Shown here: positions 1 through 64,000 of the stretch, piece by piece
Position numbering within the stretch: position 1 is the stretch's first letter
Layout of the letters: each line of letters begins with the position of its first letter
Assembly: GCA_037131105.1 (NCBI GenBank)
Contig: JBAXRQ010000001.1
Coordinates: 560,589-624,588, forward strand
Direction: 5' to 3'
Source of the DNA: a bacterium
GTDB taxonomy: Bacteria; Patescibacteriota; UBA1384; CAILIB01
DNA length: 64,000 bases
Notes under the pieces: generated by a model
What the model saw: the letters and a program-made list of their open reading frames with translations, nothing else
What the model was told of the DNA's origin: nothing
Database searches by the model: none
Position numbers and translations under genes: made by a program

Positions 1-567
1 GGCACCGGCGACAACCGGGCCATCGAGGCAGCCCGCACCGCCATTGAGAGCCCGCTACTGGAGCTTTCCATCGACGGAGCCAAGGGTATTCTTTTCAATA
101 TTACCGGCGGCACTGACCTCGGCATGTACGAGATCGACGAGGCAGCCAAGGCCATCACTGAGGCGGCTGACGCTGACGCTAATATCATCTTCGGTGCCAT
201 CATCGATGAGGCCATGCAGGGTGAGGTGAAGATTACCGTCATTGCCACCGGCTTTGAAAGTGAGTCCAACCGTCGTGAACGACGCTTTGGCACTATCAAC
301 ACACATCAGATCGGCCGCATGGGCCAGCCTGAGTACGGACAGCCTGGAGGAACCACCTCTCAGCCGGAGCCGCAGCCTACCCAGCAGTCACAGCAGCCTC
401 AGTCCGCTCCGACCTATGAGCCGCCTGCGAACCCTTATCTTTCAAACCGACAGCAGCCCCAGCCACAACAGCCACAGCAGCCACAACAGCCGCTGTACGA
501 TCCTACCGCTGACAAGGAAGAGGAGGAGCTGGATGTACCTACCTTCATTCGAAGGAAACTCAAATAG
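1..567 (+). CDS. ftsZ: Cell division GTPase FtsZ, 3' portion (5' end outside window); C-terminal Q/P-rich linker and conserved DVPTFIRRK tail
   Basis: Frame 1 reads [11 protein letters not shown]...[12 protein letters not shown]...ITVIATGF (FtsZ core C-terminal region) and ends with the conserved C-terminal peptide [11 protein letters not shown]. Confidence 0.9.
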
Positions 568-577
568 ACAGCAGAAA

Positions 578-601
578 GAGCCCGGGAAACCGGGTTCTTT
601 T
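578..601 (+). terminator. Intrinsic terminator after ftsZ (GC hairpin cccgg-gaaa-ccggg followed by ttctttt)
   Basis: Hairpin plus T-run 10 nt after the ftsZ stop codon. Confidence 0.6.
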
Positions 602-648
602 AGTTAAGGGGGCAATTTGCTAGAATAAGAGCACTCATAACCTCAACT

Positions 649-1767
649 ATGCCAACTTCAAAAAACAGCTCAGGCATCGGACCCCACGATTATGCCGTCA
701 TTATGGCCGGAGGTTCAGGTACCCGGCTCTGGCCAATGAGCCGCCGAAACTCGCCTAAGCAGTTTCAGGCTTTGTTCAGTACCCAGAAGACGATGATCCA
801 GATGATGTACGACCTGCTCAGCGAGCTCTTTCCGCCTGAGCGCATCCTGGTGCAGACCGACAAGAAGTTTGCCCTCTTAGTAAACCAACAGCTGACCGAG
901 GTCCCTGAAGAGAATATCCTCTTAGAGCCAGAGGCCCGCGATACGGCACCTGCTTTCGGTTTTGCTACCGCTACATTGCTCCAGCGCGACCCTGAGGCCC
1001 GCATCGGCATCTTCTACTCAGACCATATCATTAACAGCCGAGCTCCCTTCATTAAGTCAGTGCTGGCTGCCTATCAGTCGGCTGTAGAGTTTCCTGAGTT
1101 TCTGACTATGATCGGGGTAAAGCCCACCTATCCGCATACCGGACTTGGCTACATCAAGATCAGCAAGCAGGCCACCTCACTACCAGACGGCGAGGCCTTT
1201 TACGTAGAGAAGTTCGTAGAGAAGCCCAAGCTCGAGGAAGCTGAAAAGTACGTAAAGTCCTGGGAATACTTCTGGAACACCGGCTACAAGGTCTGTACCG
1301 CAGCCCATTTGTTCAACCTTATCGAGAAGATTGACAGGGACATGGCCACCAAGCTCAAGAAGATTGCAAAACTTATGGGAGATGAGGGCAAGGAAGCTGA
1401 GATCACCACACTTTATAAAGAACTGCCCAAGATCTCATTTGAGTACTTCGTCACCGAGCACACCGAGCGCCTGCTGGTAATCCCTGCCGACATCGAATGG
1501 TCCGACATCGGCGACTGGAAGACATTACACTCCATGCTTGCCGAATTTAACGGACATCATGTAGTCAGCAAAGGCAACCACGTCGGGGTAGGGGACAGCA
1601 ACACCTTGGTCTACAGCGGTGAGCGGCTGATTGCCACCCTGGGGCTTACCGATACTATCATCGTAGACACCGGTGACGTCATCCTGGTAGCTGACAAGAA
1701 CCGGGTACTGGAGATGAAGGAGCTGATAGACGCCCTCAAGGACCAAAACAAGCACAGCTACCTATAA
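649..1767 (+). CDS. Mannose-1-phosphate guanylyltransferase (sugar-phosphate nucleotidyltransferase)
   Basis: N-terminal AVIMAGGSGTRLWPMSR...PKQF nucleotidyltransferase signature; size 372 aa typical of ManC. Confidence 0.75.
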   Translation: MPTSKNSSGIGPHDYAVIMAGGSGTRLWPMSRRNSPKQFQALFSTQKTMIQMMYDLLSELFPPERILVQTDKKFALLVNQQLTEVPEENILLEPEARDTAPAFGFATATLLQRDPEARIGIFYSDHIINSRAPFIKSVLAAYQSAVEFPEFLTMIGVKPTYPHTGLGYIKISKQATSLPDGEAFYVEKFVEKPKLEEAEKYVKSWEYFWNTGYKVCTAAHLFNLIEKIDRDMATKLKKIAKLMGDEGKEAEITTLYKELPKISFEYFVTEHTERLLVIPADIEWSDIGDWKTLHSMLAEFNGHHVVSKGNHVGVGDSNTLVYSGERLIATLGLTDTIIVDTGDVILVADKNRVLEMKELIDALKDQNKHSYL

Positions 1768-2720
1768 TGGAACGCATCCTCATCACCGGCGGCGCCGGAT
1801 TCATAGGTAGCAACGCTTGCAATATTCTTAGTAAAGAAGGCTACGAGGTCATAGCCTTCGACAATCTTTCGCTCGGCCGCAAGCGTAACCTCGAGGAAGG
1901 CGTAACCTTTATCAACGGGGACCTGGCCAATGCCGAGGACCTAGAGCAGGTAGGACAGGTGGACTACGTCATTCATCTGGCCGCCTCGTCCTCAGCCCCC
2001 ATGTTCGTCGACGACCTGATCGGCTCTTTCGAGAACAACATCGTCAACCATATGCGGGTACTCGAGTATGCCCGCACCCACGGCGCCAAGAAGATTATCT
2101 TCGCCTCCACCTCCTCGATCTACGGCAACAACCCGGTACCCCTGACCGAGGACCAGGACGTCACCCCTCCCAACATGTACTCGGTCACCAAGCACGCCCA
2201 GGAGGAGGCCTCCCAGGTCTATGCCGAGATGCACGAGCTGGAGATCATTGCCTTCCGGTTCATGAGCGTCTACGGCCTGCACGAAGAGCACAAGGGACGC
2301 TTTGCCAACCTTATCTCCCAGTTCATGTGGGGAATGGAGCAGGGGAGGCAGCCGACGGTCTACGGGGACGGCCTGCAGACCCGAGACTTCACCAACGTCA
2401 AGGACATCGTCCAGGCCTTTAGGCACGCTATCAAGAAGGAAGGGGGCTTCGGCTTCTCCGTCTATAACGTCGGCACTTCCCAGGCCATCAACATGCATGA
2501 CCTCATGAAGATCCTCAACCACGCCATGGGCACCAAGATCGAGGCAGCCCTGGTAGAGAACCCCATCAAGACCGGCTACGTCAAAAATCAATTAGGCAGC
2601 CTGGAAAAGATCAACCGCGAACTGGGCTACGAGCCCACCGTCAGCCTTGAGGAGGGCGTTAAGGAGATCGTCGAGCATAGGAAGACCGATCCCATCGCAC
2701 CGGCCAGCATGAGCTATTAG
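1767..2720 (+). CDS. NAD-dependent epimerase/dehydratase (SDR family, nucleotide-sugar modifying)
   Basis: ILITGGAGFIGS Rossmann motif, YxxxK catalytic region (YSVTK); start overlaps the stop of the upstream nucleotidyltransferase (ATAATGG), so the two are translationally coupled. Confidence 0.8.
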   Translation: MERILITGGAGFIGSNACNILSKEGYEVIAFDNLSLGRKRNLEEGVTFINGDLANAEDLEQVGQVDYVIHLAASSSAPMFVDDLIGSFENNIVNHMRVLEYARTHGAKKIIFASTSSIYGNNPVPLTEDQDVTPPNMYSVTKHAQEEASQVYAEMHELEIIAFRFMSVYGLHEEHKGRFANLISQFMWGMEQGRQPTVYGDGLQTRDFTNVKDIVQAFRHAIKKEGGFGFSVYNVGTSQAINMHDLMKILNHAMGTKIEAALVENPIKTGYVKNQLGSLEKINRELGYEPTVSLEEGVKEIVEHRKTDPIAPASMSY

Positions 2721-2821
2721 TTTTTTAGAAATATCCTGTAAACGCAGAAGAGGCGCTCCCTGTTAGGGGAACGCCTCTCGCTGATTACGACTCTACTTTC
2801 GAACCAATTCAAACGGGACGA

Positions 2822-3805
2822 CTAGCTACCCGATCGAATCATATTGATAACCGCGCGGAACTTGTCGTTCCCAATGTCATCAATGACTTCGTCGGTCAGC
2901 CGCAGAATCGGGAAGTTCGGGTCGAACTGCCCATTGTTGAAGCTGCAAACTGCCAGACGACCCTCTGCCGTCTCCAACACAATGCCGATGCGGCGGTTGA
3001 GGGCGCTTCCGTTGCGGCTCTCAAGATCAATGAAGCGCAGGCGCTGGTCATCTTCCAGAGAAAGCTCCAGGTCGCTCCGAACAAGACACTCGAGCGAGGC
3101 CGACTGGAACTCGAAGGCCAAACGTACGTCATTCACCGTTCCGACCCCCTCCAATACCATCTTGTCGGGATTGGGCGCAATGGAAGGCGTCGCCTCGACG
3201 ACAGGAATGGGAACTACCTTGTGGGCCTTCTGCCATTCCTGCGCGACATGCTCGTCCAGCCACGGTGTGGGCATGCGATACGAAACGCGCCCCTGCCGGC
3301 CATCGGCGTAATGCACCATCATGCCGATCTCACCGAAGTTTTCAGCAAGGCAATGTTTGACGATGAAGTCGCGGGCGGATTGAGGTATACGCTCGCCCCG
3401 TCCCGCGCCGCCGCCGTCAAAGACACCGTAGGTGCCGGGAGCACCGAGGTCTCGAAAGACAACCGGATGAGCCCGTACAGGCTCCGCGCCCATCTTCTTG
3501 CAGACCTTCTCCCAGATTTTGTCATGGGAGCCGCCGTCAATGGCAAAGTCAACTGACGGGGCGGGAACGGAATAGAACCCGCCGCCATTCACCACACGCA
3601 TCTGGCCGATACGGACGTTTCCGCCCAGACCCAGCGCGAGAGTAATGTCCTGACGAAGGCTACTGTCAGGATTAACCAAATCAAAATTGACCTGGTCGCC
3701 TTTGGGAAGGCTTGAACCTTCTGGGTCCTGCACTTCCAACTTGCTGATTGCAGTGGTTTTGCAGCCACCTACGACTTCAAGATCGACATTTCCGGAGATC
3801 CACAT
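2822..3805 (-). CDS. Conserved hypothetical protein (327 aa, Gly-rich GGGFY / DGGGAGRG motifs); start moved to an internal ATG with a strong SD
   Basis: Long ORF. The ATG at 3805 is preceded by AAGGAGG at 9 nt spacing and by a consensus promoter. The GTG at 3850 given in the ORF track has no SD. Confidence 0.5.
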   Translation of the reverse strand: MWISGNVDLEVVGGCKTTAISKLEVQDPEGSSLPKGDQVNFDLVNPDSSLRQDITLALGLGGNVRIGQMRVVNGGGFYSVPAPSVDFAIDGGSHDKIWEKVCKKMGAEPVRAHPVVFRDLGAPGTYGVFDGGGAGRGERIPQSARDFIVKHCLAENFGEIGMMVHYADGRQGRVSYRMPTPWLDEHVAQEWQKAHKVVPIPVVEATPSIAPNPDKMVLEGVGTVNDVRLAFEFQSASLECLVRSDLELSLEDDQRLRFIDLESRNGSALNRRIGIVLETAEGRLAVCSFNNGQFDPNFPILRLTDEVIDDIGNDKFRAVINMIRSGS

Positions 3806-3873
3806 TAGGCATCTCCTCCTTGTATCAAAGCTCCCCGTTTCCGGGGGCACACGGCCTTTTGGACCGATGCCTG

Positions 3874-3902
3874 TTTATACCATACCTATTTCACTCTGTC
3901 AA
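3874..3902 (-). promoter_or_regulatory. Sigma70 promoter TTGACA-17-TATAAA for the 2822-3805 gene
   Basis: Minus-strand TTGACA (3897-3902) and TATAAA (3874-3879) with 17 nt spacing, about 60 nt upstream of the SD/ATG. Confidence 0.6.
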
Positions 3903-3942
3903 CCTCATATACCGTACAATTACCGAACAATGTTTCAAACTT

Positions 3943-3952
3943 CTGCTATAGT
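3943..3952 (+). promoter_or_regulatory. Extended -10 (TGcTATAGT) ending 7 nt before the helicase ATG; likely leaderless transcript
   Basis: TGnTATAGT at 3944-3952, ATG at 3959, no SD in between. Confidence 0.35.
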
Positions 3953-3958
3953 AGGTAC

Positions 3959-6748
3959 ATGAACAACCCCCTCGCCGGACTCACCCCTGACCAAGCCAAA
4001 GCCGTCACCCACAAGGACGGTCCCTGCCTGGTAGTGGCAGGAGCCGGAACGGGCAAGACCAGCGTCATTACCAAGCGCATTGCCAACCTGATATTGAATG
4101 AAAAGGTTGAGCCCGAGCAGATTTTGGCCCTGACCTTCACTGACAAAGCCGCCGGGGAGATGGAGGAACGCCTGGATGTTCTCTTACCCTATGGCATGTT
4201 CGGCACCACCATCGGTACCTTCCACTCCTTCTGCCGGGAGTTGGTCCGCCGCCACGCCTTTACCATAGGCATTGACCCTAACGCCCGCCTGATCGGCAAG
4301 GCCGAAGAGGTGAGCCTGCTTCGGGCCAACCTTCTCCACCTTCCTCTTAAGCGCTACAAGCCGGCCGCCAACCCAGTCAGCTTCCTGCGCCAGCTGGCAG
4401 GGTTCATTGACCGGGCCAAGGAGGAACGAATCACTCCTGAGCTCCTGGCCGAGCATGGCAGTGAGATAATGGCCGCCGCCGAGAATGATGCCGACAAGGA
4501 AGCAGGCGAGCGCATCCTGGAACTTTCTGAGTGCTACGAAGCCGCCAACCGTCTCTACGCCGAGGCGAACATCCTCACCTACGCAGACCTGATTTCCTTC
4601 AGCCTGAGGATTCTTCAGGAGTCAGCCTTGGCCCGCAAGGAAGAGCAGGACCGGTTCCGCTATGTCCTCATCGATGAGTTCCAGGATACCAACACCGCGC
4701 AGGCGGAGATCTGCTACCTGTTGGCAGGGGAAAGGGAGAACATCTTCGTGGTAGGGGACGACGACCAGGCCATCTATAGGTTCCGGGGTGCCAACGTCGA
4801 CAATATCATCATGTTCAGGGCCCGTTACCCGAAGGCCCCCGTCGTGACACTCAGGGATAACTTCCGCTCTACCCAGCCCATACTTGACGCCGCCTACAGC
4901 CTCATCCAGCACAATAACCCGCACCGCCTGGAGGTGATCGAGAAGATCGATAAGCAGCTTATCGCCCACAGCGAGGCCGAGCCTGCCGCCGTCGAGTCGC
5001 TGCACTTCAGCGCCGGCAGCTATGAGCAGGAGGGAGTGGCCCTGCGCATCCAGGCACTGTTGGACATCGGCTACGAGAGCCAGGATATCGCAATACTTGC
5101 CCGGGGACACGCCCAGCTTGACCCCTTTGAGCGTGAGCTCTCTTCCTGGGGCATCCAGACCCTTCGCCACAAGGACGGATCTTTTTATAGCCTACCGACG
5201 GTGGAGCGGGCACTTTCCTACTTACGCTTCCTGGTCTCGCCACACGACTCATTCAATCTCTTCTTCCTTTTGTCCGAGCCGCCCTTTGCCGTGGAGACCG
5301 TACTCCTGCGTGAGCTCAGCGTTTCCGCCCGCAAGATAAACAATTCCCTCTGGGAAGAATTAGGGAGCAGTAGCGTGGAACTGCCCGAGGACGCCGCTGA
5401 GGCTTTCCGCTACCTGGGACAGAAGCTCACGTCAAAAGTACGCACGCCCACTGATGCCCTGCGCGACTTTATCGGCACTTCCGGCTGGGAGAAGCAGCTT
5501 ACCGAAGCTGATGACAGGGATGCCTTCGCTGCCCTGAACACGCTCTACGCCGAGGCAGGCTCTTTTGAGCGCCTGCACAAGCCAGTGGTCCTTTCCCAAT
5601 ACCTTCTGCACGTGGACCAGCTTATAGCTAGCGGTGAGGATATTAAGGTGGAAAGTGAACTAGGGAAGGAGAAGGAAGGCGTCCAGCTGATGACCATACA
5701 CGGGAGCAAGGGACTGGAGTTTAAGGCGGTGTTCGTGGTCAACATGACCTCAGACCGATTCCCAGGCCCGAACCGCAGTGGGGGACTACCGCTACCTGAA
5801 GAGCTGGTTACCCTCCAGGAAGACAAGGTGAAGTACGAGGAGGAACGCCGCCTAGCCTACGTGGCCATGACGCGGGCCAAGGAACGCCTCTTCCTGACCC
5901 ATTCGCAACGCTACGAGGGTAACAAGCGGGAGAAGAAGCTGTCTCCCTTCTTGTCAGAAGCCTTAGGGCCACAGGATGAGAAGAACTACGCCGATCAGCC
6001 GCTTCGACTTGGACTGTCTCAGGCAGACACCAGCGAGAAGGCTCCTCAGTTCAGCATCCCCACTACCTACTCAGCCTCAGCCCTGGAGGCGTTCGAGGAG
6101 TCGCCTGAGCGCTATCTAATCGAGCAGGTGTACCGACTGCCGCAGCCTGACTCGTCCTACTCCAGCTTCGGTACCTGCGTCCATGAAGTACTGCACGCCG
6201 CCTTCGGAGCCATCCGCTCAGGGAAGCCGCTGACCGACGGGCAGATAGTCGAGCAGTATGAGAAATGCTGGCGGGCTGAAGGTTTCGAGCACAAGCTGCA
6301 AGAAGAGGAGTGGCGCCAGGAGGGCCTGGCCGCTATTCAGGGTTATTTGTCCTCACATGACGGCGACTATGTGCCTGACCGTCTGGAGCACCCCATTGAG
6401 CTGGTACTGCCCAGTGGCATCCGGATTATCGGCAAGGTGGACCGGATAGACAAGCTGTCCGACGGAAGCGTCAAGGTAATCGACTACAAGACTGGCAGAA
6501 AGACGGCTACCCATGCCGACATCAAGAAGAACCTGCCACTGGCCGTCTACGCCGCCGCACTCAGCCAACGCCGAGAACAGGTAGGTTCGGTCTCCTTGCA
6601 TTACCTGATGAACGGTGAGACGGTGGACCTACCCGTAGACGAGGCGTTCCTAGCCCAGACCATAGAGCGGGTGTCTGACATTGTCAGCCGCATCGAGGAT
6701 GCTTACAAAACAAATACCTGGCCTTCGGTAAAGACATATTTTAATTAG
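3959..6748 (+). CDS. UvrD/PcrA-like ATP-dependent DNA helicase fused to a C-terminal PD-(D/E)XK (RecB-family) nuclease domain
   Basis: Walker A GAGTGKTSV, UvrD motifs (VLIDEFQDTN, FVVGDDDQAIYRFRGA, MTIHGSKGLEF), and a C-terminal GKVDRID...VIDYKTG nuclease motif. Confidence 0.85.
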   Translation: MNNPLAGLTPDQAKAVTHKDGPCLVVAGAGTGKTSVITKRIANLILNEKVEPEQILALTFTDKAAGEMEERLDVLLPYGMFGTTIGTFHSFCRELVRRHAFTIGIDPNARLIGKAEEVSLLRANLLHLPLKRYKPAANPVSFLRQLAGFIDRAKEERITPELLAEHGSEIMAAAENDADKEAGERILELSECYEAANRLYAEANILTYADLISFSLRILQESALARKEEQDRFRYVLIDEFQDTNTAQAEICYLLAGERENIFVVGDDDQAIYRFRGANVDNIIMFRARYPKAPVVTLRDNFRSTQPILDAAYSLIQHNNPHRLEVIEKIDKQLIAHSEAEPAAVESLHFSAGSYEQEGVALRIQALLDIGYESQDIAILARGHAQLDPFERELSSWGIQTLRHKDGSFYSLPTVERALSYLRFLVSPHDSFNLFFLLSEPPFAVETVLLRELSVSARKINNSLWEELGSSSVELPEDAAEAFRYLGQKLTSKVRTPTDALRDFIGTSGWEKQLTEADDRDAFAALNTLYAEAGSFERLHKPVVLSQYLLHVDQLIASGEDIKVESELGKEKEGVQLMTIHGSKGLEFKAVFVVNMTSDRFPGPNRSGGLPLPEELVTLQEDKVKYEEERRLAYVAMTRAKERLFLTHSQRYEGNKREKKLSPFLSEALGPQDEKNYADQPLRLGLSQADTSEKAPQFSIPTTYSASALEAFEESPERYLIEQVYRLPQPDSSYSSFGTCVHEVLHAAFGAIRSGKPLTDGQIVEQYEKCWRAEGFEHKLQEEEWRQEGLAAIQGYLSSHDGDYVPDRLEHPIELVLPSGIRIIGKVDRIDKLSDGSVKVIDYKTGRKTATHADIKKNLPLAVYAAALSQRREQVGSVSLHYLMNGETVDLPVDEAFLAQTIERVSDIVSRIEDAYKTNTWPSVKTYFN

Positions 6749-6753
6749 ACCCC

Positions 6754-7821
6754 ATGGAACTACTTCTCATCGCCGTCATCCTTGTACTGGTAGCCCTCGT
6801 GGGCTTCCTTATCTGGCGCCAACAGTCTGCCAGCAATCCGGGCGCTGAGCTGCAGCAGCTTTTGCAGCAGACCACCCAGCAGCAGGGGGCACAGCTTCAG
6901 GAGACCACCCGCCTGCTCCTTCAGCAGCTAAACAGCCAGAAGGAGTCTCAGGACCGCTCGAGCCACATGGTCTCCAGCCGTCTGGACCACGCCACCAAGG
7001 TAGTGGCCGACGTGCAGGGTAAGCTTATGCAGCTAGAGGAGGCCAATAAACGGATATTTGACCTAGGCAAGGGTATTAATGACCTGCAGAACATCCTAAA
7101 GTCACCTAAGCTGCGCGGCGGCATGGGTGAAATCTGGCTTTCTGAGATGCTTTCCCAAATTATCCCGGCCGGACACTTCACCATGCAGTACCGTTTTAAA
7201 AGCGGCGAGATCTGCGACGCGATCATTACCCTCCGGGACGGCCTGCTGCTGCCTATCGACTCAAAGTTCAGCCTAGAGAACTTCGTCAAGATGACCGATG
7301 CCGACGAGGCTGAGAAGCCTGCTTTCAAGCGCCTGTTCAACCAGGACATGAGGAAACGCATCGACGAGATTTCCAAGAAATACATATTGCCTGATGAGGG
7401 GACCATGGAGTTCGCCTTCATGTATGTGCCGGCCGAGAATGTCTATTACCAAGCTTTCATTCAGGATGAGGACAAGTTGAACATGCTGGACTATGCCATG
7501 AAGCAGCGGGTGATCCCCGTGAGTCCCAGCAGCTTCTATGCCTACCTCCAGGTGATTGCCCTGGGTCTGCGTGGCATGGAGATTGAGAAGAGTGCCAAGG
7601 AGATCCAGAAGAACCTAGGCGGCATAAAGGGTGAGCTGGCCAAGTTTCGCCAGGCGTATGATACGCTAGGTGGCCATCTCCGCCATGCCCAACAAAGTTT
7701 TGAGGGGAGCGAAAAGCGCCTAGGAAAAGTTGAGAACAAGTTCACCCAAATAGCCACATCAGAAGACGTTTTGCTTGAGTCAGGAGAAGACAACATACTA
7801 ATTATGCCAGATGAAGAGTAG
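6754..7821 (+). CDS. rmuC: DNA recombination protein RmuC
   Basis: N-terminal transmembrane helix, Q-rich coiled coil, RmuC core (GEIWLSEML..., FAFMYVPAENVYY). Confidence 0.8.
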   Translation: MELLLIAVILVLVALVGFLIWRQQSASNPGAELQQLLQQTTQQQGAQLQETTRLLLQQLNSQKESQDRSSHMVSSRLDHATKVVADVQGKLMQLEEANKRIFDLGKGINDLQNILKSPKLRGGMGEIWLSEMLSQIIPAGHFTMQYRFKSGEICDAIITLRDGLLLPIDSKFSLENFVKMTDADEAEKPAFKRLFNQDMRKRIDEISKKYILPDEGTMEFAFMYVPAENVYYQAFIQDEDKLNMLDYAMKQRVIPVSPSSFYAYLQVIALGLRGMEIEKSAKEIQKNLGGIKGELAKFRQAYDTLGGHLRHAQQSFEGSEKRLGKVENKFTQIATSEDVLLESGEDNILIMPDEE

Positions 7822-8776
7822 CCATACCGTTACGAATGAAGACGCCGGCAAGCGCCTTGACCTGTTTCTTTCCCAGGCAGAGGCCGATTACAGCCGCGGT
7901 TACTTTCAAAAACTGATTGGAGAAGGGCGGGTACTAGTTGGAGAGAAGCCGCCCCGCAAGGCAGGCCAGATCCTTAAAGAGGGTGAAGCCGTGATTGTCG
8001 AACACCCTGACCCAAACCGCCGTCCACAAGGTGAGAATGTGGCTCTCGACATCCTTTACGAGGATGACCAGGTCCTGGCCATTAACAAGCCGGCCGGCAT
8101 GGTCGTGCACCCCCAGGACGTGGAGGAGCAGGGGACAGTGGTGCATGCACTCCTTAACTATCTGCCGGACATCGCCCAGGCCGTGTATGACCCCGAGTCC
8201 CCCATGAGCCAGTTACGCCCCGGCATCGTCCATCGACTAGATAAAGACACTACCGGCGTGCTCCTGATTGGTAAGACCCCTGAGGCGCTCGAAGCACTCT
8301 CAAGCCAGTTCAAGGATCATAGTGTAGAGAAAACCTACCTTGCCCTGGTCTCAGGTACAGCGAAAGAAGAGAGCGTCACTACCGGCATGCAGCGCAAGCC
8401 CTACCGTCGCAACATGATGGGGGTCACCCGTACCGAAGAGGAGGGGAGGGAGGCCATCACTCATTTCAAACCCGTACAAAGCTTTGACTACTTCGGTAAG
8501 CCGCTGACCCTGGTGGAATGCCGCATAGATACCGGCAGGACCCATCAGATCCGGGTACACTGCAAGTTTCGTGCCCACCCCGTACTTGGCGACGACGTCT
8601 ACACTACTCGTACCGCCCAAGACCTTACCAGGCGGCTGCACGTCGACCGCCAGCTACTCCACGCTGCCAGGCTCACCTTCACCAATCCTACGACCGGGAA
8701 GCGCCAGACCGTGGAGGCACCACTGCCGGCTGACTTCATGTCCGTTGTTACTCGGCTCAGCCAGAAGGCGACCTAA
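7811..8776 (+). CDS. rluD: 23S rRNA pseudouridine synthase, RluA/RluD family (S4 domain plus PseudoU_synth_2)
   Basis: HRLDKDTTGVLLIGK catalytic motif; N-terminal S4-like domain; 11-nt overlap with rmuC. Confidence 0.85.
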   Translation: MKSSHTVTNEDAGKRLDLFLSQAEADYSRGYFQKLIGEGRVLVGEKPPRKAGQILKEGEAVIVEHPDPNRRPQGENVALDILYEDDQVLAINKPAGMVVHPQDVEEQGTVVHALLNYLPDIAQAVYDPESPMSQLRPGIVHRLDKDTTGVLLIGKTPEALEALSSQFKDHSVEKTYLALVSGTAKEESVTTGMQRKPYRRNMMGVTRTEEEGREAITHFKPVQSFDYFGKPLTLVECRIDTGRTHQIRVHCKFRAHPVLGDDVYTTRTAQDLTRRLHVDRQLLHAARLTFTNPTTGKRQTVEAPLPADFMSVVTRLSQKAT

Positions 8777-8930
8777 GCCCACTTTGACAAAGGCCGGCCC
8801 ACTTGGTAGCCTGGTAGCTAAGAGGCCGTTTGATAACCTCTTTCGCTGCCACCTTATACAGGAGCAGCTTGTAAGGTGAGTTATCAATCAGTCTCCAAAA
8901 AAGGCTCTACACTGTTTTTCTTTTATTGAT

Positions 8931-9602
8931 ATGGCTATGGGCTCTATTTCCGGCAAAGACCGGGTGCGTGTAACGATATCCCTTTCCAAGGATATCGCCG
9001 ACCAGATCGACGAAACGATCGATGGGGTACGTATACGCAATCGCTCCCACGCCATTGAAACCCTGGTGACCGACAGTCTTGATCTGGTGCAAGTCAAACA
9101 GGCAGTTATTTTGGCTGGGGGACAGCAGGCCCCCAAACGTATTCCGGCGATTAGCCAGATGCTCAGTACCTTGCACCATTACAGTATCTTCAACGTCATT
9201 ATCGCCGTCGGCTACCTCGGTGATAAGATCCGCAACGAGATAGGGACGGGGGAGAAGTTCGGCCTTCAGATCGAATACTCTGAGTCTGAGCTTGGAACCG
9301 GAGGCGCACTGCTCCAGCTAAAGTCCAAACTCAAACGTACTTTTCTCGTGATCAATGTAGACCAACCGGTGGACGTTGATTTGAAGAGCCTACTGAGGTT
9401 CCATAGAGAACACCAGCCGACTGTGACCATAGCCACCCGTTCATTGCGCGAACTCTCGGGAGTATATGTCATAGAACCTAAGATCTTCGCTGCCATTCCC
9501 GAGGGCTTCTGCATGCTAGAGGAGACGGTTTTCCACGACATGACTCGCCAGGGAAAGCTGCTTTCCTACCCCATACTTACCGACATCAAGAAAGATTCCT
9601 AA
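8931..9602 (+). CDS. Fusion protein: N-terminal ribbon-helix-helix (CopG/Arc-like) domain plus sugar-phosphate nucleotidyltransferase domain
   Basis: RVRVTISLSKDIADQIDE...RSHAIETLV matches the RHH pattern; AVILAGGQ...GTGGAL is a nucleotidyltransferase core. Confidence 0.6.
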   Translation: MAMGSISGKDRVRVTISLSKDIADQIDETIDGVRIRNRSHAIETLVTDSLDLVQVKQAVILAGGQQAPKRIPAISQMLSTLHHYSIFNVIIAVGYLGDKIRNEIGTGEKFGLQIEYSESELGTGGALLQLKSKLKRTFLVINVDQPVDVDLKSLLRFHREHQPTVTIATRSLRELSGVYVIEPKIFAAIPEGFCMLEETVFHDMTRQGKLLSYPILTDIKKDS

Positions 9603-9611
9603 CCCCATCCT

Positions 9612-10889
9612 ATGCGCCGACGACTGTGGATCAACTTCGCCCTTATTCTCGTACTTGCTGCAGCTGCCGCATTTATTAGCTTGCCTGCTACTCAAAGCCT
9701 ACGTATAGGTAGTATGTATCGCGACGTCTCACTTAGAGAAGGTCTTGACCTGAAAGGCGGAGCTCATTTGGTCTATGAGGCAGACACCTCGAAGATTGAC
9801 TCTGCAAACGTCGGTGCGGCCATGAACGGGGTGCGGGACGTTATCGAGGCTCGTGTCAACGGCTTAGGTGTCACCGAACCAGATATTAGACTTTCTTCGG
9901 TAGGTAGTAAGCCAGCTATCATCATCGACATGCCAGGAGTGTCAGATATCGAGAAGGCCAAGGGGCTAATCGGCTCCACCGCCAAGCTTGAGTTCAAGGA
10001 TGCGACCGGAAAGGTTCTGATGGAAGGAAGCGATCTAGAACCTCAAGGTGCATCTGCCGCTCCAGCAAACAATTCCACAGCCACTGCTGCCAAGGCCAAC
10101 TCCTGGCAGGTCAATATCACCCTGACCAGTACTGGCAAAGACAAGTTCGCCAAAGCCACTGCTGCAAATATTCAGAAGCAGATCGGAATTTACCTTGACG
10201 ACAAGCTGATCTCCAATCCTACCGTCAACAGTGCCATCACCGACGGCAGCGCCGTCATAAGTGGCAGCTTCACCGCCCAGCAGGCGGCCGACTTCGCACT
10301 CAAACTGAACTACGGCGCCCTTCCCGTTCCTATACACCTGACCCAAGAGCAGACCGTAGGGGCCAGCCTAGGTAGCGATGCCATCCACCAGACTCTCATA
10401 GCCGGTATCATCGGTATTCTACTCATCTTCCTCTTCATCATTGCCTACTACCGCTGGTGCGGTGTTGTAGCCACCCTAGCCCTGGTCGTTTACGCTCTGA
10501 TCAATGTCATGCTCTACAAGCTTCTTCCGGTCACCATGACCTTGGCAGGTATTGCCGGCTTCATTATCTCCATGGGTATTGCCGTGGACACCAACATCCT
10601 GACCTTCGAACGTTTGAAAGAAGAGCTACGCCTCGGCAAAGCTATGCCCGTAGCCATCCAGGAAGCCTTTAAGCGCGCCTGGACCAGCATCCGTGACTCC
10701 CATGTGTCAGGCCTGATCTCGGCAGTGATCATCTTCAGCTTTGCGTCCGGCCCGGTACGTGGATTCGCCCTGGTACTGATCATCGGTACCTTACTCAGCC
10801 TGTTCTCGGCTATCACCGTTACCCGTACCTGGATGCTTCTTATCGCCGGCAGCCGCTTCCAGAAGCTGCTCAATATTGCCAAGGCCTAA
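9612..10889 (+). CDS. secD: Protein translocase subunit SecD
   Basis: N-terminal signal anchor, periplasmic domain, C-terminal 6 transmembrane segments with SecD motifs; followed by secF. Confidence 0.9.
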   Translation: MRRRLWINFALILVLAAAAAFISLPATQSLRIGSMYRDVSLREGLDLKGGAHLVYEADTSKIDSANVGAAMNGVRDVIEARVNGLGVTEPDIRLSSVGSKPAIIIDMPGVSDIEKAKGLIGSTAKLEFKDATGKVLMEGSDLEPQGASAAPANNSTATAAKANSWQVNITLTSTGKDKFAKATAANIQKQIGIYLDDKLISNPTVNSAITDGSAVISGSFTAQQAADFALKLNYGALPVPIHLTQEQTVGASLGSDAIHQTLIAGIIGILLIFLFIIAYYRWCGVVATLALVVYALINVMLYKLLPVTMTLAGIAGFIISMGIAVDTNILTFERLKEELRLGKAMPVAIQEAFKRAWTSIRDSHVSGLISAVIIFSFASGPVRGFALVLIIGTLLSLFSAITVTRTWMLLIAGSRFQKLLNIAKA

Positions 10890-10904
10890 CCAACACATAC
10901 CACC

Positions 10905-11864
10905 ATGTCTAGCCTTCATCGTAACTTCGACATCATTGGTACCCGCACCCGCTGGTACATCCTTTCGTTGGTATTGATCCTACCTGGTATTATTTCACTT
11001 ATCGTCTGGGGTCTGCCCGTAGGCATCGACTTTAAGGGTGGCACCATGCAGGAGCTACATTTTACCGGTACCGCACCGGGAATAGACCAAGTCCGCACCG
11101 AGCTAGCCGGTACTAAGATCAACGGTCTCGGAGTGCAGAGCTCTAGCGGCAATGACCTCATTATCCGCTTCCCAATCACCGACAATGGCCAGGCACGCGA
11201 CGCTGGCAACAAAATCCTTGCCCAGGTAAAGAAAGATCATCCTGGCGCTACCGAGACCTCCTTCCAGAGTATCGGCGGATCAGTGGCAAGCTCCACAACG
11301 ACTAAGGCAGCCGAGGCTGTGGTCATCACCTCTATAGCCATCATCTTCTTTATCGCCTGGTCCTTTGGCTCGGTGCCCAAGCCTGCATCTTCCTGGCGCT
11401 TCGGGGTGACAGCCATCCTGGCCCTGGCCCATGACATCCTATTCATGGTCGGCGCTTTCTCTTTGATCGGACACTTCTTCCCCGGAGTAGAAGTTGACTC
11501 TCTATTTATTACGGCTGTCCTTACTATTCTAGGCTTCTCCACCAACGACACCATCGTGGTATTTGACCGTATCCGTGAAAACCTGCGCCGCAGTCCGGGA
11601 CGCAGTTTTGCTGAGATCGCGAATAGCAGTCTGAACCAGACCCTGGCCCGCTCACTGAACACCTCAATGACCGTGCTGATCGTACTGATCACCCTACTGG
11701 TACTGGGAGGTCCTTCTATCCGGAACTTTATCTTAGCCCTGACCCTCGGTGTAGCCATCGGAACCTATTCGTCGATATTTAACGCCAGCCCGCTGCTGGT
11801 CAGTTGGCAGGAGTTTGCCGATCGCCGGGCTGAAAAAACCGCTGCAGCCGCCAAGAAGAAATAA
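10905..11864 (+). CDS. secF: Protein translocase subunit SecF
   Basis: SecF motifs (GIDFKGGT, VVFDRIRENL), adjacent to secD. Confidence 0.9.
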   Translation: MSSLHRNFDIIGTRTRWYILSLVLILPGIISLIVWGLPVGIDFKGGTMQELHFTGTAPGIDQVRTELAGTKINGLGVQSSSGNDLIIRFPITDNGQARDAGNKILAQVKKDHPGATETSFQSIGGSVASSTTTKAAEAVVITSIAIIFFIAWSFGSVPKPASSWRFGVTAILALAHDILFMVGAFSLIGHFFPGVEVDSLFITAVLTILGFSTNDTIVVFDRIRENLRRSPGRSFAEIANSSLNQTLARSLNTSMTVLIVLITLLVLGGPSIRNFILALTLGVAIGTYSSIFNASPLLVSWQEFADRRAEKTAAAAKKK

Positions 11865-11966
11865 TACGGACCAAAGTCTTCCCGTCTCACTGTCCTCAAA
11901 CCTACATACCCACACGGTACTGCGGAGGCGAGACGATAAAGACCATGGCTCCGTATCCAGGTAGCG

Positions 11967-12548
11967 CTACCCAAGGATACTGAAGTGGGCCTTGATCTTA
12001 TCCAGGGCCTGGCGTAGATCGGCCTCGGTCTCCTCGGCATTGCCGTCATTTCGCACTACAAGGTCCATTAAGGCCCTGTCAGCCTTGTACGGCCTCACTT
12101 GGTTGTCCCACTGGTTATTATAGAGCTCTTCGGTCAGTACAAGGCCTTTGGCGGCATAGCGCTGGACAATAGTCTCGCGAGAGGCCTCAACCCAGATATT
12201 CAGCCCGCCGTGGCGGTGGATGGCCTTAAGGTTGTCTGCTAGCCTGAGTCCCGTGAGCGCCACACCTTCGACTCCCTGGGAACGGGCGTCACGCAAGCTC
12301 AGGTCCAGCCAGATATCAGGTCCGAAGGCATCATGCCCAGCCTTTGAAACCTGGGTGATCGGGCGTCGCACGGCATCCTTACGATCCTCGTCAGACGAAT
12401 CAATCTCATACGTATGCAGGGCGTCCAGCAGCCGGCGAATGGGCAGGGACGTGGGGTAGGAGATGAATTCCGGCAGGCGTCGGGACAGTTCCTCGGCGAT
12501 ATAGTCCTTGCCGGCGCGGAGATCGCCATAGGTGGCCACGATATGCAT
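11967..12548 (-). CDS. P-loop kinase, phage-type deoxynucleoside monophosphate kinase-like
   Basis: N-terminal ATYGDLRAGKDY resembles the GxxRSGKD P-loop of the dNMP kinase family; 193 aa. Confidence 0.45.
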   Translation of the reverse strand: MHIVATYGDLRAGKDYIAEELSRRLPEFISYPTSLPIRRLLDALHTYEIDSSDEDRKDAVRRPITQVSKAGHDAFGPDIWLDLSLRDARSQGVEGVALTGLRLADNLKAIHRHGGLNIWVEASRETIVQRYAAKGLVLTEELYNNQWDNQVRPYKADRALMDLVVRNDGNAEETEADLRQALDKIKAHFSILG

Positions 12549-12745
12549 AAGGCGGGGTTAGTGGAAGGGAGATACTGAGCGCAGTTCAAGGAAAAGACGA
12601 GTATCCGACCGAGACGTACTTGAGGTACGGTGAGAAAGGAACGGAGACTTTGACGCAGAAATACGCCAGTACCTGCCTTCCACCGGAATTGACTGTTTCC
12701 AGATTATAGCTTAGCATAACCTCATACAAAACCTAAGTACCGACC

Positions 12746-13297
12746 ATGGCAGGCAGCATCTACATACTTTCCGGCATCTCAGGTAGTGGTAAGAGCACTA
12801 TCAGTGACCTACTTATAGAGCGGCACCCAAATATTGCCCGGTCCATTACGCTGACCACCCGCAAGCCCCGCGAAGGCGAGCTGTTTGGCTTTCACTATTA
12901 TTTTACCAGCCCGGAGATCTTTAGCTGGCTGCAGGAGACCAACCAGCTGCTTGAGTTCACCCAAGTGTACGGAGATACCTTCTACGGCACTCTGAAGGTC
13001 TCAGTGGAGAAACTAATCACAGCCGGACGCGATGTACTGTTCGTGGTTGATAGTCGTGGAGTCGACCAAGTTACCGAACATTTCCCGAACGCACGTAGTT
13101 TGTTCCTCAAAGCACCTAGTGACGATGAGCAGCGAAAACGTTTGGAAGGGCGGGGTACCACCGGAAATGACCTGGAAATTCGCGTTGCCAAGGCCCACGA
13201 GGAACTTATCTGGGCCGAGAAGAAGGGTCTACCAGTAGTTGTGAACGACAGCCTTCACGTGGCGTTGAGTGAAGTAGAACGAATCTTCTTCGCCTAA
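12746..13297 (+). CDS. gmk: Guanylate kinase
   Basis: GISGSGKST P-loop and the TTRKPREGE..G..YYF guanylate kinase signature. Confidence 0.9.
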   Translation: MAGSIYILSGISGSGKSTISDLLIERHPNIARSITLTTRKPREGELFGFHYYFTSPEIFSWLQETNQLLEFTQVYGDTFYGTLKVSVEKLITAGRDVLFVVDSRGVDQVTEHFPNARSLFLKAPSDDEQRKRLEGRGTTGNDLEIRVAKAHEELIWAEKKGLPVVVNDSLHVALSEVERIFFA

Positions 13298-13324
13298 TAC
13301 AAAAATAGGCTAGGGGAGTACTTA

Positions 13325-13353
13325 TTGACACTCTGATGCAGACCTGGGAGAAT
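13325..13353 (+). promoter_or_regulatory. Putative sigma70 promoter TTGACA-17-GAGAAT upstream of the low-GC ORF
   Basis: Consensus -35, weak -10, followed by GGAGGTGA SD. Confidence 0.35.
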
Positions 13354-13373
13354 GCGCCCAGGAGGTGATTCCT

Positions 13374-13862
13374 GTGTATTTGTACAGCAACTTGGACATT
13401 AATACTTTGCCATTCGCAAGACTGAGTGCAGAGGCGGCAGTCTATGGGGGAAACCTATTCGATACCGCCTGCCATCGCCTAGCATCAATGACTGTTAGCC
13501 TCGAGAACTTCGCGTATACGCCACTGAATTCAACGTCGATATCTGAGCTCCGTTCATATATGCGATGCATACTTTCTGAGTGCTTTATTGTACTTATCTT
13601 AATGGAAGTCCCCGGGCTACATGTACTCGAGCTACTCAGAAACCATGGACTAACTACAGACCAGTGTACCGAAGCCGAACAAGTCATCAAGACGTTTTGG
13701 AGCGTCGTCACATCTGTTGATACTACTCTTGTTCATGAAATTCCCAAGATTATTGAGCAGGGGATAGCACGTGAACTCATAGCTGGACTACATATCATAA
13801 ATGAGTGTAGAGCGTATGGGGAAGACGACTCCAAAGAGCGGCAAGAGGACTCGCATCCTTAG
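13374..13862 (+). CDS. Hypothetical protein in an AT-rich segment (start set at the GTG 8 nt after GGAGG)
   Basis: Only sizeable ORF in the 13.3-14.15 kb AT-rich stretch; good SD; composition differs from neighbours. Confidence 0.3.
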   Translation: MYLYSNLDINTLPFARLSAEAAVYGGNLFDTACHRLASMTVSLENFAYTPLNSTSISELRSYMRCILSECFIVLILMEVPGLHVLELLRNHGLTTDQCTEAEQVIKTFWSVVTSVDTTLVHEIPKIIEQGIARELIAGLHIINECRAYGEDDSKERQEDSHP

Positions 13863-14144
13863 AGGAAATACTTATCAAGGAGGCAATAGCTCGTAACTAG
13901 TAAGAAGACCGAAGGATCGAACATTCAGAATCGCCACGGGCACTCACAATGAGACCCGTGGCAAACACAATTATAATGTCTTACAATGTATGTTCTAAGT
14001 CCTTATAGGTGGCGATTTGGCAACGCAGATATAATTAGACGATGGAGATTACCTGTATGAATATAAGCTCTGATAAATCAAATTATGAATATTTTCGCGC
14101 TATTTCCTGTTAAACCCGCGTAAATCTTATTCTTTCTATACGCC

Positions 14145-17072
14145 CTATTCCTCCCGTGAGTCAGCCGGATCCGGCCCCCACATAGACATCCCCTCGTTCG
14201 CAGTTTGTTCGGGAAGGGCGAGAGGGTCAGGGGACTCAGCTGCGGCTTTTTGGGCAAGCTCCTTGGCCAGGCGTTTTTGCTCAAGCTTCTCCAAAACCTC
14301 TTTTTCAGGCTCGCCTAAGAACCACTTCAGTCCTCCTTTTTGCGACACCTCCTTGTATACCCACTCATCCAAGACCTTCAAGGGCTTTTCTTTGCGTGGC
14401 GGCTTGGGAACTCCCCCACCCTCCTGCTCCATGGGAACTACGAACGGCTCAGCTACTTCAAGCTGAATAATCTCGTTCGGTTTTTGTTCGTATACTACGG
14501 GAGCCGGTATCGGCTCGGTAACCATAGGTAATGGCACAGGCGTCTCTAGGACGGCTACTGGAGCAGGCGCAAGTGTAGCCACTGGTACAGGCTGAGGAAC
14601 AGGTAGAGGCTGCGGAGCAGGCGCTACCGGCTGCACTGGAGGACTCATCGGAGTCCGGATCGCTAATGACTCCCCGCTCTTCAAGATCTCCTGTGCCACG
14701 TTCTTAGCCTCTTCCACCTCACGCTTCTTCTTGTATCCTGCCGTCTCGTCAATAACCAGCTCCACTTCCTCACGAGGACGAGCGTAACGTTCACGAGAAT
14801 ACTGCATGACCAAATCACGGTTCGACTCCCCTATCTCCTTAGGCATCATGGTCTGGGCCGAGAAGGCAGGAGTGGCGATGCCATCCACCAGCAGCTTCAC
14901 ATAGACATGCCCTCTCTGCAGGTTCACCAGGTCGTTGGCATCAAAGACGGGAGCAAACTCTTTGACCAGCACGTCAGCGTCAGGAGCACCTATCCGAAAG
15001 CTTACCATAGTACCAACATTACCAATGACAGCGTCACGCACAGCCTCTGACATCTGGGCGATGTACTGGTGAGCGATGGTTAGTCCCAGGCCGTACTTAC
15101 GGGCTTCAGAAAGAATGGTAGCAAATGACTCGGTGGCAAAGTTCTGGAACTCATCCACGTACAGGAAGCAGTCAGGCCGCTCAGCCGCAGTTACATTTGC
15201 CCGGCTCATAGCCGCAAGCTGCACCTTGGTGATCATCATGGCACCGAGCAGGGCCATGTTGTCTTCACCTATCTTACCCTTTGACAGGTTTACCACCAGG
15301 ATCTTCTGTTCATCCATGATCTGACGTATATCGATGGACGAGGTAGGCTGCCCAACGATATTTCGCATGGTTGAGGTGGACAGGAACTGGCCGACCTTGT
15401 TCAGGATGGATCCAGGAGCTTCCGCCCGCTGTTGTGGCGACATACTCAGCCACTCATTACTCCAGAAGTCCTTAATAACTACATCCTTGATCTGGGCCAC
15501 TATGGACTCCCGGAAGGCATTGTCAGTGAGCATGCGGGGAATACCCAGCATAGTGGGGTTATCTGAGTCCAAGAGAGCGAGTACTGTATTTCTGAGAATG
15601 TATTCAAGGCGAGGACCCCAGGAATCAGAGTAGAGCTTCTTAAAGATGCCGATGAAGCCCGACGCCACCATCCCCTTGTACTCATCCGCTACCTTCTCAA
15701 GAGGGTTGAAGGAGATCGGGAAGTCACGGTCAGAGGGATCAAAGACCACCACGTCCTTTACCCGGTGAGGCGGCACGCTGTCGATGATCTTGTCGGCCAG
15801 TTCTCCGTGCGGATCCACTACCACAACTCCCCTGCCCTCCATCACATCATCGATGATCATATTCTCAAGCAGGGTGGATTTACCCACACCAGACTTACCA
15901 ATGACGTAGATATGGCGCTTTCGGTCGTCTAGCTTGATACCGAACTCTCGTGAGCTGTTACGGAAGTCGGTCTTACCAAGAACGGTAAGTTCCTTAGGCT
16001 CCACCTCATCCTTGAACGGTAGGTTGAACGGAGCTTCGCCCTTCTTAGAGCCGGCCCAGGAGATAGCCGAGGTCTCTACCGCCTTGGTTGGGAAATGGTA
16101 CAGAGAAGCCAGCTCCTCAATGTTCAGGACGCCGCCCTTCTCCTCAAACTGACGGGTGATGTACTTCGTCCAGGAAGCATGGTCATCGACCAGAGTCGAA
16201 ACCCCCCTGAAGCCGTTGAGGTTGGTGGTGTTGTACTGCTTCAGGGCTGCCAGCATAGCCTGGGAGCGTGACTTGGCGGTCTGGGCCTCGTTGGCGATTA
16301 CAACCAGCCTAAATAAGCTTTCAAAACCTAACTTGGTGATCTTGGTCTCAATCCCCTTCAAAGCGGCCTCTTCAGGCGCAGAAAGCTTCGGGGGCTCCTT
16401 AGGACCGCTTCCGGCCGCGTCCCCTACCCCGGATCCCGGCACCACCATCTCCTGCAGTATGCGGGCACCGAAACGGACCACCTTGGCAGCCGCACCTCCC
16501 CCTCCTCCCATGTCTCCGCTTCGTATGGCCTTTACGTGGGCTACTCCGCGATTCTGCCATTCGTCCCCTACCGGCCGCACTACGATTTGCAGCCAGACCT
16601 GTTCACCCTCATTTAGACCAGCCATTACGGCGGTAATACTTGCCAACGGGTCCACCCCTTCGGAAGCCGTTACTGTCTTGATAGGATACACATCCTCCTT
16701 GGTAAGCTCAATCTTGGTAGTACCCACGTGCTTGCCCTCAAGCTCTACCTGCTTGGTATAGTCAGTCACCTGATGGATCTGCAGGTCGGGATACTGGGCA
16801 TAGAGCTGTCCTTCGATGAAGTCCCTCAAATGTAAAGGCGTGAATACATAAAAGATGATCGAGTCCTTCACCGCCACTATCTCAAAGCTTACGTGCTCCT
16901 GGACAATGGGATCCTCTCGGTAGATGCCGTGCAGCGCTGAGAAGAACTGCTCAGCACTGGCGGCAGTCTTCTCGTTTTCCTTGGCCACTTGGATCGCCAG
17001 CACCACAAAGGTCTGGGACTCCAACCACTCTGCTCGGCGTTTCAGATCATTCGGCTTGGACCATAGGGCCAT
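14145..17072 (-). CDS. FtsK/HerA/VirD4-superfamily ATPase A (975 aa): novel ~390-aa N-terminal domain, Walker A GKSGVGKST, VVVDPHGE, Walker B YVDEFQNF, Pro-rich C-terminal tail
   Basis: Motif order matches type IV coupling-protein/HerA ATPases; paralogous to 17655-20270. Confidence 0.7.
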   Translation of the reverse strand: MALWSKPNDLKRRAEWLESQTFVVLAIQVAKENEKTAASAEQFFSALHGIYREDPIVQEHVSFEIVAVKDSIIFYVFTPLHLRDFIEGQLYAQYPDLQIHQVTDYTKQVELEGKHVGTTKIELTKEDVYPIKTVTASEGVDPLASITAVMAGLNEGEQVWLQIVVRPVGDEWQNRGVAHVKAIRSGDMGGGGGAAAKVVRFGARILQEMVVPGSGVGDAAGSGPKEPPKLSAPEEAALKGIETKITKLGFESLFRLVVIANEAQTAKSRSQAMLAALKQYNTTNLNGFRGVSTLVDDHASWTKYITRQFEEKGGVLNIEELASLYHFPTKAVETSAISWAGSKKGEAPFNLPFKDEVEPKELTVLGKTDFRNSSREFGIKLDDRKRHIYVIGKSGVGKSTLLENMIIDDVMEGRGVVVVDPHGELADKIIDSVPPHRVKDVVVFDPSDRDFPISFNPLEKVADEYKGMVASGFIGIFKKLYSDSWGPRLEYILRNTVLALLDSDNPTMLGIPRMLTDNAFRESIVAQIKDVVIKDFWSNEWLSMSPQQRAEAPGSILNKVGQFLSTSTMRNIVGQPTSSIDIRQIMDEQKILVVNLSKGKIGEDNMALLGAMMITKVQLAAMSRANVTAAERPDCFLYVDEFQNFATESFATILSEARKYGLGLTIAHQYIAQMSEAVRDAVIGNVGTMVSFRIGAPDADVLVKEFAPVFDANDLVNLQRGHVYVKLLVDGIATPAFSAQTMMPKEIGESNRDLVMQYSRERYARPREEVELVIDETAGYKKKREVEEAKNVAQEILKSGESLAIRTPMSPPVQPVAPAPQPLPVPQPVPVATLAPAPVAVLETPVPLPMVTEPIPAPVVYEQKPNEIIQLEVAEPFVVPMEQEGGGVPKPPRKEKPLKVLDEWVYKEVSQKGGLKWFLGEPEKEVLEKLEQKRLAKELAQKAAAESPDPLALPEQTANEGMSMWGPDPADSREE

Positions 17073-17085
17073 GGTTTGGGTTCGA

Positions 17086-17613
17086 TTAAAGCATATTGTC
17101 GATCACCGCCCAACGGGAGGGATGATCGGCGGGAATAAGTAGCATAACCTTGTCTCCCAAATGAAGATTAAAGAGTGACATGTAATAAGTCACTGATGCG
17201 GTCAGGATGCTATAGGTGTTGCCGTCCTCAGCATCCACCACATAGTGGTTACCCTCGGCTCGCAGTACACCTGGAATAGTCGAACGCTCGATGGGGCCAA
17301 GCTGCTTGTAGAAGAACTTGCCATCCGGAGTGATATAGAGCTTAAGCGGATCGCCTTCGACTAGCTTGCTTTTGGAGGCGTAGTTTGAGGAAACCTGGTA
17401 TCCCTTGCCGTTATAGTCAACCATCCTCTCGCCGTCAAAGATACCCTCGATCCCGTCGTCAGTACCAGACTGCTCCTGCAGCGCATAGGTAGGCTGGGCA
17501 GCATAACCAGCCGCTCCTACCCCTAATAGCTGCCGCAGATCACGTATATCCTGCTCGATCCGCTCTAACAGTCGCGCCGCCCGCTCAGCATTTCCATCGG
17601 TATTTGTTTCCAT
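17086..17613 (-). CDS. Hypothetical protein (175 aa) between the two ATPase genes
   Basis: Tightly packed within the operon (13-nt and 41-nt gaps); AAAGG SD. Confidence 0.5.
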   Translation of the reverse strand: METNTDGNAERAARLLERIEQDIRDLRQLLGVGAAGYAAQPTYALQEQSGTDDGIEGIFDGERMVDYNGKGYQVSSNYASKSKLVEGDPLKLYITPDGKFFYKQLGPIERSTIPGVLRAEGNHYVVDAEDGNTYSILTASVTYYMSLFNLHLGDKVMLLIPADHPSRWAVIDNML

Positions 17614-17654
17614 ACCTTTATTTAGTTTTTGATCTTAGGATCACTATATTCTTT

Positions 17655-20270
17655 TCAGACCTGGGGAGCAAGCTGAGGGGCAGGAGCTGGGGCCGGTTCA
17701 GGAGTGGCGGCGGGTACCGGTGCGAGTGGCGTTGAAGCCGTTGGAGCCACAGGAGCGACGGGTGCTGAAAGCCCCTTTGAGCGTAGGCGGATCTCGGACT
17801 CCACCAGCTCGCGGTCACGGCCGTACTTGAGGCGGGACAGCTGCTTGATCGCCTCCCCTACCTGGACGTTCTCGTTAGGGTCCGGCGGATAAGCAGCGGC
17901 ATTGAACGGCTTGGACGGACTTCCGTCGATAAGCATCTTGATGTAGTAGTTGTACTTTTCGGTATTGACCATGTCCTCTATCTCCAGTGGATCAAACTCC
18001 TTCTTAAAGAACTCAGCATCCGAGGCACCGATACGCCAGGTAAGCATAGTACCGACGTTACCGATGACGGCATTTCTCGTATCTTCATCAAGCTGTTCGA
18101 CAAACTGGTTGGTGATATTAAGCGACAGCTGGTACTTACGAGCTTCGGAGAGAATGGTGGCAAAAGTCTTGGACGTGAAGTTCTGGAACTCATCCACATA
18201 GAGATAAAATGGTACTCGTTCTGCCTCGGACTGGTTCTGACGTGAGAATGCGGCGATCTGGATCTTACCTGAGATGATCATACCGAGCAGCTGGGCGTTG
18301 ATATCTCCAAGCAGACCCTTCGGCAAGGTCACCAGGAGGATCTTCTTGCTGTCCATGGCCTCCCGAAAGTTGAAGGCGCTGTTCTGCTGGCCGATGATCG
18401 GCCGCATGATGTCATTGGTGGTGAACTGGGTGAGCTTGGAGGTGATGTACGGCACGATATTAGCAAGAGCCGCCTCTCCCCCAGCCTTTTCAGCCTCGTT
18501 CACCCAGAAGTCGATGACCACCTGGTTGCGGGTCTTGGAGAGTTTCAGCTTGCGGAACTCGGCGTCGGCCAGTACCTTTGGGATCTCCATAAGGGTGCTT
18601 CCCGAGTCAGGGTCGTCCATAACCAGCATCATGGCATTTCGCATGTACTGCTCAAACATAGGTCCTCCGGTGGCCTTCAGGTCATACAGCTTGTCGAAGA
18701 TGGAGATCATCTCGTTGATGACCATGGTCTTCTGCTCTGGATAGCGGGGGTCGAACTCAAGTAGGTTGAAGGCCATGGGGCGGGCGGTATCGGAAGGGTC
18801 AAACAGGATGACGTCCTCGGCCCGCTCCTTGGGAATGTGCTTGAGTATCCACTCGACGGCGTCACCGTTAGGATCCATGTAGCAGACCCCGTGCCCAGCC
18901 CGGATGTCCTGCAGTATCATGTTCTGGAACATAACCGTCTTACCTACACCAGTCTTTCCTATCATGTAGAAGTGGCGAGACCGGTCAGGATAGTTCATAT
19001 AGACCGGGATCTCAGTGCCACGGAAGGCGCTGTAGCCCAGCAATAGACCCGACTTCGGGATGTTGTTAGGAGGTGAAAGCCGGCGGGCACCCAGCCAGTG
19101 GATGTTTGGCGTGTCCAGTACCCGGTTTGGGAAATGGAAGATACTGGCCAGCTCCTCTGTGTTCAAGATAAAGCTAGGCTGGTCCTTGGAGAATAGACGC
19201 AGGATGTAGTCATTACGCAGATGCTGGCTACCGACTGCCGCGGTCTTAAACCCGTTCGACTCAGGCGCCTGATACTGAGAGAAAGCTGAGAGCATGGTCT
19301 GGACGTGGTTCTTAGCCTCAATCTCGGTAGCCGCCCAGGCCACGCAGCGGATCTGTACTTTGAAGCCTACCTTGCTGCCCTTCTCCACCATCAGCTTGGC
19401 TTGCTGCTCCTGCATGGCGGTAAGCCTGACATTAGCCTGGGTGGTGTTACCCGCCTCGTTATGAGTAGGTGCATCAGTCTTCTGGCTGGCCACTGCGGAC
19501 TGACCAACTTCCTTGGCAATATTTCCTACCTTCTGCATATTCGTGGTATGGAAGGATTTGCCCTGCTGCACGTTATGGAGCGCCTCCTCTATCTTATGCT
19601 GCCAGGACTGGTCGGTGGGCTGCACCAGGATCTGAATAGCGCCTCTCCCCTGCCCCATCTTGGATAGTGAGTTGGTCAAGCCATTCAGCGGATCATTCTC
19701 CAGGTTCTTATACGTTCTAATAGGAAATATTTGTTGCTTCATCAGCTGGATACCACCAGAGGCTGTAGCACCACCCTCCTTGATAAAGACGTCGTAATCC
19801 GTAGCCTCCTCGATCTGGGCAGCCGGGTATTGGCCATGGATCTGCCGCTCCACCTGATCCACCGTGTCAGAGGGACAGATAACATAAAAGAAAATCTCAC
19901 CATCATGGGCGGCTAGCTCAAAGGAAAAAGTCGGCTGGCCCTTCAGAAACGTATCAAACCAACTCGAGTCATAGAAATGATGCAGCGATGTGAATACCGC
20001 TTCCATGACGCCCATAATCTCCTTGGGATCACGCCGGTCGTCAGGATTGGCGAGCTGTTTAGGCATTGTCACCCGCAGAGCCCGTGTCTTCAAGGCGCGG
20101 TCTTGGTGCTGCTTGGTACGACGCATATAAATGTAGCGTGCCGCCACAGCCAAGCCGATAAGTAGAACAGCCAGTAGAAAGTCAGTCACTAAAAGTGCCG
20201 CCGTGTTGGTAGTACTGCTACCGCCGTCGGTGTAACTGGTGTCGTAGGTGTAGTCGGTGGTGTCTGCCAT
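17655..20270 (-). CDS. FtsK/HerA/VirD4-superfamily ATPase B (871 aa): N-terminal transmembrane helix, same novel domain, Walker A GKTGVGKT, DPNGD, Walker B YVDEFQNF, Pro/Ala-rich tail
   Basis: Clear paralog of ATPase A (shared blocks EELAS.FHFP, FATILSEARKY, AVIGNVGTM). Confidence 0.7.
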   Translation of the reverse strand: MADTTDYTYDTSYTDGGSSTTNTAALLVTDFLLAVLLIGLAVAARYIYMRRTKQHQDRALKTRALRVTMPKQLANPDDRRDPKEIMGVMEAVFTSLHHFYDSSWFDTFLKGQPTFSFELAAHDGEIFFYVICPSDTVDQVERQIHGQYPAAQIEEATDYDVFIKEGGATASGGIQLMKQQIFPIRTYKNLENDPLNGLTNSLSKMGQGRGAIQILVQPTDQSWQHKIEEALHNVQQGKSFHTTNMQKVGNIAKEVGQSAVASQKTDAPTHNEAGNTTQANVRLTAMQEQQAKLMVEKGSKVGFKVQIRCVAWAATEIEAKNHVQTMLSAFSQYQAPESNGFKTAAVGSQHLRNDYILRLFSKDQPSFILNTEELASIFHFPNRVLDTPNIHWLGARRLSPPNNIPKSGLLLGYSAFRGTEIPVYMNYPDRSRHFYMIGKTGVGKTVMFQNMILQDIRAGHGVCYMDPNGDAVEWILKHIPKERAEDVILFDPSDTARPMAFNLLEFDPRYPEQKTMVINEMISIFDKLYDLKATGGPMFEQYMRNAMMLVMDDPDSGSTLMEIPKVLADAEFRKLKLSKTRNQVVIDFWVNEAEKAGGEAALANIVPYITSKLTQFTTNDIMRPIIGQQNSAFNFREAMDSKKILLVTLPKGLLGDINAQLLGMIISGKIQIAAFSRQNQSEAERVPFYLYVDEFQNFTSKTFATILSEARKYQLSLNITNQFVEQLDEDTRNAVIGNVGTMLTWRIGASDAEFFKKEFDPLEIEDMVNTEKYNYYIKMLIDGSPSKPFNAAAYPPDPNENVQVGEAIKQLSRLKYGRDRELVESEIRLRSKGLSAPVAPVAPTASTPLAPVPAATPEPAPAPAPQLAPQV

Positions 20271-20287
20271 GCCCCTCGGTGGCTTTC

Positions 20288-20665
20288 TTAGGAAGTGGGA
20301 GTATCAGGTCCTGGATTCGCATTCTGGGACGCAAGCAACCGCAGGTTCGCCATGAACTGCGCCCTCTGCGAAAGGGGCATCTTCTCAAAATCCTCCGGAA
20401 GTTCGTGCAGGACAGAAACGACTCCAGGAGAACCTGCCCCGGTGTCACTGCCAGCTACGGCCTCAGGACCAGAATCAGGTGCGAGGGTTACCAGCGCAGT
20501 AGCACCCTCTACCGTACTATTAACCCCATCGACAGGACCCTCAACCTGCGCCGGAATCTGTTCTCCACCTGAAAGCACGGCGGCTTCGGGATTCTGCTGG
20601 TCAATCTGTTGAGTCTGGGCATCACGTAGCGACTCGGGAGTATTTGAACCTGGAAGCTCAGGCAT
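20288..20665 (-). CDS. Hypothetical small acidic protein (125 aa), probably disordered
   Basis: ORF fills the gap between the giant membrane protein and ATPase B; no SD. Confidence 0.35.
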   Translation of the reverse strand: MPELPGSNTPESLRDAQTQQIDQQNPEAAVLSGGEQIPAQVEGPVDGVNSTVEGATALVTLAPDSGPEAVAGSDTGAGSPGVVSVLHELPEDFEKMPLSQRAQFMANLRLLASQNANPGPDTPTS

Positions 20666-20721
20666 GGGATATCCGTTACTAGTTCATATTAAGCATACCA
20701 GCCCGGAGGTAAAGTCGAAAG

Positions 20722-23700
20722 CTATGAAGACCCACCCGGGAGCAGTACATCCTGAAGAGCCTCGTTATTGAGAATATTGGCCATGGCGGCTCCGATCAGG
20801 AGAATGCGGTTTTCCAGTGGGCTTCCGTCTGGGAGTTTTTTGTATCTTTCTCTTGTCGGGGCACTGAGTTGCCTTAGGCGAGTCAGCGCCTCCTTACGGC
20901 CGTCTCCTTCGGTCAGGTTAAGAAGCTCCATGACGCTTTCCCTATCCGCAAAGAAGTCCTCTAGGGCGGCATCATCCGCTGGCATCCCGTCCCCACCATT
21001 AATAAGCTCTTCTAGGTTCTTCTTTATACGATCAGAAAATGCCGGATATTTCTTTTCAGCTTCTGGAGGTGCGGCGCTTCTCAGCCTCAGCTGCAGCCTC
21101 CGCAAGCTATCCATAATAGAAGATGGTCGACTTTCTTCAGTAGAAGGAGTCACAGTCACGGCTGGCGGTTCTTCAGCTGGCGCTGCTTCGACTGTACCCG
21201 GATCAGCAACAGGCGGAGCCTCCAAATCACCCTCGTCCGCTACTGCTTCGATAGGGGCGCCTACGGGCTCCGCAGCAGGAGCCTCAGTCCCTGCACCAGC
21301 ATCCGGATCACCGGGAGCAGCTGGCGGCTCAGTAGTAACGGTCTCTGTACGACCCGCTACGGGATCACTATTATTGGCCTCCTTCTGCATGAACTGACCC
21401 TGTCTCCTTATGGTAAGGTCAAAGGAACGGACCGGCATGCAGCCTTCGGTACCATATGACCGGTCGTTGGCTTCGTTAAAGAGATATCTGCTCCAGTTCT
21501 TCACGAGTGGTACGAAATGCAGGGAAAGGGCCGGACGCCATGGACCCCGGGTATCAGTCGTAGCCGGATCCATAAGGGCCTTATAGGACTGCCTCAGAGC
21601 CTCTTGCCTCTCTAGGCTCGACAGCACCTCGTCATCAACCGCCATGAAGAGCTTCACATTTCCATTGAAGCGATCGTTGAAATCCTCAGGTGCGTTCTCA
21701 CCGAAACGCTTGGCACTACCCTGGTAGTCCCAGATCGCTTCCATTTTACCCCTCACCATGGCAGGTGACTGCTCAGGAGTAAAGGCAAGAAGAAATCTCT
21801 GCTCGTCTTTCGGCCAATCACTCAGGGTTTCAGCTGCTAACCTGAACGCGTCCCTGTGCAGCGGATTCCTAAGCTCGTCCCTGAAGTTCTTGGCCCCCGG
21901 ACCCGCGGCAGACCTGAGGCCATTCTTGTATGCCTCCCAGGAACCAAGCTCGGAGATACTGCCCACCCCATCATCCCCGGCACCGCCATCCTCGATGATC
22001 AGCTCAGTTTTTGTTGAGCGTAGCTTATTTTGAATGTAATACTCTTCAAGCTCGCTGACCTCGTATTTTATGCCGCCGTACCCCACGCTCTCCTCATTCC
22101 CCGCAAAGGGACCTTCGATGTTCAATGGCCGAAGGATTGCGGTGTCGGGGTCAGTCTCATAGTCAGCGTTATTGGGTCCGGACACCAAGTACACGTAATC
22201 AAACATAACAAGGTTTCCCTGTGCCGGCGTATCCATCTGGAAGACCGTTCCAGGCTTCTTCATGAGCTCCTGAAATTCGACCCGACGAGTTTCGCGCTCT
22301 GCAGGTGACAGTCCTGGCTCTGGCCGAACAGGAGCCTCTCTGCCTGCCGGAGGTCGTTCGGTAGGAGGTACTGGTGGTGCAGGTGGCACCGGAGCCTGAG
22401 GTCCCTCAGGCCCTCCGGGACGCGGAGGAGTGGGCGGTACTGGTGGAGCAGGTGGCACAGAAGCCGGCGGTGTCGCCGTTGCTGCCTCGGGCGTAGCAGG
22501 AGGAGCAGGCACAACAGACCCTTCTGGCTGCACTTGGCTGGCATTTCCTACCCCGCCTAGTGAAGTCAGCTCCGACTTGCCGCGAGCAGCGTTCAGGCGG
22601 GTCCTATTGGCCTCACCCATGGTGGCAATACCCTCGGACATGGCAGCGCCCGCCCCGAAGAAAGCCGTAAGCGGAACCGTCTGGGCAAGACTGTCCTTCA
22701 GAAAGGCACCGAAGATCTGCAGGCCACCGACCTCTGAATTATGGAAAAGCTGCAGGCCACGGCCAGTAGTTGCGTCATACATCGCCCCTCCCAGCCGTCT
22801 AGCGGCGTCCACCGCGTCTGTAGTTGCACCATTTCCGGGATATATGGCATGCAAGGTGTTCGGCGACACGTTTATCATGTCCTTCCTCTCAAGGACGAAC
22901 CTGGCCACTTTGTCGTGGGCCCCCTGTATCATCTTGGTCAGATGTCCCCTGGTTGAGTCGTGAGCCACGCTCATGCCGTCCAGCCGCACACCGTCGGCAC
23001 CGTACAGTGAGTTCTGCAGCCCATGCCAGTGATTGATGATGTTGTAGAGGCCACCGGTCAGGCTTCCAGCTGCGCCGCCGATCATTCCCGCCTTATTGAT
23101 CTGCTTGTCAGCCTCTTTCCTGGCCTTCATGAACTCACCGAACTTGGCCAGCTTCTCGTCGGCAGGTGGCTCACCAATATTCTTCAGACGGCTGTCGGTC
23201 GAGTCACGCATGCTGCGGGCAACAAAGCGCAGTAGGTCGGCCTTCTGCTCCTGAGTAGCCTCAGGTGCCGCTTCAGGATTCTCAGTAGTATGAATATAGC
23301 GCTGGGCATACTCAGTTGCCTTGCCGACATTCTCAGTCAGCTCCTGGAAGGCCGACCCTCCCAGAGTAGTGCCGTCTTCTTGCTCCTGGTAGAGCTTCTT
23401 CTCCTTGAAGTGGCGCATGATGCTGCGCCCGGCCATGGCACCGGCAAAGCTCAAGGCCGCCAGAGGTACAGCGGTTCCCATGGAAATGGTAGCCAGTCCT
23501 AACGCTGAAAGCCCCATGCCCACGCCGAGGCCGCCGGCAGTGGTCTTGGCGGTCCGCACTCCATCCTTTATGACCCGCTTCACATAACTTGGCTGTTTGA
23601 GGTTGACGTTTATTTCGGACTGAGGATCAATACCTCCCTGCGAGGAGAAGCTTTCGATATCCACACCGAACTGGTCGCAGGCCTCCTGCAGATTTTTGAA

Positions 23701-24240
23701 GCCTAGGCGGTGCACATACATCTCGCCGGCGATAGAGTCCCAGCCGTACTGCACCAGATCCCTAGCAATGAACAGCAGATCCTCCTCGTCAAGCTCCTCT
23801 CGGCGCTTCAGCTTTTCCTTGAAGCGAGTAAGAATAAGTCGACGGACAAGCTGGCGATGGGCGTCGGCGTCCAGCATTTCAGGCTCAGCCGGTACCTCGA
23901 TCGCCGGGGCAGGAGCTTCTTCAGCCGGAGGAGTTTCAACCAGAGGGGCAATGGCAGGCTCGGCCACAGGGTCAGCGGCAGGGACCTCAGGTTCAGGATC
24001 GGAAGCAGGGACTGGTTCCGGAGCGATAGGCTGCTCTTCACCGTTCAAGTAGAGCTCCTTCAATCGGGCCAGGTCATAGCGCTTATACTCACGCTCACGC
24101 TGGGCCAGCAGCCGTTTCTGCTGCTTGGGCTTATGGACGTTCTCCTCCATAAACTCATTCTTGTACTCGTTAACCCTGTCGGCGAGAGTGCCGGCATTGG
24201 TACGTGCGTTCTGCCATCCTTCCCCCCATGCGACAGCCAT
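20722..24240 (-). CDS. Giant membrane protein (1172 aa) with Gly/Ala-rich transmembrane hairpins, Pro-rich linkers and a C-terminal globular region; possible VirB6/TrbL-like channel or scaffold
   Basis: Hydrophobic G/A-rich segments (GGLGVGMGLSALGLATISMGTAVPLAALSFAGAMAG; GMIGGAAGSLTGGLY; VPLTAFFGAGAAMSEG); start 2 nt from the stop of the upstream ORF. Confidence 0.6.
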   Translation of the reverse strand: MAVAWGEGWQNARTNAGTLADRVNEYKNEFMEENVHKPKQQKRLLAQREREYKRYDLARLKELYLNGEEQPIAPEPVPASDPEPEVPAADPVAEPAIAPLVETPPAEEAPAPAIEVPAEPEMLDADAHRQLVRRLILTRFKEKLKRREELDEEDLLFIARDLVQYGWDSIAGEMYVHRLGFKNLQEACDQFGVDIESFSSQGGIDPQSEINVNLKQPSYVKRVIKDGVRTAKTTAGGLGVGMGLSALGLATISMGTAVPLAALSFAGAMAGRSIMRHFKEKKLYQEQEDGTTLGGSAFQELTENVGKATEYAQRYIHTTENPEAAPEATQEQKADLLRFVARSMRDSTDSRLKNIGEPPADEKLAKFGEFMKARKEADKQINKAGMIGGAAGSLTGGLYNIINHWHGLQNSLYGADGVRLDGMSVAHDSTRGHLTKMIQGAHDKVARFVLERKDMINVSPNTLHAIYPGNGATTDAVDAARRLGGAMYDATTGRGLQLFHNSEVGGLQIFGAFLKDSLAQTVPLTAFFGAGAAMSEGIATMGEANRTRLNAARGKSELTSLGGVGNASQVQPEGSVVPAPPATPEAATATPPASVPPAPPVPPTPPRPGGPEGPQAPVPPAPPVPPTERPPAGREAPVRPEPGLSPAERETRRVEFQELMKKPGTVFQMDTPAQGNLVMFDYVYLVSGPNNADYETDPDTAILRPLNIEGPFAGNEESVGYGGIKYEVSELEEYYIQNKLRSTKTELIIEDGGAGDDGVGSISELGSWEAYKNGLRSAAGPGAKNFRDELRNPLHRDAFRLAAETLSDWPKDEQRFLLAFTPEQSPAMVRGKMEAIWDYQGSAKRFGENAPEDFNDRFNGNVKLFMAVDDEVLSSLERQEALRQSYKALMDPATTDTRGPWRPALSLHFVPLVKNWSRYLFNEANDRSYGTEGCMPVRSFDLTIRRQGQFMQKEANNSDPVAGRTETVTTEPPAAPGDPDAGAGTEAPAAEPVGAPIEAVADEGDLEAPPVADPGTVEAAPAEEPPAVTVTPSTEESRPSSIMDSLRRLQLRLRSAAPPEAEKKYPAFSDRIKKNLEELINGGDGMPADDAALEDFFADRESVMELLNLTEGDGRKEALTRLRQLSAPTRERYKKLPDGSPLENRILLIGAAMANILNNEALQDVLLPGGSS

Positions 24241-24242
24241 AC

Positions 24243-24590
24243 TCAGGCCTCCTGTGGGAGGGCAGTTACGGCGATATCCGGGTCAATAGCGGCCTTGAAG
24301 GTAGCGGCCAGCTCAAATCGGTAGCGCATAGCCTCCTCAGTGATAAGGGCGGCCAGGTCTATCCCCTGCGCCTCGATGTAAGGAATCATGTCGTCGGCGG
24401 AAAGCTCGGAGAAATGATGGCGCTGGTCTTCGGGAAGCATCTCGTAGACGGTGAGATATACCCGTCCCTGGACAGTCTGATTCATGGTCTTGAGCAGCTC
24501 TTCCTTCTCATCCTCAGGCAAGCCCTGCAGACCAAGGAGGGTGAAGAAATCCTCTTCGAGAATATCCTGGAGAGTCAGAGAAAACGACAT
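24243..24590 (-). CDS. Hypothetical small acidic protein (116 aa; start set at MSFSL)
   Basis: ORF coupled to the downstream giant gene; no recognisable motif. Confidence 0.45.
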   Translation of the reverse strand: MSFSLTLQDILEEDFFTLLGLQGLPEDEKEELLKTMNQTVQGRVYLTVYEMLPEDQRHHFSELSADDMIPYIEAQGIDLAALITEEAMRYRFELAATFKAAIDPDIAVTALPQEA

Positions 24591-24710
24591 GGGCAGGCTA
24601 TTAGTTTTCCTTATGATACGCCCGGGAGGGAATGAAGCGCAAGTACACAAAACATCCGGCCCTCTTGTGAGGTACCGGATGCAATGGATGTTCTTGTGCA
24701 GTCACGGCGA

Positions 24711-25766
24711 CTATGCTGTCGCTGGAGCTGCTGTGCCCGGAGGCGGCGTAGGAGCCGGCGTCGGGGCGGGAGTTGTGGTGGCCGGTGTGGCCGGGGTGCC
24801 AGTAGCTGGCGTCGCAGTCGCACCGGTTGTAGCCGGTGGTGCCGTGACGGTCGCTGTGGCCGGCTTCTTGAAAAGCCAGGCCAACGCAACCAGTATCAGG
24901 ATGCCGAGCCCTACCAGTCCCCAGTTTATCTGGATGACGCTGTTGACGCCGCTCCGGATGTCGCTGCCCTGGGCCTTGATCTCGGTTGCCTGCTTCTGGA
25001 TGTCGGTCGCCTGATCCCCGATAGTGGCCAGTGAGGTCAGGAAGTCTTTGTCGTCAACCTCCTGCTTGCTGGCTACTCCGTTGATCGTGGTGACAACCGT
25101 TGCCAGTGTGGCAGTGTTGGCGCTCGTTGAGGCCTGAACCGCCTTCACGCCAGTGGCAATCGCGTCGATCTTCTTACCCAGGCCGTCGAACTTGGCGTCG
25201 GTCCGCTTTTCGGAAGCGGCGACCAGGCCTTTTACGGCGACTAGTGTCACGCCAGACTTGCTCACCCTTCCACCAGTTGCCTTGCGGCTTGCGGCGTGGT
25301 GACGGACAGATCCACCGCTGCGGTGGCGGCGAACACCCCCACCGTGATGGCGGTGATGACGGACCGGAGCAGCAGGGGCAGCCGCGGGTGCGGCGGCCGA
25401 ATGCGTGTCCGGCACGACCTCGGGGGCCGGTTTGGTCTCCGGGTCAGGAGCGGGATCTGGCTCGGTGGCAATGCCACTGTCGCCGTCTTCCACGTCATTG
25501 CCTTCGTCCTCTCCAACCCCGTATTCGGGAGCAGGGGCGGCTTCGGGCAATCCTGCCTGCGGGGCAGGCGGGGCCAGTGCCAGCCGTTCTCCACTCTGGC
25601 CTTCAGGGGCCTTCGGGGCGGAAACGGTTGTTTCAAAGCCCGGGTTCGGCGCCGGGGCGCCTATGCTGGCCTGACTTCTTCCAGTCGAGCTGGTGGACGT
25701 CATATGGACCGCCACACCGAGTACCATGCCGATCGCCAATGCGACGATCACAATTCGATTTTTCAT
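24711..25766 (-). CDS. Membrane protein (351 aa): signal/transmembrane N-terminus, acidic Pro/Ala region, His/Arg-rich patch, coiled segment, C-terminal transmembrane helix and Pro/Thr-rich tail
   Basis: Start MKNRIVIVALAIGMVLG is preceded by AGGAGG; it is the first gene of the operon, behind a consensus promoter. Confidence 0.55.
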   Translation of the reverse strand: MKNRIVIVALAIGMVLGVAVHMTSTSSTGRSQASIGAPAPNPGFETTVSAPKAPEGQSGERLALAPPAPQAGLPEAAPAPEYGVGEDEGNDVEDGDSGIATEPDPAPDPETKPAPEVVPDTHSAAAPAAAPAAPVRHHRHHGGGVRRHRSGGSVRHHAASRKATGGRVSKSGVTLVAVKGLVAASEKRTDAKFDGLGKKIDAIATGVKAVQASTSANTATLATVVTTINGVASKQEVDDKDFLTSLATIGDQATDIQKQATEIKAQGSDIRSGVNSVIQINWGLVGLGILILVALAWLFKKPATATVTAPPATTGATATPATGTPATPATTTPAPTPAPTPPPGTAAPATA

Positions 25767-25821
25767 TTCTACCTCCTGTCGTGATTTGGCTCCCCCTTGT
25801 CGGGTAGCGGACAGTGGCCGC

Positions 25822-25850
25822 ATTAAACCACAAAAACAGCCTTTTGTCAA
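25822..25850 (-). promoter_or_regulatory. Sigma70 promoter TTGACA-17-TTTAAT driving the 24711-14145 operon
   Basis: Minus-strand TTGACA (25845-25850) and TTTAAT (25822-25827) with 17 nt spacing; about 55-nt 5'UTR with AGGAGG. Confidence 0.6.
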
Positions 25851-25876
25851 GGCCCTTAGGCTCTCACAGCCTATTA

Positions 25877-27079
25877 CTATAGACCGAAGGCAGCTCTTAG
25901 CAGTGAGGTCTTGCCACATCGTATGGCATTAGCAAGATGCGAGGTCACTAAGGAAAGCACCGCTACATTATGCAAGGTCAGGATCCGATAGCCCAGCATC
26001 TCGTGCTCCTTTATATAATGGTGCAGACTGGCCCGGGTGAATCCAACCAGATCCTTTGGCAGGGGTCCGAAGCCTACCAACGGGTTGGGATCAGCTGCAA
26101 ACCGGGCATTGTTCAGGTTCCAGCGCTCAAAGGCCAGATTGCCCTGTAGCAATGTGTCGGTATCCCCTTCCCAGAAGGCCCTTACCGTACCCTCGTCCCC
26201 TACCGGTATCCAGACCGCCCCGTGCCGGGCCAGGCGGCTGGGAGAGACGCAGTCATACATGTCTACACCTCTGAGAGTAGCCTCTACCAGATCGGTAGGC
26301 TCGCCCAGCCCCATGAAGTAGCGCGGCTTCTCGAGTGGCAACAGGGAGTTAATAGACTCGACAGCCTGCCACATCTCAGCCTTGCCTTCGCCCACGGAAA
26401 GGCCGCCGATGGCATTTCCAGGGAGATCAAGAGCAGCAACCGCCTCTGCCGACGTACGGTGCAGATCGGTATGGATGCCGCCCTGCACAATGCCAAAGAG
26501 AGCCTGCTTTCCAGGTTCGGACTTCTTCCACTCTTCAGCGCTTCGCTCAAGCCAGCGCATGCTCCGCTCCATCGCCTCCTTGGCCGCTAACGGGTCAGAG
26601 AGGCCATAGACCGGCTGGTCGAAGGCCATTATGATGTCGGCACCCAGGTTACGCTGGATGTCTATGCTCTTTTCAGGGGTAAACAGGTGCTTGGAGCCGT
26701 CCAGGTGTGAATGGAAGGTAATCCCCTCCTCTGCCACGCTTCTTAGAGCGGTCTTCTCGGTACCGGCCATCCCCCGCTCCCCGAGGGAAAACACCTGAAA
26801 ACCTCCACTATCGGTAAGAATAGGACCGTCCCACTGCATAAACTGATGCAGTCCGCCCACTTCCTTCACCAACCCATCGCCAGGCCTGAGGTACATATGG
26901 TAGGTATTGGCCAGGATAACCTGGGATCCAACCTGTGAAAGCTCGGCAGGAGATACGGACTTTACCGCCCCGTGCGTGCCCACTGGCATGAACACAGGAG
27001 TGTTGACCACCCCGTGCGGAGTAGTCAACTGACCTGTACGGGCCTCCCCATCGGTAGCGGTGACAGTGAATTCAAACAT
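25877..27079 (-). CDS. tgt: Queuine tRNA-ribosyltransferase (tRNA-guanine transglycosylase)
   Basis: Tgt signature (FMPVGTHGAVK, ILANTYHMYLRPG) and zinc site C..C..C..H near the C-terminus. Confidence 0.9.
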   Translation of the reverse strand: MFEFTVTATDGEARTGQLTTPHGVVNTPVFMPVGTHGAVKSVSPAELSQVGSQVILANTYHMYLRPGDGLVKEVGGLHQFMQWDGPILTDSGGFQVFSLGERGMAGTEKTALRSVAEEGITFHSHLDGSKHLFTPEKSIDIQRNLGADIIMAFDQPVYGLSDPLAAKEAMERSMRWLERSAEEWKKSEPGKQALFGIVQGGIHTDLHRTSAEAVAALDLPGNAIGGLSVGEGKAEMWQAVESINSLLPLEKPRYFMGLGEPTDLVEATLRGVDMYDCVSPSRLARHGAVWIPVGDEGTVRAFWEGDTDTLLQGNLAFERWNLNNARFAADPNPLVGFGPLPKDLVGFTRASLHHYIKEHEMLGYRILTLHNVAVLSLVTSHLANAIRCGKTSLLRAAFGL

Positions 27080-27095
27080 AGGTACAGAGTAGCAC

Positions 27096-27120
27096 CAAAA
27101 AGGCCCCTTGCGGGGCCTTT
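27096..27120 (-). terminator. Intrinsic terminator after rplL (ggcccc-ttgc-ggggcc hairpin flanked by A/T runs; bidirectional)
   Basis: Hairpin plus U-run on the minus strand, 15 nt after the rplL stop. Confidence 0.65.
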
Positions 27121-27136
27121 GAGGGCTTCGATTGAG

Positions 27137-27523
27137 TTACTTCAATTCTACGGTAGCGCCAGCTCCCTCGAGCTTGGCCTTGGCGGCGTCAGCCTCGTCC
27201 TTCTTGACGTTGGCCAGAACCTCCTTAGGAGCACCGTCAACCAGGTCCTTGGCTTCCTTCAGGCCCAGGTCGGCGCGAACTTCGCGTACAGCCTTGATCA
27301 CGTTGATCTTCTGGTCACCAGCGGCAGCCAGGACAACGGTGAAGGAGGTCTTCTCCTCAGCGGCCTCAGCAGGAGCAGCAGCGCCGGCAGGAGCCATCAT
27401 CATAGGAGCGGCAGCGGAAACACCGAACTTCTCTTCAAGTTCCTTTACGAGCTCGGAAAGCTCAAGGACGGTCAGCTTCTCAATCTTCTCAATCAGGTCG
27501 GCAAAGTTTGACTTGTCAGCCAT
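27137..27523 (-). CDS. rplL: 50S ribosomal protein L7/L12
   Basis: Canonical L7/L12 sequence ([35 protein letters not shown]...). Confidence 0.92.
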
Positions 27524-27560
27524 GGTATATAGTTAGCGGCTTTATGTAAGTGGAAACGAA

Positions 27561-28082
27561 TTAGGCGCGAGAATCCCTGATCTGTCCCATGACAGTAACA
27601 AGGCCGCGGATGTTACCCTGCAGAACGTTGACCATACCGGAAATAGGTGCGGCCAAAGTACCAACCAGCTGACCGAGGAGCTGCTCGCGGCTCGGAAGCT
27701 TCGACAACGCAATAACCTGGGCTTGGGACAGATATACTCCGTCCATAATACCGCCCACTACCTCAAGGTTCTCGACTTCCTTCAGGAAGGGAGCGACCAG
27801 CTTGGCGCCGGCTACGGCGTCGTCATAGGAGAACACCAGACCGAGGGGCTGTCCGAGGGCCTCTTCAGGAACCTCGATACCGGCATCGGCTAGGGCCTTC
27901 TTCAGAATGTTATTCTGAGCGATCTGAAGCTGCAGCCCGTCGCTAAAGAGCGAGTCGCGGATGCTTTCCAGATCCCCTACCTTCACACTCTGGACATTGA
28001 CCAGAACGACGGACTGAGAGCGGCTGAGCCGATCTGTGGTCCGAGCCAGAATCGCCTCTTTTTGGACGCGTGTCTTTGGCAT
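27561..28082 (-). CDS. rplJ: 50S ribosomal protein L10
   Basis: L10 family sequence, upstream of rplL. Confidence 0.9.
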   Translation of the reverse strand: MPKTRVQKEAILARTTDRLSRSQSVVLVNVQSVKVGDLESIRDSLFSDGLQLQIAQNNILKKALADAGIEVPEEALGQPLGLVFSYDDAVAGAKLVAPFLKEVENLEVVGGIMDGVYLSQAQVIALSKLPSREQLLGQLVGTLAAPISGMVNVLQGNIRGLVTVMGQIRDSRA

Positions 28083-28230
28083 AGGCGCTTGGGGTTATAC
28101 TTGTAAAATGTGATGGTAATAAAAAACTGGACCATCAGGTAGGTCCAGAGAACGTATATGCAAACCACAAAAAGCGGCTGACATACCTCGGCGGGACTTA
28201 TGGGTGCCTGCTGTCTCTGGTACGTCCTTA

Positions 28231-28259
28231 GTTATACCTGATACCTTAGCTCCTGTCAA
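28231..28259 (-). promoter_or_regulatory. Sigma70 promoter TTGACA-17-TATAAC for rplJ-rplL, followed by a ~150-nt leader (candidate L10 leader)
   Basis: Consensus hexamers with 17 nt spacing on the minus strand, 150 nt upstream of the rplJ ATG. Confidence 0.6.
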
Positions 28260-28324
28260 CAAACCTGACATGCGAAAGGGGGCCGGTTTCCCAGCCCCCT
28301 ACGGAGGTGCCCCTCAAGCACGCT

Positions 28325-29458
28325 CTAACCACTCTTCTTCCGATACGTAGCTAGACGTACCAGCCAGTAACCCACAAACAACACCAAAGCCGCTGCCAAC
28401 AGTGCCAGCAGAACCGGCCAGCTCAGGCCGACAAGCACTGCCAGGGCGGCCCACCATCTCCTTCGGTTCGGAGTCGCACTCCCCTCAACTGCAACTGCCG
28501 TCATCCCAATGAACAGAATAACCGACAGGCCAAGGAGGTAGTTTGACAAAATGTTCAGCCAAACCCGGATCACCACGTTCGGTACGTTGGTCAGGGTCAC
28601 CGATGGCTGGCCCGTATAACCGACATCGCTCCATTCGCGGGACCTTCCCTGTGAGACCATGCCGATCTTCTTCCAAACCAGATCGTTGGTCTGCTGCCAG
28701 GTCCAGTACGAGACCGCGTTATACCCGCGCGTGCGCTTGCCGAACTCCAGCACTTCGCTGGCCTCAGACAAACCATACGTCTGACCAAGGGGCACTATCG
28801 GCTTCTTGATGCCGTTCTCATGCTCCCAGGCCTTCCACTCTCGGTAGGTCCAGTTGACGGTCTCTTTGACGGACCTCCCCATCGTCCTCCAATACATCTG
28901 GGGCTCAATGAAGTCAGTACCGCCTACCAGGACCTGGTAGGGAAGCGCTCGATGCTTGGAAGGAATGGCATAGGGTGCGAATCCGAGCAGCTTCTGGGGA
29001 CACTTAGTCGTCCTGTAGTCAGAAACTTCACTGACAAGCTGCTCAGTCTCCCCCCACTTTGGTTTGGACTCCATCGGCGTCTCCGTGTTGTACACGTAGC
29101 CATCGACATAGTCGCGGGACAGCCAGTCGCAGATCAGGTGGGCCTCCTCATGCGGATGGTTTGCATGGTTGAAGCCCCAGACGAAAACCTTTATCCCTGC
29201 GGACTGCATGGCCCTGGCAATCTCGGGCACCCGGTCAGCCTCCACGTAAAGCTGGATGCCGTCGTGCACCTTCAGGTAGACATGACCGATGCCGGCCGCC
29301 TTGGCCTGGTTGACCATCTCTGCGGGCGTACCGCACTTGCTGGGCTGCCCGATCCAGATACCGACCCCGATCTGCCTGAGCTGGTCGGATACCGGCGCTG
29401 CCTGGACCATCGAAGTCCAAGCACATACAAACAGTGCTACTATCAAAGAACGTTTCAC
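28325..29458 (-). CDS. Secreted/membrane-anchored putative glycoside hydrolase (TIM-barrel, GH25-lysozyme-like pattern) with a C-terminal transmembrane anchor; start moved to the GTG giving signal peptide MKRSLIVALFVCAWTSMVQAAP
   Basis: SD GAGGGAGCAAGA-GTG and its own consensus promoter; GH25-like spacing of GI..G / AKAAGI..YLKVHDG / AGIKVFVWGFNH blocks; C-terminal hydrophobic stretch plus RKKSG. Confidence 0.5.
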   Translation of the reverse strand: MKRSLIVALFVCAWTSMVQAAPVSDQLRQIGVGIWIGQPSKCGTPAEMVNQAKAAGIGHVYLKVHDGIQLYVEADRVPEIARAMQSAGIKVFVWGFNHANHPHEEAHLICDWLSRDYVDGYVYNTETPMESKPKWGETEQLVSEVSDYRTTKCPQKLLGFAPYAIPSKHRALPYQVLVGGTDFIEPQMYWRTMGRSVKETVNWTYREWKAWEHENGIKKPIVPLGQTYGLSEASEVLEFGKRTRGYNAVSYWTWQQTNDLVWKKIGMVSQGRSREWSDVGYTGQPSVTLTNVPNVVIRVWLNILSNYLLGLSVILFIGMTAVAVEGSATPNRRRWWAALAVLVGLSWPVLLALLAAALVLFVGYWLVRLATYRKKSG

Positions 29459-29489
29459 TCTTGCTCCCTCTAAAATGAAGTGACGCCTT

Positions 29490-29518
29490 ACTATAGGCAG
29501 TTTATCGTCTTCTGTCAA
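29490..29518 (-). promoter_or_regulatory. Sigma70 promoter TTGACA-17-TATAGT for the glycoside-hydrolase-like gene
   Basis: Consensus -35 and near-consensus -10 with 17 nt spacing, immediately downstream of the rplA terminator. Confidence 0.65.
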
Positions 29519-29520
29519 TA

Positions 29521-29550
29521 AAAAAGAGCCCCTTAAGGGGCTCTTTTTTA
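29521..29550 (-). terminator. Intrinsic terminator after rplA (agagcccc-ttaa-ggggctct, flanked by A6/T6; bidirectional)
   Basis: Perfect 8-bp GC-rich stem plus a U-run on the minus strand, 15 nt after the rplA stop. Confidence 0.7.
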
Positions 29551-29564
29551 TTGCTTCGGCTACG

Positions 29565-30494
29565 TTACTTAACCGCGATCTCCACCTTCACACCGGGACC
29601 CATGGTAGGGGCAAGGCTGATGGACTCGATTTTGTTTGAGGCAAGAAGCTGTTCCAAGATACGGAAGTTCTCTACCAGCTGTTCGCTCTTGAAGGAAACA
29701 CGGCCGATAGCCAGGTGCACTACGCCGCTCTTGTCAGCCCGGTATTCGATACGGCCGCCACCGATCTCAGTGCGTGCTTTCTCGATATCCTCGGTGACGG
29801 TACCAGCCTTAGGAGACGGCATCAGACCCTTAGGACCCAGCACCTTGGCGTACTTGGCAAGCTTTGGCATCTGGGCAGGAGTAGCCAGCAGGATGTCGAA
29901 GTCAAGCTTACCAGCGGCGATAGCCTCTAAGGTCTCGTCGTCAGCAACGGCTACTTTCTTAGTTTTACCAGTGCCGTGGGGCAGGGTAACCATGCCGCGC
30001 AGACCTTCAGTCTTCACCTTGGCGTGCAGCTCAACAGTGGCGTCAAAGCTGACGTAGGACAGCTGCTTGACCAGCTCAACGGCTTCCTCGATAGGGTAGG
30101 CCTTACTGCGGTCTACCAGAGCGATCTTGGCCCGGTACTTCTTGCCACGCAGACGGAGGGGGTCCAATACTTTGGTAGGGGCCGGTGCAGGAGCGGCTCC
30201 CTTGGCCTCACGGGCGGCGGCAGCCTTCTTGGACTTCTCAGAGGTGCTCTCACGGCCCTTCTTGGCCTCTACGGCCTCCTCGTCAACGATCGCAGCCTCC
30301 TTCTCAAGCTGTGAATAGTCGATCTCGGTCGCCGCATCTGCCTCACGAGCAGTGTCATTGTCGGTGTTCATGGCGGACTCCTCAGCGGGGGTGACTTCGG
30401 CGCTGCCGGTCACCTGCTCGAGCTCTTCCAGTACCATGTCGTTCTCGTCCTGGTTCTGATCCATAGGATCATGCTTGATGGCGTCATCAGCCAT
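29565..30494 (-). CDS. rplA: 50S ribosomal protein L1 with a ~85-aa acidic low-complexity N-terminal extension
   Basis: Residues ~95-309 are a canonical L1 core; N-terminal D/E/A-rich region with no alternative start nearer the core. Confidence 0.85.
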   Translation of the reverse strand: MADDAIKHDPMDQNQDENDMVLEELEQVTGSAEVTPAEESAMNTDNDTAREADAATEIDYSQLEKEAAIVDEEAVEAKKGRESTSEKSKKAAAAREAKGAAPAPAPTKVLDPLRLRGKKYRAKIALVDRSKAYPIEEAVELVKQLSYVSFDATVELHAKVKTEGLRGMVTLPHGTGKTKKVAVADDETLEAIAAGKLDFDILLATPAQMPKLAKYAKVLGPKGLMPSPKAGTVTEDIEKARTEIGGGRIEYRADKSGVVHLAIGRVSFKSEQLVENFRILEQLLASNKIESISLAPTMGPGVKVEIAVK

Positions 30495-30542
30495 ATGTGC
30501 CTTTCTGATGGTGCTAGCGCCGATTTTCGGCTCCCATCTTAC

Positions 30543-30625
30543 ATGTTTTGACTTCGCTTTTACTCACTGTCCTCGTTCTCCCTTGTTACCGACTGCGGAG
30601 GCGAGAAAAAGCGAAGTCAAAACAT
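30543..30625 (-). promoter_or_regulatory. Perfect 19-bp inverted repeat (ATGTTTTGACTTCGCTTTT ... AAAAGCGAAGTCAAAACAT) with a 45-nt spacer in the pth-rplA intergenic leader
   Basis: Exact reverse-complement arms at 30543-30561 and 30607-30625; no U-run follows on the minus strand, so it is not a classical terminator. Confidence 0.45.
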
Positions 30626-30645
30626 TTCTACTAATTAATTGGATC

Positions 30646-31224
30646 TTACGGATGGATGGTCTCCTCCGCAAGAGTGCCTTGCTCGAGCCACTCTACCAGT
30701 TTTGGGACTACTCTGTCAATCGCCTGCTCCACCATCTTGCGCTCATGGGCAGGGAGCGGCTGCAGTACGTACTCGTCGAGCGGCGGCTGGTGCACGCGGT
30801 GCTCAGGATGTTGCTCGTACAGTCCTACTCCAATCTTGACCCGCCAGAACTCATCGGAGCCGGAATGATCCAGGAGCGACTTCAGTCCGTTGTGTCCCCC
30901 ATCCCCGCCTGACTTGCGCACCCGTACCGACCCTGGAGCGATGTATACATCATCAGCAATGACGCAGATGTCCTCAGGAGCCACCCCGAAATACTCTACG
31001 ACTTCGCGTACCGGCCGGCCAGAGGTGTTCATGAACTGAGTTGGCTTAAAAAGCAAAGACTTGGTAGTTCCGCTGCCAATTTCCCAGAGCTCGCCGTCCT
31101 TAAACTGCTTAGCCTTCCCCGCCCCTAGCTTTTTAGCTACAGCATCAAGACAGACGAAACCTATAGTATGACGATCGCGCACGTGCTGTTCCCCGGGATT
31201 TCCCAAACCGATGAGTAGACGCAT
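30646..31224 (-). CDS. pth: Peptidyl-tRNA hydrolase
   Basis: MRLLIGLGNPG...H motif typical of Pth. Confidence 0.9.
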   Translation of the reverse strand: MRLLIGLGNPGEQHVRDRHTIGFVCLDAVAKKLGAGKAKQFKDGELWEIGSGTTKSLLFKPTQFMNTSGRPVREVVEYFGVAPEDICVIADDVYIAPGSVRVRKSGGDGGHNGLKSLLDHSGSDEFWRVKIGVGLYEQHPEHRVHQPPLDEYVLQPLPAHERKMVEQAIDRVVPKLVEWLEQGTLAEETIHP

Positions 31225-31274
31225 AGGTCTCTGATTACGGATAGGTGAAGGATAATGGCCTCTTCCCTCTAAAA

Positions 31275-31592
31275 CTACAAACCCAGACCGGCAGGTAAAT
31301 TAAGATCACCAGCAACTTTCTTCATCTGTTCAGCCGCAACCGCCTGGGCTTTGGAAATAGCCTGGCCGGTCACGTTCATGATCGACTTCTCGAGCTCGCG
31401 GCCCTTGCCTGGCTCCAGCCAGGAGTCGTCGATCTGGATGTCTACCATGCGCTGTTCGCCGTTGAACACCACGGTAATGGTGCCGTCAGCTGACGACGCC
31501 TCGATCTCGGTCTCCTTCAGCTCCTTCTGGATGGCCCGGGCCTTCTTTACCAGCTCATAGGTCTCTTTGCCCTTGGAAAATGGATTACTCAT
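31275..31592 (-). CDS. ybaB: Nucleoid-associated protein YbaB/EbfC
   Basis: 105 aa, YbaB family pattern. Confidence 0.85.
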   Translation of the reverse strand: MSNPFSKGKETYELVKKARAIQKELKETEIEASSADGTITVVFNGEQRMVDIQIDDSWLEPGKGRELEKSIMNVTGQAISKAQAVAAEQMKKVAGDLNLPAGLGL

Positions 31593-31606
31593 GGTGGAAC
31601 GCGAAA

Positions 31607-32731
31607 TTAGGCGGATATATTCGAATCTGACTTTAGGTAGGCCTCGATGAAGCCACTCAGCTCGCCGTCCAGTACTCCCTGCACGTCGCTGGTCTCATAC
31701 TCGGTACGGTGGTCCTTGACCAACTGGTAGGGCTGCATGACGTAGGAACGGATCTGGTTACCCCAGCTGCCTTCCTTGAACTCACCCTTGAGGATAGCAG
31801 TTTCCTCGGCGTCCTGCAGTAAGCGAAGTCGCTCTAGCTTGGAGAGCAGGATCTTCATAGCGGTAGCCTTGTTCTGGTGCTGGCTGCGCTCATTCTGGAC
31901 ACTTACCACCAGGCCGCTGGGAAGGTGGGTCAGGCGTACGGCCGAGTCGGTGGTATTTACCCCCTGTCCTCCTTTGCCGCTCGAGCGAAAGACATCGATG
32001 CGCAGGTCCTTCTCGTCAATGTTTGCAGCCGCGGAGGCGTCCATCTCGGGAATGACCTCGACTAGGGCAAAGCTGGTCTGACGCAAACCCTTAGCATTAA
32101 AAGGCGACATACGCACCAGACGGTGTACTCCGGCCTCGGACTTCAGTAGGCCGAAGGCATTGCTGCCCTGGATCTCAAGTACCGCCCGCTTGAGGCCCGC
32201 CTCCTCTCCCCTAGTCCGCTCGACGATGTCTACCTTCCAATTGTGCCGATCAACTGAGAGTGTACGCTCCTCTGGCTGCTCGGTGCTCCCCTGCTCCACA
32301 TACCGCAAGAACATGCGCTCCAACATCTCGGCGAAATCCTGGGCATCTACGCCTCCGGTGCCGGCGTGAATGGTCAGGATGGCCCCTCTAGCGTCATGAA
32401 CACCTGAAAGCAAGGCCTTCTGCTCAAGCACTGTAAGCTCTTTATCTAGACTAATGAGATCATCCTCAGATAATTCAACCATGCCAAGAAATCCTTCCAG
32501 ATCGTCCCACTGGGAAAGAGTTGCCTGCAGCTCATTAAGCTCGGACATGGTCTTCACTGCCTTCTCCTGGTCCTCCCAGAGGTCGCTGGCCTGGCTAGCC
32601 GCCTCGAGTTCAGGTAAGCGTATTCGCTTTGCCTCAATGCCAAGCTTAGGCCCCAGGGCCTGCAGGCGTTCACCCAGGTTGTCTAGTTCTGTGGCCATTG
32701 ATGAGATTAGTGTCTCCAGAGATACTACCAA
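31607..32731 (-). CDS. prfB: Peptide chain release factor 2 (SPF and GGQ motifs), encoded without the programmed +1 frameshift
   Basis: SPF tripeptide (RMSPFNAKG) and GGQ (SGKGGQGVNTTDSAVR); single uninterrupted ORF. Confidence 0.85.
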   Translation of the reverse strand: MVVSLETLISSMATELDNLGERLQALGPKLGIEAKRIRLPELEAASQASDLWEDQEKAVKTMSELNELQATLSQWDDLEGFLGMVELSEDDLISLDKELTVLEQKALLSGVHDARGAILTIHAGTGGVDAQDFAEMLERMFLRYVEQGSTEQPEERTLSVDRHNWKVDIVERTRGEEAGLKRAVLEIQGSNAFGLLKSEAGVHRLVRMSPFNAKGLRQTSFALVEVIPEMDASAAANIDEKDLRIDVFRSSGKGGQGVNTTDSAVRLTHLPSGLVVSVQNERSQHQNKATAMKILLSKLERLRLLQDAEETAILKGEFKEGSWGNQIRSYVMQPYQLVKDHRTEYETSDVQGVLDGELSGFIEAYLKSDSNISA

Positions 32732-32786
32732 AAAAAGAACCCCGCGGCCATAAGGCTCACGGGGTTTCTTTTGTGCTATCTGGGAG

Positions 32787-34673
32787 TTACCGGATGTCCA
32801 GGTTCTCCAGGCTCTTCTTCAGGGCCTTCTTCAGCTTCAGGTAGCGAGCAAGTCCTGCACCTAGTCCAGAAGTGGTTCCTGCTAGTAGCAGGCCAGCTTC
32901 AGGGCCGGTCTTAGGCAACTGAGGCGGAACCGTGACAACTACGGGAGACGGACTTGGGGTCGGGCTATGCGTAGGAGTCGGGGTAGCGGTAGGAACTGGG
33001 GTCGGAGTAGGAGTCGGACTTGGGGTAGGCGTAGGTGTTGGCGTAGGCTTCGGGGTAGCTGTTGGCGTGGGGGTAGGGGTAGCCGTAGGCTTGGGAGTAG
33101 GAGTCGGGGTGGGCTTTGGCGTAGGTGTAGGCGTGGCCGTAGGGGTAGGCTTCGGAGTCGGGGTTGGGGTCGGCTTCGGGGTAGGAGTCGGAGTAGCCGT
33201 AGGTGTTGGGGCAGGCGTAGGAGTAGGAATGACACAGGCAGGCAGGATAGCCGTAGCAGTGTCGCTCTTCTCTCCGGTTCCGTTGGCCTTGATGAAGGCG
33301 GTGTTCACCGCAGTGGTCTGAGCCACGAGACAACGAACCTGAACCTTCAGGGTAATCGTCTTACCATGACCGGGGTCAAAGGTGGTCAGGATAATACCTC
33401 CCTTGAAGAAGGCGTCCTGTACCGGCTGAGACTGAACCGCGTTGTCGATGGTCAGACTGTTAGGCACATAGGTGGCACCGGTAGGCAGCACGTCACGCAG
33501 GGTAGGATTCACAGCGGTAGTGTTGCCAGTGTTACCGACCAAGATACGGTAGGTCAGGGTCTGGTTAGGGTTAATCAGTCCGATAGAGTCTACGTAGGCA
33601 CCGGTAGCGGGGTTCTGAACGTCCTTTACGACGGTCAGACCGCGGGTGCAGGAAATCAAGGTGGTAGCATCGTCAGAGGCCTTTACAGCGCCCTGGTATA
33701 CGATCTGAGCCTTGTCGACAACGGTTACGTCGGCACCACAGTTCGAAGGCGCAATGGCCTCAAACTGGATACGCTGGTATCCGCCGGTATGAGGCTCCAG
33801 GCTGGAGAACACATAGCCGCCGTTCACGATGGCATTACCCGAGATAGGGGTACCGTTCGTGTTGTTCTGGTTGGTCAAGAGAGCGTTGCCAGCATAGGTG
33901 AACCCAGCAGGCAGCACGTTCTTCAACGAGACATTGTTGGCAGTAGTATTACCGGTGTTCAGGATGGTCATACGATAGGCCACCTTGTCACCAGGAGCGA
34001 TGATAGCAGTAGCGGCATCGTACCAGATATCATAGCCGAGACTCATGTCACGGACCTCATTCTTCACGCTGAATGAGGTTACCGGAGTACCGTACCGGGT
34101 AACGGTATAGGATACCGGATTGGTGACAGCGCTTACCCCGTCAAACGAAGAGGTAGCGGTATTGGTATAGGTAGTCTGGCCAACCGAGAACTGGTCGTCA
34201 GAAGCAAGGCGAGCCTTGAACTGAAGATACAGGGCAGCGTTTGGCTGAGGAGCCATGTCAACGAAGGCCCAGCCAAGGTCATGACCGTTGTTCTTAATGC
34301 TCATGTAGCTATCCGAAAGCGGATAGTCATGGTCCTTGTTATCGCTGCCCTTTACCCGTACGAACGAGCTGTTAGGGGTATAGGTCAGACGAGAGTCAAG
34401 GTGCTCTACGATCTTCGGGTGGGCGCCGTTAGCGTCACCGGTGTTCTCAAGGAGTACGCGGAACGCCAGCGAGTCACCAGGAGTAGCCTGGGCACTGGAA
34501 GCATACTCGGACTGCCCGCCGGACAGCTGTACGGCAAGCCTGGTGTTGATCTGGGGACCAGAGGTCGCAATGACCGACTGCATACCCATGAAGCCAAGGG
34601 CCAGGGCGGAAGCAGCCACCACAAAGCGGGTGCCGAATCGTCCCATGGATGTAAGGAGTGAACTTTGTGTCAT
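32787..34673 (-). CDS. Cell-wall-anchored surface protein: signal peptide, DUF11-type repeat domains, Pro/Thr-rich stalk, LPKTG sortase motif plus hydrophobic segment plus basic tail
   Basis: C-terminal [31 protein letters not shown] is a canonical LPXTG sorting signal; ~100-aa (PTPT/PKPT)n linker. Confidence 0.7.
32932..33235 (-). repeat. Degenerate tandem DNA repeats (GGNGTNGGN-type units) encoding the Pro/Thr-rich stalk of the LPXTG protein
   Basis: Visible periodic gtaggngtnggngt units on the plus strand; explains the Gly/Val shadow ORFs on the opposite strand. Confidence 0.6.
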
Positions 34674-34769
34674 AGAGACTCTGGTTAGATAGTGGTGAGT
34701 ATAGGTCCGCCAGGGATATTTCGGTGTAAGTTGGCTTACATAACCGATAATCCGCAGCAGTAATAGTGT

Positions 34770-34798
34770 GTTTTACCATACTAGAGACTTTTTGTCAA
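34770..34798 (-). promoter_or_regulatory. Putative promoter TTGACA-17-TAAAAC for the LPXTG surface protein gene
   Basis: Consensus -35, weak -10, about 95 nt upstream of the ATG. Confidence 0.35.
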
Positions 34799-34822
34799 TA
34801 GGTAAATAGGCTCTGGGATACG

Positions 34823-34856
34823 AAAAACGACCCCGAGCATTGCTGCTGCGGGGTCG
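34823..34856 (-). terminator. Intrinsic terminator after the 34894-35970 gene (cgaccccg ... cggggtcg 8-9 bp stem, 13-nt loop, U5)
   Basis: Hairpin plus T-run on the minus strand, 40 nt after the stop. Confidence 0.65.
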
Positions 34857-34893
34857 TTTCGTTAGACAGTCGGCGCGGTGGTGGTCGCGCTGA

Positions 34894-35970
34894 CTAGTTG
34901 AATGGAACCTGGACAGGGTTGTCGCCAGGACCAGTTACCGGACCGCCCGGATCCCCCGGTATGGGGTAATTCGGTGGCTCGTCAGGTCCAGTGGGTTGTC
35001 CGGGATTGCCCGGTGTAGGTGGCTTACGGTGATGCCCACCCTGGTGCTGGTGCTGATTCTGAGTCTGCGACTGGCGGATGTCAATCCTGCTTGGCAGGCT
35101 GATGTATCCGCTCTGGGAGCCGGCTGTGACCGTGAAGTCATGGCCATGTGCGCGGCCGGGAGTTCCCAGCTGCACGGGTGGCGCCGGTGTCTCGCGTTCG
35201 ATCACCGTGGTGCCACCGCCGACGATGAGGAAGGTTTGACGCTCCTGCACGACGGTCTTCGGCTGATGCCAGCGCTCGACAATCTTCTCCTTGTACTTGA
35301 TCTTGGTCTTATACTTGACCTTGGTCTTGTACTTGGTGACGGTCCTTGTCTTGCACTTGCACTCGCAGGGAGGCGACGGTGTACCTTTGGAAGGCTGGCC
35401 GTTAGACTCGTTGCCGCAGTATCCGTGCCGCGACATATCGTCCCAGACATGCGTATAGTCCCACGACTTATTCCCATCTTTCCAGGTAACGACCATCGTG
35501 TAACGGTCGTAGTCCTTGACGATGTAGGGGTTAGCCGAAGTACCGTAGCCCGAGACCCACTTGCCGCCGCGAACGAAGGAGTAATTGAACTGGTCGCCCT
35601 TGTTAAGAGTGAACCACTTCTCTCCTGGACCGGGTGCGATGCCCCGCTTGGGGCCTGGAAAATCCAGGCACTCCATGCTGGTATCGACTTTGCCCGGAAC
35701 GGACAGCAGGGCGGTGTTGCGCTGACCTTCGGGCACGTTGGCTGCCCAAGCGCCGTACTTGACCGTCCACTTACGCTCGGGCATGCTGTCGACCTCGCGG
35801 ACGACGTCGTTGCTGTACCCGAGGTGGCGGTTGTAGTCTCGCTTCCACTGTGCCTCGGCCATAAGCCTTGGCATTTCGGACATCGGTGGTTGCCGAAGGT
35901 CGTTCGTCTGGGCGATTACCGGCATTGCTGCCAGCAGAAGCCCAAAAGCCATCAATATGATACGTTTCAT
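34894..35970 (-). CDS. Secreted hypothetical protein (signal peptide MKRIILMAFGLLLAAMPVIAQ; Lys-rich KYKTKVKYKTKIKYKEKI repeat; Pro/Gly-rich C-terminus)
   Basis: Start moved to the ATG preceded by AGGAGAAAAAG; 20 nt after the stop of the upstream gene. Confidence 0.55.
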   Translation of the reverse strand: MKRIILMAFGLLLAAMPVIAQTNDLRQPPMSEMPRLMAEAQWKRDYNRHLGYSNDVVREVDSMPERKWTVKYGAWAANVPEGQRNTALLSVPGKVDTSMECLDFPGPKRGIAPGPGEKWFTLNKGDQFNYSFVRGGKWVSGYGTSANPYIVKDYDRYTMVVTWKDGNKSWDYTHVWDDMSRHGYCGNESNGQPSKGTPSPPCECKCKTRTVTKYKTKVKYKTKIKYKEKIVERWHQPKTVVQERQTFLIVGGGTTVIERETPAPPVQLGTPGRAHGHDFTVTAGSQSGYISLPSRIDIRQSQTQNQHQHQGGHHRKPPTPGNPGQPTGPDEPPNYPIPGDPGGPVTGPGDNPVQVPFN

Positions 35971-35992
35971 CTTTTTCTCCTCATTCCTCTTC

Positions 35993-37042
35993 CTACTGCT
36001 TGCCCAGGAAAGAATCCTGGTTGAAGGCAATGACACCTTCGCCGTACTTCAGATCCCGAAGGGTGAAGAACAGCTCGGTTGTCACCTTCTTTCCGGTGCC
36101 CACTTCCGTAAGAACTTGCCGCTCCACCTGAAAGGTGGTTCCGGCCGGTCCGACGAAGCGGTCATGAAAGTCGACTTTTCGGCCGTCAGAATACTTGTAG
36201 TATCCGACAACTTCATAATCAACTTCGCTCAATGCCCGGAAATCGATGGTGCCGTTAACACCCGTAAGCGGGTATCCTCCACTGAACCGGTTAGCCGGTG
36301 GCGTGGTGGTTACATGCTCGACGGGCTTTTGCGGTGCCAGGGGAGCCACATATACAGGGGCGGCTGCGATTGACGGTGCCGGCGGTCCGGCAATTCCGTT
36401 CAACCGATAGTACTCCTGCCACATCCACGCGATGATGTCGTCCGCGGTGCCATCGGCAACCGGACAGTCCTCACCGATGAATGTGATCGTGGTATCGCTC
36501 CAACCCGGCGGGTGCTTTGCACTGCCACCGAATAAGCCTGCGACGGCATTGCCGGCGACCTGGCCCAGACTTCCTTCCGAAGTTATCCGCAACACCCGGC
36601 TGCTTCCGCAAGCTGGAGTAACGGTTATCTTCTCCTTAAGGTAGTCGGGCTTGTTTTTGTCCTGCCAACTGGGCTGCGCACCGTCCCATCCACGACGAAC
36701 GTGAGCTGTAGTGCGATCCCTATGCTGCATGTCAGGGGCATAGCCGAAAGGCGTGCCTATGACTTCATCGGAAAAGCTCATACCTTTCGGCAGGTTGGTC
36801 GGCACGACCAGGAACGTATTTTCGTTCATCGGTGCGTGCACTATCGACAGCTTGGTACCGACCATTCGAAAAAGGTCAGTGTTCACGCCGGCGGCAGTTT
36901 GGACGGAAGACGAGGTCGGCTTGGTGCCGCTGATGCCAAATCCACCCAATGCCCCAGGCACTCCAGCGTGAGCCGGGAGAGCGTGGGACGACATAACAAG
37001 TAACAGTACAGCCGCAATGGCTGTCTTAAATACGCATTTCAT
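35993..37042 (-). CDS. Secreted hypothetical protein (signal peptide, AHA cleavage site)
   Basis: SD AAGGAGA 8 nt upstream; N-terminal MKCVFKTAIAAVLLLVMSSHALPAHA; first gene of a 2-gene operon. Confidence 0.55.
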   Translation of the reverse strand: MKCVFKTAIAAVLLLVMSSHALPAHAGVPGALGGFGISGTKPTSSSVQTAAGVNTDLFRMVGTKLSIVHAPMNENTFLVVPTNLPKGMSFSDEVIGTPFGYAPDMQHRDRTTAHVRRGWDGAQPSWQDKNKPDYLKEKITVTPACGSSRVLRITSEGSLGQVAGNAVAGLFGGSAKHPPGWSDTTITFIGEDCPVADGTADDIIAWMWQEYYRLNGIAGPPAPSIAAAPVYVAPLAPQKPVEHVTTTPPANRFSGGYPLTGVNGTIDFRALSEVDYEVVGYYKYSDGRKVDFHDRFVGPAGTTFQVERQVLTEVGTGKKVTTELFFTLRDLKYGEGVIAFNQDSFLGKQ

Positions 37043-37156
37043 TCTAATTCTCCTTGGAATCTCATATTGTCAAAGGCGCCCCACCACAGGCATTCCTCTT
37101 AAAACTGTGGGACCTGACTACCGCTGTGCGGCACTGGCATTCGCCAGGAATGTCTC

Positions 37157-37185
37157 TTTATAGCCTAATTCTCTTATTTTGTCAA
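37157..37185 (-). promoter_or_regulatory. Sigma70 promoter TTGACA-17-TATAAA for the secreted-protein operon (37042-34894)
   Basis: Consensus hexamers with 17 nt spacing on the minus strand, ~110 nt upstream of the ATG. Confidence 0.6.
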
Positions 37186-37220
37186 TACCATAGCCTAATA
37201 TTTGTGGGTTACTTCACAGC

Positions 37221-37446
37221 AAAAAACCGGCCTTTCGGTCGGTTTTCCCTCACTCTCTTTTGTTGGGCTGATCTAGCCAGGAAAAGGGCGCGCGCGCAGA
37301 GACAGTCGGTTTATGTGGCATGTAGCCTAAGATCCCGTCTGTGTTGAGTTCTGCGAAGCAATCATCCGCAATTCCCAGCCAGGTCAGCCAAGCAAAATGT
37401 AAAAGTAAAAACAGCCCTTCTACCGTGGTCTAGCGTTGTCCTGTTC
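37221..37446 (-). ncRNA. Candidate ~225-nt small RNA (or structured 3' region of the epimerase transcript), delimited by a consensus promoter and a strong intrinsic terminator; no ORF longer than 16 codons
   Basis: TTGACA-17-TATAGT promoter at 37453-37481 (minus). Terminator aaaaccgacc-gaaa-ggccggtttttt at 37221-37250 (minus). Only 12- and 16-codon ORFs between them. Confidence 0.35.
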
Positions 37447-37452
37447 TGAAGC

Positions 37453-37481
37453 ACTATACAACACGATTATTGGCTTGTCAA
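37453..37481 (-). promoter_or_regulatory. Sigma70 promoter TTGACA-17-TATAGT inside the 3' region downstream of the epimerase gene
   Basis: Perfect -35, near-perfect -10, 17 nt spacing. Confidence 0.55.
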
Positions 37482-37525
37482 GCCCCTTTCATACTTCTGC
37501 ATATATCTGCCCCCGACATCCATGT

Positions 37526-38467
37526 TCAGGACCGATACTGTCGATACCATTCAACAGTCTGTCGTACTCCCTCGGTAAAGTCGACCTGAGGGCTCCAATC
37601 CAGGTTAGAAGCCGCTTTCTCCACTGAAAGGCTCACTGCCATCAACTCACCAGGTCGAAGCGGCTCATATCGTGCCTCTAGGACATACCCTGTTGCCCCG
37701 CTAAGGGTGCGAAATACCTCGTTGGTAGAAGTGCCACGGCCGGTTCCAATATTAAAGGCCTCCCCGTCTCCCTCTCTCAGGGCAGCCGTATTAGCAGCTG
37801 CTACGTCACTGACGAATATATAGTCCCTGAGGGGAGTACCGTCACCAAACACTGTAACCGGCTGACTGTGCAGCATGCGCTCGGTAAAAATAGCGCAAAC
37901 GCCTACCTCACCATGCGGGTCTTGACGAGGACCATAGACATTGCCATATCGCAAAACAGTAGCCCTAAGCCCATATATGTCAGCATACAACCAAACATAA
38001 CGCTCTGCTGTGTATTTAGAAAGACCGTAAGGTGAAGTAGGTGAGGCCGGAGTGTCCTCAAGGGTGGGAAGAGTCTCGGCGACGCCGTACATAGTGCCAC
38101 CGCTCGCCGAATAGATGACCTTGGACTGAGGCGACTCAGTACGAACTGCTTCCAGGATATTTACCGTACCCAGCACATTCAGTGTCAGGTCATCGAGAGG
38201 TCGCATGGAGGATATAGCTACTGAGACTTGGGCGGCATGATGGCTGACCACATCGGGCCGAACCTGAGTCATCACCGACTTGAGAAAGTCTAGGTCACGT
38301 ATGTCTCCTTCTCGAACTGTCAGGCCGACTCGTCCCTCGTTTCCCAGGTTCTCCCGCTTTCCGGTAGAAAAGTCATCGATTACCGTCACCTCATGACCAG
38401 CTTTCAGATAAGCATCCACCACATGTGAACCAATAAATCCAGCTCCTCCAGTAACTACGATCTTCAT
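37526..38467 (-). CDS. NAD-dependent epimerase/dehydratase (UDP-sugar 4-epimerase/decarboxylase family); start set at MKIVVTGGAGFIGSH
   Basis: Rossmann GGAGFIGS and YSASKY-type catalytic motif (YGLSKY). Confidence 0.8.
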   Translation of the reverse strand: MKIVVTGGAGFIGSHVVDAYLKAGHEVTVIDDFSTGKRENLGNEGRVGLTVREGDIRDLDFLKSVMTQVRPDVVSHHAAQVSVAISSMRPLDDLTLNVLGTVNILEAVRTESPQSKVIYSASGGTMYGVAETLPTLEDTPASPTSPYGLSKYTAERYVWLYADIYGLRATVLRYGNVYGPRQDPHGEVGVCAIFTERMLHSQPVTVFGDGTPLRDYIFVSDVAAANTAALREGDGEAFNIGTGRGTSTNEVFRTLSGATGYVLEARYEPLRPGELMAVSLSVEKAASNLDWSPQVDFTEGVRQTVEWYRQYRS

Positions 38468-38477
38468 ATAGTGTAAG

Positions 38478-39872
38478 TTAGAGTGGGTAGACCTGGCCGA
38501 CACCCTCACTGTCGCGCACGGCATAGCCGGCTTTTTCAATCTCAAGGCGAAGCTGGTCGGCTACCTCCCACTCTCTAGCTGTCCGAGCCACATCCCGCTG
38601 TTGGGCTAACTCCCTGACGTTCTCTGGTACAGTCATGCTGGGCGCTTCATACGTACCACCCAGGCCCAGGGACAGAATCGGCTCAAACGACTCAACCACC
38701 ATCCTCTTCCCAGCAGGTTCAAGGTCGGACTGAAATGCTTCCCAGATCACCGCCATAAGCTGTGAGGTGTTAAGGTCGTCGGCAAGGGCGGCACTCCCAC
38801 GCTCAATCAGACTCTCCACATCTGGGCCGGTAGCGCCTTTTTCAGGAAGATCTGCCGTTAGCCGTCTCAGACGTTCTAAACTCTTCTGGGCAGCCTCAAT
38901 AGCCTCCCAGGTGAAGTTAAGCTTGCTTCGATAGCCGGCCGAATAAGTGAAGATACGAAAAGCCAACGGGTCTATCTTTCTTTCTACCAGATCAGCAACG
39001 GTGTAAAAGTTTCCCAGTGACTTACTCATCTTGCCACCGTCAACTAGGAGAAAGTCAGTATGTAGCCATTCCTTGGCCAATGGCTTTCCAGTAAGCGACT
39101 CGCTCTGAGCAATCTCATTGACGTGGTGGACCGGTATATGGTCGGTGCCGCCGCAATGAATGTCGATCTCATCCCCCAGTTGGTCGCGGATAATGGCCGA
39201 GCATTCGATATGCCAACCTGGAAATCCGGTGCCCCAAGGACTCTCCCACTCCATATCGCGTTTTCCGGGCGGCCTTGAGAACTTCCACAGAGCAAAGTCA
39301 GTCACTCTTCGTTTTCCCTCTGCCATCTCGACTCGGGCTCCTGCTTGCAAGCCTTCTAGATCAAGCCTGGCAAGTCGGCCATAATCAGAGACCTTTGAGC
39401 TATCAAAGTAGACACCGTCCTCAATAGTATAGGTGAGCCCTTTCTCTTCCAGCCCCTTGATAAAGGCGACCTGCTGAGTAATGGTGTCAGTGGCTCTGAT
39501 CAGGCGAGTGGGACGCTCTATATGTAGCTGGTCAAGGTCGGCTAGAAAAATTCCCTCATAGCGTTTGGCCACGTCCCAGGCAGTAAGTCCTTCGCGACGT
39601 GCCCCGACCTCCATCTTGTCCTCCCCTTCGTCCTCATCTGAAGTAAGATGCCCCACGTCAGTGATGTTCATCACCCGATCAACCTCGTAGCCAAAAAAGC
39701 GCAAGGTCTTTACCAATACGTCCTCATAGATATAGGTCCGGTAATTTCCAACGTGTTGGTTATTGTACACCGTCGGTCCACAGGTGTAGATGGCGACCCG
39801 ATCTCCAGTAAGTGGTACGAGCGGCTCCACCGAGCGACTCATCGTGTTATAGAGAGAGATAGGCCGCGCCAT
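38478..39872 (-). CDS. cysS: Cysteinyl-tRNA synthetase; HIGH motif reads HVGN, KMSKS intact
   Basis: CGPTVYN..HVGN..., zinc-ligand positions, KMSKSLGN; 464 aa. Confidence 0.9.
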   Translation of the reverse strand: MARPISLYNTMSRSVEPLVPLTGDRVAIYTCGPTVYNNQHVGNYRTYIYEDVLVKTLRFFGYEVDRVMNITDVGHLTSDEDEGEDKMEVGARREGLTAWDVAKRYEGIFLADLDQLHIERPTRLIRATDTITQQVAFIKGLEEKGLTYTIEDGVYFDSSKVSDYGRLARLDLEGLQAGARVEMAEGKRRVTDFALWKFSRPPGKRDMEWESPWGTGFPGWHIECSAIIRDQLGDEIDIHCGGTDHIPVHHVNEIAQSESLTGKPLAKEWLHTDFLLVDGGKMSKSLGNFYTVADLVERKIDPLAFRIFTYSAGYRSKLNFTWEAIEAAQKSLERLRRLTADLPEKGATGPDVESLIERGSAALADDLNTSQLMAVIWEAFQSDLEPAGKRMVVESFEPILSLGLGGTYEAPSMTVPENVRELAQQRDVARTAREWEVADQLRLEIEKAGYAVRDSEGVGQVYPL

Positions 39873-39874
39873 AT

Positions 39875-40141
39875 CTAAATACTACCTGGGTCGAACAGAT
39901 CGTCAGGCTCCAGGTCCTTCTCAATGAGTTGACTGGGCAACATCTTCACCTTGGCTGGCTCTTCCTCAATGATCACCTTCTTTATCTCGCGCTCGATCTC
40001 AGGATCAAGCTCAGGCGTGGCCGGAGTATGGGAAGACTCATCATGCTCCTCGGCGGGGCCCGTCTCCTCAGGGTCTACGTCCAGGGGCATGATCTGCTCA
40101 TCCAGCTGCTCGTCATGCTCGTCGTTCGCTACATCACTCAT
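39875..40141 (-). CDS. Hypothetical small highly acidic protein (88 aa)
   Basis: ORF between recR and cysS with D/E-rich composition; no motif. Confidence 0.4.
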   Translation of the reverse strand: MSDVANDEHDEQLDEQIMPLDVDPEETGPAEEHDESSHTPATPELDPEIEREIKKVIIEEEPAKVKMLPSQLIEKDLEPDDLFDPGSI

Positions 40142-40162
40142 ATGCGGTATATCAGGAAAGGC

Positions 40163-40801
40163 TTATAAAGTTGGCCCCATGCTTTTTCGTCCCTCCATCG
40201 CCCTCTGAAGAGTAGTAGGATCTGCGTACTCCAAATCACTTCCCATAGGCAGCCCGCGGGCGATGCGGGTTACTACTACTGTTCCATCTTCGACGAGCGA
40301 CTGCAAGAGCTGACCGATATACATTGATGTGGCCTCCCCTTCCAAAGAAGGATTCGTGGCAAGGATTACCTCGAGTTTGTGTCCCTCGGATACAGCTAAG
40401 CGTATACGCGTCTCAAGAAGCCCCACCCTTAGCTGGTCAGGACCGATGCCGTCGATAGGTGAAAGCGCTCCACCGAGGACATGGTAGAGGCCATGGAAAC
40501 TACCGGTTCTCTCAAGAGCGATTACATCCAAGGGACCCTCCACTACACAAATGAGGTCAGGGTTGCGCTGACCGTCCTGGCAGACGCTACAGAGATCATG
40601 CTCGGAGATATTTCCACACTGCTTGCAGTCCTGCAGACCGTGCCGAATCCCGTCTAGGGCATCAACGAAGCGTGCCACATCATAGTCCGACTTCTGCAGA
40701 AGATGAAAGGTGAGGCGTGAGGCCATCTTTGATCCTATCCCTGGCAACCGGCCGAAGGTATCGATCAGATTCTGGACTGAAGTCGGGAGCTTTGCGGACA
40801 T
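40163..40801 (-). CDS. recR: Recombination protein RecR
   Basis: HhH motif (LPGIGSKMASRL), C4 zinc finger (CKQCGNISEHDLCSVC), Toprim domain. Confidence 0.9.
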   Translation of the reverse strand: MSAKLPTSVQNLIDTFGRLPGIGSKMASRLTFHLLQKSDYDVARFVDALDGIRHGLQDCKQCGNISEHDLCSVCQDGQRNPDLICVVEGPLDVIALERTGSFHGLYHVLGGALSPIDGIGPDQLRVGLLETRIRLAVSEGHKLEVILATNPSLEGEATSMYIGQLLQSLVEDGTVVVTRIARGLPMGSDLEYADPTTLQRAMEGRKSMGPTL

Positions 40802-40834
40802 GAAAATAGTATACTAGAGCCCATCTCGTAATTA

Positions 40835-42892
40835 CTAGGCTTCCTCAGCGGCAGCTACCGGCGGCGGAAGTTCGGCAAAAGCAGCGAGGGACTGCTCCTT
40901 GAAGGGAAGGACGGTGCCCTCAGCCTCAAGATCCTCAATCTTCTTAGGTAGCTGTTCTTTCTTCCAGACTGCTACCTTGCAATCAGGGTACCCACTACAA
41001 CCGTAGAACATACCACGACGAGCCCGCTTCTCAGTCAGAGCCTTACCACAAAGGGGGCAGATAAGTCCGCTTGGCTCGGCTACACTCAGTGGCAGTGTGG
41101 TCTTGCAGTCTGGAAATTTGGTACAGGCCAGGAACTTACCGAAGCGTCCACGCTTTACTAGCATCTCCGATCCACAAGTAGGACACACCACATCGCTCTT
41201 TTCGGTGGTGTCGACCTTCTCAATCTTGTCCACTTCGGTCTCCACCTGGGCATGGAAAGGTTTCCAGAATTCGGAAAGCACATCGGCATAAGCAGCTTCG
41301 CCGTCAGCAACACTATCAAGCTTCTCTTCCATGCTGGCCGTAAAGGTGACATCCACAATGTCAGGGAAGTGCTTTACCAGCATATCAGTGACCAGGAAAC
41401 CAACTTCCTGTGGTGCCAGGCGACGCTGCTCTGAAAGCACATATCCGCGTTGCATAAGGGTGTCGATAGTGGGGGCGTACGTGGAAGGCCGGCCAATCCC
41501 CTGCTCTTCCAGGGCCTTGATGAGAGATGCTTCCGTATAACGTGGAGGCGGCTCAGTGAAATGCTGTTCAGGCTGCAGTTCCTTTAGATCGACAGCTTGT
41601 CCAGGAGTAAGGGCTGGCAAGATATTTTCATCTTTGTCATCTTTCTCCATTACCGCCATAAATCCGGGAAAGACAATACGCTGACCAGTGGCTCGGAATA
41701 CCGCCTTGCCTGCTTCGATAATCGCCACCGTCTGCTCAAGCTCAGCATCAGTCATCTGACTGGCTAAGGCGCGGCGACGAATCAGGTCATACACCTTCTG
41801 GGTTGCCGGCTCCCCTCCGATATCAGCACCGGTGCGAGTAGGATCGGTAGGACGGATGGCTTCGTGGGCCTCCTGGGCGTTCTTGGACTTCGCCTGGTAT
41901 GTATTAGGCTTGACAGGAAGATATTTGGCACCATACTCATCCTTTATATGGCCCCGTATAGCCTCCAGAGCCGTCTCTGAAAGTGCTACCGAGTCAGTAC
42001 GCATATAGGTGATGTCACCCGCCTCGTAGAGGCGCTGGGCAATCTGCATCACCCGCTTGGCGGAAAGGCCAAGCTTGTTTACCCCATCCTGCTGGAAGCT
42101 GGAGGTAGTATAGGGAGCAGCGGGCTTGCGCTTGGTCGGCTTGCTTTCAACTGAGACTACTGTATAGGTAGCCTTTTCCAAGGACTTCACTATGGTGTCC
42201 ACTTCAGCAGCAGCAGACAAGGTCATCTTCTCAATCTTCTTGCCATCATATACAGAAAGGCCGGCAGTAAACTCAGCCTTCTGTTTAGGCTCATTGAGCA
42301 AAGCCTTTAAGCTCCAATACTCTTCAGGCTTAAAAGCCAGGCGCTCTCGCTCACGATCCACGATGATACGGAGGGCAACAGACTGCACGCGTCCAGCAGA
42401 AAGACCCTTATAGAGCTTCTTCCAAAGCACGGGTGAGAGCGTATACCCAACCAGGCGATCCAGAACGCGCCGGGCCTGCTGGGCGTCAATAAGCTGGAGA
42501 TTCAAAACGCCCGGATGCTCTATGGCCTTCAGAATGGCAGGCTTAGTGATCTCATCAAAGGTGATGCGGGAAACCTTTATGTCCTGCTTCTCCAGGTCAA
42601 GAGCCTGACTGATATGCCATGCAATTGCCTCACCTTCGCGGTCCAAGTCTGTCGCCAGAAAAACGCTCGTCTTACCCTTAAGAGCTTCTTTCAACGCCTT
42701 AAGCGTCTTGCGTGCCTTGGGGGGAATGACATAGCTAGGCACGAAGTTGTCCTCAACATCTACTCCCAGCTTGGAAGCAGGTAGATCGCGAACATGACCC
42801 ATGCTGGCAACGACCTTGTAGTCGGAGCCAAGGTATTTCTCAATTGTACCCGCTTTGGCGGGAGACTCGACGATTACAAGATGCTTTGCCAT
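40835..42892 (-). CDS. topA: DNA topoisomerase I with C-terminal zinc ribbons
   Basis: Toprim (IVESPAKA), catalytic Tyr region (TYMRTDS), C-terminal CPTCG/CPLCG zinc fingers. Confidence 0.9.
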   Translation of the reverse strand: MAKHLVIVESPAKAGTIEKYLGSDYKVVASMGHVRDLPASKLGVDVEDNFVPSYVIPPKARKTLKALKEALKGKTSVFLATDLDREGEAIAWHISQALDLEKQDIKVSRITFDEITKPAILKAIEHPGVLNLQLIDAQQARRVLDRLVGYTLSPVLWKKLYKGLSAGRVQSVALRIIVDRERERLAFKPEEYWSLKALLNEPKQKAEFTAGLSVYDGKKIEKMTLSAAAEVDTIVKSLEKATYTVVSVESKPTKRKPAAPYTTSSFQQDGVNKLGLSAKRVMQIAQRLYEAGDITYMRTDSVALSETALEAIRGHIKDEYGAKYLPVKPNTYQAKSKNAQEAHEAIRPTDPTRTGADIGGEPATQKVYDLIRRRALASQMTDAELEQTVAIIEAGKAVFRATGQRIVFPGFMAVMEKDDKDENILPALTPGQAVDLKELQPEQHFTEPPPRYTEASLIKALEEQGIGRPSTYAPTIDTLMQRGYVLSEQRRLAPQEVGFLVTDMLVKHFPDIVDVTFTASMEEKLDSVADGEAAYADVLSEFWKPFHAQVETEVDKIEKVDTTEKSDVVCPTCGSEMLVKRGRFGKFLACTKFPDCKTTLPLSVAEPSGLICPLCGKALTEKRARRGMFYGCSGYPDCKVAVWKKEQLPKKIEDLEAEGTVLPFKEQSLAAFAELPPPVAAAEEA

Positions 42893-43743
42893 TGGGTGCC
42901 GTTACAGTAGATATATCCGTCCAGTTCCAATACGGAAAGGACGCTGCGCAGTTCGGAGATACTGAGTCCGCTGCGCGCGGAGAGCAGGTTGGCTTCGTTA
43001 CAGCCATGCGAGATCAAATCATACAGAGTTGCAGGCGTACCTGTCAAGGCTGGCTGGAGTCGCAACGGTGTAACCGTGGGCAGTGCCTTGGTATAAAGCT
43101 CCAGAATGTCCTCAACCGATCCTACCGGATGGGCTCCCTGCTTCAATAGACTGAGAATTCCCCGGCTTTGCTCCCGGGTGACATCTCCAGGAACTACACA
43201 GACCTCTCGTCCCGCCTCAAGGGCAAACCGGGCGGTAATGAGGGTGCCCGATTGTTCGCCCGCCTCTATTATAAGGGTCACGGGGCTTAGTGCCGCAACT
43301 ATCCGATTTCGAGCCGGAAAATGATAGCTCTGGGGACCGGTTCCCAGCGGGTATTCACTGAAAGCGCAGCCGCCTGACTCCAGGATCTTACCATACAAGC
43401 CGACATTGCGCTGAGGATACGGTCGGTCAAGGCCGCTCCCCAGTACTACCACACACTTCCCCTCGTTCTGAAGAGCCACCGAATGGGCGTACCCGTCCAC
43501 ACCATATGCCAGGCCAGAGACAATGACCAGCCCGCTACGCACGAGCCCTGGGACCAACTGACGCACCATCCGCTCCCCATAGTCACTCACCCGTCGACTA
43601 CCGATGATACTTATCGAAGGCAGTTCGCATAGTGTAACTTCGCCAGATGCGTAGAGGAGCTTAGGATGCCCCTTGCTTTCCCGTAACAGCACCGGATATC
43701 TCTCGTTTTCAGAGTTAAGGGTATATACGGGGGGATAGAGCAT
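42874..43743 (-). CDS. dprA: DNA processing protein DprA (Smf)
   Basis: Rossmann-like DprA core (IIGSRRVSDYG...VSGLAYGVD), 289 aa; overlaps the topA start. Confidence 0.85.
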   Translation of the reverse strand: MLYPPVYTLNSENERYPVLLRESKGHPKLLYASGEVTLCELPSISIIGSRRVSDYGERMVRQLVPGLVRSGLVIVSGLAYGVDGYAHSVALQNEGKCVVVLGSGLDRPYPQRNVGLYGKILESGGCAFSEYPLGTGPQSYHFPARNRIVAALSPVTLIIEAGEQSGTLITARFALEAGREVCVVPGDVTREQSRGILSLLKQGAHPVGSVEDILELYTKALPTVTPLRLQPALTGTPATLYDLISHGCNEANLLSARSGLSISELRSVLSVLELDGYIYCNGTQWQSIL

Positions 43744-43784
43744 ATATCCGGTATATCCCCTGCCACTCCCATGGGCAACCTAGT

Positions 43785-45713
43785 TTACTCTTCAGAAGAA
43801 TGAAATAGCGGAATATGCAGCCTGCGAGCCTGTCTTCCGATCTCTTCCTGTAACAACTGGCTATACAGCAGCAGCCCTATCGACTCCATGTTGCCGTGCT
43901 GCTCATGACCCAGGATATTGCCACCACCGCGTATCTCAAGGTCCCGCAAGGCAATAGACCAGCCGCTACCCAAGGTATCTGCCTCCATAAGTGCCTCAAG
44001 CCTTCTACGGGCGTTCTCTGTAGTCGTAAGCACCTCAGGTTGCAGCTCATAGCCGGCCCTCTCTACCCCGCCCACCATAAAGTAAGCAAAAGCCTGGGTA
44101 CGGCGGCGGCCTACCCGTCCGCGCAGCTGATACAGGTCGGAAAGGCCGAACCACTCGCTATGGAGTACAACGAGCGTATTGGCACTCGGACTATCTAGTC
44201 CGTATTCAACGATGCTTGAAGCCACCAGCACATCGATTTCACCCGCCAAAAACAGGCTCATCGCCTCAGCCAGGGCGTTTTCCCCCATCTGGCCGTGGGC
44301 CATGCAGATCACTACCTCCCCTTTTGACTTAGTACTGGCCCGGGCGCCGTCGGCAAAGTACGTAGACTTCAATCCCCCGGCAGTAAGGATAGTAGATACA
44401 CGCTCTAACACGAGCGGCAATGACTGTACCCGATTGTGAACCACATAGGTCTGGCCGCCACGTTTGATTTCCGCCAGCATGGCCTTTCCCAACACTTTGT
44501 CCTGGTAGGGACCCACCTCAGTCGTGACCGGGAGGCGGCCCTGGGGAGGCGTACGAAGTATGCTGAGGCTTCTTAGACCCGAAAGACTCATCGAAAGCGT
44601 ACGGGGAATTGGCGTGGCTGACAGCGAAAGCACGTCGATACTTGGGCGAAGCTCCTTAAGACGCTCCTTTTGTCCGACGCCGAACTTCTGCTCCTCATCC
44701 AGGATAAGCAGACCAAGGTCCTTGAACTGGACGTCCTTCCCCAGCAGTCTATGAGTGCCGATGACTAAATCCACACTACCATCAGCAAGCCCAGGCAATA
44801 CCGCCTGGTTTTTAGTCCCCGTGAGTCGTGAGATATGCCCCACCTTCACTGGCAGATCTGCGAATCGCTTTTCCAGAACCACGTAATGCTGCTCAGCCAG
44901 GACCGTAGTAGGTGCGACAAGGGCCACCTGCTTGCCCGAGGCTATGACCTGGGCGGCCGCTCTCAGAGCCAGCTCGGTCTTACCAAAACCGACATCGCCG
45001 CAGATAAGCCTGTCCATAGGAAGCCTTCTGGCAAAATCCTTTTGCATTTCATCCCACGCCCGGGCCTGGTCTTCGGTCAGGTCAAAATCCACTTGGCTTT
45101 CTAGCACGTTCTGCCACTCTTCTGCATGGGGAAACGGTTCACGCTCAGTCAGCTGACGCTGGGCATAGATCTGTAAGAGCTGGCGGGCTATGGCAATCAG
45201 ATCCTTCTGGATACGCTCCTTCGTACGTAGCCAAGCCTTAGAGTACAGCCTGGTCAGTCGTGGGTGCCGACTACCAATATATGGCATCAGTTCCTTATAG
45301 CGATCGTAGGGAAACAGCAGCCGGTCGTTACCAGCGTACTGTAGGGAAACAAAGCGTTTTTCTCCCTCCGCAGACATACGTGTCTCTATCCGTTCAAAAA
45401 TACCTACTCCGTGGAACGGATGAACTACATATTCGCCGGGCCTAATCGTGCCATGCTCGGTCTCAATCTCATTAGCAACAACTTCGGGGGTAAGCTCAGT
45501 AAGATTCCAGTCACCCTCCTCACCTCGCTCCATCTTTTCTAGATCGGCGTCAAAGAAATGAAACCGATATGCCTTCGAAGCAGACACCGGCCACCAGCTG
45601 ACCGTATCTCCGCGCACTACGAAATCACCGGATTGGTGTATCCGGTCTACCTCCTGATATGAGTGCTTCCTTAGAAAAAGCAGTAACTCCGTGTACGATA
45701 GCATCCGGGCCAT
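43785..45713 (-). CDS. mfd: Short Mfd-like transcription-repair coupling factor (CarD/RNAP-interacting domain plus RecG-like helicase; lacks the N-terminal UvrB-homology D1-D2 domains)
   Basis: GEYVVHPFHGVGIF (CarD_TRCF RID), helicase motifs GDVGFGKTE, DEEQKFG, SATPIPRT; 642 aa versus ~1150 for canonical Mfd. Confidence 0.75.
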   Translation of the reverse strand: MARMLSYTELLLFLRKHSYQEVDRIHQSGDFVVRGDTVSWWPVSASKAYRFHFFDADLEKMERGEEGDWNLTELTPEVVANEIETEHGTIRPGEYVVHPFHGVGIFERIETRMSAEGEKRFVSLQYAGNDRLLFPYDRYKELMPYIGSRHPRLTRLYSKAWLRTKERIQKDLIAIARQLLQIYAQRQLTEREPFPHAEEWQNVLESQVDFDLTEDQARAWDEMQKDFARRLPMDRLICGDVGFGKTELALRAAAQVIASGKQVALVAPTTVLAEQHYVVLEKRFADLPVKVGHISRLTGTKNQAVLPGLADGSVDLVIGTHRLLGKDVQFKDLGLLILDEEQKFGVGQKERLKELRPSIDVLSLSATPIPRTLSMSLSGLRSLSILRTPPQGRLPVTTEVGPYQDKVLGKAMLAEIKRGGQTYVVHNRVQSLPLVLERVSTILTAGGLKSTYFADGARASTKSKGEVVICMAHGQMGENALAEAMSLFLAGEIDVLVASSIVEYGLDSPSANTLVVLHSEWFGLSDLYQLRGRVGRRRTQAFAYFMVGGVERAGYELQPEVLTTTENARRRLEALMEADTLGSGWSIALRDLEIRGGGNILGHEQHGNMESIGLLLYSQLLQEEIGRQARRLHIPLFHSSEE

Positions 45714-45806
45714 AGTAGCATTAGATGGTCTTTCCTGAAAGTAGTAAGGGATATTTCCAATTGTATGAATACAGATTAATACTTCATATATATGATTAAA
45801 TATGAG

Positions 45807-45835
45807 TTGACAAGAAAAGTTGGCTATGGTAGTAT
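45807..45835 (+). promoter_or_regulatory. Sigma70 promoter TTGACA-17-TAGTAT on the plus strand, in an otherwise minus-strand region
   Basis: Consensus -35, good -10, AT-rich upstream region. Confidence 0.55.
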
Positions 45836-45841
45836 CAGATC

Positions 45842-45985
45842 ATATTTGAGCGACCAGGTTGTCTATCTATCTACGCAGCCAACGATCTTTGCCCCTCCTT
45901 TGGATCGGGCCCGCAAGGGCCGGCACGTAGATAGATACATCACCTGGTCCAAGCACAAAAACACCGCCTTCAAGCGGTGTTTTTA
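45842..45985 (+). ncRNA. Candidate ~145-nt small RNA: outer 8+13-bp stem enclosing a hairpin with a 15-nt C-rich loop (UUUGCCCCUCCUUUG) and a GCAA-tetraloop hairpin, ending in an intrinsic terminator
   Basis: Transcript bounded by the promoter at 45807-45835 and the terminator at 45957-45985; 64-codon ORF has no SD and unusual composition. Confidence 0.4.
45957..45985. terminator. Bidirectional intrinsic terminator (aaaaa-acaccgcc-ttcaa-ggcggtgt-ttttt) serving the small RNA candidate (plus) and the rplK transcript (minus)
   Basis: 8-bp GC stem flanked by A5 and T5. Confidence 0.7.
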
Positions 45986-46136
45986 GTTGCAAGCGGTAAA
46001 CGTGTCCGGTACAGATCCCGTAAACGTTTTCAGGGAGATGAATTTTGAGGAAGAAGTGAGTATTCGACCGAGGCGTACTGACGTACGTCGAGGAAGAAAC
46101 GGAGCTTCTGACAAAGAAATTCGCTCGCTGAAACGT

Positions 46137-46568
46137 TTACTTTTCGACGTCGACGCCCATGGATCGAGCAGTTCCCGCAATTATCTTAGCCGCCTCCTCA
46201 GGAGTACGTGCGCTAAGGTCCGACATCTTGATCTCAACGATCTTGGCCATCTGGTCCTTGGTAAGGGTACCGATCTTGGTCTTCTTTGGATTGGCGGAAC
46301 CTACCTTGATACCGAGTGCCTGCTTAATTAGTACGGCTGCAGGTGGCTGCTTCAGGATGAAACTGAAGGTACGGTCCTCGTAGATGGTAATTTCGCAAGG
46401 AATGATGGTATCGCCCTTGTCCTTGGTAGCCTCATTGAACTGCTTACAGAAGTCCATGATGTTAATACCTTGAGGACCGAGAACAGTACCTACTGGAGGT
46501 GCAGGCTGTGCCTTACCGGCTGGACACTGCAGCTTGATGATAGTCTTGATTGGCTTTTGAGTGGCCAT
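46137..46568 (-). CDS. rplK: 50S ribosomal protein L11
   Basis: Canonical L11 sequence (KLQCPAGKAQPAPPVGTVLGPQGINIMDFCKQFN...). Confidence 0.92.
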   Translation of the reverse strand: MATQKPIKTIIKLQCPAGKAQPAPPVGTVLGPQGINIMDFCKQFNEATKDKGDTIIPCEITIYEDRTFSFILKQPPAAVLIKQALGIKVGSANPKKTKIGTLTKDQMAKIVEIKMSDLSARTPEEAAKIIAGTARSMGVDVEK

Positions 46569-46571
46569 GGC

Positions 46572-47180
46572 TTAAACCTGAGTTAATTGTAGGTAGTCGA
46601 GTGTGACAGGGGTCTCGCGTCCAAACATAGAGACGAGAACCTTTACCTTGCCCTTCTCGACGTCGATGGAGTCAACCTTGGCCTGGAAGCCCTTCAGAGC
46701 GCCATCGGTGATCTGGACCAGGTCACCGTTCTTGTACTCGATCTTGTACTTAGGCTCCTCGATCTGCATACGGCGGCGAATGGACTCAACCTCAGTGGGA
46801 GACATCGGGGTGGGACGAACTCCGAAACCGATGAAGCCGGTGACGTTCGGGGTATTACGAACGACGAACCACGACTCTTCAGTCACCATCATGTCTACCA
46901 TGACGTAGCCAGGGAAGATCTTCTTCTCGACGGTGCGACGCTTGCCGTTTTTGATTTCAATCTGCTTTTCAACCGGTACCAGCACATCGAAGATCATGTC
47001 ACCCATGTTCAGAGACTCAATACGCTGATGCAGGTTCTGAGCTACCTGATCCTCATATCCGGAGTAGGTGTGGATAACATACCAGTTACGCTCACCGGAC
47101 TGTTTGCCGGTTGTGCGACCAGAAAGACGAGAAACCGTCTCTTCCTGGGCCTGTGGTGACTGCTGCTGTTCGCTCGACAT
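46572..47180 (-). CDS. nusG: Transcription termination/antitermination factor NusG (with ~30-aa N-terminal extension)
   Basis: NGN domain (WYVIHTYSGYE) and KOW domain (GDLVQITDGALKGF). Confidence 0.9.
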   Translation of the reverse strand: MSSEQQQSPQAQEETVSRLSGRTTGKQSGERNWYVIHTYSGYEDQVAQNLHQRIESLNMGDMIFDVLVPVEKQIEIKNGKRRTVEKKIFPGYVMVDMMVTEESWFVVRNTPNVTGFIGFGVRPTPMSPTEVESIRRRMQIEEPKYKIEYKNGDLVQITDGALKGFQAKVDSIDVEKGKVKVLVSMFGRETPVTLDYLQLTQV

Positions 47181-47189
47181 AGAGGCCGG

Positions 47190-47387
47190 TTATTTGTTGA
47201 CGATAAAACCGAGGCCGTGAATGAACACATAGTCCACACCGGCTACAAAAGCAGTGAAGACGACCAGTCCGACCACGACACTCACAAAGTGCTGAAGGAG
47301 CACCGGAAAAGTGGGCCAGACTACTTTACGTAGCTCAGCCTGTACTCCGCGGAAATAGGTGGTCAGCCAGGCTAGTGCCTTTTTCAT
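47190..47387 (-). CDS. secE: Preprotein translocase subunit SecE
   Basis: 65 aa, single C-terminal transmembrane helix, upstream of nusG. Confidence 0.8.
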   Translation of the reverse strand: MKKALAWLTTYFRGVQAELRKVVWPTFPVLLQHFVSVVVGLVVFTAFVAGVDYVFIHGLGFIVNK

Positions 47388-47388
47388 A

Positions 47389-47760
47389 CTAGACGGTCTT
47401 TGCGGTTGCCTTCTTTGGTGCAGCGGCCTTAGGAGCCTTCGTAGCAGAGGTGGAGATAGTAGTAATCTTTACCTGTGTCAGCTGCTGACGGTGACCGAGA
47501 GTGCGACGCTGACGCTTCTTAGGCTTGTACGTCACTACCCTGATCTTTGGTCCCTTGCGCTGGGCAAGAACCTGGGCCACGACAGTAGCCCCCTCGATAA
47601 GAGGGGCTCCAACGATAGGATCTCCATCCTCCTGAACAAGAAGAACCTTGTCAAAGGTGATGTTGTCGCCCTCGTTTCCTTCCAGCTTTTCAACTGAAAT
47701 AACGCTGCCGGAACTTACTCGATATTGTTTGCCACCCGTTTCAATTACCGCGAAGGACAT
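47389..47760 (-). CDS. rplU: 50S ribosomal protein L21 (with Lys/Ala-rich C-terminal tail)
   Basis: MSFAVIETGGKQYRVSSG...KPKKRQRRTLGHRQQLTQVKI matches L21. Confidence 0.8.
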   Translation of the reverse strand: MSFAVIETGGKQYRVSSGSVISVEKLEGNEGDNITFDKVLLVQEDGDPIVGAPLIEGATVVAQVLAQRKGPKIRVVTYKPKKRQRRTLGHRQQLTQVKITTISTSATKAPKAAAPKKATAKTV

Positions 47761-47838
47761 GCCGATTCGTTAGAGTCTGATAGGATTGCGCTGGACAATT
47801 AAAAAAATCCCTAGTGCACTTACTGTACCAGATTAGCC

Positions 47839-48960
47839 TTAGAAGGTCAACCGCTTATACCGAATCACTACTGACTGGACAATTCCCAGGGCCAGCATAT
47901 TGGTGAAAAGAGTGGTGCCGCCGTAACTGAGTAGCGGCAACGGGATACCAGTAACTGGCATTAGACGGATGTTCATCCCAACGTTTACGAGCACCTCGAT
48001 CAGTACCTTGGCAAGCACCCCGATACAGATAAGCATGCCAAAATCATCCTTGGCAATGCGGGCGGCCTGCAGAACCCTATAGAGTAGAAAGAAGTATATT
48101 CCTAGTATCGCCCAGGTTCCCACCAGTCCCCAGGCCTCGGCAATACCAGCAAAAATGAAGTCAGCATATACAACAGGCAAGAAGTTCAGCTCTGACTGAC
48201 TCCCATAGCCTAGTCCTTTTCCGGTCACACCTCCCGAGCCAACCGCGATAACCGACTCCTGCACGTTGTAGCCGGTCTTCAAAGGGTCTCGCGAAGGATC
48301 GATAAAACTGGCCAGCCGGTCCTTCTGGTATTCCTTCAGAATCTTAGAGAAAGGAGCCACTTCTTTAAATGATAACGAGACCACTGTAATCACTAGTACT
48401 AGTCCCGTGATAATCGTAACCAGCTGCCATCTCCTGAGCCGGGCATGCAGAAGTATTACCGTCCCAGTGAATGCTACGACAATAGCGGTACCGAGGTCGG
48501 GCTGAAGCATGATGGCTACAACCGGAAGAAGTATAGCCCCGACTACCATGGCAAAACGTCGGCCCGATACCGCCATACGCGCCCGGCTCAGTAGCGCAGC
48601 CACTACGATGATGATGACCAGCTTCTCTATCTCAGCAGGCTGAAGCTGGAAAAATCCCAGATTGATCCAACGCTGGGCACCGAAGTCACTCTTTCCTATT
48701 GCTGGGATGCGGACCAGTACCAGGCCAATGAGACCGGCCAAATAGATCCAGTTCGCCCAGCTGCGCAAACCACGATAGTCTATAAACGTAGCTGCCAGCA
48801 TAAGGACCACTCCGATAACCCCAAACACGGCCTGATGCTCGTACAGCCCAGGACCACTGGAATCAACAGTAAGGGTGTAGATGAAGACAACGCTTATGGC
48901 CAACAGGATCAACGGCAGCAAATAGAGCCAGGGATCGAAGGTCTTAAAGCGATTCCACAT
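47839..48960 (-). CDS. ftsW: SEDS-family peptidoglycan glycosyltransferase (FtsW/RodA)
   Basis: 10 transmembrane segment pattern and conserved SEDS blocks. Confidence 0.8.
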   Translation of the reverse strand: MWNRFKTFDPWLYLLPLILLAISVVFIYTLTVDSSGPGLYEHQAVFGVIGVVLMLAATFIDYRGLRSWANWIYLAGLIGLVLVRIPAIGKSDFGAQRWINLGFFQLQPAEIEKLVIIIVVAALLSRARMAVSGRRFAMVVGAILLPVVAIMLQPDLGTAIVVAFTGTVILLHARLRRWQLVTIITGLVLVITVVSLSFKEVAPFSKILKEYQKDRLASFIDPSRDPLKTGYNVQESVIAVGSGGVTGKGLGYGSQSELNFLPVVYADFIFAGIAEAWGLVGTWAILGIYFFLLYRVLQAARIAKDDFGMLICIGVLAKVLIEVLVNVGMNIRLMPVTGIPLPLLSYGGTTLFTNMLALGIVQSVVIRYKRLTF

Positions 48961-51818
48961 TAGGACGAGATAAGGTCTATATAGACACTCTCACCACCTA
49001 CTTGTGTCTCCACCGCATCAGTAGGGCGCCAACTATTCTCATCAAGACGTAAGAACGTGTCCGACAGAATATCGGCACGTAGCAACGGTTCCACGAGGTG
49101 CCTACCTGAAGGATCGACCACTAACAGCACCTCCTGACCTGGCTGTAGTCCTCGCTCCTTACGGAGTTGCTGGACGGTGCGCTGGAAGTCACGGGCCAGA
49201 CCGGCTTGTACCAGCTCATCTGTGAGTACAAAGTCCAACTCTACCGAAACGGCCGTTTCAGTGGTCTCGGCTTGGACCTTCAGTACATTCAGCTCTTCAC
49301 CCAGGATAGTAAGCAACTCCTGACGTACAGGGCGCAAGAAGTAAGCAGTCGCCTTGGCTAGGGGCTGGCGAACCTTGACCTTTTCAGACGCCCGGAGAGA
49401 TAGGCCTAGCTCAACGGCGGAACGTACCTCAAGCATTTCCTCATCCAGCTTCTCATCTCTTCCCGACAGCTCTCCTGGCCACTCTTCAAGATGGACCGAC
49501 TGGGGCTGTGAGTCGTGGCGCAGAGTCTGGTAAATCTGCTCACTGAGGAATGGAGTCAGCGGCGCCAGCATCACCGACAGATTCATGAGCACGTCATGAA
49601 GTATTGCGAAGAACGCCTGGTCATCCCGCTTACGGGAACGACGCAGATACCAGGTGGAAAGATCTCCCATATAACCTTCCAAGGTGCGCCCGGCCCGCAT
49701 AAAGTCGTAGGCCTCCATATGAGCGGTCACCTCAGCGCTAATCCGAGACTGCTGAGAAAGTATCCACTGGTCAAGGGCATTCTCCTGATTCTGGCGAGAA
49801 GCCTCGCGGTCCTCGGGGCTGGGTGCCTCAAAGTCGGCCAGATTGGCGTAGGTAACAAAGTAATTGAAGACGTTCCAGTAGAGCATCAGACCGCGACGGA
49901 AGGCTGTCTGAATCTCTTTGTGGCTCATGGCCTTCGACTCGCCTGGAGAGTTGACGGTGAGCAGAAACCAACGGATGGCATCGGCCCCGTGTTTAGCAAA
50001 CATCTCCCAGGGATCAAAGACATTACCCAATGACTTGGACATTTTCTTGCCGTCCTCGTCGACCAGGTGGCCCATGCACATCACCCTCTGGTAGGCGGTA
50101 CCGCGACCAGTAGCCGTACTAATGGCCTGCATGGTATAGAACCATCCCCTTGTCTGGTCCACTGCCTCAGCAATGTAGTCAGCTAGGAACTCACCGGCAG
50201 CCTCACGTCCGGAAGCATAGGGCATGGCCCCTGAGTCGAACCAGACATCGAGCACGAAGGGCTCATGGAAATACTCTTCCCCGTCCTTGACCAGCACTAT
50301 CTCATCCACTGAGGGACGATGCGGGTCAAACTCCTCCCCTACTTGAGAAGGGTCCTTGGCAAGCGATCTGAGCTCCTCAAAGGAACCGACACAGAGACTC
50401 TTTCCTGAAGCAGCCACCCAGATCGGCACCGGACTTCCCCAGAAGCGCTCTCGCGAGACCGCCCAGTCACGGGCCTCCTTAATGAACTCACCGAACCTAC
50501 CGTCCCGGATATGCTCTGGAAACCACTCTACCTGGGAGTTATTGGCTACCAGCTCACCTCTCAGCTTGGACATGGCAATGTACCAGGAATCTTTGGCGTA
50601 ATACAGTAATGCAGTCTTACAGCGCCAGCAGTGCGGATAGCTATGGGTGATGGTCTGCTTGGCGTAGAGCTTCCCCTTGCCGGCCAGGTCCTTGATGATG
50701 TCGATGATGGCATCCTTGGCGTAGCTTCCGGCAAACTCCTTCACATTTGGTAGGAAGTGGCCGTCGGGACCCACCGTATGCATCAGGGCCAAGCCCTCGT
50801 CCTTGGCCATGGTGAAGTCGTCCTCCCCGTACATGGGGGCCTCATGGGCGATACCGGTTCCGTCGGTCGATGTGACAAAATCAGCATGTACCACCACGAA
50901 CTTCCTACCCTCAGCATCAGCCAGAGGCTCTGGATAAAGTGGCTCATAGGAATTCCCTATAAGCTCAGAGCCCTTGAACTCATCAACGATGACATAGTCG
51001 CCCTTGAGTACCTCGAGGCGTTCCTTGGCGACAACGTATTCACGACCTTCCTGGGACACTGCCACATAGTCAATATCCTTACCGACAGCTAGTGCGGTAT
51101 TACCAGGTAGCGTCCATGGGGTGGTGGTCCAAGCCAGTACTAAACGGTTCGGATTGTCTATAAGGGGGAAGGAGACAAAGACCGAGATATCCTTGACGTC
51201 CTGATATTCCATGGCCACTTCGGCAGCAGATAGTCCGGTGCCGCAGCGCGGACAGTAAGGCAGCACTTTGTAACCCTTGTAGACTAGGTCACGGTCCCAG
51301 ATCTGCTTGAAGGTCTCCCAGACCTTTTCCACATACTTCGGCTCATAAGTGATGTAGGGATTCTCAGTGTCCACCCAGTAGCCAGTACGAGGTACGAACT
51401 TGTCCCACTCCTGCTTGAACTCCCAGACGCTGGTCCGGCAGGCATCGTTAAACTGACGCATAGAAGCCGCCTCGTCCCCAGGGACCAGGTTCAATACCTC
51501 CTTTTTCCCAGCCAAACCTAACTTCTTCTCTATTTGTACTTCTACAGGAAGGCCATGTGTATCCCAGCCGGCCTGGCGGCGCACATAGTCACCGCGCATG
51601 GTCCGGTAGCGGCCGACCACATCCTTAAAGGTCATGGGGACCATAGTATGCAGGGGCGGCTTGGCATTGGCTGTGGGCGGCCCGTCGTAGATCACATAAG
51701 GGGTCTTGCCGGCGTTACGCTCGACACTCTTTTGAAATATCTTTTCAGACTGCCAGAAGGAGAGAACCTCCTCTTCCTGGCCCGGAAAGTCAGGCTGGGG
51801 AGCAACAGGTTTGAACAT
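48960..51818 (-). CDS. ileS: Isoleucyl-tRNA synthetase, type 2 (eukaryote/Thermus-like); HIGH position reads PLHT, KMSKS intact
   Basis: YDGPPTAN...RTMRG...GWDTHGLPVE alignment to type 2 IleRS; YCPRCGTGL editing/zinc region; KMSKSLGN. Confidence 0.9.
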   Translation of the reverse strand: MFKPVAPQPDFPGQEEEVLSFWQSEKIFQKSVERNAGKTPYVIYDGPPTANAKPPLHTMVPMTFKDVVGRYRTMRGDYVRRQAGWDTHGLPVEVQIEKKLGLAGKKEVLNLVPGDEAASMRQFNDACRTSVWEFKQEWDKFVPRTGYWVDTENPYITYEPKYVEKVWETFKQIWDRDLVYKGYKVLPYCPRCGTGLSAAEVAMEYQDVKDISVFVSFPLIDNPNRLVLAWTTTPWTLPGNTALAVGKDIDYVAVSQEGREYVVAKERLEVLKGDYVIVDEFKGSELIGNSYEPLYPEPLADAEGRKFVVVHADFVTSTDGTGIAHEAPMYGEDDFTMAKDEGLALMHTVGPDGHFLPNVKEFAGSYAKDAIIDIIKDLAGKGKLYAKQTITHSYPHCWRCKTALLYYAKDSWYIAMSKLRGELVANNSQVEWFPEHIRDGRFGEFIKEARDWAVSRERFWGSPVPIWVAASGKSLCVGSFEELRSLAKDPSQVGEEFDPHRPSVDEIVLVKDGEEYFHEPFVLDVWFDSGAMPYASGREAAGEFLADYIAEAVDQTRGWFYTMQAISTATGRGTAYQRVMCMGHLVDEDGKKMSKSLGNVFDPWEMFAKHGADAIRWFLLTVNSPGESKAMSHKEIQTAFRRGLMLYWNVFNYFVTYANLADFEAPSPEDREASRQNQENALDQWILSQQSRISAEVTAHMEAYDFMRAGRTLEGYMGDLSTWYLRRSRKRDDQAFFAILHDVLMNLSVMLAPLTPFLSEQIYQTLRHDSQPQSVHLEEWPGELSGRDEKLDEEMLEVRSAVELGLSLRASEKVKVRQPLAKATAYFLRPVRQELLTILGEELNVLKVQAETTETAVSVELDFVLTDELVQAGLARDFQRTVQQLRKERGLQPGQEVLLVVDPSGRHLVEPLLRADILSDTFLRLDENSWRPTDAVETQVGGESVYIDLISS

Positions 51819-51830
51819 AATAATGTGAGG

Positions 51831-52244
51831 TTAGAGGACTCCGTCCAGAGCCTGGTTTACCAACTTGTCGGCCAAGGCGTTCTGGGCGCGGCGGACATGG
51901 ACGAACTGGTACGGGATAGTGAGAGCGGACAGCTGCTGGAGAACCTTGGCGTGCAGCGTTTGCAAGAACGGTTCCTTTACCTTGTATTCACGTCGAATTT
52001 GCTTTACTACCAGCTCGCTGTCCAAATTGAAAAGAATAGAAGTTATGCCCTGAAGGGCAATAATCTGAGGCAGCTGCTCAAGTGCGTCAAGCACGCCGGT
52101 ATACTCGGCAACGTTATTGGTAGCGTCCCCTATAGTACGGGCATGCTCCAGATGGAACCCCTCGGCGTCAAAGACCACGCCAACAGCGGACGGACCTGGA
52201 TTGCCGCGAGCGCCTCCGTCGGTGTGAATAGTAAGGGTAGACAT
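51831..52244 (-). CDS. rnhA: Ribonuclease HI
   Basis: IHTDGGARGNPGP...; the ATG at 52244 is preferred over the upstream TTG. Confidence 0.8.
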   Translation of the reverse strand: MSTLTIHTDGGARGNPGPSAVGVVFDAEGFHLEHARTIGDATNNVAEYTGVLDALEQLPQIIALQGITSILFNLDSELVVKQIRREYKVKEPFLQTLHAKVLQQLSALTIPYQFVHVRRAQNALADKLVNQALDGVL

Positions 52245-52350
52245 AGATTCACAGTAGCGCAATTCGAGTCTTTTCTCAATGCGATCCTGGCCTACCTATC
52301 GCTGAAAACTGATCGCAGTCGGAAATTAGATGCGCGCCTTCGGCGCACGC

Positions 52351-53253
52351 TCAAAAGTTTTCAGCGATAGGCAGCCCAGGTACACGACAAATGCCGCGGA
52401 GTTTGGCGGACCTACTGCGCGGATTGGTATTCCTCTCCTCCTCAGTTGCCTCAATCGGCTTCTTGGTCAGGAGCTCAAAACCTCCGGCTGTTACAGCCTC
52501 CCGGAACCGATGCTTTACGATGCGATCCTCAAGAGAATGAAAGGAAATGATAGCCAGACGTCCCTCCGGTGCCAGCAGAGACAGGGCGTCGGCAATCCCC
52601 TGCTCCAGCACATCCAACTCCTGATTCACCGCGATCCGTAGGGCCTGAAAAACCCGGGTGGCCGGATGAGGATGCTTATGGCGTAGATGAGGTGGATATG
52701 CACCTTTGATCATATCGGCCAGATCCATAGTATTGGTAAACGGTCGTTTCTGTCGCCGCTCGAGAATCAGGCGGGCCAGCTTCCGGCCCAGGCGCTCCTC
52801 GCCGTAGGTAAAGAAGATTTCGGAGAGCTTATGCTCGGGCCAGGTATTAAGAATAGACGCTGCTGTCACCCCTCCGCGCTGGTCCATACGCATATCCAGC
52901 GGTCCCTCTTCTTGAAAGGAAAAGCCACGATCTGGAGTATCGATCTGGTAACTGGAAACTCCAAGATCCATCAGTACACCGTCAACTTGGGTGATGTCAC
53001 GCCCCTCGAGAAGAAATTTAAGATCACCAAAATTACCCTGAAGATAGTCGGCCTGCTTCCCCAGTCGTTTCTTAGACTTCAAAATGGCTTCAGCGTCCTG
53101 ATCGATGCCAATGACTCGCAGATTTTTCCCTCCCCTTTCAAGCATGGCAAGGCTATGGCCGCCCAGCCCAAGAGTGGCATCAACAAAAACCCCTCCTCGC
53201 TCGGGAAGTAAAAGCTCTAGCACTTCGTGCTCTAGGACTGGTATATGGGACAT
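52351..53253 (-). CDS. rsmH: 16S rRNA (cytosine1402-N4)-methyltransferase RsmH (MraW)
   Basis: MSHIPVL...DATLGLGGHS SAM-binding signature. Confidence 0.9.
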   Translation of the reverse strand: MSHIPVLEHEVLELLLPERGGVFVDATLGLGGHSLAMLERGGKNLRVIGIDQDAEAILKSKKRLGKQADYLQGNFGDLKFLLEGRDITQVDGVLMDLGVSSYQIDTPDRGFSFQEEGPLDMRMDQRGGVTAASILNTWPEHKLSEIFFTYGEERLGRKLARLILERRQKRPFTNTMDLADMIKGAYPPHLRHKHPHPATRVFQALRIAVNQELDVLEQGIADALSLLAPEGRLAIISFHSLEDRIVKHRFREAVTAGGFELLTKKPIEATEEERNTNPRSRSAKLRGICRVPGLPIAENF

Positions 53254-53262
53254 GGCGTCATC

Positions 53263-54477
53263 TTACTTGATGAAGCCGTCGTCGTCAAAGGCTCCAGAGA
53301 AATCAACTACGCTCTTGCGAGAGCCAGGATTGTGAGGAATACTGAGCAGCAGCTTGCGCTGGACGCCGAAAGCAAACCCTATAGCCTCAACTTTGGTAGA
53401 GCCCGTCTCGATGATCATGTCCGCATGCCGGGCGTCAAGGTTATTGCCCGTTCCGAAATTAGGATCCAACGGAGCCTTAAGGATGAGTACCTGATCTCCT
53501 ACAAGATAGGTCGGCGACTCTGCCACGCTGGCCATAGACTTGGCAATTGCTAGCGCCTTTGCGTTTGACGGTATCTGGACCCGCTGGTGCGAGTCGTCGA
53601 ACTCCAGCTTGTACCAGGTGCCATTAAGAAGTGAACTACTCCACATCAGCTTCAGGGAGGCCTTGCCATCAGAGCGATTCCCAATTGCTGACTCCATCTC
53701 AACCAACATGACCTTGTTAACAGTGTCGGGATAGACGTTATAGTACGGTATCTGAAGTATCAGGAAAGGATTGGAAGCGCTGGGTGCCGCCGGATCGGAT
53801 TGGATGATACCGGAGTTATAAGGCTTCGCATCCCAGACGGCATTATCACTATTGTAAGGCACCTCGCTATCGCTCAAGGTAAACTTCGGGTACGTGTTCA
53901 CACTGTGACCAGGAGTGTCATCCATATGAAGCCGCACAAAGCTGCGCACGGTCATATCATACCCCTGCGAAGAGCATCCCGTAGTAGGTATGGCCACAGG
54001 ATAGCTAGTGTTGCTTTGTGACGAGTTATAACCTGCCATATTATACACATACTTCGACTCGCCGGGCTTGCAGTCTTTGGTCCCGCTATATAGCCGGCGC
54101 AGGGTATACGGAAACGTCGTGCTATCCTGACTTATCGCGGTCCTGGTAGCAGGCACAGGATGCGGAATCGAAGGATCATACGGAGGACCGTACCTTATCC
54201 AAGGATTATGGGTATCATCAGGGGTGCCTATGCCATAAACGGGACCATACAGAGGGTTGGTAGCCAACAGGTCCGTGTTATTTAGAACTAGCGTAGCCTC
54301 CTGAATAGCCGACTGAGCCATATCGGTGGCCACCTTGGCGCTATCAAACTGAGCAACACTTCGAACCGTACCAGCCGAACGCCGAATAGCAAGCAGGGTA
54401 ACTGTTGAAACCACCATCATTACCAATAGGACGGTAAGCAGGGCGGAACCGGGTCTTCGGAAGGATGATATGGTCAT
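53263..54477 (-). CDS. Type IV pilus minor component (PilX-like; N-terminal hydrophobic segment without canonical G-F prepilin site)
   Basis: GSALLTVLLVMMVVSTV N-terminus; last gene of a 4-gene overlapping pseudopilin operon. Confidence 0.5.
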   Translation of the reverse strand: MTISSFRRPGSALLTVLLVMMVVSTVTLLAIRRSAGTVRSVAQFDSAKVATDMAQSAIQEATLVLNNTDLLATNPLYGPVYGIGTPDDTHNPWIRYGPPYDPSIPHPVPATRTAISQDSTTFPYTLRRLYSGTKDCKPGESKYVYNMAGYNSSQSNTSYPVAIPTTGCSSQGYDMTVRSFVRLHMDDTPGHSVNTYPKFTLSDSEVPYNSDNAVWDAKPYNSGIIQSDPAAPSASNPFLILQIPYYNVYPDTVNKVMLVEMESAIGNRSDGKASLKLMWSSSLLNGTWYKLEFDDSHQRVQIPSNAKALAIAKSMASVAESPTYLVGDQVLILKAPLDPNFGTGNNLDARHADMIIETGSTKVEAIGFAFGVQRKLLLSIPHNPGSRKSVVDFSGAFDDDGFIK

Positions 54478-55394
54478 GGTGCTGGTGTTGGGAAAGGAGT
54501 TGCCTGGGGTCCGCTGGAATAATCAGAGTGCCGGTTAGCAATGAACCTGAATGTCATCGGAGTACTGATCAGGGAGTTGTCTCCGGCTCGGCCTGAAAGC
54601 GCCGGCTTGCCGTTAGCAACGTTATATCTGGCAGTCAGCTGGATAGTGACTGCAGCCGGGTCAACGCCAGCGGTCCTGCTCGGGTTTATACTGGTAAGGT
54701 TAGTAAACACCGGAATGAACCGTAGTGAGAGTACCTCCATGGTGGGGGCAGTAACGTAGTCGACCGTTGTCAACATAACACTCCCCCCCTTAAACATGGC
54801 CTGTAGGTCTGAAGCGGTGCAGGATCTTGGCCTACTTAGCTGTGAGCCGTCAGGATCAAAGGAAGGCAACGTCGTAAGAGGCTCTGAGGTAAACCTAGCC
54901 AGGCGCTTCCCGGCAATAGCACTTGCTCCGGGCGTAGGCTCGGGACAGTAGATGCGCTTAATGAACTTACCTGTCCCGGCGCCGGCAGAGTCGAATACCG
55001 GCATTGTCATGACCAGGATATTGTCCGGTTCGTAGCATAGATAGTTTCCATGGGCACAGAAGGCCATCTGGGAATAATCGGACTGGTTAAACTGTACCAC
55101 CTGTATAGCGGCTGCCATCGTCTTGTTAATGCTAGGGGCAAAGGGCCAGTCTAGAGGAGTGCTTCCGGTTGAATCCGAATAATAGTTGATGGACGATTGC
55201 AGGTCAGAGGTAATAGCCTGCATTACCTGCTGGGACTGGGCAGCCAGCTGCTGGGACTGGCTTTCGTTAGCCTGCAGTCTTACCGTGGTCGCTAGCGTAA
55301 CGGTAGCCACGCTTGCGACCAGTACAAAGACTGAGACCGCCACCAACATCTCCAAAAGGGTAAACCCGGGCAGATTAGGATAGTCGTGTTTCAT
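54474..55394 (-). CDS. Type IV minor pilin / pseudopilin (prepilin N-terminal cleavage/methylation motif GFTLLEML)
   Basis: Class III signal peptide; ATGA overlap with neighbours. Confidence 0.6.
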   Translation of the reverse strand: MKHDYPNLPGFTLLEMLVAVSVFVLVASVATVTLATTVRLQANESQSQQLAAQSQQVMQAITSDLQSSINYYSDSTGSTPLDWPFAPSINKTMAAAIQVVQFNQSDYSQMAFCAHGNYLCYEPDNILVMTMPVFDSAGAGTGKFIKRIYCPEPTPGASAIAGKRLARFTSEPLTTLPSFDPDGSQLSRPRSCTASDLQAMFKGGSVMLTTVDYVTAPTMEVLSLRFIPVFTNLTSINPSRTAGVDPAAVTIQLTARYNVANGKPALSGRAGDNSLISTPMTFRFIANRHSDYSSGPQATPFPTPAP

Positions 55395-56329
55395 CGGACC
55401 TTCAAACTAGGGGTATTATCTGTGATGAACACCGTACGGGTAAGCGTAGAGGCCGGCACCAGATAGTTTGAAACCTTGACCGTTACCGCATAGGTGGCGC
55501 TATTCAGGTCCTGAAGGGTAGTAACAGAGCTGAGAGAACTGGTTCGCAAGCCAGCAACCGTCGTCAAGCAGTTGACAGGGGTAGTACCGTTGGCCTTCTT
55601 GCACGGGTTCTGGGTGATAATCACACTACGTATATAGAAATTCCAGTTCTTAGCATTCGCAGCAGAAGCCTGCAGACAAGAAGTAGTGACCCCGAGAAGA
55701 GAGGACCCTGGTATGCCCGTAGCAGGACTGAGAGCACTCAAAACCATAGGATGAGGAACAGCGCCCAGGGGGACAGCTGGTAAAGGAGTCACCCTTGGGT
55801 CAACTGGCATACAGTCAGTCCAACTTTCCTGCTTGCTTTTATAGGTAGCATCTCCCCCATGCAGGTCAATACTGGGATCAACCCGACGAACGGCTACAAG
55901 CTCACCTCCAACGCTGGCATAGGTATCAGAGACGCTGGATCTCCCGAAATTATCGTAATCGACTGGAGTCGATACCACCGGAGCAGTAACGTTCGTGCAA
56001 CTCGTATTCCGCTCACACCACTTGACCATGCCCGTAGCGGTATCAGTATAGAAGCTTCCCTCCACCGTTCCCCCCGAAGTGATACCGAACACGCTAGACA
56101 AGGGAGCCGCACCGGGAGCCTCATACCGCGTATCAGCAAACAGTTGAGCGGCCGAGATAGCCTCGTCGGCAAGGCCTGTCATCTGGGCCCGGTCTGCCGC
56201 CCGGAAGGCCTGGGAAGCCATAGTACGGCTCGCAAGGACAGTACCCCCCAGCACCAAGGTCAGAATAGCCAGGGCGGCCAGGGTCTCTAGCAAGGTGAAA
56301 CCAGATTGTCGACGCAGGGTAATAGTCAT
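55391..56329 (-). CDS. Type IV minor pilin / pseudopilin (GFTLLETL)
   Basis: Class III signal peptide motif. Confidence 0.6.
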   Translation of the reverse strand: MTITLRRQSGFTLLETLAALAILTLVLGGTVLASRTMASQAFRAADRAQMTGLADEAISAAQLFADTRYEAPGAAPLSSVFGITSGGTVEGSFYTDTATGMVKWCERNTSCTNVTAPVVSTPVDYDNFGRSSVSDTYASVGGELVAVRRVDPSIDLHGGDATYKSKQESWTDCMPVDPRVTPLPAVPLGAVPHPMVLSALSPATGIPGSSLLGVTTSCLQASAANAKNWNFYIRSVIITQNPCKKANGTTPVNCLTTVAGLRTSSLSSVTTLQDLNSATYAVTVKVSNYLVPASTLTRTVFITDNTPSLKVR

Positions 56330-57072
56330 TTGTTGAGAGTGAAGATTATCGGTGCACCTAGCGGACCTATAGTGATATCGCCCGAGGTAGGATCACTGGT
56401 ACCGGCAGTAGTTGCGTCAACAAGGGTTATTTTCATTTCAAAGCCCGCGCCCTGGTATTTGCTGCTGCAGTCACTTCCATGGAAAGCATTGGTGAAGTTC
56501 GTCCTGTTAGTATTATAAGGAGGGAAGGGAGGCTGACAGATGATGCGGGGCAGGCCGTGCTCGTTCACCCCGAACAGTATCCGTATAGGCTGCCCGGGAT
56601 CGATGCTATTAGGGGATACGGCGACAGTAGCCCCACCCAGCCGGACTGAGGAAGAGGCGGTCACGCTTCGCAAAGTGGCGACATAGACAGGTCCTGGCAA
56701 AGAGCCACTGCCAGTCTGGCCTCCGGCCAGGTTAGGAGGACGACCGATATAGTCAAGGGACTTGTAAGCGTCAACCACGCAGTAAACCGGTCCGACGTTA
56801 AGCGGAACAGGACTGGTGGCAGTATCAGGAGCAGTGGTAAGAGTGACCGAAACAAAGCCCATTTTCATGCCGTCAGTATCGGTACCTGGAGCTGCAGCCG
56901 TTCGCTGGGCATACTGTATGCAGTCAACGATATCCTGGGCTGAGCCAGCGAACTCCTGCTGTCGAATAAAGCCGTTATACCGTGGAACGGCCACCATAAG
57001 GACCGCAACGCTGATGGCAGCGGCAATGATCAGCTCAATAAGGGTGAAACCGGTAGGGCGTCGAAGGATCAT
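56326..57072 (-). CDS. Type IV minor pilin / pseudopilin (GFTLIELI); start set at MILRRPTGF
   Basis: Class III signal peptide motif; overlaps pilD stop. Confidence 0.6.
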   Translation of the reverse strand: MILRRPTGFTLIELIIAAAISVAVLMVAVPRYNGFIRQQEFAGSAQDIVDCIQYAQRTAAAPGTDTDGMKMGFVSVTLTTAPDTATSPVPLNVGPVYCVVDAYKSLDYIGRPPNLAGGQTGSGSLPGPVYVATLRSVTASSSVRLGGATVAVSPNSIDPGQPIRILFGVNEHGLPRIICQPPFPPYNTNRTNFTNAFHGSDCSSKYQGAGFEMKITLVDATTAGTSDPTSGDITIGPLGAPIIFTLNK

Positions 57073-57851
57073 GGGTATAGTATATACCATCGGAGGAAGG
57101 CTTGTCCCGCTAGTAGCGCAAGGAGTAGGCCAAGATACAAAAATGGACCGAAGGGTATGGCGCTCGCATAGCTTTTTTTCCTCATCAATACCAAGACACT
57201 GCCCAGTATGGCCCCGGAGAAGACTGCCGCCATTAGTCCTACGAATATCATCGGAAAGCCCAGAATGGCCCCCATGGCAGCCGCGATGACCAGGTCACCT
57301 TCCCCCATTCCTTTCTTATGAAACAGCAGCAGCCATCCGTAGAGCACAACCGCCAGGCTTCCTGCGCCCGCCACCGCACCCAATAAGGCGCTCTGCCAGG
57401 TCAGTTGGCCGCTCACTACCATAGTGACTCCCCCTATGATTCCTGCCACCAGTACGTAGTCCACTGGTACCTCCATCAGAGCCAGGTCCACCAGCGTCAC
57501 TGAAAGTAGCACTAGCAAGGAAAGTGCCAAGCCGGCAGCCAGCACCCAGCTCCCCCGTTCTAAAAAACCGTACCAAACTGAGAATATAGCCAGGCAGGCT
57601 GCTAGCAGCTCCACCAGCGGATATCGAGTCGAGATCGCCTTCTTGCAATGCCTGCATCGTCCAGCCTGTACCAGAAAGCTCAGTACCGGCAGCAGCTCAT
57701 ACCAAGCTAGATCATGCTTGCAGTGAGGGCAGTGGGAACGTCCGGTGACTATGCTCCCCCTCTCCCGGTCGCGGAGAGCCACGACATTAAAAAAGGAGCC
57801 GAGGATGAGCCCCAGAATCCCGGCAAGAGTAATATAAAAACCGTTTGTCAT
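57069..57851 (-). CDS. pilD: Prepilin peptidase (A24 family) with N-terminal zinc-binding CxxC pairs
   Basis: CPHC...CRHC tetracysteine, catalytic Asp-containing membrane domain. Confidence 0.85.
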   Translation of the reverse strand: MTNGFYITLAGILGLILGSFFNVVALRDRERGSIVTGRSHCPHCKHDLAWYELLPVLSFLVQAGRCRHCKKAISTRYPLVELLAACLAIFSVWYGFLERGSWVLAAGLALSLLVLLSVTLVDLALMEVPVDYVLVAGIIGGVTMVVSGQLTWQSALLGAVAGAGSLAVVLYGWLLLFHKKGMGEGDLVIAAAMGAILGFPMIFVGLMAAVFSGAILGSVLVLMRKKSYASAIPFGPFLYLGLLLALLAGQAFLRWYILYP

Positions 57852-57874
57852 ACCTCGTAAGTATACGCTATACT
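57845..57874 (+). promoter_or_regulatory. Promoter TTGTCA-18-TATACT placing the TSS on the ATG at 57881 (leaderless ABC transporter mRNA)
   Basis: -10 ends 7 nt before the ATG; no SD. Confidence 0.45.
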
Positions 57875-57880
57875 CGACTC

Positions 57881-58612
57881 ATGCCACAACCGCTCAAGGT
57901 CGAAAAACTTAGCAAATCCTTCTACGGTGAGCCAGCCGTACGAGACCTATCCTTCTCTGTAAAGGCCGGAGAAATGCTTGGCATAGTCGGGCCAAACGGT
58001 GCCGGCAAGACCACCACCATCAAGATGATCCTCGGACTGCTGCGACCTGACAGCGGCAGGGTAAGCCTGTTTGGCAAGGAGATCTCAGATCCCGAGGTAC
58101 GGAGACGTATCGGCTATATGCCGGAAAGCCCTTCATTTTACGCCTATCTAACCGGCCGAGAGCTGTTGCAGTTGGCCGCTGATCTCTTCGACATCCCCAA
58201 AAAGCAGAGCCGGCCCCGCATCCAGGAACTATTGGACCGAGTCGGACTGAAGGATGCGGCTGACCGGGGGCTGGGAGGCTATTCGAAAGGCATGCTCCAG
58301 CGCATCTGCCTGGCCCAAGCCCTGGTAAACAAGCCCGAGCTACTCTTCCTGGACGAACCTCTGGACGGCCTTGATCCCCTCGGACGAGTACGTATGAAAG
58401 AAGTGCTGCTGGAGATCCGCTCCGAAGGCACCGCCATCGTGTTAAACTCCCACATCCTTAGCGACGTGGAGGTCATGAGCGACCGGATAGCCATTGTTGA
58501 CCGCGGCCAGCTTCTTCGGCTCGGCAGTGTCTCCGAGCTGATCCCTATGGGCAAGACACTGGAGCAGGTATTTATCGAAACCATTGAACAGGCCGACGCT
58601 AGCCGCTCTTAA
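57881..58612 (+). CDS. ABC transporter ATP-binding protein (ABC-2 type)
   Basis: Walker A GPNGAGKTT, signature YSKGMLQR, Walker B LLFLDEP. Confidence 0.8.
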   Translation: MPQPLKVEKLSKSFYGEPAVRDLSFSVKAGEMLGIVGPNGAGKTTTIKMILGLLRPDSGRVSLFGKEISDPEVRRRIGYMPESPSFYAYLTGRELLQLAADLFDIPKKQSRPRIQELLDRVGLKDAADRGLGGYSKGMLQRICLAQALVNKPELLFLDEPLDGLDPLGRVRMKEVLLEIRSEGTAIVLNSHILSDVEVMSDRIAIVDRGQLLRLGSVSELIPMGKTLEQVFIETIEQADASRS

Positions 58613-58616
58613 CCCT

Positions 58617-59393
58617 ATGCTCAAAAGCCTCTCCCCCATCCGCACCATCGCTATCACTACCTATAAGGAGCTGATCCGTGACCGGCTGCTCTACGGCATT
58701 CTGGTAGCCGCCCTTCTGGTCACTTCTGCTACCTTTTTTCTCGGCTCCATCTCGCTGGACCAGGACCACCGGGTCATTCAGAATATCGGCCTGGCCTCCA
58801 TCCATATCTTCACCACCTTCATCCTGATCTTCGTGGCTTCCAATGCCATCTTCAGGGACATAGAGCGACGGGCCCTCTATCTGCTCTTGCCCAAGCCTAT
58901 TTCCCGCACCCAGTATGTGCTGGGCAAGTACGTTGGACTATTGCTTCTGCTGCTTACCACCCTCGTGGTATTGGGTGGCTTCTTCATTGCCGGCGGCTTC
59001 TTCATAGACCGCTCTCTTATCCTCGGCACCCTGATGGTACTCCCCTATTCCTTCCTAGAGATCTCGCTCCTGACCGCCCTCTCCATACTGTTTGCCTCCT
59101 TTGCCGCCCCGCTGAACGCTTCCCTCTATACCTTGGCCTTCTTTATCATCGGTCACTCGCTCGGCTCGGTTCGTGCCTATCTTGACCGATTTGGTACTCC
59201 CTTGGCCCAAAATCTGACTGCCGTCTGCTACTATCTGCTTCCCAACCTGGATAAGTTCGACATTCGTCAGGCGGTGCTCTATGGCATGCATATCTCCCCT
59301 GCCCAGGTAGCCTGGAGCCTGCTCTACTGGCTGGTCTATACCGGCCTCATTCTCGGTCTTGCCGTACTGGTCATCCAGAAGCGGGAGGTCTAG
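58617..59393 (+). CDS. ABC-2 family transporter permease
   Basis: 6 transmembrane segment pattern, immediately downstream of the ATPase. Confidence 0.7.
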   Translation: MLKSLSPIRTIAITTYKELIRDRLLYGILVAALLVTSATFFLGSISLDQDHRVIQNIGLASIHIFTTFILIFVASNAIFRDIERRALYLLLPKPISRTQYVLGKYVGLLLLLLTTLVVLGGFFIAGGFFIDRSLILGTLMVLPYSFLEISLLTALSILFASFAAPLNASLYTLAFFIIGHSLGSVRAYLDRFGTPLAQNLTAVCYYLLPNLDKFDIRQAVLYGMHISPAQVAWSLLYWLVYTGLILGLAVLVIQKREV

Positions 59394-60257
59394 GTGGGAA
59401 AGGCCTCCACAAATTTCGGTATCTGGTTCCTGGTCTTTCTGGCCCTAGGCAGCTTGGCATCAAGCCAATACCTCTACGATGCCGGCGCTGACGGCTATAC
59501 CCATCAGCTGAAGGCAGCCATCCTCCACAACGACCATCCCCTCATCCCCTCCCTCCCTATCCTTAGGGCGCTGAGTCTGGGTAATACCTCAATGACCGCC
59601 GATATCCTCTGGCTGCAGACCATCCAGTACTATGGCGGCGGCGATATCTACGGAAAATACGAATCGCTCGGTTCCCTGCTGGACACCATCACCCAGCTCG
59701 ACCCCAAGTTTAACTACGCCTATCAGTTCGCCCTCATCGTATTGCCGTACATGGGACAGGCCGATATGGCGGTTAAGATAGGATTACGGGCCCAGCAGGA
59801 AGGCCTCAATGACGGCCTCATCACCTATTACCTGGCCAGCGTCTACCATTTGAATCTCAAGGAGTACAAGCAGGCCGCCAAGTACTACCAGCTGGCTTCT
59901 ACCCAGTCCGGCTCGCCTACCGCCGCCAAAACACTGGCCGCCACTGCCTTGGATAATGTAAGCGGTAGCCTGGCCGACCGCCTGGTGGCTGCCGACTACT
60001 GGAAGACCGTCTTTGACAATGCCACCGATCCCGACCAGAAGAAGCTGGCCGCCAGCTGGTACCAGCAGATGCAGAATGTCTATAGCATCGAGAAAGCTTC
60101 CCAGGACTTTCATGCCAAACAAGGACGCTTCCCAAACAGCCAGGAAGAGCTGGTGCAATATGGATTGCTGCCAGCCGAACTTGGCTCGCCGGTGGGACGG
60201 GTCATTACTTTAGATCCCAAGAGTGGGAAGGTGGACTTCAGCCAACGAGCTCAGTAA
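59394..60257 (+). CDS. Hypothetical exported/membrane protein with TPR-like helical repeats (GTG start after GGGAGG)
   Basis: N-terminal hydrophobic helix; YYLASVYHLNLKEYKQAAKYYQLA repeat-like helices. Confidence 0.5.
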   Translation: MGKASTNFGIWFLVFLALGSLASSQYLYDAGADGYTHQLKAAILHNDHPLIPSLPILRALSLGNTSMTADILWLQTIQYYGGGDIYGKYESLGSLLDTITQLDPKFNYAYQFALIVLPYMGQADMAVKIGLRAQQEGLNDGLITYYLASVYHLNLKEYKQAAKYYQLASTQSGSPTAAKTLAATALDNVSGSLADRLVAADYWKTVFDNATDPDQKKLAASWYQQMQNVYSIEKASQDFHAKQGRFPNSQEELVQYGLLPAELGSPVGRVITLDPKSGKVDFSQRAQ

Positions 60258-60271
60258 AACGCTCACAAACT

Positions 60272-60301
60272 AAAATAGGACCACAATTGCGGTCCTATTT
60301 T
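60272..60301. terminator. Bidirectional terminator between convergent genes (aaaa-taggacc-acaattgc-ggtccta-tttt)
   Basis: 7-bp stem flanked by A4/T4. Confidence 0.65.
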
Positions 60302-60317
60302 AGTGCTTAGCGGTCGA

Positions 60318-60908
60318 TTAGCAGGCAGGAGTAGCGCTAACAGGAGGAGTTCCCGATACTGTGGTAAACCCAGTGGAGCCATCAGCTGACTCAAAGATAG
60401 AGGCATTGACAGGGATAGAAGTGTCTCCAGAAGAAACAAGGCCAGAGGCCCAGAAGTGATAGCCAGGCTTAGAAGTAGAAGCCACTACTGTACCGTCACT
60501 TCCTAGCCCAGCATGGTCCGTTGAACAGTAGTTGTAAGTAATACCAGAACCAGAAGTTTTGGTAATCCTAGCACCGTACGTACCCTGACCAGTGGCGCTT
60601 AGAATGCCAGTAAAGACTGCTGCAAACCTTGCCGAAGCAGTAGTATTAGTCAAAGTATATGGAGCTTTCAAGGCAGCTAGACCAGCAACAGTCAGGTCAG
60701 TCTGAACAATGCCGCCAGAATTGTTGGCATCGTCGTTCTTGAAGTTCTCGATAGAGTTTCCAGCCGCTTGAACATCGCTCTTAGCACCCGCATTGATAGC
60801 CTTTACCCGAGCATTCTGCAGCTGGGTCAGTACCAAGGTTGCCAAGATGGCGATGATGGCAATAACCACCAACAGTTCGATAAGTGTGAATCCTTTCAAT
60901 CTACGCAT
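60318..60908 (-). CDS. pilA: Type IV major pilin (PilA-like)
   Basis: MRRLKGFTLIELLVVIAIIAILA class III signal peptide; 196 aa; strong promoter and SD. Confidence 0.8.
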   Translation of the reverse strand: MRRLKGFTLIELLVVIAIIAILATLVLTQLQNARVKAINAGAKSDVQAAGNSIENFKNDDANNSGGIVQTDLTVAGLAALKAPYTLTNTTASARFAAVFTGILSATGQGTYGARITKTSGSGITYNYCSTDHAGLGSDGTVVASTSKPGYHFWASGLVSSGDTSIPVNASIFESADGSTGFTTVSGTPPVSATPAC

Positions 60909-60947
60909 ACGTGCCTCCTTTGATTAGTTCGATTAATGCTTGTACTT

Positions 60948-60976
60948 AGTATAGGGTCCTGCCTGTTAGCTCGTCA
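60948..60976 (-). promoter_or_regulatory. Sigma70 promoter TTGACG-17-TATACT for pilA
   Basis: Near-consensus hexamers; 40-nt 5'UTR with AAGGAGG. Confidence 0.55.
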
Positions 60977-61018
60977 ACACTTCAGCTTCATTTCAGCTTC
61001 GTTATCCATCCATAGGCA

Positions 61019-62221
61019 TCAGATTGAAGTGCTGATGGTATAGATTGGAAGCAAGATAGCCTGCACCAGCCATGCGACACCGAGGGCCAGGATGATGATA
61101 ATGACCGGCTCAACCAGGGCAGCGAGGCCCGAGACTTTGGCATCCACCTCGGACTCATAGTACTCAGCCAGCTTGACCATCACCTCATCCATCTTTCCGG
61201 TCTGCTCACCTACCGCCACCATCTGGGAAACCATGGGTGGGAAGAGATGATCCGCAGTGATAGGTACGCTCATGGGGATACCACGCTCTACATCAGCAGC
61301 TACCCTGGCTACGGCGCCCTTCTGCAGTGAGTTGGTAAAGGAATCATCCACCAAGCGCAAAGCGTCTAGCAGAGGCACACCGGAGTTCAGAAGCAGTCCT
61401 AATAAGCGGCCGAAGCGGGCCATACTGGCTTCCTCGATAATAGAACCAAGCACCGGCAGCCTTAAAGAGACTTGGCTATAGAAGCGTACACCGGTAGCCG
61501 TGCGCAGGAATACCCTGACGGCGATCACGATGATCACCAGAGCGAGGATGACAAAGTACCAGTCATTGATAAAGAAGTCGGACATGGCCAGCAGGAAGCG
61601 GGTGGAAGCTGGCAACACCTGGCCGGAACTAAGGAAGACGTCCTTCAGCTGCGGGATAACCTTAACGGTCATCACGATAGCTACACAAACCATGACGAAG
61701 AGCACGAAGGCCGGGTAGATCAGGGCTCCGCGGATCTTGCTGCGGATAGAGACGTCCTTCTCCATGTCATGGGCCAGCTCCTTCAGGACCACTTCCATGC
61801 GGCCGGTAGCCTCACCTGAGCGGACTACGTTGATGAACACCGAGTCGAAGACATCGGGATACTTAGCCAAGGCATTGGAAAAACTGAAGCCATCCTGCAC
61901 GTCATTCAGGACACCGGTCATAACCTTCTGGAAGCGTCCTTGGCCGCCTTGAGCCACCAGCAGGCGCAGAGCCTGGCTCAGAGTAAGACCAGCCTCTACC
62001 ATGGTAGCCAGCTGTCGGGCAAACAAGGTCCGCTGCTTCAGACTTACCTTCCCGATGAATGGAACGTACTCCATCCAGTTTTTAGGCAATGAGATGGTGA
62101 TCGGGGTCAGGTTGTTCTTCTGCAGGATCTTGCGCGCCGACTCAAGGTTAACCGCCTGGATACGTCCAGTAACGATCTTATTGTTCGCGGTGCGGGCCTG
62201 GTAGACGTAGTATTGGACCAT
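61019..62221 (-). CDS. pilC: Type IV pilus assembly platform protein PilC (GspF family)
   Basis: Two GspF repeats, 3 transmembrane segments. Confidence 0.85.
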   Translation of the reverse strand: MVQYYVYQARTANNKIVTGRIQAVNLESARKILQKNNLTPITISLPKNWMEYVPFIGKVSLKQRTLFARQLATMVEAGLTLSQALRLLVAQGGQGRFQKVMTGVLNDVQDGFSFSNALAKYPDVFDSVFINVVRSGEATGRMEVVLKELAHDMEKDVSIRSKIRGALIYPAFVLFVMVCVAIVMTVKVIPQLKDVFLSSGQVLPASTRFLLAMSDFFINDWYFVILALVIIVIAVRVFLRTATGVRFYSQVSLRLPVLGSIIEEASMARFGRLLGLLLNSGVPLLDALRLVDDSFTNSLQKGAVARVAADVERGIPMSVPITADHLFPPMVSQMVAVGEQTGKMDEVMVKLAEYYESEVDAKVSGLAALVEPVIIIILALGVAWLVQAILLPIYTISTSI

Positions 62222-62227
62222 AGGGGG

Positions 62228-63301
62228 CTAGTAAATCATCATCTTTAGACTCTTAGGATCAACAGCCCAGTTCAGCGCCTCGTCAACGGAGATCTCGCCC
62301 TTACTGACCAGCTCGGCTAGCGCCTTCTCCATGGTGATCATGCCTTCAGCGGCGGACGTCTGGATGAGGTTTGGCAGCTGGTGGGTCTTACCCTCACGCA
62401 GGATAGAGCGAACAGCTGGGTTGGCGACCATCACCTCGGAGACCAGTACGCGTCCTCCCTGGACCTTGGGTAGCAGACGCTGTGATACGATACCGATGAG
62501 CATTTCGGAAAGCTGCTGGCGAACCTGATTCTGGCGCTCATTTGGGAACATGCTAATGACGCGCTCAGCAGTCTGGGCAGCCGAGTTGGTGTGCAGTGAT
62601 GTCAGGACCAGGTGACCAGTCTCAGCCATCCGTAGGGCTGACTCAACCGTCTCCAGGTCGCGCATCTCACCAAGCAGCACTACATCCGGATCCTCACGCA
62701 GGGCGGAACGCAGGGCGCTGGCGAACGAGGGAGTGTCCACCCCTACCTCGCGCTGGGAGACCATGCTCTTCTTCTGGCTGAAGAGATACTCTATAGGATC
62801 CTCAATAGTAATGATGTGGCCGCGACGCTGTTCGGAGATATGGGCGACGATGGAGGCCAGCGTAGTGGACTTACCATGGCCGGTGGGACCTGCGACGATG
62901 ATCAGACCCTGATGGTGTTCGGCCATCTGTAGCAGTATGGGAGCGACACCGAGGGTAGCGGGATCCAGTATCTCATTGGCCAGGACACGCAGGCTGGCGG
63001 CAAGTACACCCTTGGTATAGAACACGTTCACACGGAAACGGTGGTCACGGTAGCCGAATGAGAAGTCCAGCTCACGGCGGGTGGTGGAGATCCGCTCAGC
63101 CAAATGCTGGCCGACAAAGTCGCCGATCAGGGCATTGGCCTGGTCAGCGGTAAACGGCGGTTTGTCGAGGCTACGCAGAAGTCCGTCGACCCGGATGGTC
63201 GGCGAGTACTGTTCAGCGATGTGGAGGTCCGATGCGTGGTTGTCGATAGTCTGATCGAGCATCCACGCCATGTCCGGGTTGAGGGAGGTTGATTGGTTCA
63301 T
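62228..63301 (-). CDS. pilT: Type IV pilus retraction ATPase PilT
   Basis: Walker A GPTGHGKSTT, PilT motifs (AALRAAETGHLVLTSLHT-like), 357 aa. Confidence 0.85.
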   Translation of the reverse strand: MNQSTSLNPDMAWMLDQTIDNHASDLHIAEQYSPTIRVDGLLRSLDKPPFTADQANALIGDFVGQHLAERISTTRRELDFSFGYRDHRFRVNVFYTKGVLAASLRVLANEILDPATLGVAPILLQMAEHHQGLIIVAGPTGHGKSTTLASIVAHISEQRRGHIITIEDPIEYLFSQKKSMVSQREVGVDTPSFASALRSALREDPDVVLLGEMRDLETVESALRMAETGHLVLTSLHTNSAAQTAERVISMFPNERQNQVRQQLSEMLIGIVSQRLLPKVQGGRVLVSEVMVANPAVRSILREGKTHQLPNLIQTSAAEGMITMEKALAELVSKGEISVDEALNWAVDPKSLKMMIY

Positions 63302-63313
63302 GTACTTATTCTA

Positions 63314-64000
63314 TCACTTGTTTGATGTCTCACGCAGCACCTCATCTAAGGTGGTGATACCGGAAATGACCTTCAGTAGCCCATCCTGATACATTGTTAT
63401 CATTCCCTCCTTCTGGGCTTCCTCCTGAATGGCAGTGGCAGAGGCATGGGAAAGGGTCAGCTCCTCGATCTTCTCAGACATATTCAGTACCTCGTAGATA
63501 CCAACCCGACCAAGATAGCCTTTGCCATTGCAGAGGTTACATCCCCTACCCTGCGAGAAGTTGATAGGATGGGTAATACGCTTGGCGTCCATAGGACTCA
63601 CCTTGGCCACGGTTTCCAAGTCGCGAGCAATCTGGTCCTTTACTCCCTGTGGCAGACTGATCTCGCTCTTGCAGTTGTGGCAGATCTTACGCACCAGACG
63701 CTGGCCCATGGCCACGTTCAAGGAGGAGGCTATAAGGAACGGCTCGATACCCATATTGGTGAGACGAGGGATGGCGCCGGAGGCATCATTGGTATGCAGG
63801 CTTGAGAGCACCAGATGACCGGTGAGGGCGGCCTGGGTAGCCATAGTGGCGGTCTCCCCGTCCCGGATCTCACCTACCATGATAATGTTCGGGTCCTGGC
63901 GCAGGATGGACCTCAGACCTTCGGCGAAGGTATAGCCGATCTTAGGACGGATCTGGCTCTGATTGATACCCTTCACCTCGTACTCTACCGGGTCCTCCAG
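63314..64000 (-). CDS. pilB: Type IV pilus assembly ATPase PilB (GspE family), C-terminal part; N-terminus beyond window end
   Basis: GspE C-terminal domain with tetracysteine (CHNCK...CNLCNGKGY). Confidence 0.85.

Follow-up and report, generated by a model that had tools for sequence, protein, structure and literature searches.

A Patescibacterial operon with paired ATPases of predicted coupling-protein type

Background

Southlakia epibionticum requires for its epibiosis a T4SS whose cluster (SEML1_0006-0019) is built on VirB4, has VirB2-like pilins and is reported to lack a coupling protein (PMC10633639). Of 3,035 Patescibacteria genomes, 2,918 carry T4CP homologues (~2 per genome), as against 2,417 genomes with VirB4, and just 148 of 5,713 such homologues lie beside virB4 (PMC12102498). 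Outside the phylum, SPO1 gp27.4 was earlier named as coupling ATPase in the "DNA translocation operon" of a phage, and relatives from monoderms and phages were likewise described without a TM domain (PMC3357382). Here we describe a Patescibacterial operon encoding two ATPases of this kind, and compare it with these systems.

Results

The window (the whole 64-kb stretch of DNA analysed) contained seven co-oriented minus-strand genes spanning 14145-25766 by ORF calling (Table 1), as a sequence-only reading had proposed, and identical borders were called independently on public contigs with identical proteins. From g1 to ATPase A the intergenic gaps were 120, 2, 56, 17, 41 and 13 nt. The genes had been described as tightly coupled, which held for the gaps of 2-56 nt but not for the g1-g2 junction, where the 120-nt gap contained a weak hairpin. 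Since the g2 stop lay only 2 nt ahead of the g3 start, the spacing suggests translational coupling of these two genes. A Shine-Dalgarno sequence (AGGAGG) was found 6 nt upstream of the g1 ATG at 25766. The putative promoter, with TG at -15/-14 and a 17-nt spacer, overlapped a weak terminator-like hairpin (25854-25838) 3′ of tgt; as expected from the earlier claim of one consensus promoter, it was the sole match to TTGACA-N17-TWTAAT in the whole window (0.01 expected by chance), and it was missed by a generic promoter scan because position 2 of its -10 hexamer is T. The sequence at the far end of the operon had been taken for an AT-rich scar. A mobile-element origin was rejected for it: this was an ordinary convergent spacer without tRNA, flanking repeats or integrase, and an Rfam search of it gave no match.

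Table 1. Features of the operon and its borders (window coordinates)
Feature	Size	Position	Strand	Description	Evidence
Putative promoter		25822..25850	-	sigma-70-type, TTGACA-17-TTTAAT, TGn extended -10	sequence read
g1	351 aa	24711..25766	-	predicted bitopic or two-TM envelope protein	ORF, Shine-Dalgarno, hydropathy
g2	115 aa	24243..24590	-	acidic, DUF5663-like	ORF, composition, weak profile match
g3	1172 aa	20722..24240	-	giant, mostly hydrophilic	ORF, hydropathy
g4	125 aa	20288..20665	-	acidic, low complexity	ORF, hydropathy
ATPase B	871 aa	17655..20270	-		ORF, Pfam, PF26449, phrog_5156
g6	175 aa	17086..17613	-	between ATPase B and ATPase A	ORF
ATPase A	975 aa	14145..17072	-		ORF, PF26449, phrog_5156
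Spacer	282 nt	13863..14144	.	AT-rich, convergent, operon end	sequence; no tRNA, repeats or Rfam match

In ATPase B an N-terminal TM helix (residues 24-42) was followed by a DUF8128 domain (~85-385) and by a P-loop motor of T4CP type (~420-835), with Walker A at residue 438 and Walker B at 689; a Pro-rich tail completed the protein. ATPase A, which in this clade has no TM helix, carried a DUF8128 domain (~20-330) ahead of a motor of T4CP type (~360-800) that has Walker A at 392, Walker B at 636 and a predicted helical insertion. A disordered Pro-rich linker of ~100 aa and a conserved C-terminal mini-domain (900-945) followed. The motifs quoted beforehand (GxGKS/T and DEFQNF) were found in both, as GKSGVGKS and FLYVDEFQNF in A and as GKTGVGKT and YLYVDEFQNF in B. 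With 36% identity over 762 aa, the two are, as read from their sequences, paralogues with intact catalytic motifs; practically every one of the 240 family members inspected had kept Walker A and B. A search with ATPase B returned 1276 homologues, and the TM helix was present in 106 of the top 120. ATPase B is predicted to be membrane-anchored and ATPase A, in this clade, soluble.

PF26449 (DUF8128) appeared in the precomputed hits of both ATPases and all listed homologues, and the N-domain was a confident alpha/beta fold in the structure model. ATPase B scored above the gathering cut-off with Pfam TrwB_AAD_bind and TraG-D_C. In the modelled ATPase the TrwB_AAD_bind profile spanned residues 382-691, and a helical block (463-573), a candidate for the all-alpha insertion of T4CP motors, lay between core strands. 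Foldseek comparison of the ATPase with TrwB and full-length TrwK/VirB4 gave E values of 1e-12 to 6e-15, and phrog_5156 matched both ATPases over their full length (E 4e-88 and, for B, 2e-90). The profile and fold searches support the placement of both in the T4CP (VirD4/TrwB/TraD) branch of the FtsK/HerA superfamily originally named, each protein being a DUF8128 N-domain followed by a motor of the VirD4/TrwB/HerA/VirB4 clade. NCBIfam equivalog scores were ~50 bits, whereas 250-650 are required, and none was reached. The signature of VirB4 proteins such as TrwK, TraC and PrgJ (CagE_TrbE_VirB, AAA_10 and the VirB4 equivalogs) was not detected in the ATPases: AAA_10 scored 15 and 13 bits against 27.5, and NF045971 and NF045975 fell far under cut-off.

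Only the ATPase cores had been thought to match a known family. Indeed, the five non-ATPase proteins matched no characterised family in Pfam, NCBIfam, PADLOC or PHROG; the ATPase N-domains, however, are DUF8128, and g2 weakly resembled DUF5663 (E=0.0016, flagged also in precomputed hits).

In the g6 product an N-terminal helix (5-30) was joined through a disordered linker to a pair of small beta-barrels (OB/S1-like), and the protein carried the conserved motif NYASKSKLVEGDPLKL. It is a conserved coiled-coil-helix protein with two OB-like barrels, encoded between the ATPases.

By hydropathy and sequence, g1 had TM helices at 5-23 and 277-295, an Ala/Pro-rich region, a His/Arg patch and a C-terminal Pro/Thr tail, in agreement with its description as a His/Arg-patch membrane protein with such a tail. 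No match to g1 was found in Pfam, NCBIfam, PADLOC or PHROG, and a homologue search found none beyond its own genome; at locus L085 a 304-aa positional analogue had a similar two-TM layout. The acidic character ascribed to g2 and g4 was borne out by composition (23 D+E against 7 K+R in g2). Homologues of g2 occurred at loci L085 (35% identity), L086, L005 and L007, in each case with a gene for a 700-1050-aa protein behind it, on one strand or the other. The giant g3 had been called Gly-rich and multi-transmembrane, a description that did not hold: it contained 8.7% Gly, Pro-rich linkers and, by hydropathy, only 1-2 marginal Gly/Ala-rich hydrophobic segments, forming a weakly hydrophobic hairpin at residues 234-275. 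Pfam, NCBIfam, PADLOC and PHROG gave no match to g3, and a search of 1.84 billion representatives yielded just 3 weak matches (E 8e-7 to 9e-4), all at about residues 125-486. Its positional analogues (957, 1052 and 874 aa) carried comparable Gly-rich hydrophobic patches with undetectable sequence similarity. No TM helix was found in g4, which lay 17 nt upstream of ATPase B, and its homologue search returned none beyond its own genome; a 123-aa gene held its position at L085, without detectable similarity. Even at loci with ATPases 65-69% identical, homologues of g1, g3 and g4 were undetectable. These results indicated that g1-g4 are fast-evolving envelope or cargo-like proteins, rapidly changing or replaced.

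The conserved core of the operon was ATPase B, g6 and ATPase A, kept as a unit. In Berkelbacteria (L084) this trio directly followed tgt and one small gene, and in Saccharimonadia a lone ATPase A lay behind dprA-topA-sigma. The seven-slot layout was repeated at L085 (ATPase B 65% identical). In no fewer than four separate lineages the ATPase module had a pair of g2 and a giant gene beside it, which at L086 and L007 lay on the strand opposite to the ATPases. The slot upstream of the ATPases varied, encoding 136 aa at L084, 601+100+304+122+957+123 aa at L085 and 638+411 aa at L086. The locus had been read as one envelope-spanning machine of seven parts; only the trio is conserved together, and elsewhere g1-g3 are missing or the g2-giant pair is on the other strand.

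In distant lineages the gene order was tgt/L10-L12, the locus, then SecF/SecD/RluD/RmuC/AddA-like genes, and the housekeeping flanks (tgt/L10-L12, SecDF) were kept as far as Berkelbacteria. Genes directly upstream of ATPase A included dprA (22/62 loci), topA (36/62) and a sigma70_r4/HARE-HTH gene (43/62). More than 3860 ATPase homologues were found in Patescibacteria. There was no GC anomaly at the locus, no pilin, integrase, tRNA or flanking repeat was found there, and relaxase and VirB4 profiles matched nothing at the locus, in the flanking genes or among the window's large ORFs. Because the flank synteny is kept to Berkelbacteria, the locus is core genome, not cargo, and the trio is inherited vertically. 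The reported lack of pilin, relaxase and integrase thus stood. Conservation of the flanks across distant lineages did not bear out a mobile-cargo origin, and a known conjugative element was sought as a further alternative, but neither a relaxase nor an oriT-like element was found near the locus.

The locus had also been proposed as the T4SS-like system needed for episymbiosis. This was rejected: the required cluster in Southlakia is the separate VirB4/pilin one, signatures of VirB4, VirB2, VirB3, VirB6 and VirB8 were absent from the locus and the rest of the window, and g1-g4 and g6 matched no pilin, PrgI/VirB3, VirB6 or VirB8 profile. The locus may supply the coupling module that the epibiosis T4SS lacks, in which case part of the earlier idea would survive. 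That T4CP homologues reach more genomes than VirB4 may point to a function independent of the T4SS, but the difference could also stem from incomplete MAGs.

Published S. epibionticum Tn-seq tables contain two unlinked T4CP-like ATPases, one essential and one dispensable. SEML1_0142 was scored ES/ES/ES and its upstream gene 0141 GD/ES/ES; SEML1_0293, with A-type synteny, was scored NE, and its reads dropped from 5817 to 1372. The annotation of SEML1_0142, together with its length, its domain layout and a "Patescibacteria-enriched" flag, leads us to infer that it is a putative ATPase B orthologue with a DUF8128 domain.

Several relatives were found on plasmids and phages, and those of full length included SPO1 gp27.4 and others from Bacillus phages. 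The DUF8128 N-domain profile aligned with the N-terminus of a B. subtilis plasmid ATPase (hhalign probability 98.7%, E 3e-16), whose gene belongs to a conjugation operon, ahead of genes for replication-relaxation (a relaxase), TcpE and a VirB4-like protein. The SPO1 gp27.4 gene lies between genes for an Alp7A-like actin and a Replic_Relax protein, phage G gp156 adjoins a VirB4-like ATPase, and TP-84 gp48 (BLASTP E 2e-21) retained the motif LNTEELAxIxHxP.

Discussion

We give a probability of about one half to the reading that the locus, motor mechanism included, is a chromosomally fixed Patescibacterial descendant of a monoderm conjugative T4CP module, duplicated and stripped of its relaxase and channel genes. 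Origin from monoderm T4CPs is suggested by the DUF8128 homology to the B. subtilis plasmid ATPase, the full-length phrog_5156 match and the SPO1 and phage G gene contexts. A DNA context is suggested by the dprA/topA/sigma70_r4 neighbours of ATPase A and the OB-like fold of g6, and functional importance by the essential SEML1_0142, the falling SEML1_0293 reads and the near-universal T4CP homologues.

The best reading of its function is a membrane-docked translocator, probably of DNA, that feeds a channel encoded elsewhere. ATPase B, probably with A, would form one or more hexameric rings docked at the cytoplasmic face of the membrane, with g6 as an adaptor or collar gripping a linear polymer. 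ATP hydrolysis would thread this polymer, most likely DNA and less likely unfolded protein, to a channel outside the conserved core, most plausibly a separately encoded VirB4-type T4SS. For the small, acidic g2, apparently coupled to g3 in translation, and for g4 a role as chaperone or adaptor is possible, while g3 and g1 could serve as cargo or envelope partners specific to a lineage. The link of g1-g4 to the motor is weak, because they are not conserved with the core and sometimes lie on the opposite strand.

A stand-alone, T4SS-independent DNA pump is unlikely but deserves the most weight among the alternatives. The membrane-tethered ATPases and OB-like g6 would then take in or handle DNA at the membrane, as the cytoplasmic motor of natural transformation (a ComFA substitute) or as a DNA-segregation or repair translocase. 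ATPase A sits amid dprA-topA-sigma/HARE-HTH genes in most lineages, and on the downstream side RmuC and a helicase-nuclease resembling AddA are kept. Of the characterised folds, TrwB, HerA and FtsK come nearest, all of them DNA translocases, and T4CP homologues reach more genomes than VirB4. The term "ComFA" is absent from the S. epibionticum supplementary tables, and SEML1_0293 is dispensable, as is comEC. S. epibionticum, however, already has a canonical, essential FtsK, and the proximity of dprA and topA may reflect ancestral gene order rather than a functional linkage. Competence alone cannot account for both paralogues, because mutation of comEC carries no fitness cost, while SEML1_0142 is essential and the reads of SEML1_0293 fall by a factor of four.

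It is rather improbable that a conserved trio merely shares its transcript, by chance juxtaposition, with genes for unrelated surface proteins that evolve fast and happen to occupy the space from tgt to ATPase B. The variable upstream slot and the 120-nt g1-g2 gap with its hairpin would fit such an arrangement, but a g2 homologue and a giant stand beside the ATPase module in several lineages and both orientations, and g4 is just 17 nt from ATPase B.

It is about as improbable that all seven genes form one self-contained new envelope-spanning secretion machine, with g1 and g3 as conduit, the ATPases as power source and g2 and g4 as chaperones or substrates. Co-orientation behind one strong putative promoter, the same layout at L085, the persistent g2-giant pair, the g1 TM helices and the Gly-zipper-like hydrophobic segments of g3 would agree with it; the lack of g1-g3 beside the ATPases in Berkelbacteria and Saccharimonadia, the strand switch at L086 and L007, the lack of convincing TM helices in g3 and the undetectable g1, g3 and g4 homologues, which fit cargo or surface proteins and not a conserved channel, argue against it. 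Mobile cargo or a HerA/DndH/MADS-type anti-phage system is very improbable and effectively refuted by synteny and distribution: relatives do occur on phages and plasmids, and PADLOC gave mad8 (E 7e-21) and weak HerA and DndH matches, all within the ATPase P-loop core (none for the other five proteins), but integrase, relaxase, tRNA, repeats, GC shift and any nuclease, Sir2 or methylase partner are absent, the flank synteny is kept across classes and the ATPase family is near-universal in the phylum.

Comparison with known systems

The HerA/FtsK translocases and HerA defence ATPases (Sir2-HerA, DptH/DndH, MADS mad8) resemble ATPases A and B in the P-loop core only. Pfam FtsK_SpoIIIE matched below cut-off (E 0.04-0.08), with no gamma domain detected, no 4-TM FtsK N-domain in either ATPase and no HAS-barrel match among the results of the general searches, and neither a multi-ATPase EssC/EccC protein nor WXG100 small proteins of type VII secretion were found at the locus. 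The coiled-coil and OB N-terminal rings of the proteasomal ATPases PAN and Mpa/ARC, among which the OB domain of Mpa is double, offer an analogy for g6 alone, and the scores go no further than a generic barrel fold. Whereas the PAN and Mpa/ARC motor is AAA+, g6 is a separate polypeptide with a partner motor of RecA/ASCE type.

The MPF-FATA-derived epibiosis T4SS shares with this locus the phylum, a presumed monoderm-conjugation ancestry and the absence of a relaxase, and the Tn-seq screen in which it is essential also lists one T4CP-like ATPase as such, but it is a separate locus of other proteins, and its VirB4, VirB2-like pilins, PrgI/VirB3, VirB6 and VirB8 have no counterpart here. The classical T4CPs (TrwB of R388, VirD4, TraD, Cag-beta, DotL) share with ATPases A and B a T4CP-type P-loop domain with Walker A and B. 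Their two-helix N-terminal TM domain is absent from A and B, which have one TM helix (B) or none (A) and then a ~330-aa DUF8128 domain, and their association with a relaxase and/or a VirB4-type channel is found neither at this locus nor phylum-wide.

Closest are the T4CP-position ATPases of conjugative plasmids in Firmicutes and of Bacillus phages (the DUF87 protein of B. subtilis MH-1 plasmid NZ_CP032854, SPO1 gp27.4, 0305phi8-36 orf201, phage G gp156, phrog_5156), in which a soluble alpha/beta N-domain homologous to DUF8128 likewise precedes a T4CP-type motor. Those genes lie on mobile DNA beside relaxase (Replic_Relax), actin-like partition or VirB3/VirB4-like genes. In the locus described here, at just 20-27% identity to them, the gene is duplicated, chromosomal, without a relaxase and joined by g6, in an operon of paired coupling-type ATPases detached from conjugation genes in ultra-small Patescibacteria.

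Organization of the locus

Seven consecutive ORFs were found on the minus strand by ORF calling (see table). Independently annotated public contigs encoding identical proteins had the same gene boundaries, confirming that the locus picked out by the sequence-only reading is real. From g1 to ATPase A the intergenic gaps were 120, 2, 56, 17, 41 and 13 nt, and an AGGAGG sequence was located 6 nt ahead of the g1 ATG.

A sequence TTGACA-17 nt-TTTAAT, with a TG at -15/-14, was located just past the tgt stop codon. It was skipped by a generic promoter scan because of the T at position 2 of the -10 box. Across the 64 kb of the window TTGACA-N17-TWTAAT matched here only, where chance predicts 0.01 matches, indicating that the one promoter proposed for all seven genes is a good candidate. 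A weak terminator-like hairpin following tgt overlapped the -35 box, and thus transcription starting here may be coupled to transcription that runs through from tgt.

Features with coordinates or lengths in the window and in two related loci (L092, plasmid NZ_CP101874; L087, phage TP-84)
Feature	Position	Strand	Size or description
Seven-gene locus	14145-25766	-	g1 to ATPase A
g1		-	351 aa
g2		-	115 aa
g3		-	1172 aa
g4		-	125 aa
ATPase B		-	871 aa
g6		-	175 aa
ATPase A		-	975 aa
ATPase A C-terminal mini-domain	14238-14375	-	residues 900-945
Candidate operon promoter	25850-25822	-	TTGACA-17 nt-TTTAAT
Hairpin after tgt	25838-25854	-	weak, terminator-like
Convergent spacer	13863-14144		282 nt
Promoter-like site in spacer	13949-13977	+	ATGAGA-17-TATAAT
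ORF between L1 and L10 genes	28325-29518	-	397 aa
DUF11-repeat protein (628 aa) and two following ORFs (380, 349 aa)	within 32787-37042	-	GC skew +0.24
recR	40163-40801	-	
topA	40835-42892	-	
dprA	42874-43743	-	
Natrinema plasmid ATPase region (L092)	3448-11018		1107, 399 and 1021 aa
TP-84 gp47 (L087)	5603-5983		126 aa

The rest of the window consisted of housekeeping genes (SecDF, gmk, tgt, L10/L12, L1, release factor, CysRS, recR, topA, dprA, Mfd, FtsW and IleRS). No tRNA or flanking repeats that could mark mobile-element borders were found by tRNA and repeat scans of the window; it had no GC anomaly, and an Rfam search of its whole length gave no match. What had been described as an "AT-rich scar" turned out to be a plain convergent spacer. 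This spacer contained a promoter-like site with no ORF behind it and was blank in Rfam; it could conceivably encode a small RNA. Elsewhere in the window, the ORF between the L1 and L10 genes had no Pfam match, and the L1 profile matched only the C-terminal third of the 309-aa L1 ORF. The DUF11-repeat protein lay in a region of strong positive GC skew, and the two ORFs after it had no Pfam match. A DUF11 protein of Southlakia epibionticum, SEML1_0144, adjoins the essential T4CP-like ATPase of that species.

The two ATPases and g6

ATPases A and B both scored above the Pfam gathering cut-offs for TrwB_AAD_bind and TraG-D_C, and A alone also for T4SS-DNA_transf and DUF87; neither reached an NCBIfam equivalog threshold. 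The two were paralogues, 36% identical across 762 residues; this alignment takes in the N-terminal 330, a region assigned to DUF8128 (PF26449) in public precomputed annotation. Walker A and B motifs were intact in essentially all of the 240 family members inspected. A profile of the DUF8128 N-domain had no match among PDB sequences, in Pfam or to the VirB4-like gp155 of phage G, and a low-TM Foldseek alignment is the sole pointer to a possible relationship with the VirB4 N-terminal domain.

In the AlphaFold model of ATPase A (pLDDT 81), a confidently modelled alpha/beta N-domain preceded a RecA-like motor carrying a helical insertion; a disordered Pro-rich stretch of ~100 residues then linked the motor to a small conserved C-terminal hairpin-helix domain. 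This mini-domain comprised two beta-hairpins and a helix and is possibly a docking module; G913, W917 and E921 did not vary among 56 sequences. One N-terminal TM helix was predicted in 106 of 120 B sequences and a TM helix in 61 of 105 A orthologues, but not in A of the window or its closest relatives. In this clade, ATPase A is soluble and presumably reaches the membrane via a partner.

The g6 protein had 527 homologues and no Pfam domain, and its motif NYASKSKLVEGDPLKL was almost invariant. It was encoded next after ATPase B in 10 of 12 distinct B-carrying loci.

Conservation of the B-g6-A unit

Eighty loci of GTDB species representatives were compared, together with contigs looked up via protein identity. 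In a neighbour-joining tree the A clade was separate from the B clade. The conserved unit was B, g6 and A, often with a sigma70_r4/HARE-HTH gene between g6 and A; no homologue of this gene was found anywhere in the window. SecF, SecD, RluD-like, RmuC and AddA-like genes recurred on the far side of the locus. A Berkelbacteria locus had the order L10, L12, tgt, a 136-aa gene, B, g6, A, and Saccharimonadia and Nomurabacteria had dprA, topA, the sigma-like gene and a lone TM-anchored A. In the 62 loci whose upstream sequence was long enough, ATPase A was preceded by the sigma-like gene in 43 cases, by topA in 36 and by dprA in 22. While dprA, topA and the sigma70_r4/HARE-HTH gene lie directly upstream of A in most other Patescibacteria, dprA and topA of the window lay ~15 kb away. 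These results indicated that the locus belongs to the core genome.

Relatives in phages and plasmids

The DUF8128-type ATPase family reached beyond Patescibacteria. PHROG 5156 matched A and B end to end (E 4e-88 and 2e-90), and full-length relatives with 20-23% identity were detected by tblastn in 49 phage records, mainly of Bacillus and Geobacillus, including phage G gp156, SPO1 gp27.4, TP-84 gp48 and D6E ORF23. SPO1 gp27.4 was flanked by genes for an Alp7A-type actin and a Replic_Relax protein, D6E also carried an Alp7A-type actin gene, and in phage G a VirB4-like ATPase gene preceded gp156. Pathria et al. had assigned both SPO1 gp27.4 and orf201 of 0305phi8-36 to a phage "DNA translocation operon" as its "coupling ATPase", remarking on the non-membrane N-domain (PMC3357382). 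Just upstream of the TP-84 ATPase gene, gp47 gave a weak match to the TrbC/VirB2 pilin (E 6e-5, below cut-off).

There were 309 plasmid matches, from Streptomyces, haloarchaea, Bacillus, Staphylococcus, Clostridium and Sulfolobus. The gene order on one B. subtilis plasmid (24.7 kb) was ParM, ATPase, replication-relaxation protein, TcpE, VirB4-like ATPase and conjugal transfer proteins, the relative occupying the exact position of a coupling protein, and the DUF8128 profile aligned with its N-terminus at 98.7% probability (E 3e-16). From these phage and plasmid contexts and the DUF8128 alignment, a DUF8128 domain plus motor is the monoderm, soluble-N-domain type of coupling protein. The Patescibacterial motor thus descends from monoderm coupling proteins, here the soluble-N-domain ATPases of Firmicutes plasmids and phages; it was duplicated and lost its relaxase and channel context.

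Essentiality in S. epibionticum and a proposed mechanism

Patescibacteria, which live on other cells, represent a large part of bacterial diversity; genetic evidence has so far linked just two machines with epibiotic growth, namely type IV pili and a VirB4-type T4SS lacking a coupling protein. The essential T4SS of S. epibionticum was reported as SEML1_0006-0019, VirB4-type with a pilin array and "no recognizable coupling and relaxase proteins" (Wang et al., PMC10633639). It had been suggested that the present locus could be that episymbiosis T4SS with most parts still unassigned. Its assignment to a T4CP-family motor stood; the identification with the episymbiosis T4SS did not, that system being SEML1_0006-0019. 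Nor do the ATPases form an unknown family: they are counted as T4CP homologues in a 2025 paper, and Pfam names their N-domain DUF8128. In that paper (Quinonero-Coronel et al.), VirB4 was found in 2,417 of 3,035 genomes and 5,713 T4CP homologues in 2,918, only 148 of them near virB4; possible exaptation to other functions was proposed, citing "the" t4cp as non-essential (PMC12102498).

Two such ATPases are encoded in S. epibionticum, both flagged core and Patescibacteria-enriched in the Tn-seq tables (PMC10633639). SEML1_0293 (921 aa) adjoins the sigma-like gene 0294 and topA 0296, as in A-type synteny, and was called NE/NE/NE, its reads dropping from 5817 to 2940 to 1372. SEML1_0142 (1019 aa, P-loop domain 381-800), which we infer to be DUF8128-type and B-like, was called ES/ES/ES, insertions falling from 114 in the input to 11, 11 and 9. 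The 139-aa SEML1_0141 upstream of it was GD/ES/ES. None of the three is discussed in the main text of that paper. The "non-essential" Southlakia t4cp (PMC12102498) covers SEML1_0293 only; SEML1_0142 and 0141 are scored essential in Supplementary Table S1 of PMC10633639. Canonical FtsK was also essential in the Tn-seq tables, ruling out a role of the ATPases as FtsK replacement, and ComEC was dispensable.

We propose, at a probability of about 0.5, that the products of B, g6 and A form a ring ATPase docked at the membrane, in which B would be the anchor, A would be recruited and g6 would be the adaptor, and which would pass a linear polymer on to a channel whose genes lie elsewhere. DNA would be the most likely substrate in view of the relatives of the family, the settings on phages and plasmids, the OB-like g6 and the dprA-topA neighbourhood. 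The VirB4 T4SS would be the most plausible channel: no coupling protein is encoded in its cluster, and the system, like SEML1_0142, is essential. A DNA pump independent of the T4SS, e.g. a transformation motor, is unlikely, if the strongest of the alternatives.

The variable upstream genes

In a relative with the same seven slots (L085), B, A and g6 were 65%, 69% and 63% identical to those of the window. After tgt, L085 encoded a two-TM protein, then a homologue of g2, a giant of 957 aa bearing Gly-rich hydrophobic patches and a protein of 123 aa, with B, g6 and A completing the layout; g2 was only 35% identical, and g1, g3 and g4 had no detectable similarity. In two other loci (L086 and L007) the g2 homologue and giant were on the opposite strand. 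Homologues of g1, g3 and g4 were sought in 84 related loci by tblastn and iterated HMM and were found in the same genome only. A HMMER search with g3 of 1.84 billion representatives gave three weak matches; Pfam gave no match for positional analogues of the upstream genes, and BLASTP between the giants nothing significant. Taken together, these sequence comparisons show a slowly evolving cytoplasmic motor beside a fast-evolving, rearrangeable envelope/cargo module.

By analogy, g2 and g3 may resemble chaperone-effector pairs, g2 being small, acidic and probably coupled in its translation to the giant g3. The DUF8128 pair with a coiled-coil/double-barrel partner might even drive an unrecognised phylum-wide translocation system, distinct from Sec, T4P and the VirB4 T4SS, moving nucleic acid or giant fast-evolving effectors of the g2/g3 type between episymbiont and host, with one paralogue indispensable for epibiotic growth; we regard this as quite doubtful. 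Mere co-transcription of unrelated neighbours is a slightly weaker candidate still. Scarcely different in standing is a self-contained machine of all seven parts, as first proposed. Described there as a Gly-rich multi-TM giant, g3 had 8.7% Gly and one marginal Gly/Ala-rich hydrophobic hairpin (234-275). A defence system or mobile cargo was rejected on genomic context and distribution and is very improbable.

Comparison with known systems

The T4CP-homologue count and the name DUF8128 were already known. In the literature searchable here, the B-g6-A operon, the OB-like partner g6, the relationship of DUF8128 with coupling ATPases of plasmids and phages, the pairing of a conserved motor with a hyper-variable upstream module, and the split essentiality in existing Tn-seq data all appear unreported. 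Almost every Patescibacteria genome keeps about two coupling-protein-like ATPases, and A and B are paralogues of ancient origin that have an OB-like partner dedicated to them. The split, one ATPase being essential and the other not, sits in published Tn-seq tables, is absent from the text of that paper and differs from the summary in PMC12102498. It becomes testable whether these ATPases provide the coupling function that the essential T4SS lacks, and then what they deliver, or are an independent DNA/protein pump.

Similar arrangements were seen elsewhere. In three Peregrinibacteria/Peribacteria-type loci (L024, L053 and L074), two conserved proteins of ~140-170 aa, which form families of their own unrelated in sequence to g4 or g6, precede the ATPase, resembling SEML1_0140-0141-0142. 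On the plasmid of the haloarchaeon Natrinema thermotolerans, two large T4CP-like ATPase genes with a third gene between them recall the B-g6-A order of Patescibacteria.

Follow-up and report, generated by a model that had tools for sequence, protein, structure and literature searches.

A tandem pair of DUF8128 ATPases in Patescibacteria with a predicted VirB4-like N-terminal domain and a coupling-protein-like motor

Two large ATPase genes, here termed A and B, lie in tandem within the 64-kb stretch of patescibacterial DNA that we analysed (the window; Table 1), and the locus raises the question of what kind of machine they encode. Although the genomes of Patescibacteria measure about 1 Mb, nearly every one of them devotes about 5.5 kb to an ATPase pair of this type. 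NCBI annotates A as a ‘type IV secretory system conjugative DNA transfer family protein’ and B (WCO52_03155) as a ‘hypothetical protein’. Both open reading frames are exactly as originally predicted, and alignment bears out that they are paralogues sharing their whole architecture: in a BLASTP alignment of 765 residues, 36% are identical and 55% positive (E 5e-148), which is far beyond chance, and the aligned portion takes in both the N-terminal region and the ATPase. Among the sequence blocks that had been proposed as common to the pair, EELAS(L/I)(Y/F)HFP, DP(H/N)G(E/D), FATILSEARKY, YVDEFQNF and AVIGNVGTM occur in both proteins, whereas DxIxFYVxxP and QxHxQYP are only approximately shared. 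The Walker A, Walker B and other motor motifs are intact in A and in B, which suggests that both are probably active. Orthologues of the two proteins form two clean groups, with identities of 56% and 52% within the groups and 35% between them. On these comparisons we assign A and B to the FtsK/HerA superfamily as tandem, translocation-type ATPases, and regard them as anciently diverged paralogues of a Patescibacteria-wide family. A recent duplication or an assembly artefact is ruled out by the level of identity between A and B together with their separate orthologue clusters. Orthologues of B (approximately 835 aa) are 46-76% identical to it, and B is the better conserved of the pair when orthologues from the same contig are compared (76 versus 67%, 71 versus 61% and 70 versus 66% for B and A, respectively).

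Table 1. Features of the A/B locus (window coordinates)
Feature	Position	Strand	Description
Gene A	14145..17072	-	A-type DUF8128 ATPase; 975 aa ORF
A conserved C-tail motif VYKEVSQKGGLKWFLGE	14310..14360	-	Residues 905-921; from alignment of 62 A-type tails
A Pro-rich linker	14466..14708	-	Residues 789-869
A motor domain	14703..15995	-	Residues 360-790
A Walker B	15138-15167	-	Residues 636-645
A motor all-helical insertion	15312-15686	-	Residues 463-587
A Walker A	15876-15899	-	GKSGVGKS, residues 392-399
A DUF8128 domain	16038..17015	-	Approximately residues 20-345; predicted VirB4 N-terminal-domain-like fold
p175	17086..17613	-	175 aa; between B and A; N-terminal helix, then beta-rich C-terminal part
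Gene B	17655..20270	-	B-type DUF8128 ATPase; 871 aa ORF
B Pro/Ala-rich C-terminal tail	17658..17801	-	Residues 824-871; lineage-specific
B RecA-like motor domain	17766..19055	-	Approximately residues 406-835
B Walker B	18177-18209	-	Residues 688-698
B Walker A	18936-18959	-	GKTGVGKT, residues 438-445
B DUF8128 domain	19092..20087	-	Approximately residues 62-393; aligns with the A N-terminal domain, carries PF26449
B transmembrane helix	20127..20195	-	Residues 26-48; single, N-terminal; hydropathy scan
p125	20288-20665	-	Upstream of B; acidic, Pro-rich, largely low-complexity
p1172	20722-24240	-	Upstream; acidic, Pro-rich, largely low-complexity
DUF5663 small protein	24243..24590	-	115 aa; weak match to PF18908; weakly conserved upstream element

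The family has been encountered before under another name. A survey of 3,035 Patescibacteria genomes recorded 5,713 homologues in 2,918 of them, or about two per genome, counted as ‘T4CP homologues to VirD4’, with only 148 located near virB4 (PMC12102498). Published counts place VirB4 itself in 2,417 genomes (approximately 80% of those surveyed, versus 96% for the family). A role for A and B in a type IV secretion system (T4SS) is therefore not required by the data, as they are found in more genomes than VirB4 and rarely near it.

Functional data are available for Southlakia epibionticum ML1, the one tractable species, where SEML1_0142 and SEML1_0293 (1019 and 921 aa; their P-loop domain begins at about residue 361-381) are the apparent counterparts of the pair, predicted to be of the B and A type, respectively, an orthology drawn from annotation, domain boundaries and synteny. 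Both carry TraM-recognition and TrwB_AAD_bind annotations and belong to core, Patescibacteria-enriched families, and SEML1_0293 is preceded by a Sigma70_r4/HARE-HTH gene (SEML1_0294), as are A-type genes elsewhere. Unlike the adjacent A and B, the ML1 genes are unlinked (Wang et al. 2023), and Tn-seq classed SEML1_0142 as essential and SEML1_0293 as non-essential (PMC10633639 Table S1). This difference in essentiality argues against an obligate A:B complex. Moreover, if SEML1_0293 is an A-type orthologue, then epibiotic growth needs the T4SS but not A, which speaks against A being an obligate coupling protein of the T4SS.

The N-terminal region of approximately 380 residues was originally predicted to be a novel domain, but it is already catalogued: precomputed Pfam hits assign the N-terminal domain of A, B and all homologues listed to PF26449 (DUF8128). 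No model in our local copy of Pfam matched this region even at E <= 10, and searches of PDB sequences with the N-terminal domain, either as a single sequence or as a 116-sequence profile, matched only the P-loop region. We found no mention of DUF8128 in the literature searched, and the family is uncharacterised in function. Structural comparison was more informative. An AlphaFold2 model of the domain from A (pLDDT 90.3) gave 14 Foldseek matches in the PDB with E <= 1e-3, and all 14 were TrwK/VirB4 chains; the best match was to VirB4/TrwK rather than to HerA, and a HAS barrel was not indicated. The model therefore places DUF8128 in the fold of the VirB4 N-terminal domain, the very outcome named beforehand as lowering the novelty of the region, and the corresponding domain of B is predicted to share this fold from the model of A. 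The position of Walker A, at approximately residues 395-440, had been contrasted with that in VirD4/TrwB, but given this fold the right comparator is VirB4. In some variants DUF8128 and the motor are encoded by adjacent genes, and the N-terminal domain is therefore a separable module that works with the motor. Taken together, the pair represents a known machine in an unusual form.

The motor points in a different direction from the N-terminal domain, since by sequence it is closest to the type IV coupling proteins (VirD4/TraD/TrwB). In A, Pfam scores are 39 bits for T4SS-DNA_transf (cutoff 20.1), 35.8 for TrwB_AAD_bind (20.5), 24 for TraG-D_C (22) and 31.6 for DUF87; in B, TrwB_AAD_bind and TraG-D_C score 23.6 and 23.4 bits. 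AAA_10 falls below threshold (15.1 bits, cutoff 27.5) and the Pfam model CagE_TrbE_VirB gave no match even at E <= 10. NCBIfam TraD is also among the best sequence-profile matches, although membership of a defined NCBIfam family is not indicated, as the VirD4-like CD1115 profile (50.7 bits) widely misses its equivalog cutoff of 250, and VirB4-like CD1110 and VirB4_plasma reach 16.8 and 21.7 bits against cutoffs of 325 and 590. The AlphaFold2 model of the motor (pLDDT 90.9) adds no further discrimination: on fold comparison, coupling-protein, VirB4 and HerA motors are not separable.

Two other functions can be weighed here. It is scarcely credible that A and B stand in for FtsK as the DNA translocase of chromosome segregation in these reduced genomes: the FtsK_SpoIIIE profile, with a cutoff of 24 bits, reaches 13.9 bits, at the P-loop only, and A and B have no gamma domain. 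A canonical FtsK with 4TM, alpha, motor and gamma domains (SEML1_0096) is present in ML1 and is essential there, which refutes such a replacement for Saccharimonadia. It is also very unlikely that A and B are anti-phage defence ATPases, HerA-like or resembling mad8 of the MADS system, that reside in a defence island. The PADLOC mad8 profile does match A (E 6.9e-21) and B (E 9.4e-15), but the context is wrong: these are near-universal, syntenic, vertically inherited core genes amid housekeeping genes, in the window they have no effector genes as neighbours, be it nuclease, Sir2, methylase or another, Tn-seq marks one of the ML1 paralogues as essential, and the N-terminal domain resembles that of VirB4 and not a HAS barrel. 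We have therefore rejected a defence role.

With regard to membrane attachment, the hydropathy scan detects one transmembrane helix in B and none in A, in agreement with the suggestion of a membrane-bound and soluble pair, but this is true only locally. Among the orthologues sampled, 52 of 54 of the B type have an N-terminal transmembrane helix and 34 of 62 of the A type retain one, and loss of the helix in A appears from these sequences to be confined to the window's own clade. In B, the helix is preceded by an acidic stretch of 25 N-terminal residues and followed by a basic one (RRTKQHQDR), from which, by the positive-inside rule, we infer an N-out, C-in topology. The original prediction went on to combine a novel N-terminal domain on VirD4-type motors with a hetero-hexamer of membrane-bound B and soluble A. 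This model fits the distribution of helices in the window, the conserved adjacency and co-orientation of the genes and the absence of detectable sequence similarity between the N-terminal domain and solved structures or older Pfam families. We nevertheless consider it improbable as a whole, because the N-terminal domain is DUF8128 with a predicted VirB4-type fold, most A orthologues outside the window's clade are anchored by a transmembrane helix, and in ML1 the two paralogues are not linked and only one is essential. An A:B hetero-hexamer in itself is plausible in view of the conserved B-then-A adjacency.

The Pro-rich tails are real in both proteins but do not constitute a shared, conserved feature. 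Proline content in 40-aa windows reaches 37.5% in the linker of A and 30% in the tail of B; however, a long C-terminal tail is a conserved trait of the A type only, with median tail lengths among orthologues of 255 aa for the A type and 17 aa for the B type, and the Pro/Ala tail of B is therefore lineage-specific. Alignment of the A-type tails revealed instead a conserved motif with the consensus YKE..RGGvKWyLGE. At the DNA level, tandem repeats beneath the Pro-rich tails amount to marginal two-copy matches only. Pro-rich segments are also present in several unrelated proteins encoded in the window.

The genes are arranged as an operon on one strand in the order B, p175, A, with gaps of 41 nt between B and p175 and 13 nt between p175 and A. 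The p175 product has 527 homologues, all annotated ‘hypothetical’, whose locus tags adjoin those of A and B; orthologues in related loci L003, L005 and L010 are approximately 40-45% identical, and a gene for 174 aa, an orthologue by position, lies between the two in L011. A partner of approximately 170 aa usually separates B and A, although a p175-type gene is absent in L012. A Pfam scan and a PDB profile search with p175 gave only sub-threshold matches, to DotY (E 0.08) and to SpoVT/AbrB-type proteins (E 0.014-0.16). Further upstream, p125 and p1172 are separated by short intergenic gaps and match no Pfam or NCBIfam model. As conserved components of the system they were rejected, as they lack detectable similarity to the genes occupying the same slots in L003, L005 and L011, and their membership in the ATPase system is uncertain. 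The small DUF5663 protein is found also in L005 and L011 (BLAST E 4e-6).

The B-then-A order and the flanking housekeeping genes recur across distant Patescibacteria: upstream, TGT is found in the window, L011 and L012, and downstream, SecDF, RluD and RmuC are common to L001, L003/4, L005, L011 and L012. A scan for promoters and terminators between 13300 and 27300 performed no better than shuffled sequence, and no tRNA or Rfam features were found within the window. It also contains no genes for VirB3, VirB4, VirB6, VirB8, a relaxase or a pilin array.

This arrangement brings into consideration an autonomous translocase independent of the T4SS, such as a motor that exports or imports DNA or protein, is specific to the envelope biology of Patescibacteria and acts with p175 and, in other lineages, with a Sigma70_r4/HARE-HTH protein. 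Consistent with this are the wider distribution of the family relative to VirB4 and its almost complete separation from virB4, the conserved core-genome synteny next to secDF, and the presence of a Sigma70_r4 and HARE-HTH gene directly upstream of the A-type genes in L003, L005, L010 and two split variants, as well as in ML1, whose T4SS has no recognisable coupling protein (Wang et al.). Against this, the cluster lacks a conserved gene for a dedicated channel protein, the genes upstream, which are hypervariable, encode no transmembrane segments, and incompleteness of metagenome-assembled genomes could account for the genomes that appear to lack VirB4. The HARE-HTH gene is, moreover, absent from the window and could encode an essential transcription factor with no connection to the ATPases. 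We therefore view an autonomous translocase as possible, though on the doubtful side.

The explanation that we favour, and hold to be reasonably probable, is that A and B are Patescibacteria-wide, membrane-associated and presumably ring-forming NTPases with a VirB4-like architecture and a coupling-protein-like motor. In this architecture an N-terminal membrane anchor is followed by the VirB4-like DUF8128 domain and then by a RecA-type motor of the FtsK/HerA superfamily. A and B would assemble on the cytoplasmic side of the membrane. In the inner-membrane complex of R388, the central VirB4 has its N-terminal domain wrapped by VirB3, and VirB8 contributes tails that bind the outer VirB4 (PMC9259494); DUF8128 may likewise mediate dimerisation and contacts with membrane partners. 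Hydrolysis of ATP would then power or gate the passage of a macromolecular substrate, either DNA or protein, through a channel in the envelope. B may represent the slower-evolving, membrane-anchored core and A the more variable subunit, whose tail motif could recruit a partner or substrate in the manner of coupling-protein C-terminal tails. A bolder extension, which we consider unlikely, is that the DUF8128 ATPases form a third, hitherto unrecognised VirB4/VirD4 branch and, by retaining a VirB4-type N-terminal domain on a motor like that of coupling proteins, a living intermediate between the two. In Patescibacteria the paralogues would then have divided between them the ‘central’ and ‘outside’ positions, both filled by one VirB4 in the R388 complex, within an essential, T4SS-independent envelope motor, and the A motif would recruit the substrate.

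Surveys list these proteins as ‘VirD4-type T4CP homologues’ that lie away from the T4SS and have possibly been exapted. Once a VirB4-type N-terminal domain is recognised in them, the inner-membrane complex of VirB4 takes over as the structural reference, which suggests a testable model of specialised ‘central’ and ‘outside’ subunits and offers a possible evolutionary link between VirB4 and the coupling proteins. p175 and, in other lineages, the Sigma70_r4/HARE-HTH gene are candidates for follow-up in Southlakia.

HerA, FtsK and EccC ATPases are among the closest known systems. A and B differ from HerA in lacking an N-terminal HAS barrel and, in the window, a NurA or effector partner, and from FtsK/SpoIIIE in lacking the 4TM region plus alpha, beta and gamma domains. 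In type IV coupling proteins a two-helix transmembrane domain leads directly into the motor, and Walker A lies at about residue 130. A and B resemble these proteins (VirD4, TrwB, TraD, TraG, DotL and Cag-beta) in their best profile matches, the DEF-type Walker B, the long C-terminal tail of A and perhaps a helical insertion in the motor. In contrast, a VirB4-like domain of 330 aa intervenes, the transmembrane helix is single (B) or absent (A), and there are no linked relaxase or MPF genes. With VirB4/TrwK (PDB 7o42, 8rtb, 8rtd) they share the overall order, in which a large alpha/beta domain at the N-terminus precedes a RecA-like motor, and the placing of Walker A approximately 400-440 residues from the N-terminus. 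They differ in that sequence identity is approximately 10%, A and B are two diverged paralogues that do not adjoin virB3, virB6 or virB8, and Patescibacteria possess a separate, shorter bona fide VirB4 in the T4SS cluster. The N-terminal transmembrane helix resembles the arrangement in VirB3-VirB4 fusions.

The original prediction of tandem paralogous ATPases in this window was borne out, as both open reading frames, A and B, were found (see table) and the pairwise alignment it had proposed gave 36% identity over 765 residues (BLASTP, E 5e-148), starting at about residue 41 of A and residue 90 of B and ending at the end of the motor. The sequence blocks quoted as common to the pair occur in both proteins, both retain the catalytic motifs, and both Pro-rich tails could be located. 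The pair is real and biologically meaningful. A word-indexed search returned more than 3,800 homologues of A and more than 1,200 of B, and PF26449 (DUF8128) comes first in all homologues listed for either protein. When 62 A-type and 54 B-type sequences were aligned they split cleanly into two groups, with 56% and 52% identity within the groups as against 35% between them, so the duplication is ancient. B orthologues are better conserved than the A orthologues from the same contigs.

The order B-then-A and the flanking synteny recur in Patescibacteria genomes where A is only 50-61% identical to that of the window. For example, TGT lies upstream in loci L011 and L012, and SecDF, RluD and RmuC lie downstream in L003/4, L005, L011 and L012. 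The interval between B and A holds only p175, which encodes a 175-residue protein, in the window and L011, p175 plus a Sigma70_r4/HARE-HTH gene in L003 and L005, and no gene in L012, where B and A overlap by 4 nt. In L010 p175 and the Sigma70_r4/HARE-HTH gene are directly upstream of A, and the contig stops short of any B gene.

Coordinates of the ATPase pair, its neighbours and related loci (nucleotides unless residues are stated)
Feature	Locus	Position	Strand	Description
A	window	14145-17072	minus	ORF, 975 aa
A, motor scored	window	14703-15995
A, Walker A	window	residues 392-399		GKSGVGKS
A, Walker B	window	from residue 636		FLYVDEF
A, Pro-rich tail	window	residues 789-869
A, tail motif	window	residues 905-921		YKE..RGGvKWyLGE (A-type consensus)
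p175	window	17086-17613		ORF, 175 aa, between B and A
B	window	17655-20270	minus	ORF, 871 aa
B, motor scored	window	17766-19055
B, TM helix	window	residues 26-48
B, Walker A	window	residues 438-445		GKTGVGKT
B, Walker B	window	from residue 688		FYLYVDEF
B, Pro-rich tail	window	residues 824-871
Convergent ORF	window	13365-13862	plus	162-165 aa
Slot upstream of B	window	20288-24240		p125, p1172
Slot upstream of B	L011	890-5890
Slot upstream of B	L003	2744-5350
Slot upstream of B	L005	3790-5580
p351	window	24711-25766
628-aa protein	window	32787-34673
Pilus cluster	window	53263-64000		type IV
Pilin-like and unknown genes	window	53263-56329
Prepilin peptidase	window	57069-57851
Pilin	window	60318-60908
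PilC	window	61019-62221
PilT-like	window	62228-63301
PilB-like ATPase	window	63314 onward		cut by window end
Sigma70_r4/HARE-HTH	L003	8780-9808
Sigma70_r4/HARE-HTH	L005	8873-9907
Sigma70_r4/HARE-HTH	L010	590-1612
Sigma70_r4/HARE-HTH	L014	57-1187
Split variant	L013	772-3915		DUF8128 gene, then motor gene
Split variant	L014	1220-3464		second gene cut by contig end
Split variant	P0428 locus			DUF8128 gene, then motor gene

The window is chromosomal. Genes near the pair encode TGT, ribosomal proteins L10 and L1, guanylate kinase, SecD, SecF, RluD, RmuC and a UvrD/AddA-like helicase, with DprA, TopA and a type IV pilus cluster farther off; no VirB4, VirB6, VirB8, relaxase or pilin array was found within the 64 kb. 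The contigs that carry the A and B protein sequences are 391 to 949 kb long. An ORF convergent with A lacks a Pfam match and is an annotated gene in public assemblies. On the minus strand the order is p351, a DUF5663 gene, p1172, p125, B, p175 and A, with gaps of 17 nt before B, 41 nt from B to p175 and 13 nt from p175 to A, so B-p175-A, judged by this spacing, is very probably a single transcription unit.

The p175 family (527 homologues, with locus tags adjoining A and B in several assemblies) has no Pfam family. Its best PDB profile matches, which are non-significant, are to DotY (E 0.08-0.1), one of the subunits that make up the type IV coupling complex of Legionella, and SpoVT/AbrB (E 0.16), and 7 of 42 members give weak matches to the MazE/SpoVT-AbrB Pfam family; either resemblance is a lead only. 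The Sigma70_r4/HARE-HTH gene (about 345-385 aa), missing from the window, directly precedes A-type genes in most other lineages. The slot just ahead of B encodes acidic, Pro-rich and mostly low-complexity products, among which no similarity could be detected between genomes sharing 61-71% identity in A and B. This slot is hypervariable at a conserved position, and may encode surface proteins that evolve fast, or substrates. Long Pro/Ala/Thr-rich segments also occur in p351, which has a hydrophobic helix at each terminus, and in a 628-residue protein, so Pro-rich linkers are not specific to the ATPases and characterise the envelope or unknown proteins of this genome in general.

A membrane-bound B beside a soluble A, as predicted, is what the window encodes, A having no TM helix, but the distinction does not hold beyond this clade. 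An N-terminal TM-like helix is present in 52 of 54 B-type and 34 of 62 A-type sequences, and is missing from all of the approximately 20 nearest A orthologues (at least 56% identity), which start as the window's A does; soluble A is thus a derived, clade-specific state. Acidic residues before the helix of B and basic residues after it suggest an N-out, C-in topology. A-type tails are long (median 255 aa), with variable Pro-rich linkers flanking one short conserved motif; those of B-type proteins are short (median 17 aa).

The N-terminal domain had been considered novel, a view we abandon, as it belongs to the catalogued family DUF8128 and its modelled fold is that of the VirB4 N-terminal domain, the assignment named beforehand as reducing the novelty. 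AlphaFold2 models, built for residues 1-790 of A with a 116-sequence alignment (mean pLDDT 90.9, pTM 0.79) and for residues 1-350 separately (pLDDT 90.3, pTM 0.86), were obtained. Foldseek gave 14 matches to the latter at E <= 1e-3, each of them a TrwK/VirB4 chain of an R388 structure (probability 1.0, TM-score about 0.5). Since this query lacks a P-loop domain and its match lists include no other P-loop ATPase, we infer that the match is to the VirB4 N-terminal domain.

Profiles of the motor favour the coupling proteins. In A the Pfam families T4SS-DNA_transf (39 bits) and TrwB_AAD_bind (35.8 bits) score above threshold, with AAA_10 at 15 bits, and the NCBIfam models VirD4-like CD1115 (50.7 bits), TraD (47.5 bits) and VirB4-like CD1110 (16.8 bits) are all far under their equivalog cutoffs. 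The PADLOC profile mad8 of the MADS defence system beats every coupling-protein profile (E 6.9e-21 for A, 9.4e-15 for B), but the pair is not set in a defence island.

The two modules are also encoded separately. A phmmer search with the N domain of A against 1.84 billion cluster representatives retrieved 1,947 proteins at E <= 1e-3, many of which are 420-550 aa long and contain only TM helices and DUF8128; such short representatives number in the dozens. In all three loci examined such a gene (450-480 aa) is directly followed by a separate gene, which in L013 and the P0428 locus encodes a coupling-protein-like motor of 569-646 aa; these are split versions of the A/B architecture. In the P0428 locus, genes for a VirB4-like protein and a T4SS pilin are located ~9 kb upstream.

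A recent survey (Quinonero-Coronel et al. 2025, PMC12102498) examined 3,035 Patescibacteria genomes and counted 5,713 "T4CP homologues to VirD4" in 2,918 of them, or about two per genome. No more than 148 of the homologues were close to virB4, and VirB4 was present in 2,417 genomes. The authors proposed that the VirD4 homologues may be exapted, and made no mention of A/B pairing, the N domain or p175. Southlakia epibionticum ML1 has an essential T4SS without a recognisable coupling protein, an essential FtsK of the canonical type and a VirB4 that is short, and two genes of the A/B architecture appear in Tables S1 and S2 of the study on it (Wang et al. 2023, PMC10633639). SEML1_0142 (1019 aa, P-loop domain 381-800) is essential (Tn-seq ES/ES/ES) and flagged as core and Patescibacteria-enriched; SEML1_0293 (921 aa, TrwB_AAD_bind 402-719) is non-essential (NE/NE/NE) and directly downstream of SEML1_0294 (PMC10633639), an essential Sigma70_r4/HARE-HTH gene. 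As this order is the A-type synteny of L003, L005, L010 and the split variants, we infer that SEML1_0293 is A-type and SEML1_0142 B-type.

Spread wider than that of VirB4, absence of linkage and unequal essentiality favour at least partial independence from the T4SS; a coupling-protein-like motor and a T4SS lacking its own coupling protein favour a role in it. In R388 each inner-membrane protomer contains two VirB4 copies, the central one having its N-terminal domain wrapped by VirB3, which supplies TM segments, and VirB8 tails contact the outside copy only (PMC9259494). By analogy, DUF8128 may tie the motor to the membrane and partner subunits, and the split gene pairs fit a separable interaction module. 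On the most likely reading, to which we give even chances or a little less, B forms a membrane-anchored, slow-evolving, probably essential core ring, A acts as an accessory or adaptor paralogue that brings in a partner or substrate through its tail motif, and the transfer of macromolecules at the envelope is driven or gated by ATP hydrolysis.

New with respect to the searchable literature, where we found no mention of PF26449/DUF8128, are the structural link between this family and the N-terminal domain of VirB4, the ancient A/B paralogy with its conserved gene order, the p175 partner and the split-gene variants. Taken together, the fold of the N domain and the motor profiles make it highly probable that A and B join a VirB4-type N domain to a coupling-protein-like motor: they resemble VirB4 in the N domain and overall layout, and the coupling proteins in the motor.

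Follow-up and report, generated by a model that had tools for sequence, protein, structure and literature searches.

A rapidly diverging orphan protein encoded in an operon with two coupling-protein-like ATPases in a rare Patescibacteria-like lineage

Background

The longest ORF in a 64-kb window of bacterial DNA (the whole stretch of 64,000 nucleotides analyzed here) encodes an orphan protein of 1172 residues, referred to below as BIG, and raises the question of what a protein of this size, lying next to two ATPases, might do for them. A preliminary description made from the DNA alone had pictured it as a glycine-rich multi-transmembrane protein with a C-terminal globular domain, and as a candidate channel or scaffold of the VirB6/TrbL kind or a delivered effector of the adjacent ATPase system. 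Here we examine the gene, its relatives, its layout and its neighborhood, and weigh these and other explanations.

The BIG gene and its relatives

20722..24240, minus strand: BIG, 1172-aa orphan protein, an ATG-to-stop ORF with its stop codon at 20722-24

The gene is real. An AGGAGG ribosome-binding site lies 7 nt 5' of the ATG, and the stop codon of the small gene upstream is separated from the BIG start codon by 2 nt, just as had been described. In a codon-usage log-likelihood comparison frame 0 scores above both alternatives in each 60-codon block, the dips in the coding signal being confined to the Pro-rich linkers. Gene calling on two assemblies, a 949 kb NCBI MAG contig and a 391 kb ENA contig, gave an identical protein. 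The absence of a recognizable motif was borne out by searches of Pfam, NCBIfam, PHROGs, PADLOC and PDB sequences, which returned no domain match, with no Pfam family at E<=0.01; nor was there any phage or plasmid match.

An exhaustive phmmer search of 1.84 billion (1.84e9) representative proteins recovered three distant relatives (P0002, P0003 and P0004; E = 7.8e-7, 5.3e-4 and 9.3e-4 for 1.84e9 sequences), all of them matching over query residues 124-486. They share 21-25% identity with BIG (pairwise BLASTP E of 1e-11 to 1e-15), and the alignment places the elements of a shared N-terminal module in all four proteins. The C-terminal ~600 residues found no relative among the 1.84e9 representatives, and the C-terminal half of BIG does not significantly resemble the corresponding parts of the three orthologues. 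By these searches the window protein and its three relatives appear to constitute a new family with four known members, from one rare Patescibacteria (CPR)-like lineage.

A conserved N-terminal module and a unique C-terminal half

22771..23874, minus strand: conserved N-terminal module, aa ~123-490, the sole part of BIG with relatives by phmmer, alignments and BLASTP
23416..23544, minus strand: Gly/Ala-rich hydrophobic hairpin, aa 233-275, with Lys/Arg on both flanks
23035..23091, minus strand: second glycine-zipper segment, of marginal hydrophobicity, aa 384-402 (AGMIGGAAGSLTGGLYNII)
22606..22728, minus strand: third Gly/Ala-rich region, aa 505-545, weakly hydrophobic and not a convincing TM segment
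22306..22548, minus strand: Pro-rich linker, aa ~565-645 (31 Pro in aa 546-649)
20725..22293, minus strand: unique C-terminal half, aa 650-1172, for which no relative was found

The N-terminal module comprises a helical motif (RDLVxxGxDS...GFKNxQEA), a glycine-zipper hairpin, a KExKLY motif, a second Gly-zipper helix and a WHFVxExKDI strand. The N-terminus of the protein has no signal peptide, and ~230 charged residues precede the hairpin. Glycine-zipper motifs of the form (G/A/S)xxx(G/A/S)xxx(G/A/S) occur at residues 235-245 and 384-397, in uncharged hydrophobic stretches, and both motif positions are conserved in the orthologues.

Three hydrophobic hairpins had been proposed for BIG. One of these, at residues 233-275, stands up as a two-helix element kept in all four orthologues (Kyte-Doolittle maximum 1.6; Hessa-type sum +2.9 kcal/mol), and it is the sole convincing hydrophobic hairpin. 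The other two candidates are Gly/Ala-rich stretches with Kyte-Doolittle values of about 1.0-1.1: residues 384-402, conserved in position in the orthologues, sum to +5.9 kcal/mol, and residues 505-545 fail even a lax Hessa-type threshold. For comparison, the genuine TM helices of ATPase 1 and of an upstream protein sum to approximately -0.5 kcal/mol. As the hydrophobic segments of BIG span +1.6 to +5.9 kcal/mol on what is a crude scale, their stable membrane insertion is not assured. The protein is predicted to be weakly membrane-anchored, and the term multi-transmembrane overstates its character.

Of the features reported earlier, the Pro-rich linker PAPPVPPTPPRPGGPEGPQAPVPPAPPVPP and the stretch MFDYVYLVSGPNNADYETDPD are indeed present, and much of the protein is low-complexity linker. 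The supposed globular C-terminus of ~450 residues resolves instead into three parts: residues 650-955 form a mixed region of ~300 aa, residues 956-1035 an acidic Pro/Ala/Glu linker and residues 1036-1172 a further region of ~137 aa. Two AlphaFold2 runs gave pLDDT values of 35.8 and 36.4, too low for use.

A conserved operon around a hypervariable gene

24711..25766, minus strand: 351-aa protein with Pro/Ala-rich stretches and TM helices at both termini, the first gene of the string after TGT
24243..24590, minus strand: DUF5663-like small acidic protein, 115 aa, pI 4.1, with a weak match to Pfam DUF5663
20288..20665, minus strand: low-complexity acidic protein of 125 aa, pI 4.05, encoded between BIG and ATPase 1
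17655..20270, minus strand: ATPase 1, 871 aa, with one N-terminal TM, DUF8128 and a TraD/TrwB/VirD4-like P-loop domain
17086..17613, minus strand: 175-aa conserved protein between the two ATPases, 61-70% identical in syntenic loci
14145..17072, minus strand: ATPase 2, 975 aa, with no TM, DUF8128 and a coupling-protein-like P-loop domain

The order shared between loci is TGT, DUF5663-like protein, BIG, ~125-aa acidic protein, ATPase 1, ~175-aa protein and ATPase 2, the last of these being seen in the loci where the contig reaches that far. Within the string the intergenic gaps are 2-56 nt, and in loci on sufficiently long contigs the string is flanked by TGT and SecDF. The genes around it are housekeeping genes (TGT, rplJ/L, rplA, pth, prfB-like and secDF). 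All three relatives of BIG occupy the same operon position (loci L082, L083 and L084), with the DUF5663-like gene on one side and the ~125-aa gene and ATPase 1 on the other. The proposed link of BIG to the adjacent ATPase system is thereby strengthened, every detectable relative being found with both ATPases.

Across the syntenic genomes identity is 64-68% for TGT, 67-69% for ATPase 1, 63-67% for ATPase 2, 61-70% for the 175-aa protein and 36-41% for the DUF5663-like protein. With identities of 61-70% for the ATPases, TGT and the 175-aa protein against only 21-25% for BIG, the latter stands out in this conserved module as its hypervariable member. The 125-aa protein keeps its position in L082-L084 with its sequence almost not conserved, and the sequence of the 351-aa protein is not conserved across the syntenic loci. 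The small partners of the ATPase operon (the 125-aa and 175-aa proteins) are acidic or β-rich. No Pfam or PDB match was found for the 175-aa protein; homologues are present in 15 other loci, in most of which they lie 3' of ATPase 1. In 23 further Patescibacteria loci a homologue of the DUF5663-like protein is encoded upstream of ATPase 1.

The twin ATPases

ATPase 1 matches Pfam TrwB_AAD_bind and TraG-D_C above their cut-offs and NCBIfam TraD, and ATPase 2 matches Pfam T4SS-DNA_transf and TrwB_AAD_bind and NCBIfam VirD4-like CD1115. The TrwB_AAD_bind scores are 23.6 and 35.8 bits (cut-off 20.5) and the T4SS-DNA_transf score is 39 bits (cut-off 20.1). Against the PDB, ATPase 2 has weak matches to TrwB (E=4e-4) and DotL. 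The two are paralogues with 36% identity and intact Walker A and B motifs. A search for the two-TM N-terminal anchor of coupling proteins found one TM in ATPase 1 and none in ATPase 2, whereas both carry DUF8128 as an additional domain, and among the window ORFs scanned there was no virB4, virB3, virB6 or virB8. Both ATPases resemble coupling proteins of the VirD4/TrwB/TraD type, as judged by these profiles, rather than VirB4. Pro-rich tails, as in BIG, are present on these cytoplasmic ATPases too.

According to a recent study, a Patescibacteria genome encodes about two T4CP homologues, most of them at a distance from virB4 and possibly with an exapted function, and together these genomes contain thousands of VirD4-like ATPase genes that do not adjoin a T4SS (Quinonero-Coronel et al. 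2025, PMC12102498). Both ATPases of the BIG locus fall in this class of orphan T4CP homologues; BIG itself, unlike them, is no ATPase. The sections of the study considered here analyze virB4 neighborhoods, and DUF5663, large Gly-hairpin, 125-aa or 175-aa partners of T4CPs are not described in them (PMC12102498).

Large Gly-hairpin proteins in other Patescibacteria

Among 56 other Patescibacteria loci with enough upstream sequence, 24 encode a large protein of 647-1479 residues together with ATPase 1 and DUF5663. These proteins (fam35) are like BIG in having a charged N-terminus without a signal peptide, a hairpin rich in Gly/Ala with basic residues after it, a helical spacer of ~60-100 residues, a second Gly-rich helix, a variable C-terminal part and the same operon partners. 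They differ in gene order, the fam35 protein preceding DUF5663 and BIG following the DUF5663-like gene, and there is no significant sequence or profile similarity between the two. BIG scores 2.8 bits against the fam35 core HMM. hhalign gives 0.5% with the single BIG sequence and 47-54% with a four-sequence profile over 29 columns, the sole stretch aligned being the second zipper segment (aa 384-402). In an HMM search fam35 members rank second and third of 5962 ORFs, but with E of 0.7-0.9. The conserved second domain of fam35, of ~80 residues, was not detected in BIG with the domain-2 HMM.

Proposed role and alternatives

We tentatively favor the reading that BIG, a hypervariable and lineage-restricted product of a conserved chromosomal operon, is anchored in the membrane and serves the twin coupling-like ATPases as an accessory or scaffold partner. 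The N-terminal module (aa ~123-490), with its helical domain, Lys/Arg-flanked hairpin and second zipper helix, would tether BIG to the cytoplasmic membrane, probably as an oligomer, beside the single-TM anchor of ATPase 1. The C-terminal ~600 residues, with two Pro-rich spacers, the ~300-aa region and the ~137-aa tail, would form a species-specific interaction platform serving whatever the ATPase pair moves or binds. Membrane insertion, oligomerization, contact with the ATPases and the membrane side of the C-terminal half are what we infer under this reading. It is supported by the strict synteny, the tight gene packing, the contrast in rates, the hairpin and zippers, the fam35-type recurrence, the coupling-like character of the ATPases and the published picture of orphan T4CP homologues in Patescibacteria (PMC12102498). 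On the other side, a core machine subunit is not normally found at 21-25% identity beside ATPase partners at 68%. The marginal hydrophobicity, the non-significant similarity to fam35 (HMM E of at least 0.7) and the inverted DUF5663 order also run against a partner role. Scaffold, in a loose sense, is the best reading of the earlier proposals for BIG.

A plausible parallel is the Legionella DotL coupling complex, which we take to include DotM/IcmP as a membrane-anchored partner and IcmS/IcmW as small acidic adaptors. There, as at the BIG locus, the gene for a VirD4/DotL-type ATPase is accompanied by genes for a membrane-tethered protein and for small acidic ones, which might suggest an adaptor or scaffold role. 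However, neither BIG nor the DUF5663-like protein has sequence similarity to any Dot/Icm component; BIG is three times larger and hypervariable, and no VirB4 or Dot/Icm channel genes lie nearby.

Alternatively, BIG could be cargo of the coupling-type ATPases, namely a large effector whose marginally hydrophobic zipper segments would avoid the producer's own membrane and, once delivered, insert in that of a target (host cell), with the DUF5663-like protein as its chaperone or adaptor; we regard this as unlikely, though deserving serious consideration. Coupling proteins are the substrate receptors of T4SSs, and the ATPases of this operon match TrwB/DotL/VirD4-type profiles. Furthermore, BIG lacks a signal peptide and directly follows a translationally coupled small acidic gene (pI 4.1), its segments are far less hydrophobic than the resident TM helices of the same operon, and its C-terminal half is non-homologous among orthologues, as in polymorphic effectors. 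The polymorphic toxin/LXG loci of FtsK-like (T7SS) ATPases similarly combine a more conserved N-terminal part with a non-homologous C-terminal part, and include small helical acidic genes and a HerA/FtsK-superfamily ATPase in the operon. However, BIG has no LXG, WXG or toxin domain, no effector domain and no translocation signal (BID, XVIPCD) in Pfam or NCBIfam searches, and C-termini are not conserved among the orthologues. Its N-terminal module, at 21-25% identity, is poorly conserved, unlike typical trafficking domains. The 125-aa gene downstream, which occupies this position in 4/4 loci, encodes a low-complexity acidic protein that does not look like a folded cognate immunity protein, and the secretion channel genes virB4, virB6 and virB8 are missing from the window.

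A broader scheme, which we offer as speculation and hold to be unlikely, is that Patescibacteria possess a VirB4-independent translocation module in which DUF8128-bearing ATPases of the coupling type are combined with a DUF5663 adaptor and with giant glycine-zipper proteins, the last forming an oligomeric membrane conduit or being injected into the host membrane. BIG would then be the fastest-evolving, host-facing element of this module in a previously unsampled lineage.

It is rather improbable that BIG is a surface protein for host contact, akin to an adhesin, with three membrane passes, a Pro-rich wall spacer and a variable C-terminal half on the outside that diversifies under host-interaction pressure. 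If the hairpin and the second segment were all transmembrane, the odd number of passes would place the C-terminus outside, and Lys/Arg residues precede the second segment with none after it; the Pro-rich linker of ~80 aa might serve to span the wall, and the divergence of the C-terminal half is extreme. Nevertheless, at +5.9 the second segment would be a very weak signal-anchor for the export of ~770 residues, an Arg-rich stretch follows the third segment, and no adhesin or cell-wall-binding domain was detected with Pfam. Given the similar Pro-rich tails on the cytoplasmic ATPases of the operon, Pro-richness appears to be a compositional habit and not a wall-spanning signature.

Still less probable, in our estimate, is that BIG is a fast-drifting, largely disordered membrane-associated protein whose adjacency to the ATPases stems from a narrow lineage and entails no functional coupling. 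With four known members from one lineage the synteny could reflect shared ancestry alone, and low-complexity linker makes up a large share of the protein. However, the flanking proteins at 61-70% identity indicate that the genomes are not very close, and gene order, translational coupling and N-terminal module still persist; an analogous large Gly-hairpin protein also lies beside the ATPase in many distant Patescibacteria.

The earlier suggestion of a VirB6/TrbL-like channel, that is, a divergent extended polytopic T4SS channel subunit, is very improbable. Extended VirB6 proteins (PF04610) with large hydrophilic domains do exist, which favors this view (PMC12857230). Like BIG, extended VirB6 proteins have hydrophobic segments and big, poorly conserved hydrophilic extensions, and adjoin T4SS-type ATPases. 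However, the TrbL/VirB6 (PF04610) profile does not match BIG even at E=10, the five or more strong TM helices of a polytopic core are replaced by at most a single marginal hairpin plus weak segments, and there is no virB4, virB3 or virB8 in the window; the channel is thus disfavored.

Finally, the idea that BIG is a tape-measure protein or another structural component of a prophage, though BIG is long with Gly-rich hydrophobic segments and the neighboring ATPases match phrog_5156 (a PHROG of unknown function), is rejected as exceedingly improbable: BIG matched no PHROGs family, tblastn against 50,697 phage records found nothing, nor did a scan of viral contigs, and the locus is syntenic in four genomes among housekeeping neighbors with no tail-gene module.

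Significance

A large part of bacterial diversity consists of Patescibacteria, which live in attachment to other cells. At least one of their lineages has two VirD4-like ATPases in a fixed operon with a DUF5663-like protein, two further small proteins and the fast-evolving BIG. BIG itself is a dark-matter protein, with four members among 1.84 billion representatives and half of its length without a relative. The gene set of this operon provides defined candidates for a role in host contact or in the transfer of protein or DNA.

The gene and the architecture of its product

The open reading frame at 20722-24240 (-), which runs from ATG to stop and encodes a 1172-aa protein (hereafter BIG), is the longest in the window. 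An SD-type AGGAGG lies 7 nt 5' of its ATG, and only 2 nt separate that ATG from the stop codon of the small gene before it; the largest gene of the window and its 2-nt coupling to a small upstream gene, both recorded in a preliminary description from sequence alone, are thereby confirmed. Using a codon-usage log-likelihood trained on 18 well-annotated window genes, we noted that the annotated frame beats both alternative frames in every 60-codon block, with the score nearing zero only within the Pro-rich linkers. The identical 1172-aa product is called on a 949-kb NCBI MAG contig ('bacterium', WCO52_03165) and on a 391-kb contig of an ENA assembly. Given the open frame, the AGGAGG element, the frame signal and the same call on two assemblies, BIG is a real gene and not a read-through artefact. 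No tandem or dispersed repeats pointing to a diversity-generating retroelement or phase variation were found, and promoter and terminator scans remained at chance level.

Segments of BIG (residues; description)
1-65; basic, charged N-terminus lacking a signal peptide
66-122; acidic Pro/Ala/Glu linker
123-200; helical region
201-232; basic stretch
233-275; hydrophobic hairpin, rich in Gly/Ala and bearing GxxxG-type zippers, RHFKEKK directly after
276-383; charged helical spacer
384-402; second glycine-zipper segment (AGMIGGAAGSLTGGLYNII)
403-504; unassigned region bearing a conserved WHFVxExKDI-type strand
505-545; third region, weakly hydrophobic
~565-645; Pro-rich linker
650-955; ~300-aa mixed region
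956-1035; acidic Pro/Ala/Glu linker
1036-1172; ~137-aa tail

The conventional hydropathy threshold is met by the hairpin alone (KD 1.6). A crude Hessa-type scale gives summed values of +2.9 kcal/mol for the hairpin and +5.9 kcal/mol for the second segment, as against about -0.5 for the TM helices of ATPase 1 and the upstream 351-aa protein (both described below), and the third region does not fall below a lax cut-off of this type. The preliminary description, though largely correct as a whole, therefore overstated its case in calling BIG multi-transmembrane, since these values are marginal beside those of genuine TM helices. It did so again in assigning a single globular C-terminal domain to what is a mixed region, an acidic linker and a tail. 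AlphaFold2 models had a pLDDT of 35.8 for aa 645-955 from the single sequence and 36.4 for the conserved N-terminal module with a 4-sequence alignment, values too low for fold matches to carry any meaning.

Sequence searches and the relatives of BIG

Run exhaustively against 1.84 billion cluster representatives, phmmer recovered only three relatives besides BIG itself.

Relatives of BIG (length; phmmer E-value against BIG)
P0002; 659 aa; 7.8e-7
P0003; 1039 aa; 5.3e-4
P0004; 856 aa; 9.3e-4

All three match BIG only at residues ~124-486, which we term the N-module. The motifs common to the four proteins in the alignment are RDLVxxGxDS...GFKNxQEA, the hairpin, KExKLY, the second Gly-zipper helix with basic residues before it and the WHFVxExKDI-type strand. 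Comparison of the C-terminal halves of the four orthologues, which as cut for this purpose were ~150 to ~530 residues long, revealed no similarity save for a marginal match between P0003 and P0004 (E ~0.02).

No match to BIG was found in Pfam, NCBIfam, PHROGs or PADLOC, hits to Pfam at E<=10 were noise only, and sequence and profile searches of the PDB gave nothing significant, in agreement with the earlier statement that it has no recognisable motif. Likewise, neither the 50,697 phage records nor the 72,556 plasmid records searched by tblastn contained a match, and scans of metagenome and viral contigs with the BIG protein and the N-module alignment as queries were negative too. Word-indexed searches with whole BIG, aa 125-565 and aa 645-955 returned self or nothing; the negatives for sub-domains are weak, since sub-range queries missed the parent protein itself, which the full-length query had recovered.

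A sigma-70 region 4/LuxR-type HTH reading of RDLVxxGxDS...GFKNxQEA, made by eye, was dropped, as Pfam and PDB profiles gave it no support. Matches of aa ~353-448 (window 23035-23182 (-)) to the HA1/HA2 junction and fusion-peptide region of influenza haemagglutinin were non-significant (Pfam E 0.05-0.07, PDB E ~0.9) and are composition-driven, the Gly-rich amphipathic BIG segment being of like composition. On the features tested we also reject a phage tape-measure identity (no match in PHROGs, phage tblastn or viral contigs) and membership of VirB6/TrbL; the VirB6/TrbL-like character proposed earlier finds no support, VirB4, VirB3, VirB6 and VirB8 being absent from the window and a Pfam match being absent.

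A conserved operon with twin coupling-protein-like ATPases

BIG is encoded within a string of genes on one strand, with SecDF next after the last of them on the opposite strand. The gene order is the same around the three relatives of BIG in their contigs (L082-L084), where they stand with the ATPases (ATPase 2 wherever the contig reaches that far), and this supports the link to the adjacent ATPase system that had been proposed.

Genes of the string in order (position; gene; identity of the counterparts in L082-L084 to the window orthologue, where compared)
1; (-); TGT; 64-68%
2; (-); 351-aa two-TM protein
3; (-); DUF5663-like 115-aa acidic protein; 36-41%
4; 20722-24240 (-); BIG; 21-25%, N-module only
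5; 20288-20665 (-); 125-aa acidic low-complexity protein; essentially none
6; 17655-20270 (-); ATPase 1, 871 aa, one N-terminal TM, DUF8128, TrwB/TraD-type P-loop; 67-69%
7; (-); 175-aa protein; 61-70%
8; 14145-17072 (-); ATPase 2, 975 aa, no TM, DUF8128, VirD4/TrwB-type P-loop; 63-67%

This contrast in identity marks BIG and the 125-aa gene as hypervariable within a chromosomal operon that is well conserved in other respects. BIG founds a tiny, previously undescribed family within this uncharacterised yet conserved Patescibacteria coupling-ATPase operon.

Both ATPases pass the Pfam cut-offs for coupling-protein domains and are matched over parts of their length by TraD/VirD4 NCBIfam models, and ATPase 2 has weak PDB matches to TrwB and DotL. 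Their Walker A and B motifs are intact, and they are paralogues at 36% identity. Quinonero-Coronel et al. (PMC12102498) report 5,713 VirD4-type homologues in 2,918 Patescibacteria genomes, only 148 of them near virB4, and raise the possibility of exaptation; ATPase 1 and ATPase 2 belong to this class. Both are also matched near full length by phrog_5156, a PHROG of unknown function (E 2e-90 and 4e-88), and by the PADLOC model mad8 (E 1e-14 to 7e-21), which may reflect Patescibacteria fragments in viral collections or related ATPases in phages and defence systems.

The C-terminal end of the 125-aa protein ('...PEDFEKMPLSQRAQFMANL') is by eye like the '...ESYRKMPPRLRQKFSKEG' motif of one subfamily of ~150-aa proteins directly upstream of ATPase 1 homologues in other Patescibacteria (L003, L008, L016), of which it may be a truncated positional orthologue; against L082 it gave a 12-residue BLAST match (E 0.02).

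The remaining genes of the window are housekeeping ones, such as those for ribosomal proteins, tRNA synthetases, topoisomerase, DprA and FtsW. Three other products were noted among the neighbours.

28325-29518 (-); 377-397-aa protein between rplA and rplJ of the ribosomal protein cluster, without a Pfam match; its hydrophobic helices lie at the N-terminus (one) and the C-terminus (several); gene absent at this position in L082
29565-30494 (-); ribosomal protein L1, 309 aa (332 aa in L082); only residues 190-300 lie in the best Pfam stretch, aligned to the C-terminal 60% of the L1 profile, which suggests a long divergent N-terminal region or insertion
32787-34673 (-); probable cell-surface protein of 628 aa with DUF11/CLIPPER repeats, encoded upstream of the release-factor gene; syntenic in L082 (1-2649), which has two such genes

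Related loci in other Patescibacteria

The 80 loci recovered by a genome scan with ATPase 1 match it at 44-52% identity (45-49% in most cases) and come almost entirely from Patescibacteria MAGs; no BIG homologue was detectable in any of them. A DUF5663 homologue lies 0.5-2.9 kb upstream of the ATPase in 23 of the 80, a homologue of the 175-aa protein occurs in 15 (in most, downstream of the ATPase), and a single ~145-160-aa family accounts for 64 ORFs directly upstream of the ATPase. Many contigs with this operon (L014, L015, L018, L021, L029-L034, L058 and others) are titled Bdellovibrionales, Gammaproteobacteria, Micavibrio or Bathyarchaeia and are probably mis-binned or mislabelled Patescibacteria.

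Of the 56 loci whose upstream sequence extends for 5 kb or more, 24 encode, just upstream of DUF5663, a large protein of a family termed fam35 (35 members, 647-1479 aa). Like BIG, these proteins have a charged N-terminus that lacks a signal peptide, then a Gly-rich hairpin with basic residues after it and, beyond a helical spacer, another Gly-rich helix; unlike BIG, by HMM, they have a conserved second domain. Tests of homology by phmmer, jackhmmer and family HMMs were non-significant: the fam35 HMM scored 2.8 bits on BIG, and the BIG-lineage HMM ranked two fam35 proteins 2nd and 3rd of 5962 ORFs at E 0.7-0.9. hhalign gave 47-54% probability over 29 columns only, covering one Gly-rich helix. 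In our view fam35 recurs beside the ATPase as a partner of like architecture and is possibly homologous to BIG.

The conserved second domain of fam35, ~80 aa long (L009, L014, L018, L053 and others; LEVxKGSSLEGTLIKHL...EAGxxAHxMAxEYA...SLIHxGAxIxLxPDGK) has no Pfam match and is LysM-like by eye. A LysM-like 'VxKGxSL ... IHPGAxI' similarity, seen by eye in comparing BIG with fam35, was unsupported by the HMM of that domain.

Possible role of BIG

BIG is linked to the twin ATPases by strict synteny, close gene packing and translational coupling. The simplest mechanism, plausible though somewhat short of probable, is that of a membrane-tethered accessory or scaffold protein, in which the conserved N-module would sit at the membrane beside ATPase 1 and the variable C-terminal half would supply lineage-specific interactions.

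Coupling proteins are substrate receptors, and BIG, which lacks a signal peptide, has only marginally hydrophobic segments and is coupled to a small acidic gene upstream, could itself be a cargo or effector. This reading is rather unlikely; it is weakened in that no channel genes, no toxin domains in BIG and no immunity-like partner were found. A surface-displayed host-contact protein is improbable; the chain would have to cross the membrane an odd number of times with a signal-anchor that is very weak. That BIG is a purely coincidental neighbour of the ATPases is likewise improbable, but keeps some weight, since the known members number only four and all come from one lineage.

The locus offers a concrete way into the unexplained orphan T4CP homologues that Patescibacteria carry.
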